From Selaginella moellendorffii (taxonomy: Eukaryota; Plantae; Lycopodiophyta), in assembly GCF_000143415.4 (NCBI RefSeq), contig NW_003314291.1:945702-1009701 (forward strand): a stretch of DNA of 64,000 nt, in the 5' to 3' direction. Below the pieces are notes generated by a model that was not told where the DNA came from, searched no databases, and saw only the letters and a list, made by a program, of their open reading frames with translations. The position numbers and the translations under genes are program-made. Each line of letters begins with the position of its first letter. Position 1 is the first letter of the stretch. This document shows positions 1 to 64,000 of this stretch, one piece after another.

Positions 1-1500
1 CTATATAATCATCTGTAGTCAAATATAAAATTAAAACCTTTAGGAGCAATCATTAAAATTCAAACATATGAATGAACTGCTTGGTAGCTCACACTATCAT
101 CCTCAGTCTCTTCTCTTTTGCATGCTCTTCAAAGTCAACTCAAAATCAGTCAATTTCACTAGGAATGTGGATTTGTCATCAAAAAAGACTCACTGGATAA
201 GTGAGTATGGTTGGGTGACTAGCTGGTTATAAAGCTGAGACATGCATGCAAAAGCAAAAGAAGAGTTCCACTTGTTAGGCCTTGTGCCTTGTACTGTTGC
301 AATGAAAGCATTCATGTTGCTTTGAACCTAGATTGCTCCCATGCCTCTTGACAGGAGTGGTGCAAACAAACACCATTAACCCAAACAGTGTTCACCAAAC
401 ATATGGTATGATAACTATGGCTGTAGCTACTGAAACCAGCTCGTGGCTCCTGAAGACCTCATGCATAAAGGACATGCAACCATGGTGAGCAATGGGAGAC
501 TTGCTTGAAGAAAACGTGGTGGCTTGAGTAACGGTCTTGGCTCTTTCCAGCTATCGATCTCAAGGTTTTTAGCACCTCTATCCTACACTTGAAACTGTCA
601 ACAAAAAGCCTCACCTTATAGCAATGGTTGCTATTTTCGGCCACCACATCCAAAACATCTTTATTGTCTTCATTAGTGTATCCTCCAGCTGCATTTCCAG
701 ATACTGGACACAGACTGGCAATCCTTTCAAGGGTCTAGTAGCTCTCCATGTCATTCACAATCTGGAGCTCTTCTTTCGCTATTTAGATCTTTCTTTATCT
801 TCACGCATCGCACTGGTTCACAGCATTGTTCTTTAGTTGACGAACAAACGCCAGTGAAGCAACCCATACCTCAACCTTAGTCAAATAGTTTTCTGTGGGT
901 ACCATGCAGTCTTCACATTGAACATGTCCTCCCTTCTCCACCAACGGCCGCTAATTCTCAATCATCTTTGAAACCATTTCTTGGTGCTTCAAAGCACGAA
1001 CATAGAGCAACTCTGGCCTGGATGGAGAGCCATTTATCACATACGTTGCAAACGAAATCTTTGCCTTCCTCTTGCTCTAAGCTACACTCTCTATATGTGA
1101 TTGGGAATCTAGTCTCTAGCTTCAACTAAACATGGCCTCTTGAAAGAAATATTTCCCCAGCTAAAACTAACCAAACCCCAAAACTTCTTAAAACTAGGAT
1201 AGTCTGTTTTTAGTGTGACATTTCAATCCTTCAGAATCCACTGGAAAAATGTGACATCATCACTTGCCAAGTGGGGTTGATCCATTTTAATTCCTTTCAG
1301 CTACACTTCTGTGCTATAACAGAGATCCTCTTATAGATCTGGAAATGCTAAGTGGGAAAAGAATAAAGCATGAGGGTTTGGGTGTTTGGGAGTGTTTTTT
1401 GTTTGCAATGGCATCTAGCAAGAAGAAAACTAGGAATTCGTGGAATGGAATGGGCTGTCACACAAGGATCTTGTGAGAACCCTAATACATCACAAACAGA
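1..1500 (-). mobile_element. Degraded non-LTR (LINE-like) retrotransposon RT remnant; boundaries approximate
   Basis: Stop-riddled minus-strand translations resemble LINE RT motifs in the expected order: 'FPLSISRSIRG' (~1330-1360), 'PHLASDDVTFF' (~1245-1275; cf. xFADD) and 'PLVEKGG' (~930-950; cf. PKxKGGLG). Confidence 0.35.
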
Positions 1501-2635
1501 ACATATGTTTTTCTTATTCAAGCTTTCCGAGCGACATAGCTTCGCGGTTGAAGCAATCAGCAGCTAGGTATGTCAGCAGGATGGAGCCGAGCTTTCTCCA
1601 GAGGTAAACAGACTGTTTCGAATGTTAGATGAGAAGATGAGGACCCGACTGAGTGAACATCTCCATCTTAAATGCAGATGAACTTACTGGTGCAGGTTGT
1701 CACAAAGTTCTTCAGCTTGGAATCCAACTAGACGAACTTTGTGGCAACTTGCAAGGCGGAAGACGAGAAAGGGCCTGATAGCCAAGTTTCAATCCAGTGA
1801 GAGGTACACCGTCCAAATGCCGCCTGCAACCAAGCCTTAAGGGATCCAAGATCACTGTTGGTTCGCATTCTTTGGAAGTCAAACATGATCTACAGAGCAG
1901 TGCTTGTGAGATCTGGTAGGCTTCTACAGCAGTTTATGATCTCGAGAAGAATTGTTTGTGTTTGCTCTTTGTAGGACCTGGATGAGATTCAAGGCTATAT
2001 TCTTCTCGTGAGTCTTATGGAAAATAACCGTCACTGCGACGATCCATTACTGCCTGGTCACTGCGTAAGTTTTCTCCCTTTTCATTTCTTCCGGTCCATT
2101 CAAGTATTAATGCGGAAGTTTTCCAGGTTGCCATAACTTACTTTGTGGATAGACAACGGCCTCCTTCGACAATGCAATGCATGTCTCGAAAGGTCCAGGC
2201 TCTGGGAAAACAAGTGCTTGCAAACTTGAACCACGTAGTCACTTCTACTCTTTCAGCGTTGGAACATTTATTATAGAAATCATCTTAAAAACTGTATCCA
2301 ATTATAATTATAAACTATTTTATTGATAGCTGGTAAGCTTTAGAATTGTATGAAATAGCATCTTGGGTGCAATTCCTATGCAAATGTGGCATGCTTCATA
2401 GTAATATTATAATTGACACAATCATGCTATCATGTGCAATTGAAAACAAAAGAATATGTCCAAATAAATAGATTCGGATATTATATTTAGAAATTATAAA
2501 CATGTTCCCACAATTGTGTGTTGAACTAGAATGGAAAATATATAGTGATCATAACAATAGTCGATTGCACTAGAAAAATGTCTGGGTTTCATCTCTTTAC
2601 TCCTTAGCAACACCTCCAAGTTTGATAAGCTTCTC

Positions 2636-2881
2636 TCAGTTGTGATCCTTGCTTGGACCCGGTGGTGTTGTTAGAGTATTCTTGGGAAGCTTTTGGAAAA
2701 CTTGGCCTTCCAGCAACATCTTCCTGTTGCCCGTCGAATTGATCGCCACTTCACTGTTATTCATTCCAATCCTGAACAAAGATCCACTCACTCCACCATG
2801 GCACTCGCAAAGACACGGAGAGAACATCACCATCATCACGAGGAAGACAGCCAGCGCCTGAGTAAATCTCGCCATTCCCAA
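2636..2881 (-). CDS. Small secreted peptide precursor, IDA/IDL-like (81 aa)
   Basis: Intronless ORF with a hydrophobic signal peptide (MARFTQALAVFLVMMVMFSPCLC), a variable pro-region with RKML, and a C-terminal FQKLPKNTLTTPPGPSKDHN-stop that aligns gap-free to the IDA motif FGYLPKGVPIPPSAPSKRHN. Confidence 0.8.
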   Translation of the reverse strand: MGMARFTQALAVFLVMMVMFSPCLCECHGGVSGSLFRIGMNNSEVAINSTGNRKMLLEGQVFQKLPKNTLTTPPGPSKDHN

Positions 2882-3327
2882 AGAGCCTAGAACGGATCCG
2901 GTCCCTCTAGACGATGATTCTTAGCACTGTGATCGCGTTGTCAAAATCTCCAAAACCGGTGATATGAATCGTCGAGAACGTACCTTGAAAACTCTACTAT
3001 GATCGCCCGAGTGGAAAAATTCGATGCGTATGCTTGGACATGCCCTACCTATTATTTCTTTTTTTTACGCGAGTCCAGGAACTGCCGTGGAAACAACTTG
3101 AACGCGCTACCGCGTAATGAAATCTCTGAGTGTGAAGATTTGCCGTACTCGTGAGTTGCTTCGAGTGCTCTTGCTTCGTCTGAAACTAAGGCACGAGCTC
3201 TTGGCAGAGGTTTGCGGACTGGGAACTTGTCTCCCGATACCGCCTTACGAGGCTGTGGTATTTGTCAGTTTCCTGGAACACCTTTTCTATCTCAGAAACT
3301 CGTTTATCGCCGTTTCTTTTCCTTGAT

Positions 3328-3750
3328 TGTTTACAACATCACAGGTCCCATTCCTGAAAACATTGGAAACTGCACAAGCTACGAGATCCTGTGAGTATTT
3401 CTTTGTCGTGTGTTCACTTATTGATTTCTTTCCGTACTTGATTGCAGTAGAGATCTCTCGTATAACCAGCTGGGGGAGATTCCTTTGAACATCGGCTTTC
3501 TTCAAACTAGCTTTGTTGATCTCTTGACTTAGAAACTCATGGAGCAGTATTGCTTTGTCTCTTCCAGGGAACAAACTTGTTGACAACATTCCAGACGTGA
3601 TCGGCCTTATGCAGGCTCTGGCAGTTTTGTAAGTAATTTTATCTTTGATGTGTTTTAGTTCTCACTTGGTTTTTACAGGGATTTAATAACAATGACCTTG
3701 AAGGACCGATTCCTGCTAGCGGCTTTGGCACCGCACCCTGGTAAAGTCAA
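3328..3750 (+). pseudogene. ERECTA-family LRR-RLK fragment (4 LRR exons with introns, frameshifted/deleted)
   Basis: Successive exons encode NITGPIPENIGNCTSYEIL | DLSYNQLGEIPLNIGFLQ | SLPGNKLVDNIPDVIGLMQALAVL | NNDLEGPIP. These are diagnostic ERECTA LRRs in the one-LRR-per-exon structure. No signal peptide, TM or kinase follows. Confidence 0.8.
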
Positions 3751-4429
3751 CGATTGTCTTCGTTCTGACCTGGTGCTGAGCGTACGTGGACCGGTTGCAT
3801 TCTACGCAAGAAAGAAACTGGGGAATAAGCCACAGTTTTGCTGTGAAACGGGTACTCATTTTCAAGTTTGTGTTCTCTAGGTGATGTGGTTGCCTGCGAA
3901 ACTATCAGAAAACATTCCTGTTCTCTGCAGAATCGAATGCGAACCTGGCTTCCTCCATCCGGATGAACCTTAGGCAAAATAAACTATATTGAGATGTAGA
4001 GAGTATAAAAAACAATCGTCTATGCATGCATACAATCAAGCCTATATCCCCTACAGGCCGCGTTCTTCACGAGTTAAATCTGCAAGGAAATTTACTGCAT
4101 ACGAGCAGCCGTCACGGCCGTCAGAATTCTTCTTTGCAACCGAATGTCAAGTATTCTGGAACCTGCGATCGCTCTCTTCGCTGTTGTTGTAAATTTCTTT
4201 GCCCATACGTCAAACTCCTTTCTCAGAGTCTTACCAGATGAAAAAAAGCGCCAGATTCTTTCTCGTATATATAAATTTTCCCTTGTATATATACACTGTG
4301 TATGCTTTCAATACATGTTGATGGTGGCTTTAGTAAGCATGGATCTTCTCCCCAAAAGGCCTATATATCTATATATCTATATGCTGTTTTGATAGTCTCC
4401 TGGTGCCCAACTTGAAGCATGAGGATGGA

Positions 4430-4530
4430 TCAAAATGCAAGGCCTTGGTATATGATCCAGTTGCCAAGACCGAAGTCGACCACCACTGCCTCCAAAATGT
4501 AGTCGTGCAGCAAGAATCCGTCCATATGTC
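4430..4530 (-). pseudogene. Short receptor-kinase subdomain VIb-VII fragment (SERK/LRR-II-like)
   Basis: FLLHDYILEAVVVDFGLGN resembles NILLDxxFEAVVGDFGLAK. It is isolated, with no flanking kinase subdomains. Confidence 0.4.
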
Positions 4531-5957
4531 TTTTCTTTCTTCTTGGTGGCAATGCTGACTCTCCTATTAAATTGTCATGTGTGGGTTTCATGTAGCTTTC
4601 CTCTTGACCAGTCTGATCTATCCAGTTCTTAAGCGGCGAGAATTGCATGCTCCAATGATCGTTTCAAAGCTCTCATGGTTTGGAGGTTCATGGTTTGGTT
4701 TCTAAAACTTTTCTTAAGATCAGTGAGTTCCGGCCATGGCCCATGCCCGCCAGGCCCTCGCCTGTCCAAATGGCAAACACATTTGCGCCTGAGGCGCAGA
4801 CTGAAAAGTACGTATCATCAAACATCATCGTCAACAAAAGATATATGTAGGTGGAGGGCATTCAAGGCCCCCAAAAAGGACCCCTCTCCTTTGTGATTCC
4901 CAACGTTCGCTTGGGGAGCAATCGCTGGATCAGCAAAAGTGGCTCCAAAAAGGACTGGATGGATGGATCCATAAAACCAAAAGTTTCGATCAAGGAAAAG
5001 GAGCACCATGCCACTACATGCGTGAGATTATATCACAAAAGCAATTTTCGCTATTAATCTGGATTATATACTGCAACTATTATCGCTATTAATCTGGATT
5101 CCAAGCTCTGTTGTACTTTGATTCGTTCTTTCTGGCAGTATATAGTTTATGAGGACGAGAAAATTTGTTGCGAGGAAAGCAACAGTTTGTAGCGCAGTGG
5201 AGGCTGACCAGCACATCCGCCCAGGACCAGCGCGATCTTAATACACATAAATGGAACAGTTAAGCTCCACACAAAGTGGGGATTTTATGGTAACACATCT
5301 CGAGCAAAACAAAGCAACCAAGCAAAGAAATGACAAAAGAGTTTTACCAGAGGAGTGGACCAGTAAATGACAGTGAAAGGGGATGAAAGGGATCGGGAGA
5401 GATGCCAGGGGATATTCGCCGCCTCCGGCATGGATAGCCGTTGGAAAGCCAAGGATGGCGATTTAGCCGTTGGTCTCGTGGCGATAAAAAAAAGAGATTA
5501 GCAAGTTCATCGATGCTAATCGCTCGAAATGCTGGGGCAACTCCACAAACGCTAAGTTGATGGAGGAATGGATGGTAGATAAGTGAAATAGCTGGCATGG
5601 TAAAAACTTTTGCCCGGATGGTTTTTACTTCTAGGGCTCTTGTTTTAGGTGGCTCTTTAGCTTAGGACGGAGGTGGAGAAATGGTGGTTTGTGTGGAAGC
5701 AAAGCCGCCAAGGATTCTCGCAAAGCAAAGCAAGCAAAGACCGGTACACAGTTAAGTAGGAGCTTTCTCTCTCGCGTGTGTGAGAGGATTTCGTGAGGAG
5801 CGGGCATAGATTCCACCAAGCGAGCAAAGGGTTTTAGCCAATCTCCCCAGCTTTGGAGCTTTCAATCCATCCGGCGAGCCAGCGGGCGAGCGCGGCGCGA
5901 GGAATCGAGCGGGTTTGTATTGGTTTGACTGATCTCCTCCTTCTCGATTGTCTGGAA

Positions 5958-8900
5958 TGATCGTCGATCGTTGTGGTGTAGGAGCGATGACGAGGAGGAG
6001 AGGTTTTAGATTCTTCCTCCTGGCGGCAATGTGGGTCTTCTTCTTCTTCTCGCTGGCGCCCAATCTCGCCCAGGACGATGGCGATGGCGGAGGAGGAGGA
6101 TTGGGAGCCGAGGATGGGATGATTGTCACGGAGGAGAACCTGGCGGCGCTCCTGGCGATCAAGCACGCCTTCATGGACGCGCAGGGCGCATTGATCAGCT
6201 GGAACGAGACCGGCGTTGGGGCGTGCTCGGGGAGCTGGGCGGGGATCAAATGCGCGAGGGGCCAAGTGATCGCGGTCCAGCTCCCGGGCAAGGGCCTGGG
6301 TGGTAGCCTCTCCCCGCGATTCGGCGAGCTCACGGAGCTCCGCAAGCTCAATCTCCACAGCAACAGGATCGAGGGCTCCATCCCATCATCGATCACGGGC
6401 CTGGCAAATCTTCGCAGCGTCTATCTCTTCCAGAACAGGCTCACGGGGACGATCCCGGCTGGCCTGGGCCGGTCCCCGCTAATGCAGGCCGTCGATCTCA
6501 GCGGTAATAGGCTCCAGGGGGACATTCCGGCATCGCTTGGCTCTTCCGGCAGAATGTTCCTGCTCAACCTGGCAGGGAATAATCTAAGCGGTGGGATCCC
6601 ACCCGAGATCGCGGGGTCGGCGTCGTTGATCACGCTGATTCTGGCGCGGAATGGCCTGGATGGGGAGATTCCCACCACCTGGCCCGATTCCGGAAAGCTG
6701 CGGACTTTGGATCTCTCGCGGAATAATCTCAGCGGCGAGATCCCGCCGTCCATCGCGAGGCTCCGGAATCTCACCATCCTCGACGTGGCCTCCAATGAGC
6801 TCTCGGGCGGGATCCCTGGCGAGCTGGGCGGGATCGCGGCGCTCCAGCTGCTCGATCTCTCGGGCAACCGCTTGAATGGCAGCATCCCGGCGAGCATCGG
6901 GCAGCTGGGCAATCTCACCAGCGCGAATTTTTCCGACAACAATCTCTCCGGGCGAGTGCCGCGCTTCGTCCATGGATTCAACAGCTCGGCGTTTGCGGGG
7001 AATGCCGGGCTGTGCGGCCTGGCGGGGCTGGTGGCGTGCCAATCTCCCGTGCCATCGCGGTCGCCCCAGCAATCCACCCCCGCCGAGAGGCGGCGATCCA
7101 GGAGCCGGCTGAGCAAGCTGAGCTTGATCTGCATCATCGTGGGCGGAGTGCTCGCGCTGGGCGCCGCGATTTGCATGCTTATGCTCATCGCGTGGAGGTT
7201 CCGCGAGCAGCGGGCGGCGGGCGCGCACGAGAGGGCGAGCAAGGGCAAGGCGGAGACGAGTGTGGATCCCAGCGGAGGGAGTAGCGGTGGTGGCGCCGGC
7301 GGTGGTGGCGGAGGGAATGGAAATGGCGGGAATGGGAAGCTCGTCCACTTTGATGGGCCGTTCTCTTTCACCGCGGACGATCTTCTCTGCGCGACCGCGG
7401 AGGTGATGGGCAAGAGCACGTATGGGACGGTGTACAAGGCGACGCTGGAGAATGGGAACACGGTGGTGGTGAAGAGGCTGCGCGAGGGGATCGTGAGGAG
7501 CCAGCGCGAGTTTGAGGCGGAGGTGAGCGCGCTGGGGAGGATCCGGCACACGAATCTGGTGGCGCTGCGGGCTTACTACTGGGGGCCCAAGGATGAGAAG
7601 CTGCTCGTGTTTGATTTCATGCATGGTGGGAGCTTGGCCGCGTTTCTACACGGTGAGTTCTTCTTCTTCCTTGTTCTCTTTCTTTTGTTCTTCCTCTCTT
7701 TTTTTCTTCTTGGTTTCGTGGATGGTGTTTGCGAAGCTTTGCTCTTTTGATCGTGAGCTCGTTTGGTTTGATTCTTTCGTCTAGATTGGTTTTTCGACGT
7801 TCTTGCTTGATCGATTGGGCGAGTTTTTCATGAAAGGTGGCGACATTCTCCTCCTCCTTCGTTCTCTTGCTTCGCTCGTTCTCTCTTTCTTTGTTCTTCT
7901 TCCTCGTTTTCCTTCTTTGTTCTTCCTCGTTCTCATCGTTCTCTTCTTTTCTTCTTGGTTTCGTGGATGGTGTTTGCGAAGCTTTCTCTTTCGATCGTGA
8001 GCTCGTTTGTTCCCTTTTCTCCGTGATGCCGTCTAGATTGTCTTTGCTTTGTTTTTTCATGTTCTTGCTTGGTCGAGTTCTTCTCTCTCCCTTTTCTAGA
8101 TCTTTGATTTGGTTGGCGATCGACATTTTCGATTGTTCGCGTGGGGTCTGTGATGGTGGACGTTTGGCTGGTTTGATTGTGTGCGTGATCCCATTGTCCT
8201 TGAATTCTTCCGACCTACACGCGTGTTGTGAGATTTTCTTTGTTCTCTTCGTTTCTTCTTGCTTTTGTGGATGGTGCTTGCGAAAATTTCTTCTTTGATT
8301 GCGAGAATAAGCTCGTTTCTCCGTGGTCCTTTCGTCTAGATTGTCTTTGCTTTGATTTTTCCATTTTCGTTGATTCTGCATTGAATGGTAGCGAACGTCG
8401 ACTGTTTGCGTGTGGTCTTTGATAGTGGTCGTTTGGCTGGTTTGTTTGAAGTGTGCTCGATCCGATCATCCTCGAATTCCTCCCACGTACACTCGTGTGT
8501 GTTTCACTTGAGAGACGTTCTGTTCTTCATTCGATCGTGCATGGAATCTCAGGATCCATTTGACGCAAAGTTCTTTTTTTTCTTGTGGCATTTAAGTTCT
8601 TCATTCGATCGTGCATGGAAGTCTTACGTTCCAATCGATAGGATTGACTCAAAGTTGGATTTTTTTCTGTGTTCTTGCAGCTCGGGGACCCGAGACGCCG
8701 CTCGGATGGTCGACGCGCATGAAGATCGCGCTGGGCACGGCCAAAGGCCTCGCCTACCTCCACGACGCGGAGAAGATGGTCCACGGCAACCTCACCTCGA
8801 GCAACATCCTCCTCGACTCCCACCTCAACGCGGTCATCTCGGACTACGGCCTCTCGCGGCTCATGACCTCCTCGGCGGGCTCCAACGTTCTGGCCACCGC

Positions 8901-9375
8901 CGGCTCGCAGGGATACCGGGCACCCGAGGTGAGCAAGCTCAAGAAGGCCACCACCAAGTCGGACGTCTACAGCTTTGGCATCGTGCTGCTGGAGCTGCTC
9001 ACCGGCAAGGCCCCCGGCGACGCGGTGAGCACCGCCGACGGTGGCGCGCTGGATCTGCCCGAGTGGGTGTCGAGCGTCGTCAAGGAGGAGTGGACGTCCG
9101 AGGTGTTCGATGTGGAGCTGCTCAAGGGGACCGCTCCATCCGAGGATGATATGCTTAACACGCTCCAGCTCGCGATGAACTGCGTCTCGGCGTCGCCCAG
9201 CTCCAGGCCGGATATGAACGAGGTGCTGAGACAGGTGGAGAGCGTCGCTGGTGGCGGTGGTAGCGCTGGCGGCGGTGGTGATCCTACCAGGTATTCTCCG
9301 GGGTCTGGAGCGGCTTCTTCGACGCAAGGAGCTGTGACACCACCACCTCCGCCAGCGCCATCGTCGTCGTCGTGA
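5958..9375 (+). CDS. LRR receptor-like kinase, LRR-III subfamily (IMK2/IMK3-like); 2 exons (to 7652; 8681-9375); start codon uncertain
   Basis: Signal peptide, LRRNT ([18 protein letters not shown]), ~9 LRRs, TM, then [50 protein letters not shown] and DYGLSRLM. The GT-AG intron 7653-8680 joins LH-ARGPETP in frame. Confidence 0.93.
7680..8480. repeat. Degenerate pyrimidine-rich repeats inside the RLK intron
   Basis: The unit core TTTCGTGGATGGTGTTTGCGAAGCTTT...GATCGTGAGCTCGTTT...GTCTAGATTG recurs at ~7710, ~7960 and ~8265. Confidence 0.7.
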
Positions 9376-9720
9376 AAGTTTGTGTAAGTTAGATTGGTTT
9401 CGATCGATCGATTGTCATTGTTTGACAGGAGAATTGATATGGAAAAGCATCGAAAGAGTTCCAAGGATCTTGGAGGGGAGCTCCAATGATCTTGGAGGGG
9501 AGAAGAAGAGAGAGGAAGAAGAAGCTGCATTTTGTGGGGGGAGAAGTTCGTTTGTGCTGTTTCTGTTTTGGGGAGGATTTTTTTTCCATCATACAAGCCC
9601 AAAGCTTGCAAAGTTTTAACAGGCCTTTAAAAATTTAATTGACATTTAACTTAATTGAACTTCATTAACATTAATTAAAGTAGATTTTAAACTCGGGATA
9701 AACCCTAAAGGTTTTTGGCG

Positions 9721-12700
9721 ATGGAGTACCGAGAATTCGTGGAGACGCACGGCATTCTCCTGGCGGCGGCTGGATTGCCGGCCGATCTGTATGGTAAGCT
9801 CCACCACAAGCTCGTCAACGATGTCCTGGACGGTGGGAGTGTGTTTGAGATCGAGGAGTGCGAGAATGGGAGGCAGCGGCGGCTCCTTCTCGCCGGCGAT
9901 GGGATCGGCAAGGAATCGGATGTGTTCCTTGTTGATCATGCCTGGTCATTCCGGCTCCCCGATGCTCGCAAGCAGGTAATCCATCGGATTCCATCCCATC
10001 CATGATTTTTCTTCACAATATTTTGCTTCTTCCACAGCTTGAAACTATTCCAGGACTAGCGGAGAGAATGGCGAAGCTTATGTGCGTCGCTGGCGATCAG
10101 GACGATCAAGAGAATGAGATTGATCCAGATGAATCTCACGAAGACAAGGAAGAAGAGCTTGCAAAGAAATTAGGTGGCGATGAAGAGCCTTTGTGGCTAG
10201 AGCTCGATGAACTGGGAATCGACGATGAGAAGCTGGAGTCTCTAGATCTTGCGACTGCATGTCCGGTAAGCTCCTTTTTGCTTTCTTTCGACTTTAACGT
10301 TTCTCGTTTTCTAGAATTTAATCGCTCTCAGTCTTTGGGGGAACGGACTCGAATGCGCGGACGTGCTACTTAATGTGCTCTCTAGTTTACGCTCTTTGCG
10401 AGGGCTCTGGGTGAATGAAAATCCCGTAGCTTCAAGCGAAGTGTAAGTTTCGGTTTCAAAGATTTCTTCGATAGATCTGATTGACAGTGATGCTGACACA
10501 GGATTCTGAAAGATTTACCGGACGCTTGTCCAAGCTTGGAGATTTACAACTCCAAGCTTCTTGGAGATTTTGGCTGGTGGTCGATTGGGTTTTGCTGCGG
10601 ATTGATTGATTCAGAGAATCCACTTGGAAGCGAAGGTTTGCTGGAAAATGTGGAGAATATTGACCTTTCTAATCGTGGTATCAGAAAGCTTCCAACGAAG
10701 GTAAGGTTTTATCGCTTTTTTGTCTGCGGGATTTGTAAACTTTCGATTGTTTCAGGGATTTAATCACGTAGTACTGCCAAAGCTTACGAGTCTTAATTTG
10801 CGGGGTAATTCCTTTGAGGACGTATCAAGCGGTGACCTCTTGCAAGCTCTGAAGTCGTTTCCTTTGTTGAAATCTTTAGAGGTAAACTTGTCTTTGGTTG
10901 GAACTCTTTTTTTTTTAATCTTTTTTGTAGATTGATATTCCCGGTGCACTTGGTAATAGTGCATTGAAACTCAGTAATGATCTGCCTAAGCTGTTAGAGA
11001 TAAATGGCGTGGCTGTAGTGAAAATTCTGGAAGAAGAGAAGGATTTTGTGGATACTCGCCTCAAACAACGTTTTCCTCTCTGGAGTCCAGAGGAGCCACT
11101 TTCAGAACGTGTTCTTCGAGCGATGTGGAGATATATAATGACATACAGATTAGCTGACGAAGTGAAGCTGGATGAGATGCCAGTGTGGTAAGATGTGAAG
11201 TCTTTGTCTTTTTTTTTTTCTACTCTTGATTTTTTTTCTAACTTGTATTGATAGGTATGTTATGGATGAACTTGGGTCTGCTGTGAGACATAGTGATGAG
11301 CCAAACTTGAAATTTGCTCCATTCATGTTTCTTCCTGATGGGTCAATGAACTCAGCTGTGAGGTAGAGACTTATTCTCTATTCCTTTTTTCTTTTTTTAA
11401 TTTCTCTTGTGTTCAAGCAGCTATACTTTAATGTGGCCTACCAAAAACATTACAAAAGGTGAAGAATGCACCAGAGACTATCTTTTAGGATTTGACGAGA
11501 AAAAACAGCGATCTGCACGTCTAACTGCATGGTTTCATACTCCAGAAGCATACTTTGAACAGGTAGTTGTCGCTTATATTACTTCTATATTCAAAAGCTC
11601 AAATTTGCGCAGGCATACAAAGACCATCACCAAAAAATTCATCCTTCAAAGAGGCCGACTGATATTATTTCAACATCACAGCATTCAAATGGAAACAAGA
11701 GGCATTTCACTGTTTATAGTGATATACCTCAGGTCATGGACTTTCTGAATCGTCCTGAATTTACTCTAAGTAAGATCATCTATATCATCTATATCATCTA
11801 TACTGGATCTGGCTGTAAATTGATTGGGAATTTTGTTTCTGCAGTTGACGATCCAAGCAAGGCCGATATCATCTGGGCAAGCTGGCAAGTTGACGAAGAA
11901 GCTTGTAAAGCGTTTGGTCTGAACCAAGACCAGTTTACTAATCAGTTTCCTTTCGAAGCCTGCATTGTTATGAAGCACAACCTTGCAGAAACCATGCGAT
12001 TGGTAAATTTTACTCCTCCCTTTACAGGATTTTTTCTGACTTTGAAGAGCTTGCAGGCGTATGGAAACCCGGAATGGCTTCCCACTACTTACAACTTGGA
12101 ATCCCATTTAGCTGCTCTCATTGGGGACTATAATGCCAGAGAGAAGCGTGGCGACGATAATCTGTGGATTCTCAAACCATGGAATATGGCTCGTACAATT
12201 GACACGACGGTGACAAGGTCCCTGCCAGCGATAATACGACACATGGAAACCGGGCCGAAGATTTGTCAAAAGTACATCGAAACTCCTGCTCTTTTTCGTG
12301 GCAAGAAGTTTGATCTACGCTACGTTGTCTTGTTGCGTTGTTTGCAACCCCTGGAGCTGTTCTTGTGCGATGTCTTCTGGGTAAGTTTCTTGCAGGCACT
12401 TTCTGTGAGTTAATCAAATCTTTTCTTTGCAGATTCGACTGGCTTTGAATGACTACACTTTGGACGAGAGCAGTTTGTCCGAGTACGAAACTCATTTTAC
12501 TGTCATGGTAAAGGCCGAACTTTTTTCTTTTCTGCCAACAGCATGGTTCATTGTTCTCGCTTTCGCAGAATTATAGAAACAAGCTGAATCACGTCAACAC
12601 CCACGATTTTGTTCCGGAGTTTGAAAAGGAGCACAACGGTACTCAAACCTTTACTCGTTTTCAAACTAAGTTCTTGACATGCAGTGAACTGGCGTGACAT

Positions 12701-13043
12701 ACACGAGCGTGTCAGGAAGATGTTGCGAGCTGTTTTCGAAGCAGCATCGACTATCCACCAGGAAATGTACAGCCCCAAGTCCAGAGCAATTTATGGTGTG
12801 GATATTATGCTGGATTCTAACTTTCATCCCAAACTGCTGGAGGTAAACGAGCTCAAAGTTAACAATCTCAACAATTTCGGCTTCTAAATGCAGGTCACTT
12901 ACTGTCCAGATTGCACAAGAGCGTGCAAATACGACGTGAAGAAAGTTGTGGGCGATAACACCGTGATGAAGGGTGTTGATTTCTTTAACAACGTTTTTGG
13001 TTGCCTCTTCCTCAACGAAGCTCAAGACATGACTCCACTTTAA
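9721..13043 (+). CDS. TTLL12: Tubulin-tyrosine ligase-like protein 12 (multi-exon)
   Basis: VFLVDHAWSFR, WYVMDELGSAVRHSDEPN, NQFPFEACIVMKH, WILKPWNMAR, GPKICQKYIE, KFDLRY, YETHFTVM, RAIYGVDIML and LLEVTYCPDC across ~15 short GT-AG introns. ATG at 9721, TAA at 13041-13043. Confidence 0.93.
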
Positions 13044-13111
13044 AAGTAAGTCATACATACAGAGCCAGGGACCTAACTTTTTCTTTTCTTTGTAGGGCGG
13101 CATGAGCAGGA

Positions 13112-14959
13112 ATGAAGTGTCGAGCTGTTCTATCGACTTGTTTCCAGCGATGGGTGATCTCGATTTACAGACAAAGCTCAAGGTTCAATGAGAAAACGGA
13201 GTCCAGCGCGTCTGCGTCTATAGGTGTTCTTCTCGCTGCATTGAAGGCCTGTCTTGTTACAAGGGACTTGCAAGCTGGGAAGAAAGTCCACTCCGATGCC
13301 TCTTACGCCGGGCATGCGTCGGACGTCTTCATCGCGACCACTTTGATCAACATGTACGCGAAGTGTGGCAGCACGGTTGATGCTCGGGCAGTTTTCGACA
13401 GCATGCCTCAAGACGTGGTCTCGACAACTGCTATGATCCTGGGACACGTAGAAAACGGGGAGAACGTCCGGGCTTTGGAGCTCTTTTCCGGGATAGTTGT
13501 TCGGCCGGACGCTCGAGCTTTTGTTGCTGCTCTTCGGGCTTCTGCTGGATTAGCAGCCGGCGAGGACGGGCAAACCATCGGAGGGAAGATGGTTAAGCGG
13601 GATTCACTGGAGAAAGGAATGGCAGTACACCATCAAGCTACGGAGGCCGGCGACGACACCCATATCTTCGTAGCAACGACGCTCATCGACATGTACTCCA
13701 AGTGTGGGAGCCTGCTGGATGCACGAAAAGTTTTCGACAAGATGGCTACGTACGACGTGGTCGCCTGGAACAGTCTGCTGATGGGATGCGTAGAGAACAG
13801 GGAAAGCGAGCTAGCTCTGGCGTTACTCTCGAGCATGGAGGATCTTTCTCTAGCTCCCGACGCTCGGACCTTCGTCGCATCACTCGGGGCCTGCGCGATC
13901 TTGGCCGAGTGCGAAGCAGCGAGTGAAGTTAATGGCCAGCTCCTCAAGGTGGCGAGCCTGGAAAGGGGTAATGCTCTACACTCCCGAGCGGTGGACTGTG
14001 GCCTAGACTTGGACATCTTCGTCGCCAACACGCTCGTCGACATGTACGCCAAGTGCGGGAGCATGGCGAGAGCTCGCAGCGTCTTTGACAAACTTTGGCA
14101 CCGAGACGTCGTCTCGTGGACCGCTCTCATCCTGGGCTACGCCGAGAACGGCGACGCGGAGGTGGCTCTCGAGTTGTATTCGCGGATGAGACGCGATGGC
14201 TGCGAGCCCGACTCGAAAACACTGGTGGCGGCTCTGGTGGCGTGTGGGAACTTGGTGGCGCTGGATGCTGGGAGGAGGATCCACGACGACGCAAGGAGGC
14301 TCGAGCTACACAGCAACGTACTCGTTGGCAACGCTCTGGTGGATTTCTACGCGACGTGTGGAAGCATGGAAGCGGCCGAGGAAGCTTTCAGCTCGATCAC
14401 CAGGAAGGATACTATATCCTGGAACTCGCTCGTCACAGGTTACAGCAAGCAGGGTGACGCCGAGAAGGTCTTGAGTTTGTTCCAGCGGATGCAAGAAGGT
14501 GGCGGCGAGAGGATCAAGCCAAACTCCATTACTTTTCTCTCGGTTCTCTCGGCGTGTGGCCACTGCGGACTCGTCGACAAAGGAAGAGAGATCTTCCAGG
14601 CCATGGCGAAGCAGCACGGTGTAGAGCCCGGGATGGAGCACTTTCACTGCGTGATCGACATGCTGGGACGCGGTGGTCACCTGGAACAAGCTTTGGAGAC
14701 GATCGAGGCCATGCCTTGGGCAGCCGACGCCACGACTTGGACGATCGTTCTATCCTCGTGCCGGAAGTGGAAGAACGCGAGGATTGGAAGGGTGGCGTTT
14801 GATCGATTGATGGAGTTGGATGGAGGCAAGGAGTCGTCGACTTACTTGCTCATGGCGGGGATTTACGCGAGCGCTGGAATGCGGGCGGAGAAAGAAGAAG
14901 TGCTCCAGCTGGCACGCCACGTGTCTGGTGACGTGGACGTTATTACTGACACGACATAA
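13112..14959 (+). CDS. PLS-class PPR protein with E-type C-terminus (organellar RNA-editing factor-like)
   Basis: 615-aa ORF with repeated LIxMYAKCGS, VVSWTALILGY and PNSITFLSVLSACGHCGLVDKG motifs, HFHCVIDMLGRGGHL, and an E-like YLLMAGIYA. No DYW. Confidence 0.9.
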   Translation: MKCRAVLSTCFQRWVISIYRQSSRFNEKTESSASASIGVLLAALKACLVTRDLQAGKKVHSDASYAGHASDVFIATTLINMYAKCGSTVDARAVFDSMPQDVVSTTAMILGHVENGENVRALELFSGIVVRPDARAFVAALRASAGLAAGEDGQTIGGKMVKRDSLEKGMAVHHQATEAGDDTHIFVATTLIDMYSKCGSLLDARKVFDKMATYDVVAWNSLLMGCVENRESELALALLSSMEDLSLAPDARTFVASLGACAILAECEAASEVNGQLLKVASLERGNALHSRAVDCGLDLDIFVANTLVDMYAKCGSMARARSVFDKLWHRDVVSWTALILGYAENGDAEVALELYSRMRRDGCEPDSKTLVAALVACGNLVALDAGRRIHDDARRLELHSNVLVGNALVDFYATCGSMEAAEEAFSSITRKDTISWNSLVTGYSKQGDAEKVLSLFQRMQEGGGERIKPNSITFLSVLSACGHCGLVDKGREIFQAMAKQHGVEPGMEHFHCVIDMLGRGGHLEQALETIEAMPWAADATTWTIVLSSCRKWKNARIGRVAFDRLMELDGGKESSTYLLMAGIYASAGMRAEKEEVLQLARHVSGDVDVITDTT

Positions 14960-15097
14960 TATATAATCACGACCACTTGGCTATTTGGCGGACACGTGGA
15001 CAGCAATGGGCGACTCACATTTCCCTGAAATTGGGAGCACACATTTTGGGTTGTCTCTTTCCCCTAGCGCGCTTGTCTCCGTACGATCATCCACGTG
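14918..15097. promoter_or_regulatory. Cluster of three G-box/ABRE cores (CACGTG) upstream of the carrier gene
   Basis: CACGTG at 14918-14923, 14993-14998 and 15092-15097, each in a CCACGTGTC context on one strand. Confidence 0.45.
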
Positions 15098-15251
15098 TCA
15101 CTCATCGAGGCGATCCCGTTTGGGTTGTGTATGTTGATCCATTAGCTCGCGCGCTAGGGATTCGCATTCTCGCCTGGATCGATCGATCGATCGGTCCGAC
15201 GCGCATTGCGATCTCCCTCGCGGCGGCGAATTGGGCTGCGAATTGCGCGCA

Positions 15252-16148
15252 ATGGATGTGGCCAAGGATCTAACGTCGGGGACGCTGGCGGGCGTGGCGC
15301 AGCTCCTCGTCGGCCACCCCTTTGACACGATCAAGGTGAAGCTCCAGAGCCAGCCCGCCCCCCGCCCAGGTGAGCCGCCAATCTACGCTGGCGCCATAGA
15401 CGCCGTCAAGAAGACCCTGGCGGCGGAGGGATCCCGGGGCCTCTACAAGGGCATGGGCGCGCCGCTGGCCACCGTCGCGGTCTTCAACGCTGTGCTCTTC
15501 GCGTCGCGCGGCCAGATGGAGAGCATATTCCGCGAGCGCCCTGGGCAGATCCTGACCGTCCAGCAACAGATGCTCTGCGGCGCTGGCGCCGGCGTGGCCG
15601 TCAGCCTCGTCGCCTGCCCCACGGAGCTCGTCAAGTGCCGGCTCCAGGCCCAGTCAGCCCTAGCTGCGAGCGGCGCCGCCGGCGTCGCCACCGTGTCGTA
15701 CGCCGGCCCCATGGACGTCGCCCGGCACGTCGCACGGAACGAAGGCGGCGCCGTCGTGGGGCTCTACAAGGGCCTCTTCCCGACGCTCTTGCGCGAAGTC
15801 CCCGGCAATGCCGCCATGTTTGGAAGCTACGAGGCGATCAAGCAGGCCTTGGCGGGCGGGAAGGCGACGAACACACTCGGGCAGGGGTCGCTGCTAGCGG
15901 CGGGCGGAGCGGCGGGAGCGATGTACTGGCTGGCGGTGTATCCCGCCGACGTCGTCAAGAGTATGATCCAAGTTGACGACCACAGCAACCCAAAGTTCCG
16001 GGGGACGCTGGACGCCTTCCAAAAGGTATACCGCAGCGAGGGGATCAAGGGGCTGTACCGGGGATTCGGCCCGGCCATGGCTCGGAGCGTGCCTGCCAAT
16101 GCCGCCTGCTTCCTCACCTATGAGCTCGTGAGATCCAGCTTGAAGTGA
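15252..16148 (+). CDS. BOU: Mitochondrial carrier, carnitine/acylcarnitine-carrier-like (A BOUT DE SOUFFLE homologue), intronless
   Basis: MDVAKDLTSGTLAGVAQLLVGHPFDTIKVKLQSQP; three PX[DE]XX[KR] repeats (PFDTIK, PTELVK, PADVVK); ends ARSVPANAACFLTYE. Confidence 0.88.
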   Translation: MDVAKDLTSGTLAGVAQLLVGHPFDTIKVKLQSQPAPRPGEPPIYAGAIDAVKKTLAAEGSRGLYKGMGAPLATVAVFNAVLFASRGQMESIFRERPGQILTVQQQMLCGAGAGVAVSLVACPTELVKCRLQAQSALAASGAAGVATVSYAGPMDVARHVARNEGGAVVGLYKGLFPTLLREVPGNAAMFGSYEAIKQALAGGKATNTLGQGSLLAAGGAAGAMYWLAVYPADVVKSMIQVDDHSNPKFRGTLDAFQKVYRSEGIKGLYRGFGPAMARSVPANAACFLTYELVRSSLK

Positions 16149-16429
16149 GATCTCGCTCAAACATATATAGAGACCGAAAAAAACAAGACGGGAAAAGGAC
16201 TACCTCATCGCATTCTTTCTTCTTGCAAAGAAAAAGGTTGTGTGTTTCATCATCTTTTTTCTTTGTGCTCGCTTCTTCTTCGTCTTCTTCCCTCTTCAAA
16301 ACAAGACAGGGCTGCCATTAGTTCTCCGGATAAATTGTACCTATTGGCCTCTTTCGAATCTGTACAAAGTCCCGCAACATGGGAAGTCCTCCTAATTAGA
16401 AAACGCCAGCGCTTGTTTGATGGTGCGAG

Positions 16430-19400
16430 CTAGTTGTCTTCTTCCGGGGCCTCGTGAAGCCAGCAAAGCCACTTTCCAACTTCGCGAATCGCCTATATAC
16501 AACGCTATTAGCTAACGAAGGAGACGTGTTTTTATAGTCTAGAGTACCTGTTCTCTTCCAGGGGTCGGGTCTTTGACGTCGTCCTGCCACTTGAAAAAAG
16601 CATTCTCCGAGATAACCTGCACACTCACGATGTGAGTTTCTTTCGCTTGCCTTGTAAGGTAGGGAGGAAACACTCACCTCGTCCGTGTAAAAACTGTTGA
16701 ACAAAGCTGTCATTAAGCCGCTAGGATGGCCATGATGATGAGCAAATTGTTGCACGGCTACTATGTCTGCAAAGGCATGAAACCAGCCCGTCAGTCGACC
16801 GACTATAGAACACTCGAACGCAAAAGATACAACATTGTCCTTGACTTGCGCCGGCAGCTTTGGCATTTGCAGCAGTAACTCTTTTCAAAAGGTCCGAGTA
16901 CTTCCGTGTGCGTTTGAGAGAAGCCTGCACAGGAAAAAAGAAAGAAGAGATTTTTTCGAAATAAATCCGCCGTAAAATCTCAAGTATACCTCGTAGTCTT
17001 CAGAGGGCACAGGATGGACCGTCTGGTTTAAAACCTCAGTCATCAACATGCGTAGAAACCCAGCATTTGTAAACAAAGAGGAAGCGTTTGTCTGTGCATT
17101 TGCATTTACCAGTTGAGTAAAGTGAGACCAACTCTGAAAGAATTACGTACCTCCAGCCATTTCAAAACTTCGGGAACGGACACATTGTTTGCGAATGCAT
17201 CCTTCAAATAACCCTCGACAGGGAGAACCTGTATGGTCGTAAAATATGTCAGCAGAAAACCAATAACATACAAATGGAGCTTGACACTTACAGGGTCCAG
17301 ACAGAGAAGATTCTTTTTTCTCAAAAACGCCTCGACTTGTCCAGGTCTAGGATTTAGGACAAAATCTTGAATGTTAACTCCGGCAGCCTTGTACAATCGT
17401 AGCATTTCTTCCTCGTTCTTCTCCTTGCGAATAGTGTCCAAGACAGCACCAAAAATCTCCAATGCGTCGGTACTCAGCAGTAAACTATCCTTCTCCGCCC
17501 CACCCTCTTTTACCAGTTTTTCGACTTGAATTAATGGAAACACATCCTCCGCAACAAGCTTCCCGACAACGCTTCCTAGGTAGTCAGCGGCTTTCGGAAC
17601 GTCCACCACTGTGTCTTCAAACACAGAAAGAACAGACGCTATCCTGTTGATAGATAACAAACTTTAGGAAAAGGAACCTTAAACCTTAAAACATTTGCAT
17701 ACCCTTCTCTCATTTGATCGTAAGTTAGTAGCGCAGGGCTCTGCGATCGTAGATGCTTGATGAGCGTCGCCATTAGGTCCCGTTCAACGTCCTTTCTCTC
17801 GAAAGATTCCAATATCCACTGCGAAACCATTTTCGCGTGATAGTCAGGCCTTCCGAGTTCCTCAACGCACTGAACTGCTTCCTTCACATCCCTTATGCTG
17901 CACATACATTGGCACTGCATTAGAAACAAAAAATGCACTGGATAGAAAACCAATACTGAACCTGTAGTACTCTTCAATGGCCAGAGTACTTTTCTTTCTC
18001 AGCTGCTCTTCTGTCAGTGCTGGGGGCTGAGAGACTTGTGGTGCAGGTGTAGGCGGAGTCGATGGCCTTTCTATTGTGGAATAAGCTGCCAGCCGATCAC
18101 TAGCAGATCGTTCCAAACCACGATACTCCTTCACACCCGGGGCAGCTGACATAGGCCTCTCCAATATAGGCCTTTCGCCAGCCCCAAAACCAGTACCACC
18201 CCTCGAGAACTCATCCCTGCTTATGTAAGGTTCCCTGTTCATACTTGGTGCAGTACCAGGACGTCGAAAATCCACTTGCATCTTAGGTGGCACGTCGCCT
18301 AAAGCACTCCGTGCAGAGGGCCCGGGAGCACCACGCATTGGACCCCTTCCAAGTCCTCCTTGAGGAACAAACGTAAACTCCTCTGACCTCTGCGGCATCG
18401 GCATCGGCATTGGCCTGCTATCCATAAAAAACTGATCTTCTTTTCGAACATCCTGCATGTAACGACCTGGCATTCCTCCTCGACCCATCGGTGACATAGC
18501 TCCGGGAGATGGTGGTACACGCCTCATGCTCATACCGCGAGAAAATCTGTCTCGGCTAGTGTGGGCAAGCCGCTCCTGTTGAGCGTCCCTGTGCACCTCC
18601 TCAATCTTCTTGGGACCCTCAACCTTTCTTCGCTGCTGCCAGTCATTGTTTCTAAGGTCGATAACGTCCTTCAAACCAAATCTCAGTCTAGACGGAAGCT
18701 TCGGGTTGTTGGAGAGGTCCAAAATCCTCTCGAAGTAAGCATCTATATGAGCCTTTGCCTTGCTGTGATCGATAAGCGAACCGATGGTTGTCATGAGCTT
18801 GCAGAGTGCTTCTATATTCTCCTCGTCAGGACTCTGGTATTCTCCCAAGAGCGACGTGATGCACTGATGCATGATCCGCTCCGTTAGCATGCTCTCCTTG
18901 TACAGCTCGCCGATAAAACGGATGTTTCCCAGCATTCGTCTGCGGGCCTTCACGCGCTTGATCTCACGTTCTTCCGGGGTGATGGCGATACCATCTTCCT
19001 CAGTCTTGCCAGCTTCTTCCTCTTCTCTCTTACCACGCTCAAACTCTTCCTGGCACTTGTTCAGAAGAACCCGCTTGAAAGTAACTTTCTCCCCATCCTC
19101 AGTAAACTCGGGCAAGGCAACCGACAACTGGACACAAAAACGTGCGTACGTCTCACAAAACGTTGGCTCCATGATGGCTTTGTCGAAAATCTGAGATATC
19201 ACGCCATAAAGCGTAGCTGCGGTCTCAATCCCCAGGTCCTGAACTTGAGCAAACAGCTTCTCGAAGTTTTGAGGCGTGAGCTTATTAAGGATGCCCTTCA
19301 CCTGCCTTTGCTTGGCGTCTTCTTCGTCAGAAACTTTACCAATCTCATAACGCTTCTCTGCCTTGTGCATTGCAGGCAAAGGCGTAGGAGATGGAATGAG

Positions 19401-21890
19401 ACCCTTCTGAGGATGAATCCAGCTGAGAGAATCAACACCACGTCCCGGAACAATGTGAGGCGGCATGTTGGGAAGCATTGGTGGCGGAAACCTCATCCCT
19501 GCTGAAGTGTTACCCGGTCTGAATCCATCAACTCGAATGTCCTGTGCCCGTCCCGATGGAGTTATAGGCTGCTTAATCCACCTGTCCTCGTCTGCTGGTC
19601 GTCGCGGAACTCCCCGGAGTCCCATATCTACTGGCGGGACCAAAATAACCTCTATATCCGGCCTAACTTCAAAATCTGGTGGCAAGCTCACGTTGTGTTC
19701 CCTTTGCGTCAGCAGAAAGTCCCTACTGTATCTCTTCTGTGTCGAAAGCTGAGTATTGTCGTCCGGCTTGGGTGCCGGAGTCGGCAAGTCGGCAGCATCT
19801 TCCCAATCATCCAACTCTTTCGGAGGCTCCACTTCTACTGAAGGCTTCTTTTCAGCTTTGACTTCCACTTCCTGTTGCTCTGCCGGTACCACGAGCTCAT
19901 CCTTCTTCTCGTCGGGAGCCTTGTAAGCGTTGTACAGGTCGGCATTTGATCCCGCAGCGTCAGCTTTAGCAAGAATCTTTTTCTTGTTTTTCTTCTTACT
20001 TCCTTGTTTCACTTCGACGACCACCTCAGTAGAATGTGAAGCGGACTCCGATACCAACTTGGGGACAGCTTCCGCAGGTGGTTCCACTTCCAACGCAACC
20101 GGGGGAGTTTCAGCATGCTTCTCAACCTCTATCGGCTTTTCGTCATTATCGCCATCCTTTTGAGAACCAGCTGCAGCTGCATCGACACTTCCAACCGACT
20201 GCTCTATCTCCTGCACTGTGCTACTTTCCGGCGTTGGAGGTGCACCAACCTCTACGCTACCTTCAGAAACTGTTGCCCCGGACTCAACGATTTGGTCGGC
20301 ACTTTCCTGTGGAACATCCACTGCTACGGTTGTGGTGGTAGTAGTCTCTTCTATGAGCGTCTCTGTAACCGCAGTACTGTCGACAACAGCCTCCGTACCA
20401 GCCTCCGCCCGTGCACTATCTAAAAGCTCAGATGGTGTAACTGTAGTGTCGACATGAGAATCTGTGGGTGGCACTGCCGGAGTCGCAACTTGCGTGCCAC
20501 GGGGGATAAAAGATGCTCCAGGAGGACCATAACCCCTCTGAGAATCCCCCATATTCAGAGGGAAAAACGGCGGGCCTGTCGTTGATAGTGGCGTTGAGTA
20601 GTGATTCATACCCACCGACGGCGACGGCCCGGTAAAGTTCATTGGTCTGATTGGCGGCCCCCTTGGTAAAACTGACGCAGGCAACACCTCTTCTTGCGTT
20701 TCCGGATTGACAATCTTCAACGCCCTGCTAGCCCGCTGCACAAACGGAAATGACTGACCATGATGTCCCATCATTTGCTGAGGCACGATCGAGGTTCCAA
20801 CTTGAGAACCCATCACTGGAGACGGTTGAAACTTAGCTCCGGGTGTGAAGGCCGGCGGCTGAACTAAATTGTGGTTGTGTTGGAGAACCGGCTGCTGTAA
20901 AGGCTGCTGAATCGTGTTCTGAGGTTGAGAGCTGACAACTTGCATCGGAATTGGCATGTGTGCAGGCCGAACAGGTTGTGTAGGGGGAAGCGGTGCATGA
21001 TCCAAAACAACGGGTGGCAAAAGCTTGCCAGCGCGAGAAGCTTCATACTGCGCCTAATAGCGCAAAACTTGTAAGCAAAGCACACAAGCAACAGAAAAAA
21101 AGACTAAGTAAAAACGTACTTGCTCTCGCTTCTGCTCGTCAAGGTTTGGAGGAGCCGATGTTGTACGAGCTGGAATCTAGACACCCATGAACAATGAAAA
21201 CATTGCACAAGAACCAGTCAAAGCTATAGATACCTGCACGCCGCCATTAGGCCCCAACCCTCCGGGACTGAAGCTGCCAAATTGAAATGTCATTGCTGGT
21301 TGCCGGGCAATATCTTCAGTAAAACAAAAACTCTATGAATCAGAACGCCGAGGAACAAGATTAAAGACGACAAACTCACCAGCCTGGGATTTTTCCGGAG
21401 TACTCGGAGATAGAGGCTGCTTGCCATTGTTGTGTACTGGCCGCCTAGGAGCTGGCACAGACACATTACCACCTAGAACATCCCCCATTAAAGAGCAAGT
21501 TAACACTAACGAATAAAATAACACAATGTTTCTCACCAGTAGGCCGATGAGTCGGCTGCAAAATTGCCTCTCCACCATTCGCATTGTTTGTATACTGCTG
21601 CCAGTTATTCTTCCTGCGAGCTAGGCATTAAACCCTTCCACTCAAAGAGAAAGAAAAGAAAAGAGCAAAGAAGGCTTGGCTTACCTCCGACCCGCGCTTC
21701 CATGAGCATTGGGACGAGGAGTGGGATGATTAGAATGAGGGGGAGCGCTCGCTGAAGGGCCAGGCCCCCCTGCGCCTCCACCCTTTGCTGATCCCTGCGT
21801 CGCTCGATACACAGCAGCTCCTCCACGGCCGCTTCCTCCTCTCTTGAGCTGCGATTCAACTGGATCCGCCTTCGCCTGATTAGTGGTCAT
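16430..21890 (-). CDS. eIF4G: Eukaryotic translation initiation factor 4G (multi-exon): eIF4E-binding motif, MIF4G, MA3 and C-terminal W2 domain
   Basis: YSRDFLL (YxxxxLL); MIF4G (KGILNKLTPQNFEKL...MLGNIRFIGELYK); MA3 (LTEEQLRKKSTLAIEEYY...); terminal exons LFNSFYTDE|VISENAFFKWQDD...|AIREVGKWLCWLHEAPEEDN-stop. Start MTTNQAKAD at 21890. Confidence 0.93.
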
Positions 21891-21949
21891 AAATCCAGAG
21901 GCCAGGACACGCTTCCCCGCAATTCGTCCGCGAATTCGCGTCGCCTGGA

Positions 21950-22322
21950 AAACCCTAAGAACAAGAACCCTGCTCCGGCGCTGGGAATCGCTGCGCCAGA
22001 CCCTAAAATCACCTCTAGAATCCCGAGATTTCGATCACCGGCGGGGCGCCGGCGTGGAGATCGCGCCGATCCAGTGGCTGCACGAGATCGCGCTCATGCA
22101 TCACATCCTCATGGCGACTGCCGCCACAACACGGAGTCTGAGAGAGAAATGGAAGAAGAGAAAGCAAAAACACAGGAAGTAATCGCTACCCTATCCGAGC
22201 CTGTAGGCTCGGGCACATCCGTACCCCGAGCCTAGCCAGTCCGCGGTTCGAGTCGCCTTCCCGACGCGCTTTAACGGCAAAAAGATCGACCACTGGACCG
22301 TTGCGCGGCATTTTAGGGTTTA
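21950..22322. promoter_or_regulatory. Divergent promoter region with telo-boxes
   Basis: AAACCCTAA at ~21951 and TTAGGGTTT at ~22313 between head-to-head eIF4G and the coiled-coil gene. Telo-boxes are typical of plant translation-machinery genes. Confidence 0.5.
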
Positions 22323-22345
22323 GAAAGAAGAGAGCTTCTTTCGTC

Positions 22346-23574
22346 ATGGCAGTGACATTGTCGTCGGAGATGGAGAGCTACATGGAGGGATCGATCGCGC
22401 ATATGGTAGGGCTCTCTTGCGCGGATCAGCAGCTGCGCGAGAAGCTCCAGCTCGCGGAGCGCTCGCAGCTCGATTTGCAGAGCCAGGTCCACTGCTTGCA
22501 AGAGAGATTGCGGGAGATCCAGCAGAAATACAACACGGCCAAGGTAAAATCCGCGAGAAAGATCGCTGCTGGAGCCGTAATCTCGCGATTTCTTCCCTTT
22601 CTTTCTTGCTTTCCAGGTGGAGGCGAGCTTGAGCGCGCAGGCGCTGAAGAGGCAGATCGCCGAGACGCAGAAGGTCGCGGAGTATTGCAAGCATCTCAGC
22701 GAGGAGTGCTCGCGGCTGGAGAACGAGTGCCTGCTCTACCACAACGATAGGCAGATTTTCATGGAGGCGGCGGATGATGCCGAGGAGAGGGCCGCGGCGG
22801 CGGAGCATCGCGCGGCGGATGAGCTCCGGGAGGAATTCGAGCAACGGCGGAATCGGATGGAGGAGGAGCGCCTGGTTCACGACATGGTGGCGTCGGCAGT
22901 GAACGCTGCCGCTCTTAGAGCTGTGGAGCGGGAGAGGGACGCGGCCGTGCACAAGATGAGAGCTTCCGAGAGGTGCGTCCAGGGATTGTTTGGGGAGATC
23001 CAAGACTTGAGGAAGGACGCGCAGCAGTACGAAGCCAATCTCAAGAAGGCGGAAGTCGAGGTAAGAATCGCCCACTTCTCTTCTCTTTTCTCTCTTTGGT
23101 AGCCTTGTTCTTCGTTTTGTTATTGTTCTTCCTCCCTTCCTTTTCATTGCTCTCTCGCTTTTCACTTCCTTGTTTTTGTTCTTGTTCTTCCTCTCTTCTT
23201 TTTTATTGTTCTCTCGTTTTTCCTTCCTTGTTCTTGCTAGTGTTTGCTGACAAGCAATTGTTTTCTATCCGCAGGTGGAATTTCTCTACCAGGAGAACAA
23301 CGAGCTCAAGCTTTTGCTGGGAGGGAAGTATCCAGGCTCGACGGGGCAAGCAATCTCACCGCTACACATCCAAGGAGTAAGGTTCACGCCGAGATCAAAC
23401 TCTTTCATTCAAAGCAAGCTCTCGTTTGATTCCTCGAGTTCTACCTCTCTGTGCTTCTTGCAGATCAAGTGTCATGCTGCCAAGCCGGGCTGTACGCTGC
23501 TAGGCTTGTCTTCCAGACAACCTCTTACACCACTCCGGTCCAATCTCGCCGAGTGGAGACGACAATACAGATGA
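22346..23574 (+). CDS. Conserved plant coiled-coil protein of unknown function (4 exons)
   Basis: MAVTLSSEMESYMEGSIAHMVGL...EASLSAQALKRQ...LENECLLYHNDRQIFME...VEFLYQENNEL...RQPLTPLRSN; heptad-rich; GT-AG introns keep the frame. Confidence 0.75.
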
Positions 23575-23813
23575 GAAAAACTTTGCAAAGAGCTCGAGCA
23601 TCGCCATCGCTGGGAAGCACTGCGAGCAAAGCGAACGACGACTTGTAAATTCATCTGGCACGGAGGTTTTTGTAGCTCCGGAAGTTTGCAAGGCAAACTT
23701 TTTTTGTTGTTACTTTTTTAAAATGACGAATATACTTGAGATGCCTGTGTTGCCCTGATTCGGACGGTGTGGATTTGCGCTGGCCGAGCGATGCGTCTCC
23801 CGCCAAGATCAAG

Positions 23814-25081
23814 ATGAGGGCGAGAGGAATGGCGCCGAGCTATGGCGCCCAAGGGCAAGAAGGGAAAGAAAGGCGGGGCGCCGAAGCCAGATTCTGGATG
23901 GCAGAAGGTATGGCGATCGCGATCTAGGTCTGTGATCGGTGTGATGAGTTCTTGAGATGGATTTGTAGGCGCTAGGGAATTTCAAGTGGGAGCGGCCGCT
24001 GGAAGCTTTGCCAGATCCAGCTGCTGCGCCGAATTTTGGGGAAATTCGTGCTACAATCTTGCACGTTTGCCAATTGGTAAGCGATTTTTCTTCCACTACC
24101 TCCGTTTCTTTCGCTTAACCTTGGTAGAGTGTTTGCTAGATTTCCATTCTTTGGAGTAGCAAAGTGAATGAGGCATTTATCGATGAGCTCTTCAGGGCCT
24201 CTCGGCCTTCCTTGGTAAGATCACACAAAGCGAAAACATTCCATTCACATTTTCGATGGTTTTAAACTCTAGGAGAAGCTAGAGCTCCGTGGAGCGACGT
24301 CCTTGGCAAGGTTTGTCATGCCTGACAACATAGCAAACGCTCTCAAGGAGTTGGATTTGTCATGCTGCACAGCACTCGAGTATGTTTTCCTCGAGGTACT
24401 TCTACGATTTCTCAAGTTTCTTACAGGATTTTTCTTATACTCTCTTTTGGAGCAGTCGAGTTCTCTGGAGAAGCTATCGCTCGCGAGGTGTGGGAAGCTA
24501 AGAACAGGGCACATTGTCGCGCGGGGGCTCAAGGAGCTCAACCTCCACGAGTGTAACGAGCTCGTAGACCTCATGTTTTGGAGCGACAACGTGTTAATCT
24601 TAAATCCTCCTTACAAGGAGAAAGATCGACTGGAACTCTATTGTCCAGAGCTCAAAGGATTCCACTGCCCTCCCATGAAGGTAAGTTTCTCTTCCTTTAT
24701 TCCATTCGATCGTTTTAATGTGTGTTCTTCCAAGCTGGGATCACACATCGTCCAAGTTTTTTTGCTTGCAAATCGTCCTCGAGTGGAACAAGTCCAAGTT
24801 CCGCTTGCAAATCGTCCTCGTTTTGCTGCGTTCCATGCCAGTGGAAGAACAATCCAGTGACAAGCCAAACGCTTTTTTTTCTTGTTCTTCGTTGCTCTCT
24901 TCCGCAGATTGTGAGACCAATTGTGGAGACTCCACCTCCATTGAAGGAACTCCTCGAGCACGACAAGGTGGTCGAAAGATATGAGATTGAGCGGAACCGT
25001 GTTCTCGAGCCAGGCTTCACGGGATTAGCAGACTTTCCGAAGACACCATACCTGGGATTTAATTCTTATCGGCTAGCATAG
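23814..25081 (+). CDS. Cys-containing LRR (F-box/LRR-like) protein, possibly 5'-truncated; start uncertain
   Basis: Exons encode LEKLELRGATSL, LKELDLSCCTAL, LEKLSLARCGKL, LKELNLHECNEL and LELYCPELKG. The last exon ends ...GFNSYRLA-stop. Confidence 0.55.
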
Positions 25082-25115
25082 GAATCAATCTAGAACTTAT
25101 CTTTCTCTTGCGAAG

Positions 25116-26327
25116 CTAGAGGAGGATTGACGTAACGGCATTGTTGTGAAGAGGATCTTGTAAATGATCGAGCAAGTTCTCCAAAGGGCCCTTCTTTGTC
25201 ACGAGAGCTTGGACGTAAAATCCCAGCCACGCCACCATCGCTAGACGGCCATTCTTTATCTCCTTGACTTTGAGCTCCTCGAAAGTAGCCGGATCTTTGG
25301 AGAGTCCCAGCGGATCAAACAGGACTCCTCCCGGATAGTTGATGTCTCCGGGAAGATAGATTCCTAGCGGTTCTAGTGCTTCGATGCCGCAGTACCTGGC
25401 ATACTCTGGACCAACCTGTTTGGATCATAGATTAGTTTGTATCGATTGGAAGAACTTGACGAGAAAAAGGACGATTTACCATGAGGAGGAACTGGCAGAT
25501 CGCAATGACGATGATGCCTTGAGCCCCAACAATGTGGAGGCCTGGAATCCCGAGATAATCTAGCGTGTCGCCCTCGAGCTTGGCATACCCGACTCGCCAC
25601 CACACGCTCTCTGCGAAGTTAACTCCAAAAAACTTTTCCAAGACCTCCGGGATCACCACTCCCAGCGCTGCTAGCATCGCCCATCGAGCATGCAAAATCT
25701 CGAAACTGGAAGAAGAATAAGAAAAGAACTACGTGATAGTAAGTTCCATAGACTTCACGGGAGGGAACTTACTTGAAGAACTTATCGAATTTTGCGGGAT
25801 CTTTTCCAAGTCCCGCTATGTCGAAGCCATAATCTCCAGGAAAGCTTCCTTGGAGATGATCAGGATAGTCGTATGGAATCGGCCCCAGCCATTTGGGACG
25901 ATCTTGGCCAAACCACACACTAGAGCCAAGCGATCAGCAAATTAATCTCCATCTAAAAGGATTTCTTTACCTCACCTCGCGTCCCTAGCCCTCATTCTCG
26001 CGGCATCCACAGCCGATCGGGAGTTCTCCGCCGCGGCCTTGGTCTCTTGCATCCTCTCCTGGAGCTGCTTGCCGAGCGAGCTATTCGCGATTGCCTTGAC
26101 TGCCGTGAAGGGAAATGCCGAGAACACAAGAACACCGGCGAGCTGGGAGCTCATCAAAATCACTGGAAATCATCTCGCAGCCGCATTAATCCATCTCTGC
26201 TCACCTCTTGCCAGGACGCCCTGCAGGAACAAGCATTGCGGCAGCGCCTGGGCGCTCTCCTCCTCCTTGCCCCATGGAATTTGCCCCAAGAACACGCCTC
26301 GCTGGTGGCGAGAATGGAAGAAGCCAT
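25116..26327 (-). CDS. LHCB7: Chlorophyll a/b-binding protein LHCB7
   Basis: Transit peptide; LHCB7-specific [24 protein letters not shown]; DRPKWLGP; GDYGFD; [15 protein letters not shown]; [28 protein letters not shown]; [12 protein letters not shown]. Confidence 0.93.
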
Positions 26328-26488
26328 GAGCTAATGGAGAATCTTTTCGTAAGACCGTTGACTATTGACCAGCTCATTTATGGAGAATCTTTTCGCATAT
26401 GCTTCAGAATGACCGTTGATAGTTGACCAATTGACCAGCTTGACGGTGATCTATCCAATTATTTATTTTCTTCTTTTCGAGCGTGGCT

Positions 26489-26746
26489 ATGGCGTCGGCT
26501 ATGGAGGCGCGATCCCTCTATCGATCACTGCTTCGCGAAGCACGGAGATTTCCCGATTATAACATTAGGGAGTACATCGCGAGGCGCTGCCGTCAAGGAT
26601 TCGAGTCTAGCAAGGCAGGAGGAGGCCGTGATTTGTTAGCGTTTGGGGAAGAACAGCTCGAGCTTGTCAAGAGGCAGAGCCAAGTCTATGGTATGTATGC
26701 CCCCAAAATCAAGAATGTGATGGAAATCAAAGTCTCCAAAGCTTGA
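26489..26746 (+). CDS. LYRM4: LYR-motif protein 4 / ISD11 (Fe-S cluster assembly)
   Basis: SLYRSLLREARRFPDYNIREY...QLELVKRQSQVYGMYAPKIKNVME. Confidence 0.9.
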   Translation: MASAMEARSLYRSLLREARRFPDYNIREYIARRCRQGFESSKAGGGRDLLAFGEEQLELVKRQSQVYGMYAPKIKNVMEIKVSKA

Positions 26747-26857
26747 TAGAGAAGATCCCAAGATGATCACACGTCGATCTTGCAAGAACTCCGGTGTGCG
26801 CGTGTGTGTGTGAGAGAGAGAGGGTTTATTCTTATAAACATGCCTACCAATTGATTC

Positions 26858-27454
26858 TCATAGTTCTTGCTTGCTCCTAGATCTCTCCCATTTCTCGGGA
26901 AGAACAGGACGAATCGACTTACCCAGTGCTGGCCGCCGAGGCTTGTCCCTTCCAGAATCCCAGAGGTTTTGATCTTCCTTGGTCGGTGGTGAGCCAATCT
27001 CGGTGATACTCACCGGCAGGAATGGCCGATCGTCTCCATTGTCGACCGAGAAGAATCCTTCCTCTTGCTCGCCTAGATCGCCATCCCCAGCAGCAGCGTT
27101 CCTGGATGGGCCATCGCGCCAGTTCCACAAATCCAGCGCGCCTGGCTTGCGGAACCTATCGGCTAGGGCCGAGAGCTGCTCGTCGGCCATGGGCGTCCTG
27201 GCCGGGAAGCTCTGCTGCTCCCACGGCTTCTCCAGCACCGTCACCGCGGCCATCATCTCCTGCCGCTTGCGCTTCTCGTAGATCCGGCGCTCGCGCAGCA
27301 GCCACGCCTTCTCGCGCATCCGCTGCTTGTGCATCTGGAGCCGCTTCCACTGCCACTTGGTGACGCCGCCAGGGAATGTGCGCTTGCCGCCGCCCATTCG
27401 CACCACCAGCAGCTCCCATCGATTGCCACACCCGGCGCTCAAGCTCATCGCCAT
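26858..27454 (-). CDS. Stand-alone protein homologous to the N-terminal domain of plant organellar DEAD-box helicases RH33/RH48 (no helicase core)
   Basis: MGGGKRTFPGGVTKWQWKR...RERRIYEKRKR...LEKPWE...ADEQLSALADRFRKPGALDLWNWRDGP; 198-aa intronless ORF. Confidence 0.75.
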   Translation of the reverse strand: MAMSLSAGCGNRWELLVVRMGGGKRTFPGGVTKWQWKRLQMHKQRMREKAWLLRERRIYEKRKRQEMMAAVTVLEKPWEQQSFPARTPMADEQLSALADRFRKPGALDLWNWRDGPSRNAAAGDGDLGEQEEGFFSVDNGDDRPFLPVSITEIGSPPTKEDQNLWDSGRDKPRRPALGKSIRPVLPEKWERSRSKQEL

Positions 27455-27526
27455 GGCGGGAAAACCTCAAGAACCCTAAAATATCGCCATAAACCCTAAA
27501 ATGTGCTCTTCCAGAATTTTGGGGCG

Positions 27527-28465
27527 ATGGAAGAAGGGCGCATCCGCGAGCTGGAGAACGATGGTGCCACATTGTCTGCGAGGATCATCCTCTCTTCAGT
27601 GAGTGAAAATCTTGGCGCAGGCACTGGAAGTAGAGAATGCAAATTTAACTGCTCGATTCGTTCTTCTTCTCTCCCATTCGATTTACTCTCTGTTCTTTCA
27701 GCATGGTGGAAACCAGTCGCTAAAATCGAAGCGGACTCACAAGAATCACAAGAAAGAAAATCAAGGTACTCTACGATCCTTTTAAAGGAATTCCTAGTGA
27801 CTCTTTCTCTCTTGCTAGGAAACTCTAAGCGACGATTTGTAGCTTTGAAAATCATGTACATTGGCAGCTGGTACGTTCCTATTCTTTGTTTGGAAGAAAG
27901 CTGATTTTTTTTTCTTTTTTTTTTTTCTTTTTTTTTTGCTGCTTGCAGGTTATTGCTTGCTTGCTCTTTTTTTCGCTGGGAAGGAAGAAGTCTGTGGGTT
28001 ATGCACAAGGCATTCTTATGGCATCAAGTTCGTTGCATGGCCGCCGTGCTTTTCATGATTGACTGTGGTCGTGAAATACCAATATTTGTCTCCAGAGTAA
28101 GCTGGAGACAAATAAGATCACTGATTTTGTGGATCATCGACGACCTTTTCGAGTGGACAAGACCACGAGAAAATCACAGTATTTGTGCCTTTCAAGGCCT
28201 ACACTTCTACTGCCGACCTGGTAAGTGACTGTGACGGCTAGATTCAAGCTTGGATTTTGATTGAAATATCTGTGTAGAATCCAAAGTTACAGATACATAA
28301 GCATTTGTTAAAACATCTCGACCAAACGTTACTGACGGCTGCACTGATTTCCGAAGGCATGCTGGAGCTTGGTCAGCATGCTTCTCTTGTATTTCTGCAT
28401 GGTTAAATCCATGATGATGCAGACCCAATTGTTTATTTTAGCAAAACAAATTATCTGAACGTAAG
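27527..28465 (+). pseudogene. Deleted copy of the PUS3-like tRNA pseudouridine synthase
   Basis: Near-identical to parts of 38333-40230 but missing the catalytic CGRTD exon and several others (jumps at ~27940-27975), with small deletions removing splice donors. Confidence 0.85.
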
Positions 28466-28529
28466 CAGATTTTGATTTTGAACGCAACCAACGCTTAAAA
28501 TACTTTGGTAAACTTACTTATCTTGCTCT

Positions 28530-31500
28530 AGTGAAAGATTCCATAGATTTTGTGAGAGGGCTCCCTTCCTCCTCGAGCTGGATCTTGCAAATTATAGTAG
28601 ATCCTAAGTTTTGGACTATAAAGTCTATAACTTTGGCAGTAAAGAACAAGCAGCGTGGAAAGTTTTGGAACTTGCAATGAATTGTGTGGAACATCGCTCT
28701 GATAGGAGGCCGAACATGAGCACTGTGGTAAATGAGCTGAAAGAGGCCTTGCCTCTCTCAATTTCCTTGCATGCCTGGAGGAAGCAGAGCTGCTGTCACA
28801 AAAGACTTGAAAGAGTGTTTTTACCCATTTTGAAAGAGCAACTTCTTCCTCTGGAAGCAATAGATTGATGGGTTCACGGCTGCAAGCAATCTCGAACAGT
28901 ACCACTCCAAAGCTGTACACATCTGATTTCCCATGAGCCTGGCGTTAGAAAAAAAAAAAGTTAGTCATTAAGAAAGTTTTTGCTCACTCTGAGTGAGTGA
29001 TGGTTGAGACGTGAGATATGTTGTTCCTGTTGTAAAGCTTGGAAAGCCCAAAGTCACTAACTTTGGCAACCATGGTAGAGCTTAAAAGTTTATTAGTTGT
29101 CTTCACATCCCGATGGATGATATGTAAATTGCAGGAGGTGTGCAAATATTCCAATCCTGTGAAACTTGTTGTCGAGGGTCACCACACTGTTTACCTTGAA
29201 CAGCGTCTAAAGCAACTTGCAGCCGAGATTTCTAGCTCAAAGCTGGACATTGTGCCTATACATAACCACATCAAAGAGATGACAAATGGAAACGAAAGAA
29301 ATCACTTTGCTCTCTCAAAGTTCTATTCGCTTTGACTCCTGATCACAATAGCCAAGGAACGACACCAAGTTCCTGTGGTGTACCACCAATAAAATATCAA
29401 TCTGCCAATGGTTTGAGATCAGTTTGCTATCCATGCTTGACGATCAAACTCACCTCCGTGTTAAATTCATGATATCCTTGCTTTGAGGCGTTGACAAAAC
29501 CTTAACAGCAACTTTAACATTATTGGAAAGGCAGCCATAGTACACTGGTCCAAAACTTCCTTCGCCAAGAACTTGCTTAAAGTTGTTTGTGGCCATGATC
29601 ACGGAGTTTGGAGACTTTGGACCAGGGAGATGAGAAAGCTATAAGCACAAGCCAGCATTTTGCAACTTACCTGACTCTTGTGGTCTGATGGTTCTTTGTC
29701 CGTCTTTCTATGGGACATGAAACACACAACGAGTCCAGCTGCGAGTAGTAACACAGCTACGCATGGAACCGTGACTCCAATTAAGAGTGTTGTATTTTTC
29801 TTCTTCTTCTTTGTGTCGAGCTTCTCGCATAACTTAACAGTAGTGCTGCGGAAGGAAGGAAAACGAAAGATCAATTTCAAGAGAGAATCTCGAGAAACGA
29901 ACTTGAAAGAGAGCTGCAGTTCTGGTGGCACGCAATCCATGCTGTTGTTTTGTAATGACCTGTGAAATAGTGACTGTAAGAAAAACTCTAATTTTCGAGC
30001 ATACACTGTACTCACAAAACCGTGAGTTTTTTCAAGGAGCTAAAGTTTGGAACTGGCCCTGTCAATGCATTGTTATCCAGATATATGGAAAAAACTAAAG
30101 ATGAGAAGAAAACTAAGAATTGCTAGAGAACCGTTCGTAAATTTTTGTTAGATGCAACAGCTTCTTGCTTGACTGGGATATATTACCACTCAGACGTTGG
30201 TTGGATAAGTTCCTGCAATGTCAATTTCTTCAGTTTCGTATGATAGATATGAGTCCTCTTACAGCTCTGTGATTCTGGCCGGGATTTGAGCTATGTATCC
30301 CTCCCAAGTATAAGGAAGAGGAAAGCAACGTCCAAGAATTGCTACCACTTCCAGATAAGAAAACAAGAGAAGACTATCACAAATGAGACAACGTATAATA
30401 AATACCATCCTCGGGTTCTGTCCCTGGCAGGAGACCGCCTTTGTTCTCGAAGAGCTCGGCGGCATTGAGGATTGGACCCAGCGTAGAGTTTAGCATGGGA
30501 ACGAGAAAAACGCGTGTTGGATCTAAAAGCTCCACCGGAGCTTTGAGATACATTTGCGCCGAAGCCTGGGTGTGTTTCTCGATGTTGATGGTCACCGCGA
30601 CCTGGAGAGTTTCAAGAGAGGTGGTGTTGAAAAGGAGCGTGAACTCTCTCGTGTCGTTCCCCAGAGCGAAGAACTCCGCAAAGTAAAAGTTCACGTAGTA
30701 CTTCGTTGCCTCGAGCGTGGCTGGAAACTCGAAGACCATCACGGACGATCGCGGAGCTCATCACCTCTATGGGAGGCTTGTTAAAAGTTTTCCCTACGGA
30801 AACAGTCGAGTTAGTGTTGATCCGCTGGTAGCTTCCCATGTTTTTGAAGCTCTTGTCAGCTCTCCATATTCGATCGTATTCATCCAAAGGATACCTGTTC
30901 GAAGAATTGAACGCTCGAAGAGAAAAAAGTTTGGGAGTTTCATACCTGATATCTTCGTTTGAAGTTGCTCCAAGATTGATCCTTCTCCACATGAGCAAGA
31001 CCTCACTATAATCCGAGACGCTTCCACTCATCCCGGGCGTCAGCCTCCTAATGGGATATTTGCTGGTGAGTTCGACCGGGTTCCATAGCGTCGAGTTTGT
31101 AGCTTTCACCACAAACTCGTAGTACCACGACGACTGGCTTCCCAGGCTCGCGTTCATCACAGCGTTCGCACCAATAGCAATGGCAAACTCGACTAGAGTT
31201 GATTCCAGCCCATCGTAGTTTCCGTAGTAGAAGCGCGGCCTCACAATGTAGCTCTTGTCCACCACAACTGGCAAAGCGTAGCAATGCTTCCGGGAGGTGT
31301 CGCTAAAGTAGCGAAGACGCTGCAAGTAGATCCGACCCTTTGTTCAACGAGCTTGAAATGGATCCGCTGGTGATGTACTTGTCATCGGGTATCCATTCGA
31401 TACCATTTTCGTCCGTGTGGACGTCTAAAGCGCTCCATAGTCGAGACTCAAAAATCCTGCAGAAAGTCGTATACAGTTCTTCCAAAAACCATATTTTGGA

Positions 31501-31600
31501 TCGTGAAATGCCACTCGCCTGGTTGAGCTGAAACATAACTCTGTGCTGTAAGGATCAAGCCAAGCATGAAAAGGAGAAGGAGATGATCGGCTTCCCACAT
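28530..31600 (-). pseudogene. Malectin-like-domain LRR-RLK (LRR-I), copy 1, disrupted
   Basis: Colinear with 40355-43702 but carries many deletions and frameshifts (GDPC region, kinase subdomain VIII and final exon all damaged). Confidence 0.85.
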
Positions 31601-32689
31601 TTTCCGCTCGAGCCGAAACTCCGGCCTAGTCCCCAAAGAGATGTGCTCATGGTCTCGAGCGAAGAAAACGAGAATATTCCAGCCTGTGCAAAGACCAAGC
31701 AAAAGAAAACGCATATAAGGATTAGCAGGATGTTTCACGATCTAAATCAGACAGGCAAGAGATGAGACTTTGGATATGTCAATGGCAATCCATTTGCATC
31801 ACCTTTGTTCTCGCAGATGCCGTAAGAAACGGCATTGTTCGTGACGTGGAAGGGTATTTTAAAATCTATAAAATCAGTCACCATTTTGCGCCACTCTACT
31901 ACCTGATTCATGAATAAACCCACCATTCTTTCTTGGGTTTTCTTATCTGGGAGAGAATGTGTATGCGTCTCAATCCATTCCATCTGAAAAGTTCTTTTGC
32001 CCATCTCGGTGCCTTCAACCACATTTCTACTTACGAACCTAGTGTGTTTTCTTCTATCTTCCTTTCACACATCATATGTGACAACAGATCGTTGCAAAAG
32101 GAATATACTGTATCTGGAGGATCCAGTGAGTCCAACTTTTGAGAAATAAGCACAAAGTCTCTGACCGTTTCAAAACCTTTTAAGCATTTAGATGTGTCTT
32201 TGAATCCCTATGGATAAAGTTCTTGAGCTGTGGCCTGGTGATGAGGAAACTTTCGATGATCGATCCAAGAGCACTGATAACAGCTTGCGACGCCATGATT
32301 GCAGCAAAGAAACATTTCGTCACCTAGGAATCATTTTTAGGGCTTGGTTGCATATAATTAGTCTGGGGTGGAGGATTGTGAATTGAAAAGTACTTTATCA
32401 CAATATTCTGGGTTCCTCAACACTGCCTAGAAAGTGGTTCCAAGCCTCGGGGGCGGCACGGCTGCTTGGCAAGGGCCAGCGTCACGCGGCGGGAAAGGGG
32501 AGGAAGTATAACTTTTGAGATTAATGGTGGGTAATTAAGTCCAGATATTTTGCAAAAAGGTGGTTATAAAGTTGGGAATTTATCTTATCACTTGGAGAAA
32601 CTTTTCAGAAAGTAGAAATTTTGTTGCTATAAAAGATTCTAGAGACTCTTGGGATGGAAGACTTGCTTGCTGACCATAAACACTCAGCA

Positions 32690-33100
32690 ATAATTTACTT
32701 TAGACCCAAATCTAAAGTATGATTTATATTAATTTAACCACTGAAAAAAGTACTTAATTAGCTTAATATTTTTAATATTCTGTCTAATTCTGAAGAGTAA
32801 ACTTTTTAATGCTCATAATATATTTTTGGTTTGTTTAAGCAAATTTGTGGATATACCTAGAATGTACTTAGATATTCTACTATCTAATGGTTGTTATTCA
32901 TTCAGATTAATCTTGTATTTTTATATTATTTTTTATTGTATCATCTAATGGTTGATATACAATAAGATTAATCTTGTGTTTATGACAAAAATGCTTATAA
33001 TTATAAACTTTATTTGATCAATTGGATTAATAAATAAAAATAACACTACTATTAAGCAAACCAAATGTTAATACATGCAACATCTAACAATTTATTATAA
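32690..33100. repeat. AT-rich dispersed repeat (non-autonomous TE-like)
   Basis: AGATTAATCTTGTGTTTAT...TTATAATTATAA...TTGATCAATT...TACTATTAAGCAAA matches 61285-61390 in reverse orientation. Confidence 0.55.
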
Positions 33101-33103
33101 ATA

Positions 33104-36100
33104 TTATATTCCATTGTTGAAGTTTTGCCTCGAGCTAAAGCTCCCATCCTCCTCAAGCTGAATAGCCTCCCTCAACTCAGTTACCACCATACTCATGTTA
33201 GGCCTTCCCTTGGAGGAGTGCTCCACACATCTCATTGCAACCTCTAAAAGTTTCCATGCTGATTGCTCTCTATAGTTTGATAACTTTGGATCTATTACCG
33301 CTTTCAAGTTGCCTTTCTCAAGTTCCTTGCATGCCTGAAAGTGAAGGCTGCTGTCAAACAAAACAAAAGTGAAAAAAAGTGTTCTTACCCATGTAGAGAG
33401 AACAATTTGCTCCTCTGGAAGAGATAGGTTGATTGGTTCACGACCAGAAGCAATCTCAAACAAAACCAATCCAAAGCTGTATACATCTGATTTCTCCGTG
33501 AGCCTGTTGTATGAATGGTACCTGTCAAACCAGCTTGATTAAAATGAAAACAACATTTTCTAAGCTCACTCTGGATCAAGATATCCTGGAGTTCCTTTTA
33601 TGGCAGTTGAGACATGTGATGCTTCATTTTTGTTAGAAAGCTTGGAAATTCCAAAGTCACTGACTTTGGCAACCATAGCAAAATTTAAAAGTATATTCGT
33701 TGTTTTGATATCTCGATGAATTATGTGTACATTGCATGAGGTGTGAAGATACTCCAATGCTGAGAGAAGTATTGCTCAATTCAAATTTATGCAAACTTGT
33801 TTACCTTGAGCAGCCTCTAAAGCAATTTGCAACCGTGTTTTCCAACTTAATGTTGGGCGGTTTGTGCCTGAAACCATCAAAGAGGCACAAACCATCATGA
33901 AAGAAAGATATTACTATATAACAAAAACTCACCATATAAGTGCTCCCTCAATGTTCCATTTACCAAAAGCTCATACACTAATATAAGCTCAGACCCTTGA
34001 TTACAATAGCCAAGAAAAGTTACCAGGTTTCTGTGGTGCACAACTGATAGAATATCGATCTGTCAAGAAAACACAAATTTAACAATGTTTTTAGATATTT
34101 GAAGTCACCTCCGTGTAAAATTCCTGATGCCCTTGGCTTGAGCTGCTTGACAAAACCTTCACTGCAACTTCAGTACCATCTGGAAGTCGGCCATAATACA
34201 CTGGTCCGAAACTTCCTTCTCCAAGAACCTTCTTAAAGTTGTTTGTGGTATTAATTATATCTTTGTAAGTGAAGCTTTTAGCACTGAAATTTGGAGACTT
34301 TGGCTCTAACCCAGAGAACCGGATCAGTGTGTAAGTTAAAAACTAGGATGAACTTACTTGAATTCTCTGTAGTCTCTTCATCTTGTGCTCTAACAGTTCT
34401 CGGACTGTCCCTCTTTTTACTAGAGAAGAAAAATACAAGTCCAGCTCCAAGTAATAGTATGGCTACAGATGGTACTGCTACCGCAATGATAAGCGTTGTA
34501 TTTTTTTTTCTTGTTGTGCTTTTCACATAAGTTAGCAGTTATGCTGCAAAAAGAAATGATAAGAAAAAAAAAACAATAAAAAAGAAAACTGACTTGAAAG
34601 AGAACTGAAGTTCTGGTGGTATGCAATCCAAACTGTTGTTCTGTAATGACCTGTAAAAGAAACCAGTAAGCAAGGAGCTCAAGCAATGTGGCATGGCATG
34701 TACTCACAAGACCGTAAGATTTTTCAAGGAGCTAAAAGTTGGAACTCGTCCTGTCAATACGTTGTTATCCAAATAGCTGAAACGAGAAACCGTGAAGGAG
34801 ACAAAAAAGTTTCAATACGATACATACATTTTTGTAAGATGTGATAGCTTCCTGATAGACTCTGGTATGGTAGCATTGAGTCGCTGGTTCGACAGGTTCC
34901 TGTAACGTACAAAGGCATAAAGATTCTACGTTAGAAACCTTGTTCTTACAGCTCTGTAATTCTCGCTGGGCTTTGAGCTAAGTCGCAGGTGATCCAGCTC
35001 CAAGTGTAACGATGAGGCAAGCAAGGATCCCCTGACCATCCAGTGAGGTTAAAGTGGTTCATCACCTCGCGTATTGCTAGCACTGTAAAAGAAAGAAAAA
35101 ACAATGTGTTCAAGTATGAGAAAATATGTTTCTTTTCGGCTGCGGATCTTTTACCGTCATCCGATTCTGTCCCTGGGAGGAGATTTTTGAACTCGAGTAG
35201 CTCGGCAGCATTGATAATTGGACCAAGTGTTGAGTTTCGCGTCGGAGTAAAAAGAAACTGCGTCGGATGTGAAAGTTCCACCGGATACTTGAGGTACATT
35301 TGCGTCGATGTCAAAGTGTCGGCCTTTCCGGTGTCAATGATCAGTGGTGAATCTTGAAACATGCTGGTGTTGAAGAAGATCGTGAACTGTCTCGTGTTGT
35401 TGCCTAAATTAGCGAATTCAGCAAAGTAAAAGTTGACTTTGTACAGTGATGTTCTAAGTTTCGCTGGGAATGTAAAGACTATGGCCGAGTCCGAGGTGAT
35501 TGCCGTTCTCATCACCGCCGAGGGAGGCCTGTCAAACGTGCTTGCCGAGACCGTCGAGTTCGTGCTGATTCGCTGGTACTTTTCCAAGCTCGTAATGTTT
35601 GTGTCGGCTTGCCACATTCGATCGTAAGGATCCTCGGGAAACCTGTTTCCACTCCAGTTTTTATTTGCAAGGAGATGTGAAACACACTAGCAAGTGCTTA
35701 CCTGATATCGGCATCCGATGTTGCTCCTAGATTTATCCTTCTCCAGACTACTATAGCTTCATTGGAATCTGAAAGGTTTCCGCTCATGCTAAGTTCCAGT
35801 CTCCGCAGCTCGATTGCCGAGATGAATGGAACATTTGCCGGTGATGTCGAGTTGCTCGCAAGGCAAAAATCCAGCGTCGAATTAGCAGCCTTCACGACAA
35901 ACTCGTGGTACCACGGTTCTCCTTTTGTAATATGTGTATCAGTCACCTTGTTCGCACCGATCAGGATCTCAAACTCTCTGAGAGATGATTCGAGGCCATC
36001 GTAGTTGCCATAGTAAAATATTGGTCTTACAAGGTAAACCTCGTCCACCAGAACTGGCAGTCCATAGCAGTGCTTTCGAGATGTATCCGGAAAGTAGCGA

Positions 36101-36380
36101 AGGCGCTGATAGATTGGACTCAATCCCCTCCTCAGCGTACTTGAAACAGAGGCTTCAACTCCTGTCTTGATGTACTTGCCATCTGGTGTCCACTGGATAC
36201 CAATCTCATCCGTGTGGCTTTCGGAAGCTCCGCAATCAAGGCTCAGAAATCCTGCAAACAAAATGCTCAGACTTTTAACAAAAGATTCATGTCAACCAAC
36301 TAACTTGGTTGAGCTGAAACATAAATCTGTGTTGCGAAGAATGGAGCCGTAAAAAGAAGGATGAGAGGAGTTGACCACAT
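33104..36380 (-). CDS. Malectin-like-domain LRR-RLK (LRR-I), copy 2, apparently intact
   Basis: Signal exon [10 protein letters not shown]...SAQP; FLSLDCG; YGNYDG; DPYDRMW; WSGDPCLP; LRR exons; [22 protein letters not shown]; [12 protein letters not shown]; [11 protein letters not shown]; DFG; GTPGYLDPE; KSDVYSFG. Confidence 0.85.
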
Positions 36381-37115
36381 TGTTGCTACCCTCTTTTTCA
36401 GATAGCTGAAACTTGCTTAAGACCTGGAAAGACATGATAACAACGACGCTGCAACCAGGGACTTTGTCACGCAAACAAACATGCACGCGCAAAGAGCAAG
36501 TCAATAAGATCCATTTGAAAAGTACCTCTGAAAGTTTCTCGCCAAATCCATAGAACGTTCTGGACTTGGAAAAAATCTCTTGAAACTATTCCAGTTTTAC
36601 ATCGAAGTAACAGTCCATGCTGAGGAATTGGCACTCCCTTCAAAGTGAGAGACAAAAGTCACCATTTTCCACCAAACTTGGGAAGAGAAAATGGAGACTT
36701 CAAGCTGTCACGCGTTAACTTAAACAATGAAAGCGATAAGAGGTAGCATACCCTGAACATTATCGCCATCACCAGCCATCGCGTCCACTCTATTGTGCAT
36801 TTGATGAAACTAGCTGTGTAAGTTTGTAAGCTAACAGAGTATACCAACTTACCTGAGTCATCTCTAACGAAGACGCCCATTGATGATCTTGTGCTCGATG
36901 TCTCTTTGCTCGCAGTGTCCGGCTTTTGCATCTGGAAGCTCTCTTGCACCAGCCACGAACGAAAGCCAGGAGTAAATGCGTAACAAGTCTCGTTTTCAAT
37001 CGGCTTCCCAAACTGCAAAAACTTTGTGTGTCGCTTATGTCCGAGACGAGATCACCAGTCGCAAAGCTTTTCCGAAGCTTTGATCTGCTTTCACAATCAC
37101 CCTGCTGCTTGATTC

Positions 37116-37735
37116 ATGGCCGAGCAAGCTTGTCAAGCGCTAGCCATGACCTGGAAATGCTTGCAAGGCGTCATGGATCGAATCAAGCATCGACTCATCC
37201 TTGTCTGTGCTGGAGGAATGCTGGCCGGCACTGGTAACCATCTTTGTGCTGCTCATCGGTACACCAATCTTCCTGCTCTTCCTTCCACTTCTCGCCCCTC
37301 TCGGCATCCTGGCGGTTCTTTTCATCGGTGGGATCCTTCGTCACCACTAGCTTGGCTCTTCAAAGTCGCAAAGTTTGGAGCCGAAGCCATGATCCATACC
37401 GTGACCGGCAACTTCGTCGAGATCTTCACTGGAAACGTTGGATCCCACGTCGCCAGCATCGTCACAAATGCCGCTGGCGGTGTCAAGAACGTTGCTGTGG
37501 CTGTGAGTGGAAAAACCTCGCATGCTGTGGGCACGGCGATGGCGAAGCATCGGGCGTAGTCGCCAGTGGTCTAGTGGAGACCGCCAAGAACACTGGAAGG
37601 CTCTTGAGATTGGAACCACTGCAATGACTGGGGGAGTTCTCGAGCTTGGATCATGTGTAACTGGCGGAGTTCTCGAGCTTGGATCGAGCGTAACCGGCAC
37701 TGTGACTGAACTTGGATCCAAGCTATAGCTACCAG
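37116..37735 (+). pseudogene. Frameshifted copy of the oleosin-like gene
   Basis: Reverse-complement match to 46020-46738, with deletions and frameshifts through the hydrophobic core. Confidence 0.85.
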
Positions 37736-37830
37736 TTCTTGCGGCAAGAAGGGGAGCCAGGTGCTTGGGAAGGCGCTGATGAAGCGGCGGAACGCGGACA
37801 TCACCACGATGACCTGGAGCGTCGGCACGG
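37736..37830 (+). pseudogene. LSG1 5'-end fragment
   Basis: TTCTTGCGGCAAGAAGGGGAGCCAGGTGCTTGGGAAGGCGCTGATGAAGCGGCGGAACGCGGACA matches ~49717-49790 with the ATG deleted. Confidence 0.8.
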
Positions 37831-37854
37831 CTCGTGATTGATAGCATTTGGCAA

Positions 37855-38263
37855 GATCGTGGAGACGATCGGCCATTCCTGCCGGTGCACCGAGATTGGC
37901 TCGCCAAAAATCCCAGAGGTTTTGATCTTCCTTGGTGGATGGGACAAGCCTCGGCGGCCAAGTCGATTCGTCCTGTTCTTCCCGAGAAATGGGAAAGGTC
38001 TATAAGGAGCTATGAGAATCGATTGGTAGGCATCTGTGTGTGCTGGGCGTCCTGGCCGGGAAGCTCTGCTCCCATGGCTTCTCCAGCACCGTCACCGCGC
38101 TCCTGCCTCTTGCGCTTCTCCTAGATCCGGCGCTCGCGCAGCAGCCACGCCTTCTCGCGGCTGCTTGTGCATCTGGAGCCTCTTCCACTGCCACTCGGTG
38201 ACGCCGCCGGGGAATGTGCGCTTGCCGCCGCCCATTCGCGCTCCGCTCAAGCTCATCGCCATG
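37855..38263 (-). pseudogene. Rearranged pseudogene of the RH33/RH48 N-domain gene
   Basis: 38045-38263 is colinear with ~27190-27454 with deletions. 37855-38032 is an inverted copy of ~26838-27040. Confidence 0.85.
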
Positions 38264-38332
38264 GCGGGAAAACCTCAAGAACCCTAAACTCTCGCCATAA
38301 ACCCTAAAATTTGCTCTTGAATTTTGGGGTCG

Positions 38333-40321
38333 ATGGAAGAGGGGCGCATCCGCGAGCTGGAGAACGATGTTGCCGCATTGACTGCGAGGATCAAGGCAAG
38401 TTCTTTCATCCTCTCTTCAGTGAGTGAAAATCTTGGCGCAGGCACTGGAAATGGAGAATGCAAATTTAACTGCTCGATTCTCACAGCAGGTTCGTTCTTC
38501 TTCTGTCCCATTCGATTTACTCTCTGTTCTTTCAGCATGGTGAGAACCAGTCGCTAAAATCGAAGCGGACTCACAAGAATCACAAGAAAGAAAATCAAGG
38601 TACTCTACGATCCGTTTAAAAGGATTCCTAGTAACTCTTTCTCTCTTGCTAGGAAACTTTAAGCGACGATTTGTGGCTTTGAAAATCATGTACATTGGCA
38701 GCTGGTACGTTCCTATCTTTCGTTTGGAAGAAAGCTGATTTTTTTTTTTCTTTTTTCTTTGTTACTATCTAGTTACCATGGATTTGCGTCGCAAGGCTGT
38801 GCTTTTAAAACTGTCGAGGTATGCAGTGTTTTCTTAGAACATGAGAGCAACTCTGGCATTTTCCAGTCCGAGATCTTTGCCGCTCTACAGAGAACAAATC
38901 TTGTAGTCGGTTCTATAGCCGATGCAAATTACTCGAGGTGTGGTCGAACTGATAGAGGTGTTTCGGCGACTGCTCAGGTTCTCTTTGCGGTGTAACTCTT
39001 CCTTTTTCGAGCTTGGCTGCTTGCAGGTTATTGCATTGTATTTGCGCTCGAAAAAGAAAGCGTTGGATGACACCGAAGAGTCTGGTTATGGCTCAAAAGA
39101 TAGAGTCACTGTCGCAAGATCCAGCCGCGAAGAGGAGGAGATGTTTGCCGCCGAAACAGGTACCGTCACTCGAGATTTCGTGATCTAATCGTGTGAATCA
39201 CGCCAGATGACGATGAAATAGACTACGTAAGCTCACTTAATCGGGCTCTTCCAGCAGATATACGAGTTCTTGGATGGTGTCCTGTTCCTCCTGGATTTCA
39301 TGCAAGGTATCACTCTCAAATTTAAGCATTCACTTTGCGAGTGCTCTGCTGCGCAGGTTCAGCTGTTTGTATCGGGAGTACAAGTACTTCTTCATCGACG
39401 ATGGCTTAAACATAGACGTAAGAAATTGAAAATTTGGCTGCAGAAGTTTCATTTTTCTTTTCATTTTGTTTAGGCCATGAAGCAAGCATCTCAGCGACTG
39501 CTTGGTGAGCACGATTTTCGCAACTTCTGTAAAATGGATGCTGACAACATTCACAACTACACCCGACAGATTCTGGCTTTCGACATTCTTCCAATTGAAG
39601 AGTGGTAGAGTATTTGAATCTTTGGATTGTTGGTTTCTTCATCACTGTCTCGCCTTTCAGCTGGGAAGGAAGAAGTCTGTGGGTTATGCACGTCCGAGGA
39701 AACGCATTCTTATGGCATCAAGTTCGTTGCATGGCTGCTGTGCTTTTCATGATTGGCCGTGGCCATGAAACACTGACAGTAAGCTGCAACTCGATTTTTT
39801 CCATGGAGATAAATAAGTTTGTTGATTTTGTAGATCATTGATGACCTTTTAGATGTGGACAAGACAATGAGAAAACCACAGTATGTGATGGCGCCCGAGC
39901 TTCCGCTTGTTCTTCAGAGTTGTGCTTTTCAAGGCCTTCGATTCTACTGCCGGCCTGGTAAGTGTCAAAGTTAGATCCAGGCTCACATTTTGGTTTACAT
40001 ATGTTTGTAGAATCAAAAGCACAGATACATAGGCATTTGTTGAAACATCTCGACCAAACGCTGTTAACAGCTGCACTAATTTCTGAAGGCATGCTGGAGC
40101 TTGATTGTCCTGGTGAGCATGCTTCTCTTCATGCTTTGATTAAATCCATCATGTTGCAGACTCAATTGTTTCTTTTAGCAAAACAAATTATGTGCCTCTC
40201 CTCTCTCGGCCCACTGAACGTAAGCAAACTTCTACCAGAGTTTCACAGCTGACGATTGTGTGTTTTAGCTACTTATGAAGAACGGCGAAAGAAATTGATC
40301 AACACCACCAACACTTCTTAA
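38333..40321 (+). CDS. PUS3: tRNA pseudouridine 38/39 synthase (TruA family, PUS3/DEG1-like), multi-exon
   Basis: RFVALKIMYIG, YHGFASQ, YSRCGRTDRGVSATAQV, LNRALPADIRVLGW, RFSCLYREYKYFF, GEHDFRNFCKMD, GNAFLWHQVRCM, KPQYVMAPELPLVL. Stop TAA at 40319-40321. Confidence 0.9.
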
Positions 40322-40354
40322 ACCACTGTCCCAATTTTGGTAAACTTGCACTGC

Positions 40355-43300
40355 TTATCTTCCTCTGCTGAAAGTATCCATAGGTCGTGTGATAGAGTTC
40401 CCTTCCTCTTCAAGTTGGATGGCCTCTTTCAGCTCGTTTACCACAGCGCTCATGTTTGGCCTCCTATCGGATCGATGCTCCACGCAGTTCATTGCAAGTT
40501 CCAAAACTTTCCATACTGCTTGCTCTTTATAGCTTGATAGCTTGGGATCTATTAGAGTTTTCAGGTTGCCTCTCTCGAGTTCCCTGCATGCCTGGAGGAA
40601 GTAAAGCTGCTGTCAAGCAAGCGAAAGACTTGGAAAGAGTGTTCTTACCCATTTTGAAAGAACAACTTGTTCCTCTGGAAGTGTCAGATTGATAGGTTCA
40701 CGGCTGCAAACAATTTCAAACAGTACCACTCCAAAGCTGTACACATCTGATTTCTCTGTGAGTCTACTGTAGGAATGGTACCTGAGAAACCATTGAAGAA
40801 AAATTTGTGACAATGGTTCAAACCAGAAGATAATGAAATTGAAGTTTCTGCTTACTCTGGATCGAGATATCCTGGAGTTCCTTTGACAATTGTTGAGACG
40901 TGAGATGCATTGTTTTTGTCGTAAAGCTTAGAGAGCCCGAAATCGCTAACTTTGGCAACCATAGCAGAGCTTAAAAGTATGTTGGTTGTCTTTATGTCTC
41001 GATGGATTATATGAAGATTACAAGACGTGTGCAAATACTCCAATCCTATGAAAATCATTGTTTAGAGCCATCATACAAACTCGTCTTGTTTACCTTGAGC
41101 AGCGTCTAAAGCAATTTGCAATCGAGATTTCCAACTTAAAGTTGGACAGCTTGTGCCTTACATACAAGCACATTAAAGAGAGACAAATGGAAACCAAAGA
41201 AGATCACTTACCATACAAGTGCTCTCTCAAAGTTCCATTCGACAAAAACTCATAGAGCAGTATAAGCTTCGATCCATGGTCACAGTAGCCAAGAAAAGAG
41301 ACCAAGTTCCTATGATGTACGACTGATAGAATATCAATCTGCCAAGAAAATGCAATGGTTTTGAATCAGTTTGGTATCCATGCTTCACGATCAAACTCAC
41401 CTCTGTATTAAACTCTTGATATCCTTGCTTTGAGGAGCTTGACAAAACCTTAACAGCAACTTCAACACCATTGGAAAGGCGGCCATAGTACACTGGTCCA
41501 AAGCTTCCTTCGCCTAGAACTTGCTTGAAGTTGTTTGTGGCCTCGATCACATCTTTGTAACTAAAGTTTTTGGTGCTGGAGTTTGGAGACTTTGGAGCCA
41601 GGCCTGGAGATTAGAAATGAGCTGTAAACACAAGCCAGCAGTTTGCAACTTACTTGGACTCTCAGTATCTTTGGTATCTGACTCCTGTGGTCTGATGGTT
41701 CCTGGGCTCTTGTCCGTCTTTCTACGGGACATGAAACACACAACAAGTCCAGCTGCGAGTAGTAACATGGCTACGCATGGAACCGCGATTCCAATTAAAA
41801 GTGTTGTATTTTTCGTCTTCTTTGCGTCGAGTTTCTCGCATAACTTAACACTAGTGCTGCAGAAGGAAGGAAACAAAAGATAAAATTCAAGAGAGAATCT
41901 CGATAAACGAACTTGAAAGAGAGCTGCAGTTCTGGTGGTACACAATCCAAGCTGTTGTTTTGTAAGGACCTGTGAAATAGTGAGTGTAAGAAACACTCTA
42001 ATTTTCGAGCATACGCTGTACTCACAAAACCGTGAGGTTCTTCAAGGAGCTAAAGTTTGGAACTGGCCCTGTCAATGCGTTGTTATCCAGATATCTGAAG
42101 GACAAGATGAGAAGAAACCAAGTGCTAAAGAGCCTTTCATACATTTTTGTTAGATGTAACAGCTTCGTGATGGACTGTGATATATTACCACTCAAACGTT
42201 GGTTGGATAAGTTCCTGCAATGCAAAGCTCTTCAGTTTCGTATGATAGATATGAATCCTCTTACAGCTCTGTGATTCTTGCTGGGATTTGAGCTACGTCG
42301 CAAGTGATCCACTGCCAAGTGTAGGGAAGAGGCAAACAAGGATCTCCCGACCATCCAGTGATGTTAAAGTCATTCATCACATCACGAATCGCTACCACTG
42401 TCCAGAGAAGAAAACTGTCACAAACAAGATAATGTATATGATGCTACATACCATCATTGGGTTCTGTCCCTGGAAGGAGACCACCTTTATACTCGAAGAG
42501 CTCCGCAGCATTGAGGACCGCACCCAGCGTAGAGTTTGGCGTGGGGACCAGAAAGAAACGCGTTGGATTAGAAAGCTCCACGGGAGCTTTGAGATACACT
42601 TGCACTGAAGTAAGCGGAGCCTGGGTGTGCTTTTCGATGTTGACGGTCACCGCGATCTGGGGAGTTTCAAGAGAGCTGGTGTTGAAAAGGAGCGTGAACT
42701 CTCTCGTGTCGTTCCCCAGAGCGAAGAACTCCGCAAAGTAAAAGTTCACGTAGTACTTCGTTGCCTCGAGCGTGGCTGGAAACTCGAAGACCATCACGGA
42801 GTTGGAGACGATCGCGGAGCTCATCACCGCGGTGGGAGGCTTGTTAAAAGTTTTCCCTACGGAAACAGTCGAGTTAGTGTTGATCCGCTGGTAGCTTCCC
42901 ATGTTTTTGAAGCTCTTGTCAGCTCTCCATATTCGATCGTATTCATCCAAAGGATACCTGTTCGAAGAATTGAACGCTCGAAGAGAAAAAAGTTTGGGAG
43001 TTTCTTACCTGATATCTTCGTTTGAAGTTGCTCCAAGATTGATCCTTCTCCACATGAGTAAGACCTCACTATAATCCAAGACACTTCCACTCATCCCAGG
43101 AGCCAGCCTTCTAAGCTCGATTGTGGAGATGAATGGGATATTTGCCGGTGAATTCGAGCTGGTTCCAAGGCATAGATCTAGTGTCGAGTTTGTGGCTTTC
43201 ACCACAAACTCGTAGTACCACGACGACTGGCTTCCCAGGCTCGCATTCATCACAGTATTCGCACCAATCGCGATGTCAAACTCGACTCGAGTTGATTCCA

Positions 43301-43702
43301 GCCCATCGTAGTTTCCGTAGTAGAACCGCGGCCTCACGATGTAGCTCTCGTCCACCACAACTGGCAAAGCGTAGCAGTGCTTCCGGGAGGTGTCATTAAA
43401 GTAGCGAAGACGCTGCACTATTAGATCCGCATCTTTCTTCAACAAGCTTGAAATGGAAGCTGTCTCTCCGGTGGTGATGTACTTGTCGTCGGGTATCCAT
43501 TCGATACCATTTACATCAGTGTGGCTGTCGAAAGCTCCACAGTCGAGGCTCAAAAATCCTGCACAAGATCGATAGAGTTCTTCCAAAAACCATCTTTCAA
43601 ATCGATGAAATGCTACTCACCTGGTTGCGCTGAAACGTAAGTCTGTGCTGCGAGGATAAAGCCAAGCGTGAAAGGGAGAAGGAGATGATCAGCCGACCAC
43701 AT
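40355..43702 (-). CDS. Malectin-like-domain LRR-RLK (LRR-I), copy 3, apparently intact
   Basis: Signal exon [14 protein letters not shown]; FLSLDCG; malectin-like exons; WSGDPCLP; LRRs; TM; complete RD kinase; ends [15 protein letters not shown]-stop. Confidence 0.87.
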
Positions 43703-44424
43703 TTTCCGCTCGAGCGAGCCGGCACTGGGGCCTATTCTCTCAAAAAGTTGTGCTCATGCTCTCGAGAGAAGCAAACGAGAGAGCGATCCAGCCTGTGCAT
43801 AGACGACCAAGCAAAAGAAAGACATAAGAACCAGCAGGATGTTTCACGATCTAAATCAGACAGGCAAGAGAGGAGACTTTGGATATGTCAATGGCAATCC
43901 ATTTGCATCAAAGCACCTTCGAGAATGCCGTAACAAACGCCGTGTTCGTGGCCTGAACGTGGAAGCGTATTAAAATCTATCAAATCAGTGTACGAATCTC
44001 ACCATTTATCTTATGATTTGTGTTATAACGACTTGCAAGCAGAAACTCCTTGTTCTATCTACATGCGCTATGTCAAGCATGAACTTACATCCTTCAATCT
44101 CAAGGTACAAAGAGTGAGAAAATGGAATTTATTTTGAAACTCTTCGGTCTAAACTGGACAAAGAAAGCGAGACAAAGTGATTGAAGAGCTGAAACAGGAG
44201 TACAAACAAGAGTAAGCTGACGTTCATGACATGTTAATTTTGTTGGAGGACTTTGCTTTTCATCAAGGAATCTAACATCTCAAGTCTTGAAACACTCGAG
44301 GTTCAACTTGCACGCAACAATGAATGATTGAAACAAGAGCACAAAGAAAAAGAGGCTACACTTCCAAATTGATGCTGGCCTCGAGCAATTTGAAGGCCAC
44401 ATACATCAAAACTAGAAAAACACT

Positions 44425-45880
44425 CGAAGAAATTGTTCGCCTTGTTCTCCAGCTGCTGGATCTCAGCCTCATCTGGCTCAGTATAACATACGGCCACGAC
44501 TTCTCTGGATACGTGAGCCACTCGCGCCAAACGAGAGCCTCTCTTCACGTCCTTCGCGTTCTTGGGAGCCGGAACACCTCCCGGCCAGCGCCCAGCTTGG
44601 CAACCAGTACCGTGTAAGTTATCTCGTAGGGCACCACGAGGAAGAGCTCGAGCGTCTCACTGATAGCCGTGGGCATCGAGTTCCAGCACGAGAGGTACTT
44701 CCAGCACTCGTCGAAGATCCACCTTGCCACACTTGCCGTAGAGATTGATCTCATGAGAAGCGCGCTCACGATCACTCGGTCCGCTTGGAGGACCCGCTCG
44801 TGGACGGCGGCCGTTGCCATATCCGCGCAAGCGTCGAGGACTCTCGCAAAGGTGATGTGATTCGGCACAACGCCTTCGTGGTCCACGGCCTCCTCGGGGG
44901 AGTGGGAGTAAGCCGAGAGCATCGACGTTCACATCCTTGAACTCCACACGGTCAAAAACTTCTCCCGCGAAATCGAGCCCGCCATACCTCCGGTACGTTG
45001 ATGAGCCCGGTCATCACCACCACGGAGGCAGACTTACGGCTTGCTACTCCCGAAGCAAAGCTGTACGATGATCAAAACAGGCCTCCTACAGCTGCGGAGC
45101 TTCCCAAGTCCTACGCTCAGTCGCACGGCTAGGAAGAGGGCCGTTCTGTTTGGTTTACCGTACCGAGTCGAGCAACTCTTCGCACGAGGTAGATCCAGAC
45201 GTGCGAAGGAAAGATGTAGCGTCGAGAGGTCTTCCAGACGAGACACGGTCTGCTCGTCAGATGCTCAAGGACTACATACTGCCATCCTCCGCCGGACTCC
45301 GACAGCACAAGCGACGATGCAACCAACGACGATCAGTCTATCGATGATGGTGGTGTTCACAGTGACGATGGCAACGATCTCTCAGGAGAAGAGGACGAAG
45401 AAGAAGAACAATAAACTACTGCAAATACTAACCGAGAGTGACGATCGCTACCAAAAAAGCCTTGACTACTACCAAACGGATGCTGCTCGAGGCCCGACGC
45501 TCACATCCTCAACTCCGTGCTGTGCTGCGTGGAAGGCCCGGAAGATCCACGACCAGGTGTTCTCGTCGGCCTTCTACGTGGACGTGGGACTTGATTCGCG
45601 ATAACCTGAATCGGAGTGTCATCTTATCAAGCAACCATGTCCGTCGTTGATAATCAAAGTCTGGAAATGCTTCGTCTTTCCAGGCCCTGCGACTCGCTTC
45701 TCCATATCCATAGACGTGTCAAAGCTCGAGTCGGCTTTTTCCTCCTGTGCAAAATCAATGGATGGCTGGGATTTGTATCGGAGAAAATGCGCTCCGCCTA
45801 CTCGAGCACCACTTGCAATTGTGTCATCGCGATGATGATGGCCTTCCCAAGCACCTGGCTCCCCTTCTTGCCGCAAGTAG
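44425..45880 (-). pseudogene. Scrambled, condensed inverted remnant of the LSG1-PPR block (49717-55270)
   Basis: 44425-45023 is inverted PPR 54041-55270. 45020-45430 is direct LSG1 51257-51640. 45431-45587 is direct PPR 53868-54044. 45584-45880 is inverted LSG1 51260-49717. All pieces carry many small deletions. Confidence 0.88.
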
Positions 45881-45949
45881 TAGAGTATAGCCAGGGATCT
45901 CTATTATCACATTTTCACTAAAAGAAAGATCACATTGACCGGTGGTAGA

Positions 45950-46738
45950 TCACGAGTGCCTCTCCGATCCCGTATTCTTCTTCTTGCGCGACGAGCTCTT
46001 GTCACCGGATGGATGGAACAATCCTGCCAAGCCGCCGAGTACATTGGATCCAAGTTCAGTCACAGTGCCGGTTACGCTCAATCCAAGCCCGATAGCTCGG
46101 CCGGCTACGCTTGATCCAAACTCGAGAACTCCATCGGTTACACTTGATCCAAGCTCGAGAACTCCCCCAGTCACGGCTGTGGTTTCAATCTCGAGAGCCT
46201 TCCCAGTGTTCTCCACTACACAAGTGGCGATTACGCTCGATGTGCCGGTGATCGCCATCGCCGTGCCCGCGACACCACCCACAGCTTGCGAGGTTTTATC
46301 ACTCACTGCCACAGCAACGTTCTTGACACCGCCAGCGGCATTTGTGACGATGCTGGCGACGTGGGATCCAACGTTTCCAGTGAAGATCTCGGCGAAGTTG
46401 CCGGTCACGGTATGGATCATGGCTTCGGCTCCAAACGTTGCGACTTCCAAGAGCCAAGCTAGTGGTGACGAGCTTGCAAGCACGAAGACCAGGATCCCAC
46501 CGATAAAAAGAACCGCCAGGACGCCGAGATTGACGAGAAGTGGAAGGAAGAGCAGGAAGATTGGTGTACCGATGAGCAGCACAAAGATAGTTACCAGTGC
46601 GGCAGTGCCGGCCAGCATTCCTCCAGCACAGACAAAGACGAGTCGATGCAAGGTTGGCTTTTCCTGCTTGATTCGATCCATGACGCCTTGCAAGCATTTC
46701 CAGGTCTTGGCTAGCGCTCCACAAGCTTGCTCGGCCAT
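45950..46738 (-). CDS. Oleosin-like protein with degenerate proline knot and long Gly/Thr/Val-rich 11-mer repeat C-tail (262 aa)
   Basis: ~65-residue uncharged core LVFVCAGGMLAGTAALVTIFVLLIGTPIFLLFLPLLVNLGVLAVLFIGGILVFVLASSSPLAWLL resembles oleosin ...ATPLFxxFSPxLVP...SSLSW. The tail has VTGGVLELGSS-type repeats. Confidence 0.75.
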   Translation of the reverse strand: MAEQACGALAKTWKCLQGVMDRIKQEKPTLHRLVFVCAGGMLAGTAALVTIFVLLIGTPIFLLFLPLLVNLGVLAVLFIGGILVFVLASSSPLAWLLEVATFGAEAMIHTVTGNFAEIFTGNVGSHVASIVTNAAGGVKNVAVAVSDKTSQAVGGVAGTAMAITGTSSVIATCVVENTGKALEIETTAVTGGVLELGSSVTDGVLEFGSSVAGRAIGLGLSVTGTVTELGSNVLGGLAGLFHPSGDKSSSRKKKNTGSERHS

Positions 46739-47229
46739 GAATCACGCAGCAGGGTAATTGTGAGACCAGATCAAAGCTCCGGAAAAGCTTTGCCACTGGT
46801 GATCTCATCTCGGGCATAAGCGACACGCACAGTTTTTGCAGTTGGGAAGCCGATTGAAAACGTGAAATCGGAACCAAGACAGGAGTTGTTGTTACGCATT
46901 TACTCCGTAACGGGTTGCATGGCTTTCGTTTGTGGCTGATGCAAGAGATCTTCCAGATGCAAAAGCCAGCGACTGCGAGCAAAGAGACATCAAGCAAAAG
47001 ATGTCTTTGAGGTGGCTTGTTCCATGTCTTCGTTTCTAAGGTGACTCAGGTAACTTGGTTTAGTCCATGACCTCTTGTTGGCTTGAACTTACATTTAGTT
47101 TGATCAAATGTCCAGGACAAGTTTTGGGCGTGGACAAGCTGGCTGATAATGGCGTTCAGGTATTCAGGTCAAGGATTCACTTGGACGATCATTTTTTAAG
47201 TTTGTTCAGTTACAAAGACTTACTGTACA

Positions 47230-47520
47230 AGTGGTGACCTTTGTTTGTCACTTCGAAGAGCCGATTCGGTCAGATAGTTTCACGAGATTTTTATTGCGTC
47301 CAGAAAGTGATTTATTTGGCGAGAAACCTTCAAAGGTACTCATTGACTTCTTTGCCGCGTGTCTGGTTGCAGTTTCGGTTTTATCTGAAGACCTGAAGTC
47401 TTTCAGGACTTATACAGATTTATGTTTCAGCTCAACCAGGTTAGTTGACATAAATCTCCGGTCAAAGGTCTCAAGCAGGATTTTGGAGCCTTTGGTATCC
47501 AATGGACGATAAGTACATTA
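47230..47520 (+). pseudogene. Inverted remnant of the 5' end/promoter of LRR-RLK copy 2
   Basis: ACAGATTTATGTTTCAGCTCAACCAGGTTAGTTGACA (~47414-47450) matches the reverse complement of ~36290-36330. Flanks match 36170-36590 with deletions. Confidence 0.75.
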
Positions 47521-47744
47521 TGACAACCTCCATAAGGTTTTTCAATCAGGTATAAGTCTCTTTTTTGACGTTACCAGTGCATGGAACTTGGATAGGAACA
47601 AGCTTAATTTCGCCGAGACATGGGACTCCAAGAAATGGAAATATATATCTAAGAGCTTACAACAATCTTTCAAGAAGTCTAGTTTTTTTCCAAGTTTCAG
47701 AAAGCTTGCTTTCCCAAGGCTTGTAAAAGTCGAGTGTGTCCTCT

Positions 47745-49585
47745 CTACATCCAGCTCTCGAGCTTCTCTCTGTGCAGCTCCTCGAAGGAGAAATCCTCGG
47801 CGACGGGCGGAAACAGGCCATCCCTGCTGGGTCTCGATTTGGTCTCCCAGCCGAGAATCCCTGTGAATGCCTCATGAACATCGTAAAGCACGGACTGACG
47901 GGTTGTTGGAACTTCCCTGCAATGCCCAATATACTTCTTGTAAGCACACCATATAGGTGTGTCTGGAGGCTTTGCAATGTCATAGTCTTCCGGCCGCATG
48001 TGAATAAGCTTGCACTTCCGCTCCCTGAGTTCCACAAGACAAAAAACAGTCGAGATCATCTGCAGATTTGGAATCCGATCACGTACCACAAACTGTCATG
48101 AGTGTAGCATCTCAAGGTCTGTTCGATCAGAGATGGGATTCGCTCCTTTGAGAAGCCACCACCCAACACCTGCGTGATGCAGACACGAAGATGATGTAAG
48201 CGCACACTCACAGTAAAGCATGAAGAATTCACTACCTCCTCCTCCTCCTGCTCTGCAACATCGTGCGTACCGAGCCGGCCATCTAAACAAGCTCTCAGAG
48301 TTTGAGAAAGATAAAAAAGGAGGCAACAACTTACACGTCAAGTCGTGGTCGTAATAGATTCGGAGGTCATAGCGTCCAAGCCAGATGCGAGCGTGCTGCA
48401 TACAGGTCCCAATGGCGTGGTGGTGCGGCAGCACAGACAGGGGTGGCCTCTCTGCAACAAGCGATCTCAGAAGTTTGCTGTTCTCGATACCTTGGAGCAG
48501 CAGGACAAGTTCCTTGACCAGCAGGGGCATAGAGGGCATTTCATCGGGAAACCTACGCTGCAGAGGTGGCTTGAGCGGATGTCGAGCAAGCTGCGCATAA
48601 GCCCGTCGAACTCCGTCGTGTGCATGCGGAGTCGACAGCATGTTCCACCCCTGTTGTTGCAAGTCAAAAGAATGAGAACCGGGAAAGTTGCAAACCAGTG
48701 TTGTTACCAGCCTGTCCACCGGGAGTGTGAGAAAGAAGTCGGCCTTGAGAATCTTGGAAACCAAGCCAAAGAGCTTTGGGACAGCTGCAACGCCATAACG
48801 GGAGGGCTTTTGTGTGTTCCCTGACTGTGTTTTACTCGTCACCTTTTCGCGCCCTGCAAGTAGAGCCGGTGAGACAGAAAACCAGAGCAAACAGATGATT
48901 TCTTACATCTGAATTCCCCATTGGAAGGCATCCGATAAGGGGGTGGAGCAGAGAAATTCATACCGATAGTGTTGCGTGCCGGTATCTCGGAACTCACTGC
49001 CATTCCAACAAAGAAGAAATGAAAAGCGAAAAGAACATGAGTTTTGTATGACAAGCACAAACCTTGGATGTTTCTGCTTTCGCAAAACTTTGCCCAAAGT
49101 AGCTCCAAGTGCTCGCTCACCTCCTCATCTTGCTTAGCTGCATCCAGCGACAAAAGCCTCTGGATTCCAGCTGACGAGAGCAGCTCCTGGCGGGCGAAAT
49201 CAACCATGCAATCCAGCTGCGCTGCGCCACCCTCCCATCCCAGCGTCGCAGCGCACGCACTCCTCTCGGCACTAGAGGCGCAGAGGCGAGCAATGTAGCA
49301 AACTGCAAGCACCAGGAACAGCGTCTCGTCCACCTCGGCGGAGTCCCAGCTTTGCAGCATGTATTCCATGCACCGGGCTTCATGCACGTCCAGCGCCGCG
49401 GCCTCCTCCTGGTTGGGGCGGGCAGACTTTGCGACAAACTCGGACACCGTGAGGAGCTTTGCAGCGCTCTCTCTGCATCGTGTGAGAGCTTGATGCAAGT
49501 CTCCTTGTTCGTGGTGGTGACCTAGCTGGGTGGCAAGCGATGATAGATTCCTACGAAGAACTCGACTGCCCAACCTGGAAAGCAT
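47745..49585 (-). CDS. Hypothetical multi-exon protein with a mitochondrial-presequence-like N-terminus
   Basis: MLSRLGSRVLRRNLSSLA start, long open exons (48839-49585, 48096-48890, 47745-48089) separated by short intron-like segments, head-to-head with LSG1. No family recognised; exon joins not resolved. Confidence 0.5.
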
Positions 49586-49726
49586 CTCGTGACCTAACAC
49601 AAAGGGCTCCCAACAAGATGTGATCTTCCTTTCAATGAAAATCTTGCAGAGACCCCGCCAAAATATTTTGCTTTGAGTGGTAAAACCCTAGCTAGAACTA
49701 TAGCAGAGATTAGGGTTCTTGCGGCA

Positions 49727-51874
49727 ATGGGGGGGAAGAAGGGGAGCCAGGTGCTTGGCAAGGCGCTGATCAAGCGGCGGAACGCGGACAAGCAGCAGCA
49801 TCATCATCGCGATGACAAGGCTGGAGCGTCGGCACTGCAATCCGTGATGGAATTCACGGATTTGCAAGTGGTGCTCGAGCAGGCGGAAGAGGCCGAGCGC
49901 ATTTTCTCCGATGCAAATCCGCCGCCCCAGCTTGTGTCAAGGTGAGTGCCATACATTTGTTTTTTCCTTTCTAAGCTCCAAGTAACTTGTGGCTCTCGCT
50001 CGAATTTCCCAGAGAAGAGAGCTCCAGCGCGAGCTACGATGAGGATAAGCGGAGAGAGGAGCTCGAGAACGAGTCCAGTCTCACTGTTCCTCGCAGGTTT
50101 GTACGCAGGATTTTTCCCTAGATTTTGGAAGATTGATTTTTCTCGCCTTGTGTAGGCCGAAATGGCACAAGAAGATGACCGTGGAGGAGCTTGACACCCA
50201 GGAAAGGCAAGCGTTTCTAGAATGGCGTCGGAACCTCGCACGGTATGCTCACTGCATCACAAAAACGTTTTTTTTTCTCTTAAAGATGATGGTGATCTAG
50301 GCTGGAGGAGAACGAGAAGCTTGTTATCACTCCGTTTGAGAAAAATCTCGAGGTGTGGAGACAATTATGGCGTGTGATCGAACGATGCGACCTGGTAAGT
50401 TGTGATGATATGGTTAAGCTTCAAGCATAAATCTCGGTCCTTTTGTAGGTCGTAATGGTGGTGGATGCTAGAAACCCACTATTTTATCGTTGTCCAGACC
50501 TGGAGGTAACTTGGAATGCAAGAAAAACTTCGAGTGCTTCTTTGCAAGGAAAACTTATGTTCGTGATTTACAGGCCTACGTCAAGGAGATTGATGAAAAC
50601 AAGACAACGCTGTTGCTCTTGAATAAATCTGATCTACTGCCCGTCGCAATAAGGTCTGCATTCAATTCTGTTTCAGAACAAACTCTTAGGCTTGCTTCTT
50701 TTCTTCCAGAAAAAAATGGGCAAGCTACTTTGACGAGCTGGGACTGGATTATATCTTCTGGTCTGCGAAAACCGCTACAGCAAAACTTGAAGGCAAGGAC
50801 GATGACCAGGACCTCGATGAAGCAGACGATGGTGATGTTCCGGTTCTAGGCAGGGAAGAACTTCTAGCCTCATTACAAGTTCGAGCCGAGGGTATCCGCC
50901 AGAGACGAAGCGCGGGACAGGAGGAAAAAGCCGACTCGAGCTTTGACACGTCTTCGTCGGTGATGGATACGGAGAAGCGAGTTGCAGTCGGGTTTGTGGG
51001 GTATCCAAACGTTGGAAAGAGCTCTACGATCAACGTTTTGGTAGGAGAGAAGCGCACAGGTGTGACTTCAACGCCTGGAAAGACGAAGCATTTCCAAACT
51101 TTGATTATCAACGACAAGCTGATGCTCTGTGACTGTCCGGGATTGGTTTTTCCTTCGTTTACGAGCTCCAAGGCTGACATGGTTGCTGCTGGCGTCCTAC
51201 CAGTTGATAAGATGACAGACTACAGGGGTCCGATTCAGGTTATCGCGAATCAAATCCCACGGAGGCAGCTGGAAGAGACTTACGGCTTGCTACTGCCGAA
51301 GCCAAAGCCGTACGAGGATCAAAACAGGCCGCCTACCGCTGCCGAGCTTCTCAAGTCCTACGCTCAGTCGCGCGGCTATGTAGCTTCGAGAGGTCTTCCA
51401 GACGAGACACGATCTGCTCGGCAGATGCTCAAGGACTACCTCAATGGTAAGCTTTTATACTGCCATACTCCGCCGGACGACGACACCACAAGCGACGATG
51501 AAAGCAACGACGATGATGAAGAAGCTGTTGATGAGGGTGGTGTTCACAGTGACGATGTTGACGATCTCTCAGGAGAAGAGGACGAAGAATACGAAGAAAG
51601 AGAAGAGGAAGAGGAAGAAGGATCGAAAACAACTACAGGTACTGGTGAATCCAATCTCAAAGCTCGACTGGATGGAATTTTCAGGGACGTCGACTTGAAC
51701 GCTAGCAAGAGCCAGGGAGCCAAGGCTGTGAAGCCGAAGAAGGCCCTTCACAAGATGCAGAAGAAAGCTCCCAGGAAGAAAGACCGCTCGTGGAGAGTGA
51801 AAGACGACGAGAGCGACGGCATGGCTCGCGTGAAAGGGATATCAGTCTCCGTGAGCTATGGAGCAGCTCGCTAG
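49727..51874 (+). CDS. LSG1: Large subunit GTPase 1 (60S ribosome biogenesis, circularly permuted GTPase)
   Basis: TPFEKNLEVWRQLWRVIERCDLVVMVVDARNPLFYRCPDLE, LLNKSDLLP, VGYPNVGKSSTIN, TPGKTKHFQT, DCPGLVFPSF, GLPDETRSARQMLKDYLNGKL. Confidence 0.95.
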
Positions 51875-52029
51875 CTTGCTACATCCAGTCGCAGCAAGTC
51901 CATCAAGATGGTGCTGGCCAGATACGAAGCAAAGGATCCAAAGTTTCGCTTCGCTGTGTCTCGCGCCATGGAATGAAACACAAGCTTTGTGTAGCCTTCG
52001 TGAGATCTTGGAGAGAGCTGGATGTAGAG

Positions 52030-53415
52030 CTACACAGCATCCTCGTCCGTGGCCGAGAGTCCCAGCAAGTTCATCAAGTGAAAACTCCGTCCATGGTGCT
52101 GGCCGAAGATCGAAGCAAAGGATCCAAAGTTTTGTTCGGGCATTCTCTCCAGAAGCTTTTCGGCCTCCTCGAGCTCCCCGTTCGTGACAAACGTTCCAAG
52201 CAAGGCGTTCCAGGCAACAACAGTGCGTTCTTCCATGGTGTCAAACAGCCTCTTAGCGTGCTGCGTCTGGCCGTTTCGTCCAAACGCGGCCACCATAGCC
52301 GTGCTCGAGATGGTGTTAAACTCCGGCATGGAATCAAACAGAATCTTTGCGGCTTCAATGTACCCCTTGCCGCTGTAAGCTTGCAGCATGAGAGTATATG
52401 CCGCTAAGTTCCTCTGTGGCATGGAATCAAATAGTTCTTTTACTCCGTACATATGCCCATTCCGGGCATATGCTCCTAAAAGTACGTTCCACGACACCAC
52501 GTCCGTTTGAGGCATCAAATCGAATGTCCGTTTTGCCCCGTACATGTGACCGGACATGGAATATGCCGTCAGCATGGTGCTCCAGGACACAACGGTACGC
52601 TCGCACATTCCGTCAAACACGATCTTCGCCTCTTCCAGATGCCCACTTTGGGCATATGCTGCCAGCATGGCATTCCACGTGAGCACGTTATGCTCCACGG
52701 CGCTTTCAAAGCAACGACGTGCATCGTCTGCGTGACCGCGCTCCCCAAAAGCGCTTACCATTGTCGTCCACGTCACCACGTTCCACGAGGGCATCCTGGT
52801 GAATAGAGTTTTAAGGTCTTCCAGATACCCGATTTGGGAATATCCTGACAAGAGGGCATTCCAAGATACTATGTCTCTATTAGGCATATAATCGAAAATT
52901 TGCTTGGCTTGGCATATACGAAGCTCTTGAGAGTAGGATGTGAGGAGTGTGTTCCAGGAAAAGAGATCTGGGTCGGGAATTAGGTCAAAAATCTCTTGCG
53001 CGTCTTGCAAATGCCCGCGCGTGGCATAGGCGCGGAGCATTGTCGTCCAGGAGACCTTGTCCTTGCAGGGATTGCGATCGAAGACCTCCTTGGCACCGGC
53101 GAGATCGTCGTTGCGCGCGTGGGCGCCCAGCAAAATATTCCACGAGAAATCGTTTGGATCCGGCATGGCATCGAAGACGCCGCGTGCGTCGTGGAGCGCG
53201 CCGCAGCTGCCATACATCTGGATGAGGAGATTGGCCAGGAATTTGTCCCCGGCGTGATCGCTCTCCAGGATCCGAGCGTGGAGTGATCTCCCCTGCGCTA
53301 GACTCCTGCAAGATCTCACCGCCGCAATCAGGAGCTCGCGGCTCTCGATCCAGCAGGGATCGCCACCATCGCGCCGATTGGCGATCTTGAGAGGCTGGCA
53401 AGTGCTCGCGCTCAT
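52030..53415 (-). CDS. PLS/SS-rich PPR protein lacking E/DYW (possibly 3'-truncated)
   Basis: About 11 tandem 31-aa motifs (e.g. DIVSWNALLSGYSQIGYLEDLKTLFTRMPSW), ending in non-PPR sequence. Confidence 0.8.
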   Translation of the reverse strand: MSASTCQPLKIANRRDGGDPCWIESRELLIAAVRSCRSLAQGRSLHARILESDHAGDKFLANLLIQMYGSCGALHDARGVFDAMPDPNDFSWNILLGAHARNDDLAGAKEVFDRNPCKDKVSWTTMLRAYATRGHLQDAQEIFDLIPDPDLFSWNTLLTSYSQELRICQAKQIFDYMPNRDIVSWNALLSGYSQIGYLEDLKTLFTRMPSWNVVTWTTMVSAFGERGHADDARRCFESAVEHNVLTWNAMLAAYAQSGHLEEAKIVFDGMCERTVVSWSTMLTAYSMSGHMYGAKRTFDLMPQTDVVSWNVLLGAYARNGHMYGVKELFDSMPQRNLAAYTLMLQAYSGKGYIEAAKILFDSMPEFNTISSTAMVAAFGRNGQTQHAKRLFDTMEERTVVAWNALLGTFVTNGELEEAEKLLERMPEQNFGSFASIFGQHHGRSFHLMNLLGLSATDEDAV

Positions 53416-53527
53416 CTCTCTCGCTGAATTTCTCTCACATTTTCTTGGAATTTTTCTAGGGTTCTAAGGCCTGGGGGTTTAGGGTTTTACGCGAGGAGGA
53501 AGAAGGGACGCCCTCTCGCGCCGCCCA

Positions 53528-55306
53528 ATGTGGAACGCGATCCTACGTCTCCACTCCCGGACCAGACCGAGAAGAAGCTCGCACCTCGCCAGGTACATTT
53601 CCTACACACCGATCCTCCGCAAGGAAGAGAACCTCCAGCAGGCCTATGCGGATCTCATCCGCTACTTCACCTTCACGCGCGATCTCGAGTACGCGCGCAA
53701 GCTTCACGGCAAGATCGTCGACCGGGGGCTGGGAAAGGATCGCTACTTGCTCAATCTCATCACCGAGATGTATGGCAAATGCGGGAGCTTCGACGAGGCA
53801 AAGCAGGTGTTTGACAGGATGGCGATCCGGGACCAGATGTCCTGGGCAGCGATGATCACTGCCGGGGCCGAGAGTGATGATCGCTACGAAGAAGGCCTCG
53901 ACTACTACCGCCGGATGCTGCTCGAGGGTGGCATGCTTCCCGACGCTCACATCCTCAGCTCCGTGCTGTGCTGCGTGGAGACGCTCCCGGAGGCCCGGAA
54001 GATCCACGACCAGGTGGTTTCCTCCGGCTTGTACGTGGACGTGGTGGTGATGACCGGGCTCATCAACGCATACCGGCGGTGTGGCAGGCTCGATCTCGCG
54101 GGAGAAGTTTTCGACCGGGTGGAGTTTAAGGATATGGTGCTGTGGACGTCGATGCTCTCAGCTTACTCCCACTCCACCGACGAGGCCGTGGAGGGCTTGA
54201 GGATCTTCTGGAAGATGGAGCTCGAGGGGATCCGGCCGGACAAAGTTACGTTCACGAGTCTCATCACTGCCACCGGGAATGCGCTGTGCGGATGCTACGC
54301 CAAGCTCGTCGACGACAGGGTCCGCGCTCACGGGCTCGAGAAGGACGTGACGATAGCCTCCGCGATGCTCTACATGCACGGGAAGAGTGGCAACTTGGAG
54401 GAAGCGAGGAAAGTTTTCGAGTCCATGGCGGAGAAGAACCTCGTAACTTGGAACTCGATGATCGCCGCGTGCTCCTTCTACGGACAAAGCCGCGACGCTC
54501 TCCAGCTCTTTCGGACGATGGACCATGAAGGCGTGGTGCCGGATCACATCACCTTTGCGAGCGTCCTCGACGCTTGCGCGGATATGGCAACGGCCTCGGC
54601 CGGGAGGGCCGTCCACGATCGCGTCCTCGCGGCCGGACTCCAGGCGGACCATGTGATCGTGAGCGCGCTTCTCAATCTCTACGGGAAGTGTGGTAAGGTG
54701 GGCGATGCGAGGAAGATCTTCGACGAGTGCTGGAAGAACCTCTCGTGCTGGAACTCGATGCTGACGGCGTATGCCCAGAACGGGCATATCAGGGAGACGC
54801 TGGCGCTCTTCCTGGATATGTGCCATCAAGGGGTGGTGCCGGACGAGATAACTTTCACGGTGCTGGTCGGCGGTTGTGGGCATGCTGGGAAGGTGGACGC
54901 TGGCAGGGACGTGTTCCGGCTGTTCCAGGACGACTACCAGGTTGAGGCATTGGTGGATCACTATGGTTGCATGGTAGACGTGCTGGGACGCAATGGGAAG
55001 CTACAGGAAGCCGAGGAGCTCATCGAGAGCATGCCGTTCTATCCGGATCTCGTGGCCTGGACGGCAGTTCTTCGGGCTTGCAAGAACGCGAAGGACGTGA
55101 AGAGGGGGTCCCGCTTGGCGCGAGCGGCTCTAGAGACGTATCCAGAGAAGTCGGGGCCGTATGTTATGCTGAGCCAGATCGAGGCTGAGATCCAGGAGCT
55201 GGAGAAAAAAGTGGCCGAGAAGAATGGCTGTGAAGAGGAGAAGAAGGCGAACAGTTTCTTCGATTGTTTGCAACCGGCAGTTCTGTGTGCTTGCGCTAAT
55301 CGTTAG
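53528..55306 (+). CDS. PLS-class PPR protein with E-type C-terminus
   Basis: Presequence-like N-terminus; MYGKCGS, PDHITFASVLDAC, HYGCMVDVLGRNGKL, PFYPDLVAWTAVLRAC, SGPYVMLS. Confidence 0.9.
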   Translation: MWNAILRLHSRTRPRRSSHLARYISYTPILRKEENLQQAYADLIRYFTFTRDLEYARKLHGKIVDRGLGKDRYLLNLITEMYGKCGSFDEAKQVFDRMAIRDQMSWAAMITAGAESDDRYEEGLDYYRRMLLEGGMLPDAHILSSVLCCVETLPEARKIHDQVVSSGLYVDVVVMTGLINAYRRCGRLDLAGEVFDRVEFKDMVLWTSMLSAYSHSTDEAVEGLRIFWKMELEGIRPDKVTFTSLITATGNALCGCYAKLVDDRVRAHGLEKDVTIASAMLYMHGKSGNLEEARKVFESMAEKNLVTWNSMIAACSFYGQSRDALQLFRTMDHEGVVPDHITFASVLDACADMATASAGRAVHDRVLAAGLQADHVIVSALLNLYGKCGKVGDARKIFDECWKNLSCWNSMLTAYAQNGHIRETLALFLDMCHQGVVPDEITFTVLVGGCGHAGKVDAGRDVFRLFQDDYQVEALVDHYGCMVDVLGRNGKLQEAEELIESMPFYPDLVAWTAVLRACKNAKDVKRGSRLARAALETYPEKSGPYVMLSQIEAEIQELEKKVAEKNGCEEEKKANSFFDCLQPAVLCACANR

Positions 55307-56133
55307 CCGTGGAAGAGCTTGGAGATTTGGAAGGAGATCCAGAGTCCCCATATGGATCTTCCTTGTGATGGACTTTGCCAAGCTCTTGGTACGTACGTAC
55401 AACTTTTCCACAGATCGTGTAGCTTTTTCTCACTGTTTTTTCTTCTTCTAAAAGTCTTTTGAGCGGTACAAGCTTCATGTCTTTTTAAGCTTTCTAGGCA
55501 TAAAAAGGACTCTCAAACAATGAAAGAGCTTAACATTGTGACTGTGAAATATGTAACAAACGAAGACAATGAAGCAAAGTAGCCAGAAGACAGGAAACTT
55601 CCTTTTACTTCATTCTCAATACACTCGGGCAATGGCCTCATAGATTCTTGCATCTAATGCATCTTGAATCTCCACGGGGATATACGCCAATCGTGTCCGA
55701 AAAGCAAATTGATAGACTTGTGATAACGTTGCCAGACACCTAGAACAAACAAAAAATGAGAGAGTGTAGAAAGAATGAATCATAACTTCTCCACATTGGC
55801 AAACATATGCTGGTTCGAGGCAATGTGAATATTTTCAGGAAGAGTATGGTGTTGACTATGGTTTACCCTTGAGCCACCAAGATCACAATGACGTGTGCGA
55901 TCCATGACAATGACTTTGGGCTCCTGCTCATGTCATGCTCACCAATCGTCACCTGGGAAGTTGATTGAGATAGCAAAGCTATTGGGCGCTAGGGGCGTGC
56001 TGCGAATTGTCTATGCCTCGCTGAAACCCACATCAAGCTTGCTCGAAGGTTGGAGGGATGCTGCCAGCAACAATGAGGCATGGTGACTAGCTATTAGCCT
56101 TAAAATAACAATTAATATTTAAAATTAAGCCTT

Positions 56134-56308
56134 TGTGAGTGCATGGAATATGGAAAGGGAATACAGAAATGTGCATCCGAATTAGCCCAAAAACCCTAAC
56201 TTATATACAGAAGCGAGTGGTCCGGATTGAAACCAATCCGACGGCTACCAAAATCCCACTACGCTAATATTAGTATACGGCATCGTAGCCGTACACTTGG
56301 CCCTCACA
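56134..56308 (-). repeat. 3' LTR
   Basis: Direct repeat of 60971-61145 with 4 substitutions. Adjacent minus-strand PPT GAGAGGAGGGGA at ~56312-56323. Confidence 0.95.
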
Positions 56309-56340
56309 TCATCCCCTCCTCTCGGAATAATGGAAGGCCG

Positions 56341-59300
56341 TCAGGGTTCTCTTGTAGATGGGCCGGGATCTGGAGGAACGTCAGGAGGAGGCATCGGTGG
56401 ATCTGTAGACGGTATTAACTGCTCCTGATCCCTTTGTATGAAGCATTTTAACCGCTGCACATGCACAATCTCCGGAGGATCGGCCTGCTGAACGTCATGC
56501 CGAACCTCATAAACTTGTGGTCCAACTTGCCGCAACACCCGATACGGTCCTTTCCACTGCGCAAGGAGCCCTTTAGATAAACCACGTACCGTAAGATGGG
56601 GAAAACGGACTAACACCAAATCATCCACTTTGTACTCCGCAGGTGGACGATGATGGGAATTGTAGCGCCGTTGTTGTCCCACTTGTATGCGGCCTAAGTG
56701 TTCAGCAGACTCTGCTCGGACAAGTGGAAGAATGTTTGTCAAATATTGATCCCATGACCTAGCATCAGGAGCTCGTGGCAATCGCGAAGGTAAACCCAGC
56801 TCTGTTGGTAATATTGGATCATGACCATATAGAAGTTTATATGGTGAAGCACCAACAGAACTCTGCACCCCTGTGATATAAGCATACCGAAGAGACGGCA
56901 AATAACCATCCCAATCCGAATGTTGAAAGTTCACATACTTCGCAATCATCCCTTTGAATGTCCGAACGAGCCGTTCCACCAGAACGTCTGATTGTGGATG
57001 ATAAGCACTCGTAAAAGTGTGGCGTATCTCCAACCGAGATGTCAAAACATGAAATACCTCAGCCATAAATGCAGGACCATTATCCGAAAGAATTCGCTCT
57101 GGACAAGAATGCTGGAACACCACTCGATTGAGGAGGAAGTATCCAACAGCAGTTGCAGAGGCACTAGCAAGAGCACCAACTTCCACCCAACGAGTCAAGT
57201 AGTCAGAAGCAATAATAACATACTCATTGCCAGCAGTCAATCGTGGAAAAGGTCCCATAAGATCAAACGCCACCAACTCAAACGGACGAGAAACTGCAAT
57301 TGACTCCAACCGTCCTTCCGCAGCACAAGGGGGAGTATTACGAGCTTGGCACCAAACGCAGCTATGCACATACCGGATAATATCACGTCGCATCTCTGGC
57401 CAATAGAAAGATCTGCGCAGCTTCTCGGTGACACGACGGTGTCCCATATGCCCACCTAGAATAGGAGAATCATGGTAGGCATGGAGAAACCACGGAATAA
57501 ACACCGAAGGCACCACCAGCCGTAAATGATCATCAGGATCCGTCCCCACAAAATAAAGAAGGCCATCTTCAAGGCGATATTGAGAATGTAAATGCCGAAA
57601 AGGCAAGTCATCAGCAAGTGATGCAGGATTCTCAAACCTATCTCGAAGCCTTCGAATCCACGGCTCAATCTTTTGAGCCTCGCGAACCTCATCCAGAGAA
57701 GGTAAATCTTGCTCTACGCCCTGTGGACACTGAACGTCAAGGACAGCAACCGCCGACGGCACAGAATCCTCATCTAGAAAATCCATAGATGCTGGAACAA
57801 CAGGTTCGTCAGAAACATGAGAAGTGAGTGGAGAAGGAAGAGGAGCTCAAGAAAGGGCATCAGCATCAGCCATAGAACTCCCTGGGCGATGAACAACATC
57901 GAAATCATATATCTGAAGCTTCAAAGCCCATCGAGTCGTACGACCAACCAGGTTCTTCCGCTTCAATAATGAAGTAACAGCAGCATGGTCACCTTCAAGT
58001 AACGTCCGAGAACCATGTAGATATGCATGAAGTTTCTCGAAACCCCAGACTGCTGCTAAACACTCCTTCTCCGTTGTGGAGTAGTTCATCTCCGCTGGTT
58101 GTAATGTACGGCTTATGTATGCAATGGGATGGCACTGACCAGGCACACTCGAGCTCTCTTGCATCAACACACCTCCAAGACCAATGTCAGAAGCATCCAC
58201 GTGCAAAATAAAAGGTCGAGTGTAGTCAGGATATGCCAAAACCGGAGGAGTCGTCAATAGCTCTTTGAGATTCACGAACGCCCGCTCACAATCGGGAGAC
58301 CAGATGAAAGATGACGTTGATGACTTCAGCAACGCTCGCAATGGTGTAGTGCGATCGGAAAGATGATCCACAAAACGACCGAGATACTGCACCTTACCCA
58401 AAAAGCGTTGCACATCATTCACACACTTCGGAGTAGGGAACTTTAGAACAGCCACAAGTTTGTCAGGATCAACTTGCAAACCCTCACGAGAAATACGGTA
58501 CCCAAGATAAGTTGTGTCCTTGGACCCAAACACGCACTTCGACTGCTTCAGCTTTAAACCAACATCGCATAGCCGATCCAACACTTTACAAACATCACGA
58601 ACATGCTCCTCCCACGTCCCCTCCGAGTGGATCAAGACATCATCAATGAAGTCAGCCGTCACCTCCGGCATATCGCAAAGAACCTCGTCCATCATTCGCT
58701 GAAAAGTTGCTGGAGCATTGTTCAAACCAAACGGCATCACCAAAAACTCGTACAAACCAAATGGTGTACGAAAAGCAGTCTTAGGAATATCTTCTTCAGC
58801 CATCGGTACTTGCTAATACCCAGAAGCAAGATCTAGCTTGGTGAACCAACGACTTCGCCCCAGACGATCCAAGAGATCAGCAGTGTGAGGAAGAGGGTAC
58901 ACGTCCGGGATCGTCACTTCATTTAACGGACAATAGTCGATGCAAAAACGAATACTCCCATCAGGCTTCGTCACAAGATGAGGTTCACATGCCCAAGGAC
59001 TCTGCGACTTCCGAATAACACCCTTCTCCAACATCTCCTTGACGTTTGCACGTAAAATCTTGATCTCCTTGGGTGACCGACGACGAACAGGAACCTTGAT
59101 TGGACGAGCATCCCCGGTTGGAATGGGATGACGTGTGGCAATCTTGGCCCCAGACGATAGGTCAAATTCAAAGAGATCAGAATACTCCTTCATGAGCTGG
59201 TCAACAGCTGCAACACAAAGATCATCGGAGGGATCGAAAAAGGGAAGAGTAGAACAAGATGGAAACACAAGAGGAAATAGTGGGGGAACAAAAGTAATGG

Positions 59301-59805
59301 AAGCAGAGGTAGAAGTAGAGGGACGAAGAGGTACGGAAGTGAGAGGAATGGATGAAACATAAGGAAGTATGAGACAAGGGGGAGAAGCCTCAAAGTCACA
59401 TTTGGCATGATTGTGCTACAACCAATCCATACCAAGAATGAGGTCAAAAGTTTGACTCGGCACCACCCGCAATGACTGCAACTCAAGCTCGAGATCGCCC
59501 ACACGCACAACCAGGTCCGCCTCATCTCGTGCACATGCATGTGTACGGTCGTTGCCATAAAGAATGAAAACTAGATCTGCCGCACGACGCAAGTGTAGAC
59601 GACAACGTGTGGCAATAGGTCGAGCAATAGAAGATAAACTCGAACCTGTATCAACCAACACGGAGAGAAGAATAGGAGACCTCTTGTTATAAAAACGAAC
59701 TTGGAAAGTAAACACTGGATGAACCGGTGCCGAGTGAACCCCTTGATGATACTCCCGAAAGAAAGATGGAGGGGTCACTAACTTATTCGCGGAAGGTCCC
59801 TCCAT
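56341..59805 (-). pseudogene. pol: pol (protease-RT-RNase H-integrase) in a single frame broken by stops
   Basis: LVDTGS; RFCIDY, KTAFRTPFGLYEFLVMPFGL, FIDD; DASD..EKECLA; H-H-C-C, SDNG, QSDVLVER, WKGPY. ORFs 59416-59805, 58813-59268, 57847-58803 and 56341-57786 share one frame. Confidence 0.93.
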
Positions 59806-60737
59806 TACTCACGCGACTCCTCGTTTCCCAAATGCACCTCGGTATCCAAACCTTCCACCGCAGCAGCACCAACAGGACGTTGCTGACGCCAAGGTCTCCA
59901 CCCAGGAAATGGAGGTCGCCAATCCGGAAAGCGCCGACAATGCCGATAAGTATGACCAACTTCATCACACACCCAGCAACGAACGTCACGGCCACGACCA
60001 CGTACTCGCCCTTGTCCTTGGACTCGAGTAGCAGCAGCATCAACCTCCATGGGAACAGGACCATCACTCATAGGAAGTGGAGCTGAAGGACGTGTAGCAA
60101 GAAGTGGAAGAGGCGACGTCTCATAACGTTGTGCCAAGCGAAGAGCATCGTCAAGAGTGGCAGGAGCAAGTGCATGCACAAGTCCGACAAGATCTTGACG
60201 AAGTGCTGGCCACAACATTCCTAGCTTGATCCGCTCCGACATATTTGGCTCCGCATGAAGCAAAAGACTTCGGAAACGAACGCCAAATTGCATCACCGAC
60301 TCAGATAGCCCTTGGCGAAGACGATGCAATTGTTGGAAGGCATCATCATAATCGTCGGCGTGTCCGAAGGCGCGTTTGAAGACGTCCGGAAGAACACTCC
60401 AATCGCCACGAGTAGCTGCGCTCAATCCATTGTACCACTGCAATGCCGTCCCTTGGAGACATGTGGGGAATTCATGCAAACATCGAGCATCATCCCAAGA
60501 ATGATATGTGGCAATCACCGTGAAGTGATCAAACCAATGGTACACATCATCCCCAGGATTCCCACGAAAGAACTCCGGCCGAACGCGAGGATTGGCACCA
60601 AAAGCAGGAGGAGTTGTACCATGTGCCGTGAACGTCGCCATCAACTGAGTTTGGTTGTTCAATTGCAAACGCATAGCATCAAGCAATTGAACCAACTGCT
60701 GCTCTAGAGTCAAAGGAGGAGATTGCGGATCGGCCAT
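59805..60737 (-). CDS. gag: Retrotransposon Gag with CCHC zinc knuckle
   Basis: PEFFRG...W..HF, LQGTALQWY, LRQGLSESVMQF, CWVCDEVGHTYRHC. Confidence 0.92.
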   Translation of the reverse strand: MADPQSPPLTLEQQLVQLLDAMRLQLNNQTQLMATFTAHGTTPPAFGANPRVRPEFFRGNPGDDVYHWFDHFTVIATYHSWDDARCLHEFPTCLQGTALQWYNGLSAATRGDWSVLPDVFKRAFGHADDYDDAFQQLHRLRQGLSESVMQFGVRFRSLLLHAEPNMSERIKLGMLWPALRQDLVGLVHALAPATLDDALRLAQRYETSPLPLLATRPSAPLPMSDGPVPMEVDAAATRVQGQGRVRGRGRDVRCWVCDEVGHTYRHCRRFPDWRPPFPGWRPWRQQRPVGAAAVEGLDTEVHLGNEESRE

Positions 60738-60951
60738 GAAAATGAATGAAAAAGAAAGAGCAAAAAAAGAGAAATGACAAAAAGCTGGAAAGAAATGGTA
60801 GATCTAGACAATGCAAAAAGCTAGATCTAAACCAAAATCCTGAAAGGAAAGAACAAAAGAAAGGAAATGGAAAAAGCTAGATCTAGACAATGCAAAAGCT
60901 AGATCTAAACCGAAATCCCAAATCCAAGCACTCCCCAGGGACAATCAAAAG

Positions 60952-60969
60952 TGCCCCTCAACTCCACCA
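60952..60969 (-). other. Primer-binding site, tRNA-Ala-like
   Basis: TGGTGGAGTTGAGGGGCA starts 1 nt after the 5' LTR. TGGTGGAG is complementary to the ...CUCCACCA 3' end of tRNA-Ala. Confidence 0.7.
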
Positions 60970-60970
60970 A

Positions 60971-61145
60971 TGTGAGTGCATGGAATATGGAAAGGGAATA
61001 CAGAAATGTGCATCCGAATTAGCCCAAAAACCCTAGTTTATATACAGGAGCGAGTGGTCCGGATTGAAACCAATCCGACGGCTACCAAAATCCCACTACG
61101 CTAATATTAGTATACGGCATCGTAGCCATACACTTGGCCCTCACA
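60971..61145 (-). repeat. 5' LTR
   Basis: TG...CA termini with 6-bp inverted ends; TATA-like GTATATAA on the minus strand. Confidence 0.95.
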
Positions 61146-61571
61146 CCTTGAATTAGAGAAAATCTTAACAGTAAAAATCTAGTGGAATTGACCATCATGA
61201 GAAATTTTTGGTAAATATAGATTATACTTAGATATTCTAGGTATATTTTTACACCAACCTTTTCTAAAGCAAGCTAAATAACTTTTGCTTAATAGTAATG
61301 TTAATCATGTTTACTATTATTTATTAATTGATCAATCAGACGTTATAATTATAAATATATTTATAGTTTATAAACACAAGATTAATCTCATTTCACCATT
61401 GGATGTTAGATGGTAAAATATCACAGAATATCCATTCTAGGTATACTTAAGCAAACCAAAATTTTTTTCTGAATTAATATTTAATAATAATTTACTAGTT
61501 TACTAATTAAATAAAAATTATTTGATTTCAGCATTTGATAAACTTTCCAGTTATCTTCCTCTACTGAAAGT

Positions 61572-61690
61572 TCACTGGGTGTATGACCTGTTTAGTATTT
61601 GCACACACATATTCTTTACGCCTTCTATGCTGCATCCATGTTCTCCTTAGTCGCGAGTAGGAACAAGGCAGTGTCGTCTGCAAAAGCTCC
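61572..61690 (-). mobile_element. 119-bp LINE RT fragment inserted in the last exon of RLK copy 4
   Basis: Encodes [21 protein letters not shown]. It interrupts ATGGAT|ACTTTCAG, which is contiguous in copy 3. Confidence 0.75.
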
Positions 61691-64000
61691 ATCCATAAAT
61701 TGTGTGAGAAAGATTCCTTCCTCCTCAAGTTGGATGGCCTCTTTCAGCTCATTTACCACAGTGTTCATGTTAGGCCTCCTCTCAGATCGATGCTCCACAC
61801 AGTTCATTGCAAGCTCCAAAACTTTCCATGCTACTTGCTCTTTATAGCCTAATAACTTGGGATCTATTATATTTTGTAGGTTGCCTTTCTCAAGTTCTTT
61901 GCATGCCTGGAGGAAGCAAAACTACTATTAGAAGCTAAAGATTTGAAAGAGTGTTTTTACCCATTTTGAAAGAACAACTTGTTCATCTGGAAGTGTTAGA
62001 TTGATAGGTTCACGGCCACAAATAATTTCAAACAGTACCACTCCAAAGCTGTACACATCTGATTTTTCTGTGAGTTTGCTGTAGGAATGGTACCTGAGAA
62101 ACCATTCATAAATCAATCATAACGATGGTTTGAACCTGAATAGATAAAAAAGAAATTTTTTTCTCACTCTGGATCGAGATATCCTGGAGTCCCTTTGACA
62201 ATAGTTGAGACATGAGATGTGTTGTTCTTGTCATAAAGCTTGGAAAGCCCAAAGTCAGTGACTTTGGCAACCATAGCAGAACTTAAGAGTATGTTGGTTG
62301 TTTTGATGTCACGATGGATTATATGAAGATTGCAAGACGTATGCAAATACTCCAATCCTACAAAATTCACTGCTGAGAGTCACTATACAAACTCATCTCA
62401 TTTACCTTGAGCAGCGTCTAAAGCAATTTGCAGCCGAGATTTCCAGCTTAAAGTTGGACAGTTTGTGCCTATATGACACATCATAAAGAAACAAATGGAT
62501 CAAAAGAAGATATCACTTACCATACAAGTGCTTTTTTATAGTTCCATTTGACAAAAACTCATAGAGCAGTATAAGCTTCGATCCATGGTCACAGTAGCCA
62601 AGAAAAGAGACCAAGTTCCTATGATGTACCACTGATAGAATATCAATCTGCCGAGAAGATACAATCAGTTTGGTATTCATGCTTGACGATCAAACGCACC
62701 TCCGTGTTAAATTCTTGATATCCTTGCTTTGAGGTGCTTGACAAGACCTTAACAGCAACTTCCACACCATTGGAAAGGCAGCCATAGTACACTGGTCCAA
62801 AGCTTCCTTCGCCTAGAACTCGCTTGAAGTTGTTTGTGGCCTCGACCACAGCTTTATAACTAAAGATTTTGGTGTTGGAGTTTGGAGACTTTGGAGCCAG
62901 GCCTGGGAGATGAAATGCAAGCTATAAACACAAGGCTTAGACTTTGCAACTTACCTGGACTCTTGGTATCTTTGTTATCTTTCTCCTGTGTTCCGATGGT
63001 TCTTGGGCTGTTATCTGCTGTTTTTCTATGGGACATAAAACACACGACGAGTCCAGTCGCAAGTAGTATCACGGCTATGCATGGAACCGCTACTCCAATT
63101 AGAAGTGTTGTATTTTTTTTCTTCTTTGTGTGGCATAACTTAAAAGTAGTGCTGCGGGAAGTAAAACGATATATAAATTTCAAGAGAGAAATTCGTATAC
63201 TAACTTGAAATGCATTTCTGGTGGTACGCAATCCAAATTGTTGTTTTGTAATGATCTGTAACATAGTGACTATAAGGACTATTTTATTATATGCAGTACT
63301 CACAAAACCGTGAGGTTTTTCAAAGAGCTAAAGTCTGGAACTGGCCCTGTCAATGCGTTGTTATCCAAATATCTGAAGAACTAAAAATGAGAAAAACAAA
63401 GAATTGCTAAAGAACCTTCCATACATTTTTGTTAGATGCGATAGGTTCATGATGGACCGTGATATGTTACCACTTAGCCGCTGATTGGACAAGTTCCTGC
63501 AGTGAGAGCTCTTAAGTTTTTCGTATGATAGATCTAGATACGTCCCTTACAGCTCTGTAATTCTCGCTGGGATTTGAGCTACATCGCAAGTGATCCACCG
63601 CCAAGTGTACGGAAGTGGCAAGCAAGGATCTCCCGACCATCCAGTGATGTTAAATTCGTTCATTACATTGCGAATCGCTACCACTGTCCAGAAAAAGGGG
63701 AAAAAACGAGACTTTAATAGCATAAATTATGCTAAATACCATCGTCGGGTTCTGTCCCTGGAAGGAGACCACCTTTGTACATGAAGAGCTCGGCGGCATT
63801 GAGGATTGGACCCAGCGTAGAGTTTGGCGTGGGAACGAGAAAGAAACGCGTTGGATCAGAAAGCTCCACGGGAGCTTCGAGATACACTTGCACTGAAGTA
63901 AGCGGAGCCTGGGTGTGCTTTTCGATGTTGACGGTCACCGCGATCTGGGGAGTTTCAAGAGAGCTGGTGTTGAAAAGGAGCATGAACTCTCTCGTGTCGT
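61625..64000 (-). CDS. Malectin-like-domain LRR-RLK (LRR-I), copy 4, 5' part outside window
   Basis: Same exon series as copy 3 (malectin-like 3' exon, WSGDPCLP, LRRs, TM, RD kinase) with an altered C-terminus. Confidence 0.85.

What the first reader, a model, noticed from the sequence alone, without database searches (positions are those of the whole stretch)
45950..46738. Oleosin-like hairpin fused to a perilipin/apolipoprotein-style 11-mer amphipathic repeat tail
Seen: an intact intronless 262-aa ORF with an oleosin-like uncharged core in which the proline knot PX5SPX3P reads P-IFLLF-LP-LLV-N. About 150 aa rich in G/T/V/A/S follow, ending in five 11-mers (AVTGGVLELGS, SVTDGVLEFGS, SVAGRAIGLGL, SVTGTVTELGS, NVLGGLAGLFH) and a basic tip (SSRKKK). 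Known: oleosins anchor in lipid droplets by the hairpin and usually have short tails. 11-mer amphipathic helices are how perilipins, apolipoproteins and synuclein coat lipid surfaces. Inference: this protein may combine both droplet-binding modes, for example as a spore or desiccation lipid-droplet coat. Its duplicate at 37116-37735 decayed while this copy stayed open, suggesting selection.
Basis: partly seen in the sequence, partly recalled or inferred. Interest (0 to 1): 0.75.

Follow-up and report, generated by a model that had tools for sequence, protein, structure and literature searches.

The report
Spikemoss oleosin with overgrown amphipathic tail
This spikemoss gene is a fast-drifting offshoot of the plant's ordinary oil-droplet coat proteins (oleosins). 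Its tail has grown by repeat duplication into a long, weakly two-faced helix pattern like that of animal perilipin 4, but no transcript was seen and its residues evolve as if unconstrained, so it may be narrowly used or dying.

Summary
An intact intronless 262-codon ORF lies on the minus strand at 45950-46738 of a Selaginella moellendorffii window. It has a 65-residue uncharged core, a weakened proline knot (P-x5-L-P-x3-N), a tail that is 66% G/T/V/A/S, five C-terminal 11-mers and a basic tip.

The core is truly oleosin-derived. Its only real relative among 1.84 billion representatives is a canonical Selaginella oleosin (E 4.9e-7; pairwise E 2e-17). The Pfam Oleosin score stays under the cut-off.

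The tail's hydrophobicity has one sharp period of 3.67 residues (11/3), z 10-12 against shuffles, over about 140 residues. It has no sequence relatives. Part of it still aligns with the canonical oleosin C-terminus, so it looks like an overgrown oleosin tail, not a perilipin or apolipoprotein module.

The selection argument is weak:
- Between the two haplotypes dN/dS is 0.99, against 0.11 for a neighbouring gene.
- Each allele carries a radical hairpin change.
- No RNA read covered the gene in three RNA-seq runs.
- In its favour, all three indels are in frame, while the inverted duplicate is a frameshifted pseudogene in both haplotypes.

Verdict: a new variant of a known kind; function and even activity unproven. 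The scan had not noted it before.

The parts
45950..46738 (-). Whole coding sequence of the divergent oleosin (262 aa plus stop), intronless
   Evidence: ORF list. Identical to database protein P0001. The allele on the other haplotype is P0002 = EFJ13069.1 / SELMODRAFT_424788, named 'Oleosin' by UniRef.
46643..46738 (-). N-terminal amphipathic segment, residues 1-32
   Evidence: Hydrophobicity peak at 102 degrees, alpha-band p 0.007-0.015 against shuffles. Residues 3-32 align with the N-terminal domain of canonical oleosin P0003. AF2 helix 3-25 at low confidence.
46448..46642 (-). Uncharged hairpin core, residues 33-97 (arms of 26 and 27 residues around the knot)
   Evidence: No D/E/K/R over 65 residues. 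Matches Pfam Oleosin positions 18-81 at 17 bits when the tail is cut off. 35% identity to P0003, E 2e-17. A home-made HMM of six canonical oleosins gives 40.9 bits, against 9.0 for the best of 500 shuffles. AF2 helices 30-63 and 68-89 with the break at the knot, pLDDT 64-72.
46529..46564 (-). Weakened proline knot, residues 59-70: P-x5-L-P-x3-N
   Evidence: Read from the sequence. The other allele and the dead copy have P at the last position, so N70 is a derived CC>AA change in this allele.
46004..46441 (-). Tail with 11/3 hydrophobic periodicity, residues 100-245
   Evidence: Single spectral peak at 98 degrees (3.67 residues), z 10.4-11.7, reached by 0 of 2000 shuffles in the alpha band. In the 11-column layout, columns 2, 6 and 9 are hydrophobic. 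Mean hydrophobic moment 0.225. No family, PDB or Atlas match.
46013..46177 (-). Five tandem 11-mers, residues 188-242, from a 33-bp repeat
   Evidence: TRF array 46067-46165, period 33. About 40% identity at lags 11, 22 and 33, z 4.1-5.6.
45950..46003 (-). Polar basic tip, residues 246-262 (contains SSRKKK), and the stop codon
   Evidence: Read from the sequence. Identical in both alleles apart from one synonymous change.
46739..47002 (-). Upstream region that was duplicated together with the gene
   Evidence: Inverted-repeat arms 46665-46846 and 46920-47002 match 37008-37189 and 36886-36968 at 90-92%.
36886..37735 (+). Inverted duplicate: a pseudogene of the same gene (CDS-homologous part from 37116)
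   Evidence: Deletions of 18, 8, 19, 12, 10 and 1 nt, and the 3' end is lost. The 19, 12, 10 and 1-nt deletions are shared by the other haplotype, which adds a 16-nt and a 10-nt deletion of its own. The hairpin fragment 37201-37350 still scores 18.6 bits on Pfam Oleosin.

Best explanation
The gene is a lineage-specific offshoot of the spikemoss's own oleosins.

Shown:
- The N-terminal helix and the 65-residue uncharged hairpin descend from a canonical Selaginella oleosin.
- The knot keeps two of its three prolines in this allele, and three in the other allele.
- The C-terminal domain is about 145 residues long and keeps one hydrophobic period of 11/3 residues throughout.
- Its last 55 residues are five 11-mers made by 33-bp tandem duplication.
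- The stretch around residues 165-216 still aligns with the C-terminal amphipathic domain of the canonical oleosin.

Inferred:
- The tail is an overgrown oleosin C-terminus. It converged on the look of perilipin 4: rich in T, G, V and A, few aromatic residues, low hydrophobic moment.
- If the protein is made, the hairpin would sit in the oil and monolayer of a lipid droplet. The tail would fold on contact into a long, weak 3-11 helix lying flat on the surface, so that one molecule covers several times the area of an ordinary oleosin.

Also shown: residues evolve without detectable constraint between the two haplotypes, only the reading frame is kept, and no RNA was found.

The gene is therefore either narrowly expressed and fast-evolving, as Brassicaceae T-oleosins are, or at an early stage of being lost.
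For: Homology:
- The exhaustive HMMER search found one real relative, P0003 (SELMODRAFT_84903). P0003 scores 123 bits on Pfam Oleosin. The match has E 4.9e-7 library-wide, over query residues 13-99.
- BLASTP pair E 2e-17.
- An HMM of six canonical oleosins gives 40.9 bits, against at most 9.0 for 500 shuffles.
- The three copies hit Pfam Oleosin at 17, 23.7 and 18.6 bits; the two hairpin domains align to the same profile positions (18-81) and the pseudogene fragment to positions 27-60 within them.

Tail:
- Peak at 98 degrees with z 10-12. It is also the top peak in the non-repetitive half, residues 105-185 (z 3.4-4.5), and in phase with the repeats.
- The other allele keeps the peak despite its indels.
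- The P0003 C-terminus against the P0002 tail gives Smith-Waterman z 5.9, reached by 0 of 2000 shuffles. Against the P0001 tail it gives z 3.7, p 0.004.
- Composition and moment are close to the published PLIN4 values (PMC5889406).

Frame kept:
- All three indels between the alleles are multiples of three (24, 3 and 9 nt).
- The dead copy gained deletions of 16 and 10 nt over the same period.
Against: - dN/dS between haplotypes is 0.99 (22 non-synonymous, 8 synonymous). The neighbouring PPR gene gives 0.11 on the same haplotype pair, Fisher p 0.0007.
- Derived radical changes lie in the hairpin: P70N in this allele, G80D in the other; S89R also differs between the alleles but could not be polarised.
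- No read at 97% identity or more fell on the CDS in three raw RNA-seq runs, about 1.4 Gb read from each. Those same runs gave 16-24x depth from a related gene just beside it.
- Fourteen further runs of the same species (kind only guessed as RNA) held next to none of its words.
- Pfam Oleosin stays below the 25-bit cut-off.
- AlphaFold gave no confident tail structure: pLDDT about 30, called coil beyond residue 134.
- The tail is 17% glycine and net negative. In PLIN4, net negative charge weakened droplet binding.
- Localisation and folding are untested.
Confidence: 0.5

Rival explanations
1. A relic on its way to loss. A once-functional divergent oleosin is now unexpressed and drifting neutrally, and its frame is still open only because too little time has passed.
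For: - dN/dS is 0.99 here, against 0.11 for the neighbouring gene.
- CDS divergence of about 3.8% is as high as in the flanks, which are 96-97% identical.
- A knot proline is lost in one allele and an aspartate has entered the hairpin in the other.
- No RNA reads.
- The sister copy is already a pseudogene.
Against: - All three indels in the live copy are in frame, and both alleles have no stop. Both post-split indels in the dead copy break the frame.
- Tail substitutions at hydrophobic columns are mostly conservative (A/V, V/A, F/L), and the 11/3 peak survives in both alleles.
- Oleosin expression could be confined to spores, which may not have been sampled.
Confidence: 0.3
2. A counterpart of T-oleosins. 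It would be a sporangial tapetum or spore-coat protein whose hairpin only delivers it to lipid bodies, and whose fast-evolving repetitive tail is the working, perhaps cleaved, product.
For: - Same layout as T-oleosins: an oleosin hairpin plus a long repetitive C-terminus.
- Same mode of change: repeat expansion, in-frame indels and a high rate of amino-acid change (PMC5217362).
Against: - No expression data at all.
- The T-oleosin lineage is confined to Brassicaceae, and its tails are K/G- or P/A-rich, not 11/3 amphipathic (PMC5217362).
- No cleavage site is known here.
Confidence: 0.1
3. An ordinary two- or three-span membrane protein with a floppy glycine-rich tail, no longer connected with lipid droplets.
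For: - The hairpin arms of 26-27 residues are long enough to cross a bilayer.
- Residues 152-175 form a 24-residue uncharged stretch with a Kyte-Doolittle mean near 1.5.
- The strict knot is broken.
- AlphaFold shows no structure in the tail.
Against: - Clear descent from oleosins, with the knot at the centre of the hydrophobic span.
- The tail's periodicity is helical-amphipathic, not that of a membrane span.
Confidence: 0.1

Closest known systems
Canonical oleosins of Selaginella moellendorffii (e.g. SELMODRAFT_84903 = P0003; Pfam PF01277)
   Same: Homologous N-terminal domain and hairpin, 35% identity over 108 residues. The knot-centred motif IGTPIFLLF-x-P-x-LV is shared. Part of the C-terminal domain still aligns.
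   Different: The hairpin is 65 residues, not about 72. The knot serine is replaced by leucine and, in this allele, the last proline by asparagine. The C-terminal domain is about 165 residues rather than about 55. The Pfam score is below the cut-off.
T-oleosins / oleopollenins of Brassicaceae (e.g. Arabidopsis GRP17)
   Same: An oleosin hairpin followed by a long, repetitive, rapidly evolving C-terminus (PMC5217362).
   Different: A different plant lineage, so an independent origin. Their repeats are Lys/Gly-, Gly- or Pro/Ala-rich, not 11-residue amphipathic units. Their expression and pollen-coat role are established; here nothing is known.
Perilipin 4 giant amphipathic helix (also the 11-mer regions of other perilipins, alpha-synuclein and apolipoproteins)
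   Same: 11/3 periodicity over more than 130 residues, enrichment in T, G and V, few aromatic residues and a low hydrophobic moment: 0.225 here against 0.257 for PLIN4 (PMC5889406).
   Different: No sequence homology and no PAT domain or four-helix bundle. Fewer charged residues (0.10 against 0.15), net negative rather than positive, and more hydrophobic (0.44 against 0.35). It is tethered by a hairpin, whereas PLIN4 is a soluble protein that binds reversibly.

Membership tests
Oleosin (PF01277) | Significant sequence similarity to family members | tested here: met
   E 4.9e-7 library-wide and 2e-17 pairwise to a canonical oleosin. An HMM of six canonical oleosins gives 40.9 bits, against at most 9.0 for shuffles.
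Oleosin (PF01277) | Score at or above Pfam's gathering cut-off (25 bits) | tested here: not met
   8.5 bits for the whole protein and 17 bits for residues 1-115. The other allele reaches 23.7 bits.
Oleosin (PF01277) | Long uncharged central hairpin of about 72 residues | tested here: met
   65 residues without D/E/K/R, in arms of 26 and 27 residues. This is 7 to 10 residues shorter than in P0003.
Oleosin (PF01277) | Proline knot P-x5-S-P-x3-P at the centre of the hairpin | tested here: not met
   The first two prolines are at the right spacing, but serine is replaced by leucine and the last proline by asparagine. The other allele and the pseudogene keep the third proline.
Oleosin (PF01277) | Amphipathic N- and C-terminal flanks | tested here: met
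   The N-terminus peaks at 102 degrees and the tail at 98 degrees.
Oleosin (PF01277) | Sits on lipid droplets | not testable with these tools
   Needs localisation or oil-body proteomics.
Perilipin (PF03036) | Sequence homology: PAT domain, 11-mer region, four-helix bundle | tested here: not met
   No Pfam hit on the tail even at E 10. Nothing in the exhaustive search, PDB or Atlas.
Perilipin (PF03036) | 11-mer (3-11 helix) amphipathic periodicity | tested here: met
   Peak at 3.67 residues, z 10-12. This shows likeness of design, not membership.
Apolipoprotein A1/A4/E, synuclein, LEA_4 | Sequence homology to the family profile | tested here: not met
   No Pfam match on residues 105-262 at E up to 10.
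T-oleosin lineage | Member of the Brassicaceae tapetal oleosin clade, expressed in tapetum | not tested
   The nearest relatives are Selaginella oleosins, which points to an independent origin. No tree with T-oleosins was built, and the expression tissue is unknown.

The most novel reading that the evidence does not exclude
A lycophyte has independently built a perilipin-4-like long weak amphipathic helix by expanding the C-terminal helix of an oleosin. This would give one protein both the permanent hairpin anchor and a large surface-coating helix. It would work on the oil bodies of spores or other dry-surviving cells, and would evolve fast because only its pattern, not its residues, matters.
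Probability: 0.2. Interest if true: 0.6.

Novelty: new variant of a known kind. Interest (0 to 1): 0.35.

Why it matters
If the protein is made and sits on droplets, it would be a natural experiment joining the two main ways proteins bind lipid droplets: a hairpin anchor and a long 11/3 amphipathic helix. It would also show that a perilipin-4-like coat can arise by simple repeat growth of an oleosin tail. That is of interest for droplet-targeting rules and for engineered oil-body coats. If it is a relic, it is an ordinary case of a young duplicate pair in which one copy is dead and the other is drifting.

Tried and rejected
- **Pfam on the whole protein:** only E 2.2 for Oleosin, because the tail dilutes the score. 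Cutting the domain out raised it, but never to the cut-off.
- **Word-index protein search:** found only the protein itself and its allele.
- **ESM Atlas:** oleosin clusters at 0.82, a lead only. The tail alone gave no usable hit, and the structure rows were all weak and bacterial.
- **PDB sequence search with the tail:** chance-level hits only.
- **AlphaFold2 with a 9-row alignment:** mean pLDDT 45, no verdict on the tail. I ran no fold search because the model is too poor.
- **Second hit of the exhaustive search (P0004):** a repetitive protein matching only query residues 12-42, taken as spurious.
- **Sequence repeats in residues 100-187:** not significant (lag 11, z 1.6). The idea that the whole tail is a decayed 11-mer array is therefore unproven.
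- **Antisense ORF 45942-46757:** open in both alleles, but dN/dS is 0.93 and an open antisense frame arises in 13-25% of codon resamples, so I rejected it as a gene.
- **Literature:** no paper names SELMODRAFT_424788 or EFJ13069. It is not in the held text of the supplementary oleosin table of PMC4126676, nor in the held supplements of the expression-atlas preprint.
- **Bacterial promoter and terminator scan:** run once; it is irrelevant for a plant gene.

Full report
**What is there**

The window is Selaginella moellendorffii. The protein of the ORF is identical to a database protein (P0001). It is 88% identical to SELMODRAFT_424788 (P0002, EFJ13069.1), which UniRef labels 'Oleosin'.

The ORF lies on the minus strand at 45950-46738: 262 codons, ATG start, no intron needed.
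- a 65-residue stretch without charged residues, 33-97;
- the motif P-IFLLF-LP-LLV-N at residues 59-70;
- a tail that is 66% G, T, V, A and S;
- five 11-mers at residues 188-242, encoded by a 33-bp tandem array;
- the basic tip.

**Is the core an oleosin?**

Yes by descent, though it fails two formal tests.
- The whole protein scores only 8.5 bits (E 2.2) on Pfam Oleosin.
- With the tail removed, this allele scores 17 bits, the other allele 23.7 bits and the hairpin fragment of the dead copy 18.6 bits. The two hairpin domains align to the same profile positions (18-81) and the fragment to positions 27-60 within them. All three are under the 25-bit cut-off.
- The exhaustive HMMER search of 1.84 billion representatives returned one real relative, P0003 (SELMODRAFT_84903), at E 4.9e-7 over query residues 13-99. 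P0003 is a textbook oleosin, 123 bits on Pfam.
- The pairwise BLASTP E-value is 2e-17, covering the N-terminal domain and the whole hairpin.
- An HMM that I built from six canonical oleosins, without this protein, scores residues 1-115 at 40.9 bits. The best of 500 composition-matched shuffles reaches 9.0 bits, so the match is not merely hydrophobic composition.
- The two best single matches are both Selaginella oleosins, which points to an origin within this lineage.
- The strict knot P-x5-S-P-x3-P is not met: serine is replaced by leucine and, in this allele only, the last proline by asparagine.

**The tail**

- The Fourier spectrum of hydrophobicity over residues 105-245 has one sharp peak at 98 degrees, or 3.67 residues (11/3). 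It has z 10.4-11.7 on two scales, and no shuffle reached it in the alpha band.
- The five repeats contribute much of this signal. Even so, the non-repetitive half (105-185) has its own top peak at the same angle (z 3.4-4.5) and is in phase with the repeats.
- In an 11-column layout, columns 2, 6 and 9 are V/A/L/I/F, while columns 1, 4, 5 and 11 are S/N/G/T/D/K.
- The mean 3-11 hydrophobic moment is 0.225. The hydrophobic fraction is 0.44, aromatic 0.034 and charged 0.096, with net charge -6.
- The published values for the perilipin 4 helix are 0.257, 0.35, 0.002 and 0.15, with T, G and V enriched and a net positive charge (PMC5889406).
- The likeness to perilipin 4 is therefore real as a design. 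It is not homology: the tail hits nothing in Pfam at E 10, in the exhaustive search, in PDB sequences or in the Atlas.
- The C-terminal domain of canonical oleosin P0003 aligns with residues 173-228 of the other allele's tail (Smith-Waterman z 5.9, 0 of 2000 shuffles). It aligns with this allele's tail at z 3.7. The shared motif has the form E-x-G-S-x-V-T-G.
- I infer that the tail is the oleosin's own amphipathic C-terminus, lengthened by an insertion and by 33-bp repeat growth.
- AlphaFold2 gave hairpin helices 30-63 and 68-89 with the break at the knot (pLDDT 64-72). The tail had a helix at 92-134 and then coil at pLDDT about 30. That is no verdict either way.

**Is it under selection, and is it used?**

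- Locus L001 (GL377635.1) is collinear with window 38041-55816 at 96-97% identity. P0002 is therefore the allele on the other haplotype, or a very recent segmental twin.
- Between the two, the CDS has 22 non-synonymous and 8 synonymous differences, giving dN/dS 0.99.
- The intronless PPR gene 7 kb away, compared on the same haplotype pair, has 8 and 21, giving dN/dS 0.11. Fisher p is 0.0007.
- With the dead copy as outgroup, this allele has gained P70N by a CC>AA change. The other allele has gained G80D inside the hairpin.
- In the other direction, the three indels between the alleles are 24, 3 and 9 nt, so all are in frame.
- The inverted duplicate shares frameshifting deletions of 19, 10 and 1 nt, plus a 12-nt one, in both haplotypes. 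It was therefore dead before the haplotypes split. It has since gained deletions of 16 and 10 nt.
- Tail substitutions at the hydrophobic columns are mostly conservative, and the other allele keeps the 97.5-degree peak.
- The frame and the pattern thus look protected, but the residues do not.
- In three raw RNA-seq runs, about 1.4 Gb read from each, no read matched the CDS at 97% or more. Reads next to it, at 45619-45969, were partial matches with loose ends and fixed differences. They come from the true GTPase gene, whose exon fragments are copied there. This shows that the libraries do represent this plant.
- Fourteen further runs of the species (kind only guessed as RNA) held next to none of the stretch's words.
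- The tissues are unknown to me, so spore-limited expression is not excluded.

**Comparison with what is known**

- Long, repetitive, fast-evolving C-termini on an oleosin hairpin are known from Brassicaceae T-oleosins, at 28-1000 residues (PMC5217362).
- What I could not find described is an oleosin tail built as an 11/3 amphipathic array.
- No paper in the library names either accession. EFJ13069 is absent from the held text of the supplementary oleosin table of PMC4126676, which lists Selaginella oleosins starting at OLE1.

**Verdict**

This is a real, already predicted but unstudied gene. It is a divergent oleosin whose C-terminus has grown into a perilipin-4-like periodic tail, which makes it a new variant of a known kind. 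Its activity is doubtful. I put about 0.5 on a live droplet-coating protein of narrow expression, 0.3 on a relic, and the rest on a T-oleosin-like or non-droplet role.

Noticed in passing
window 45030-45900: Scattered fragments of exons of the neighbouring GTPase gene (MMR_HSR1 family; L001 5014-7159) and of the PPR gene lie just downstream of the oleosin-like gene. RNA reads land here only in part, with loose ends at 45643, 45685, 45712 and 45748 and fixed differences, so they come from the true gene elsewhere.
   Followed up: partly
window 45942-46757 (+) and L001 9982-10833 (-): The strand opposite the gene is also open over its whole length in both alleles (271 and 283 codons, GTG start, P/S/T-rich). 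dN/dS is 0.93, and 13-25% of codon resamples give such an open frame, so it is a shadow of the biased codon content.
   Followed up: yes
window about 28500-31900, 33100-36400, 38000-44400 and 61700-64000: Several malectin-like receptor kinase paralogues, 70-85% identical to one another at DNA level, form a local cluster around the oleosin-like pair. The two inverted oleosin copies bracket one kinase and a pseudouridine synthase gene.
   Followed up: no
window 44566-47089 versus L001 9649-12314: The block holding the gene is only 89.7% identical between the haplotypes by BLAST, against 96-97% in the flanks. Within the CDS, substitutions amount to about 3.8%, so at least there the extra divergence is indels.
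   Followed up: partly
P0007 (LOC112350473, elsewhere in the genome): A second Selaginella oleosin is annotated as a 269-aa protein that also carries two further Pfam domains (PF24626, PF22938) which I did not look up. This may be a merged gene model.
   Followed up: no
same genome, another piece (note s1-408457): An earlier first-stage note mentions a multi-copy family of glycine-zipper / amphipathic-repeat membrane proteins. No sequence was shown, and my searches found no relative of this tail, so a link is unknown.
   Followed up: no
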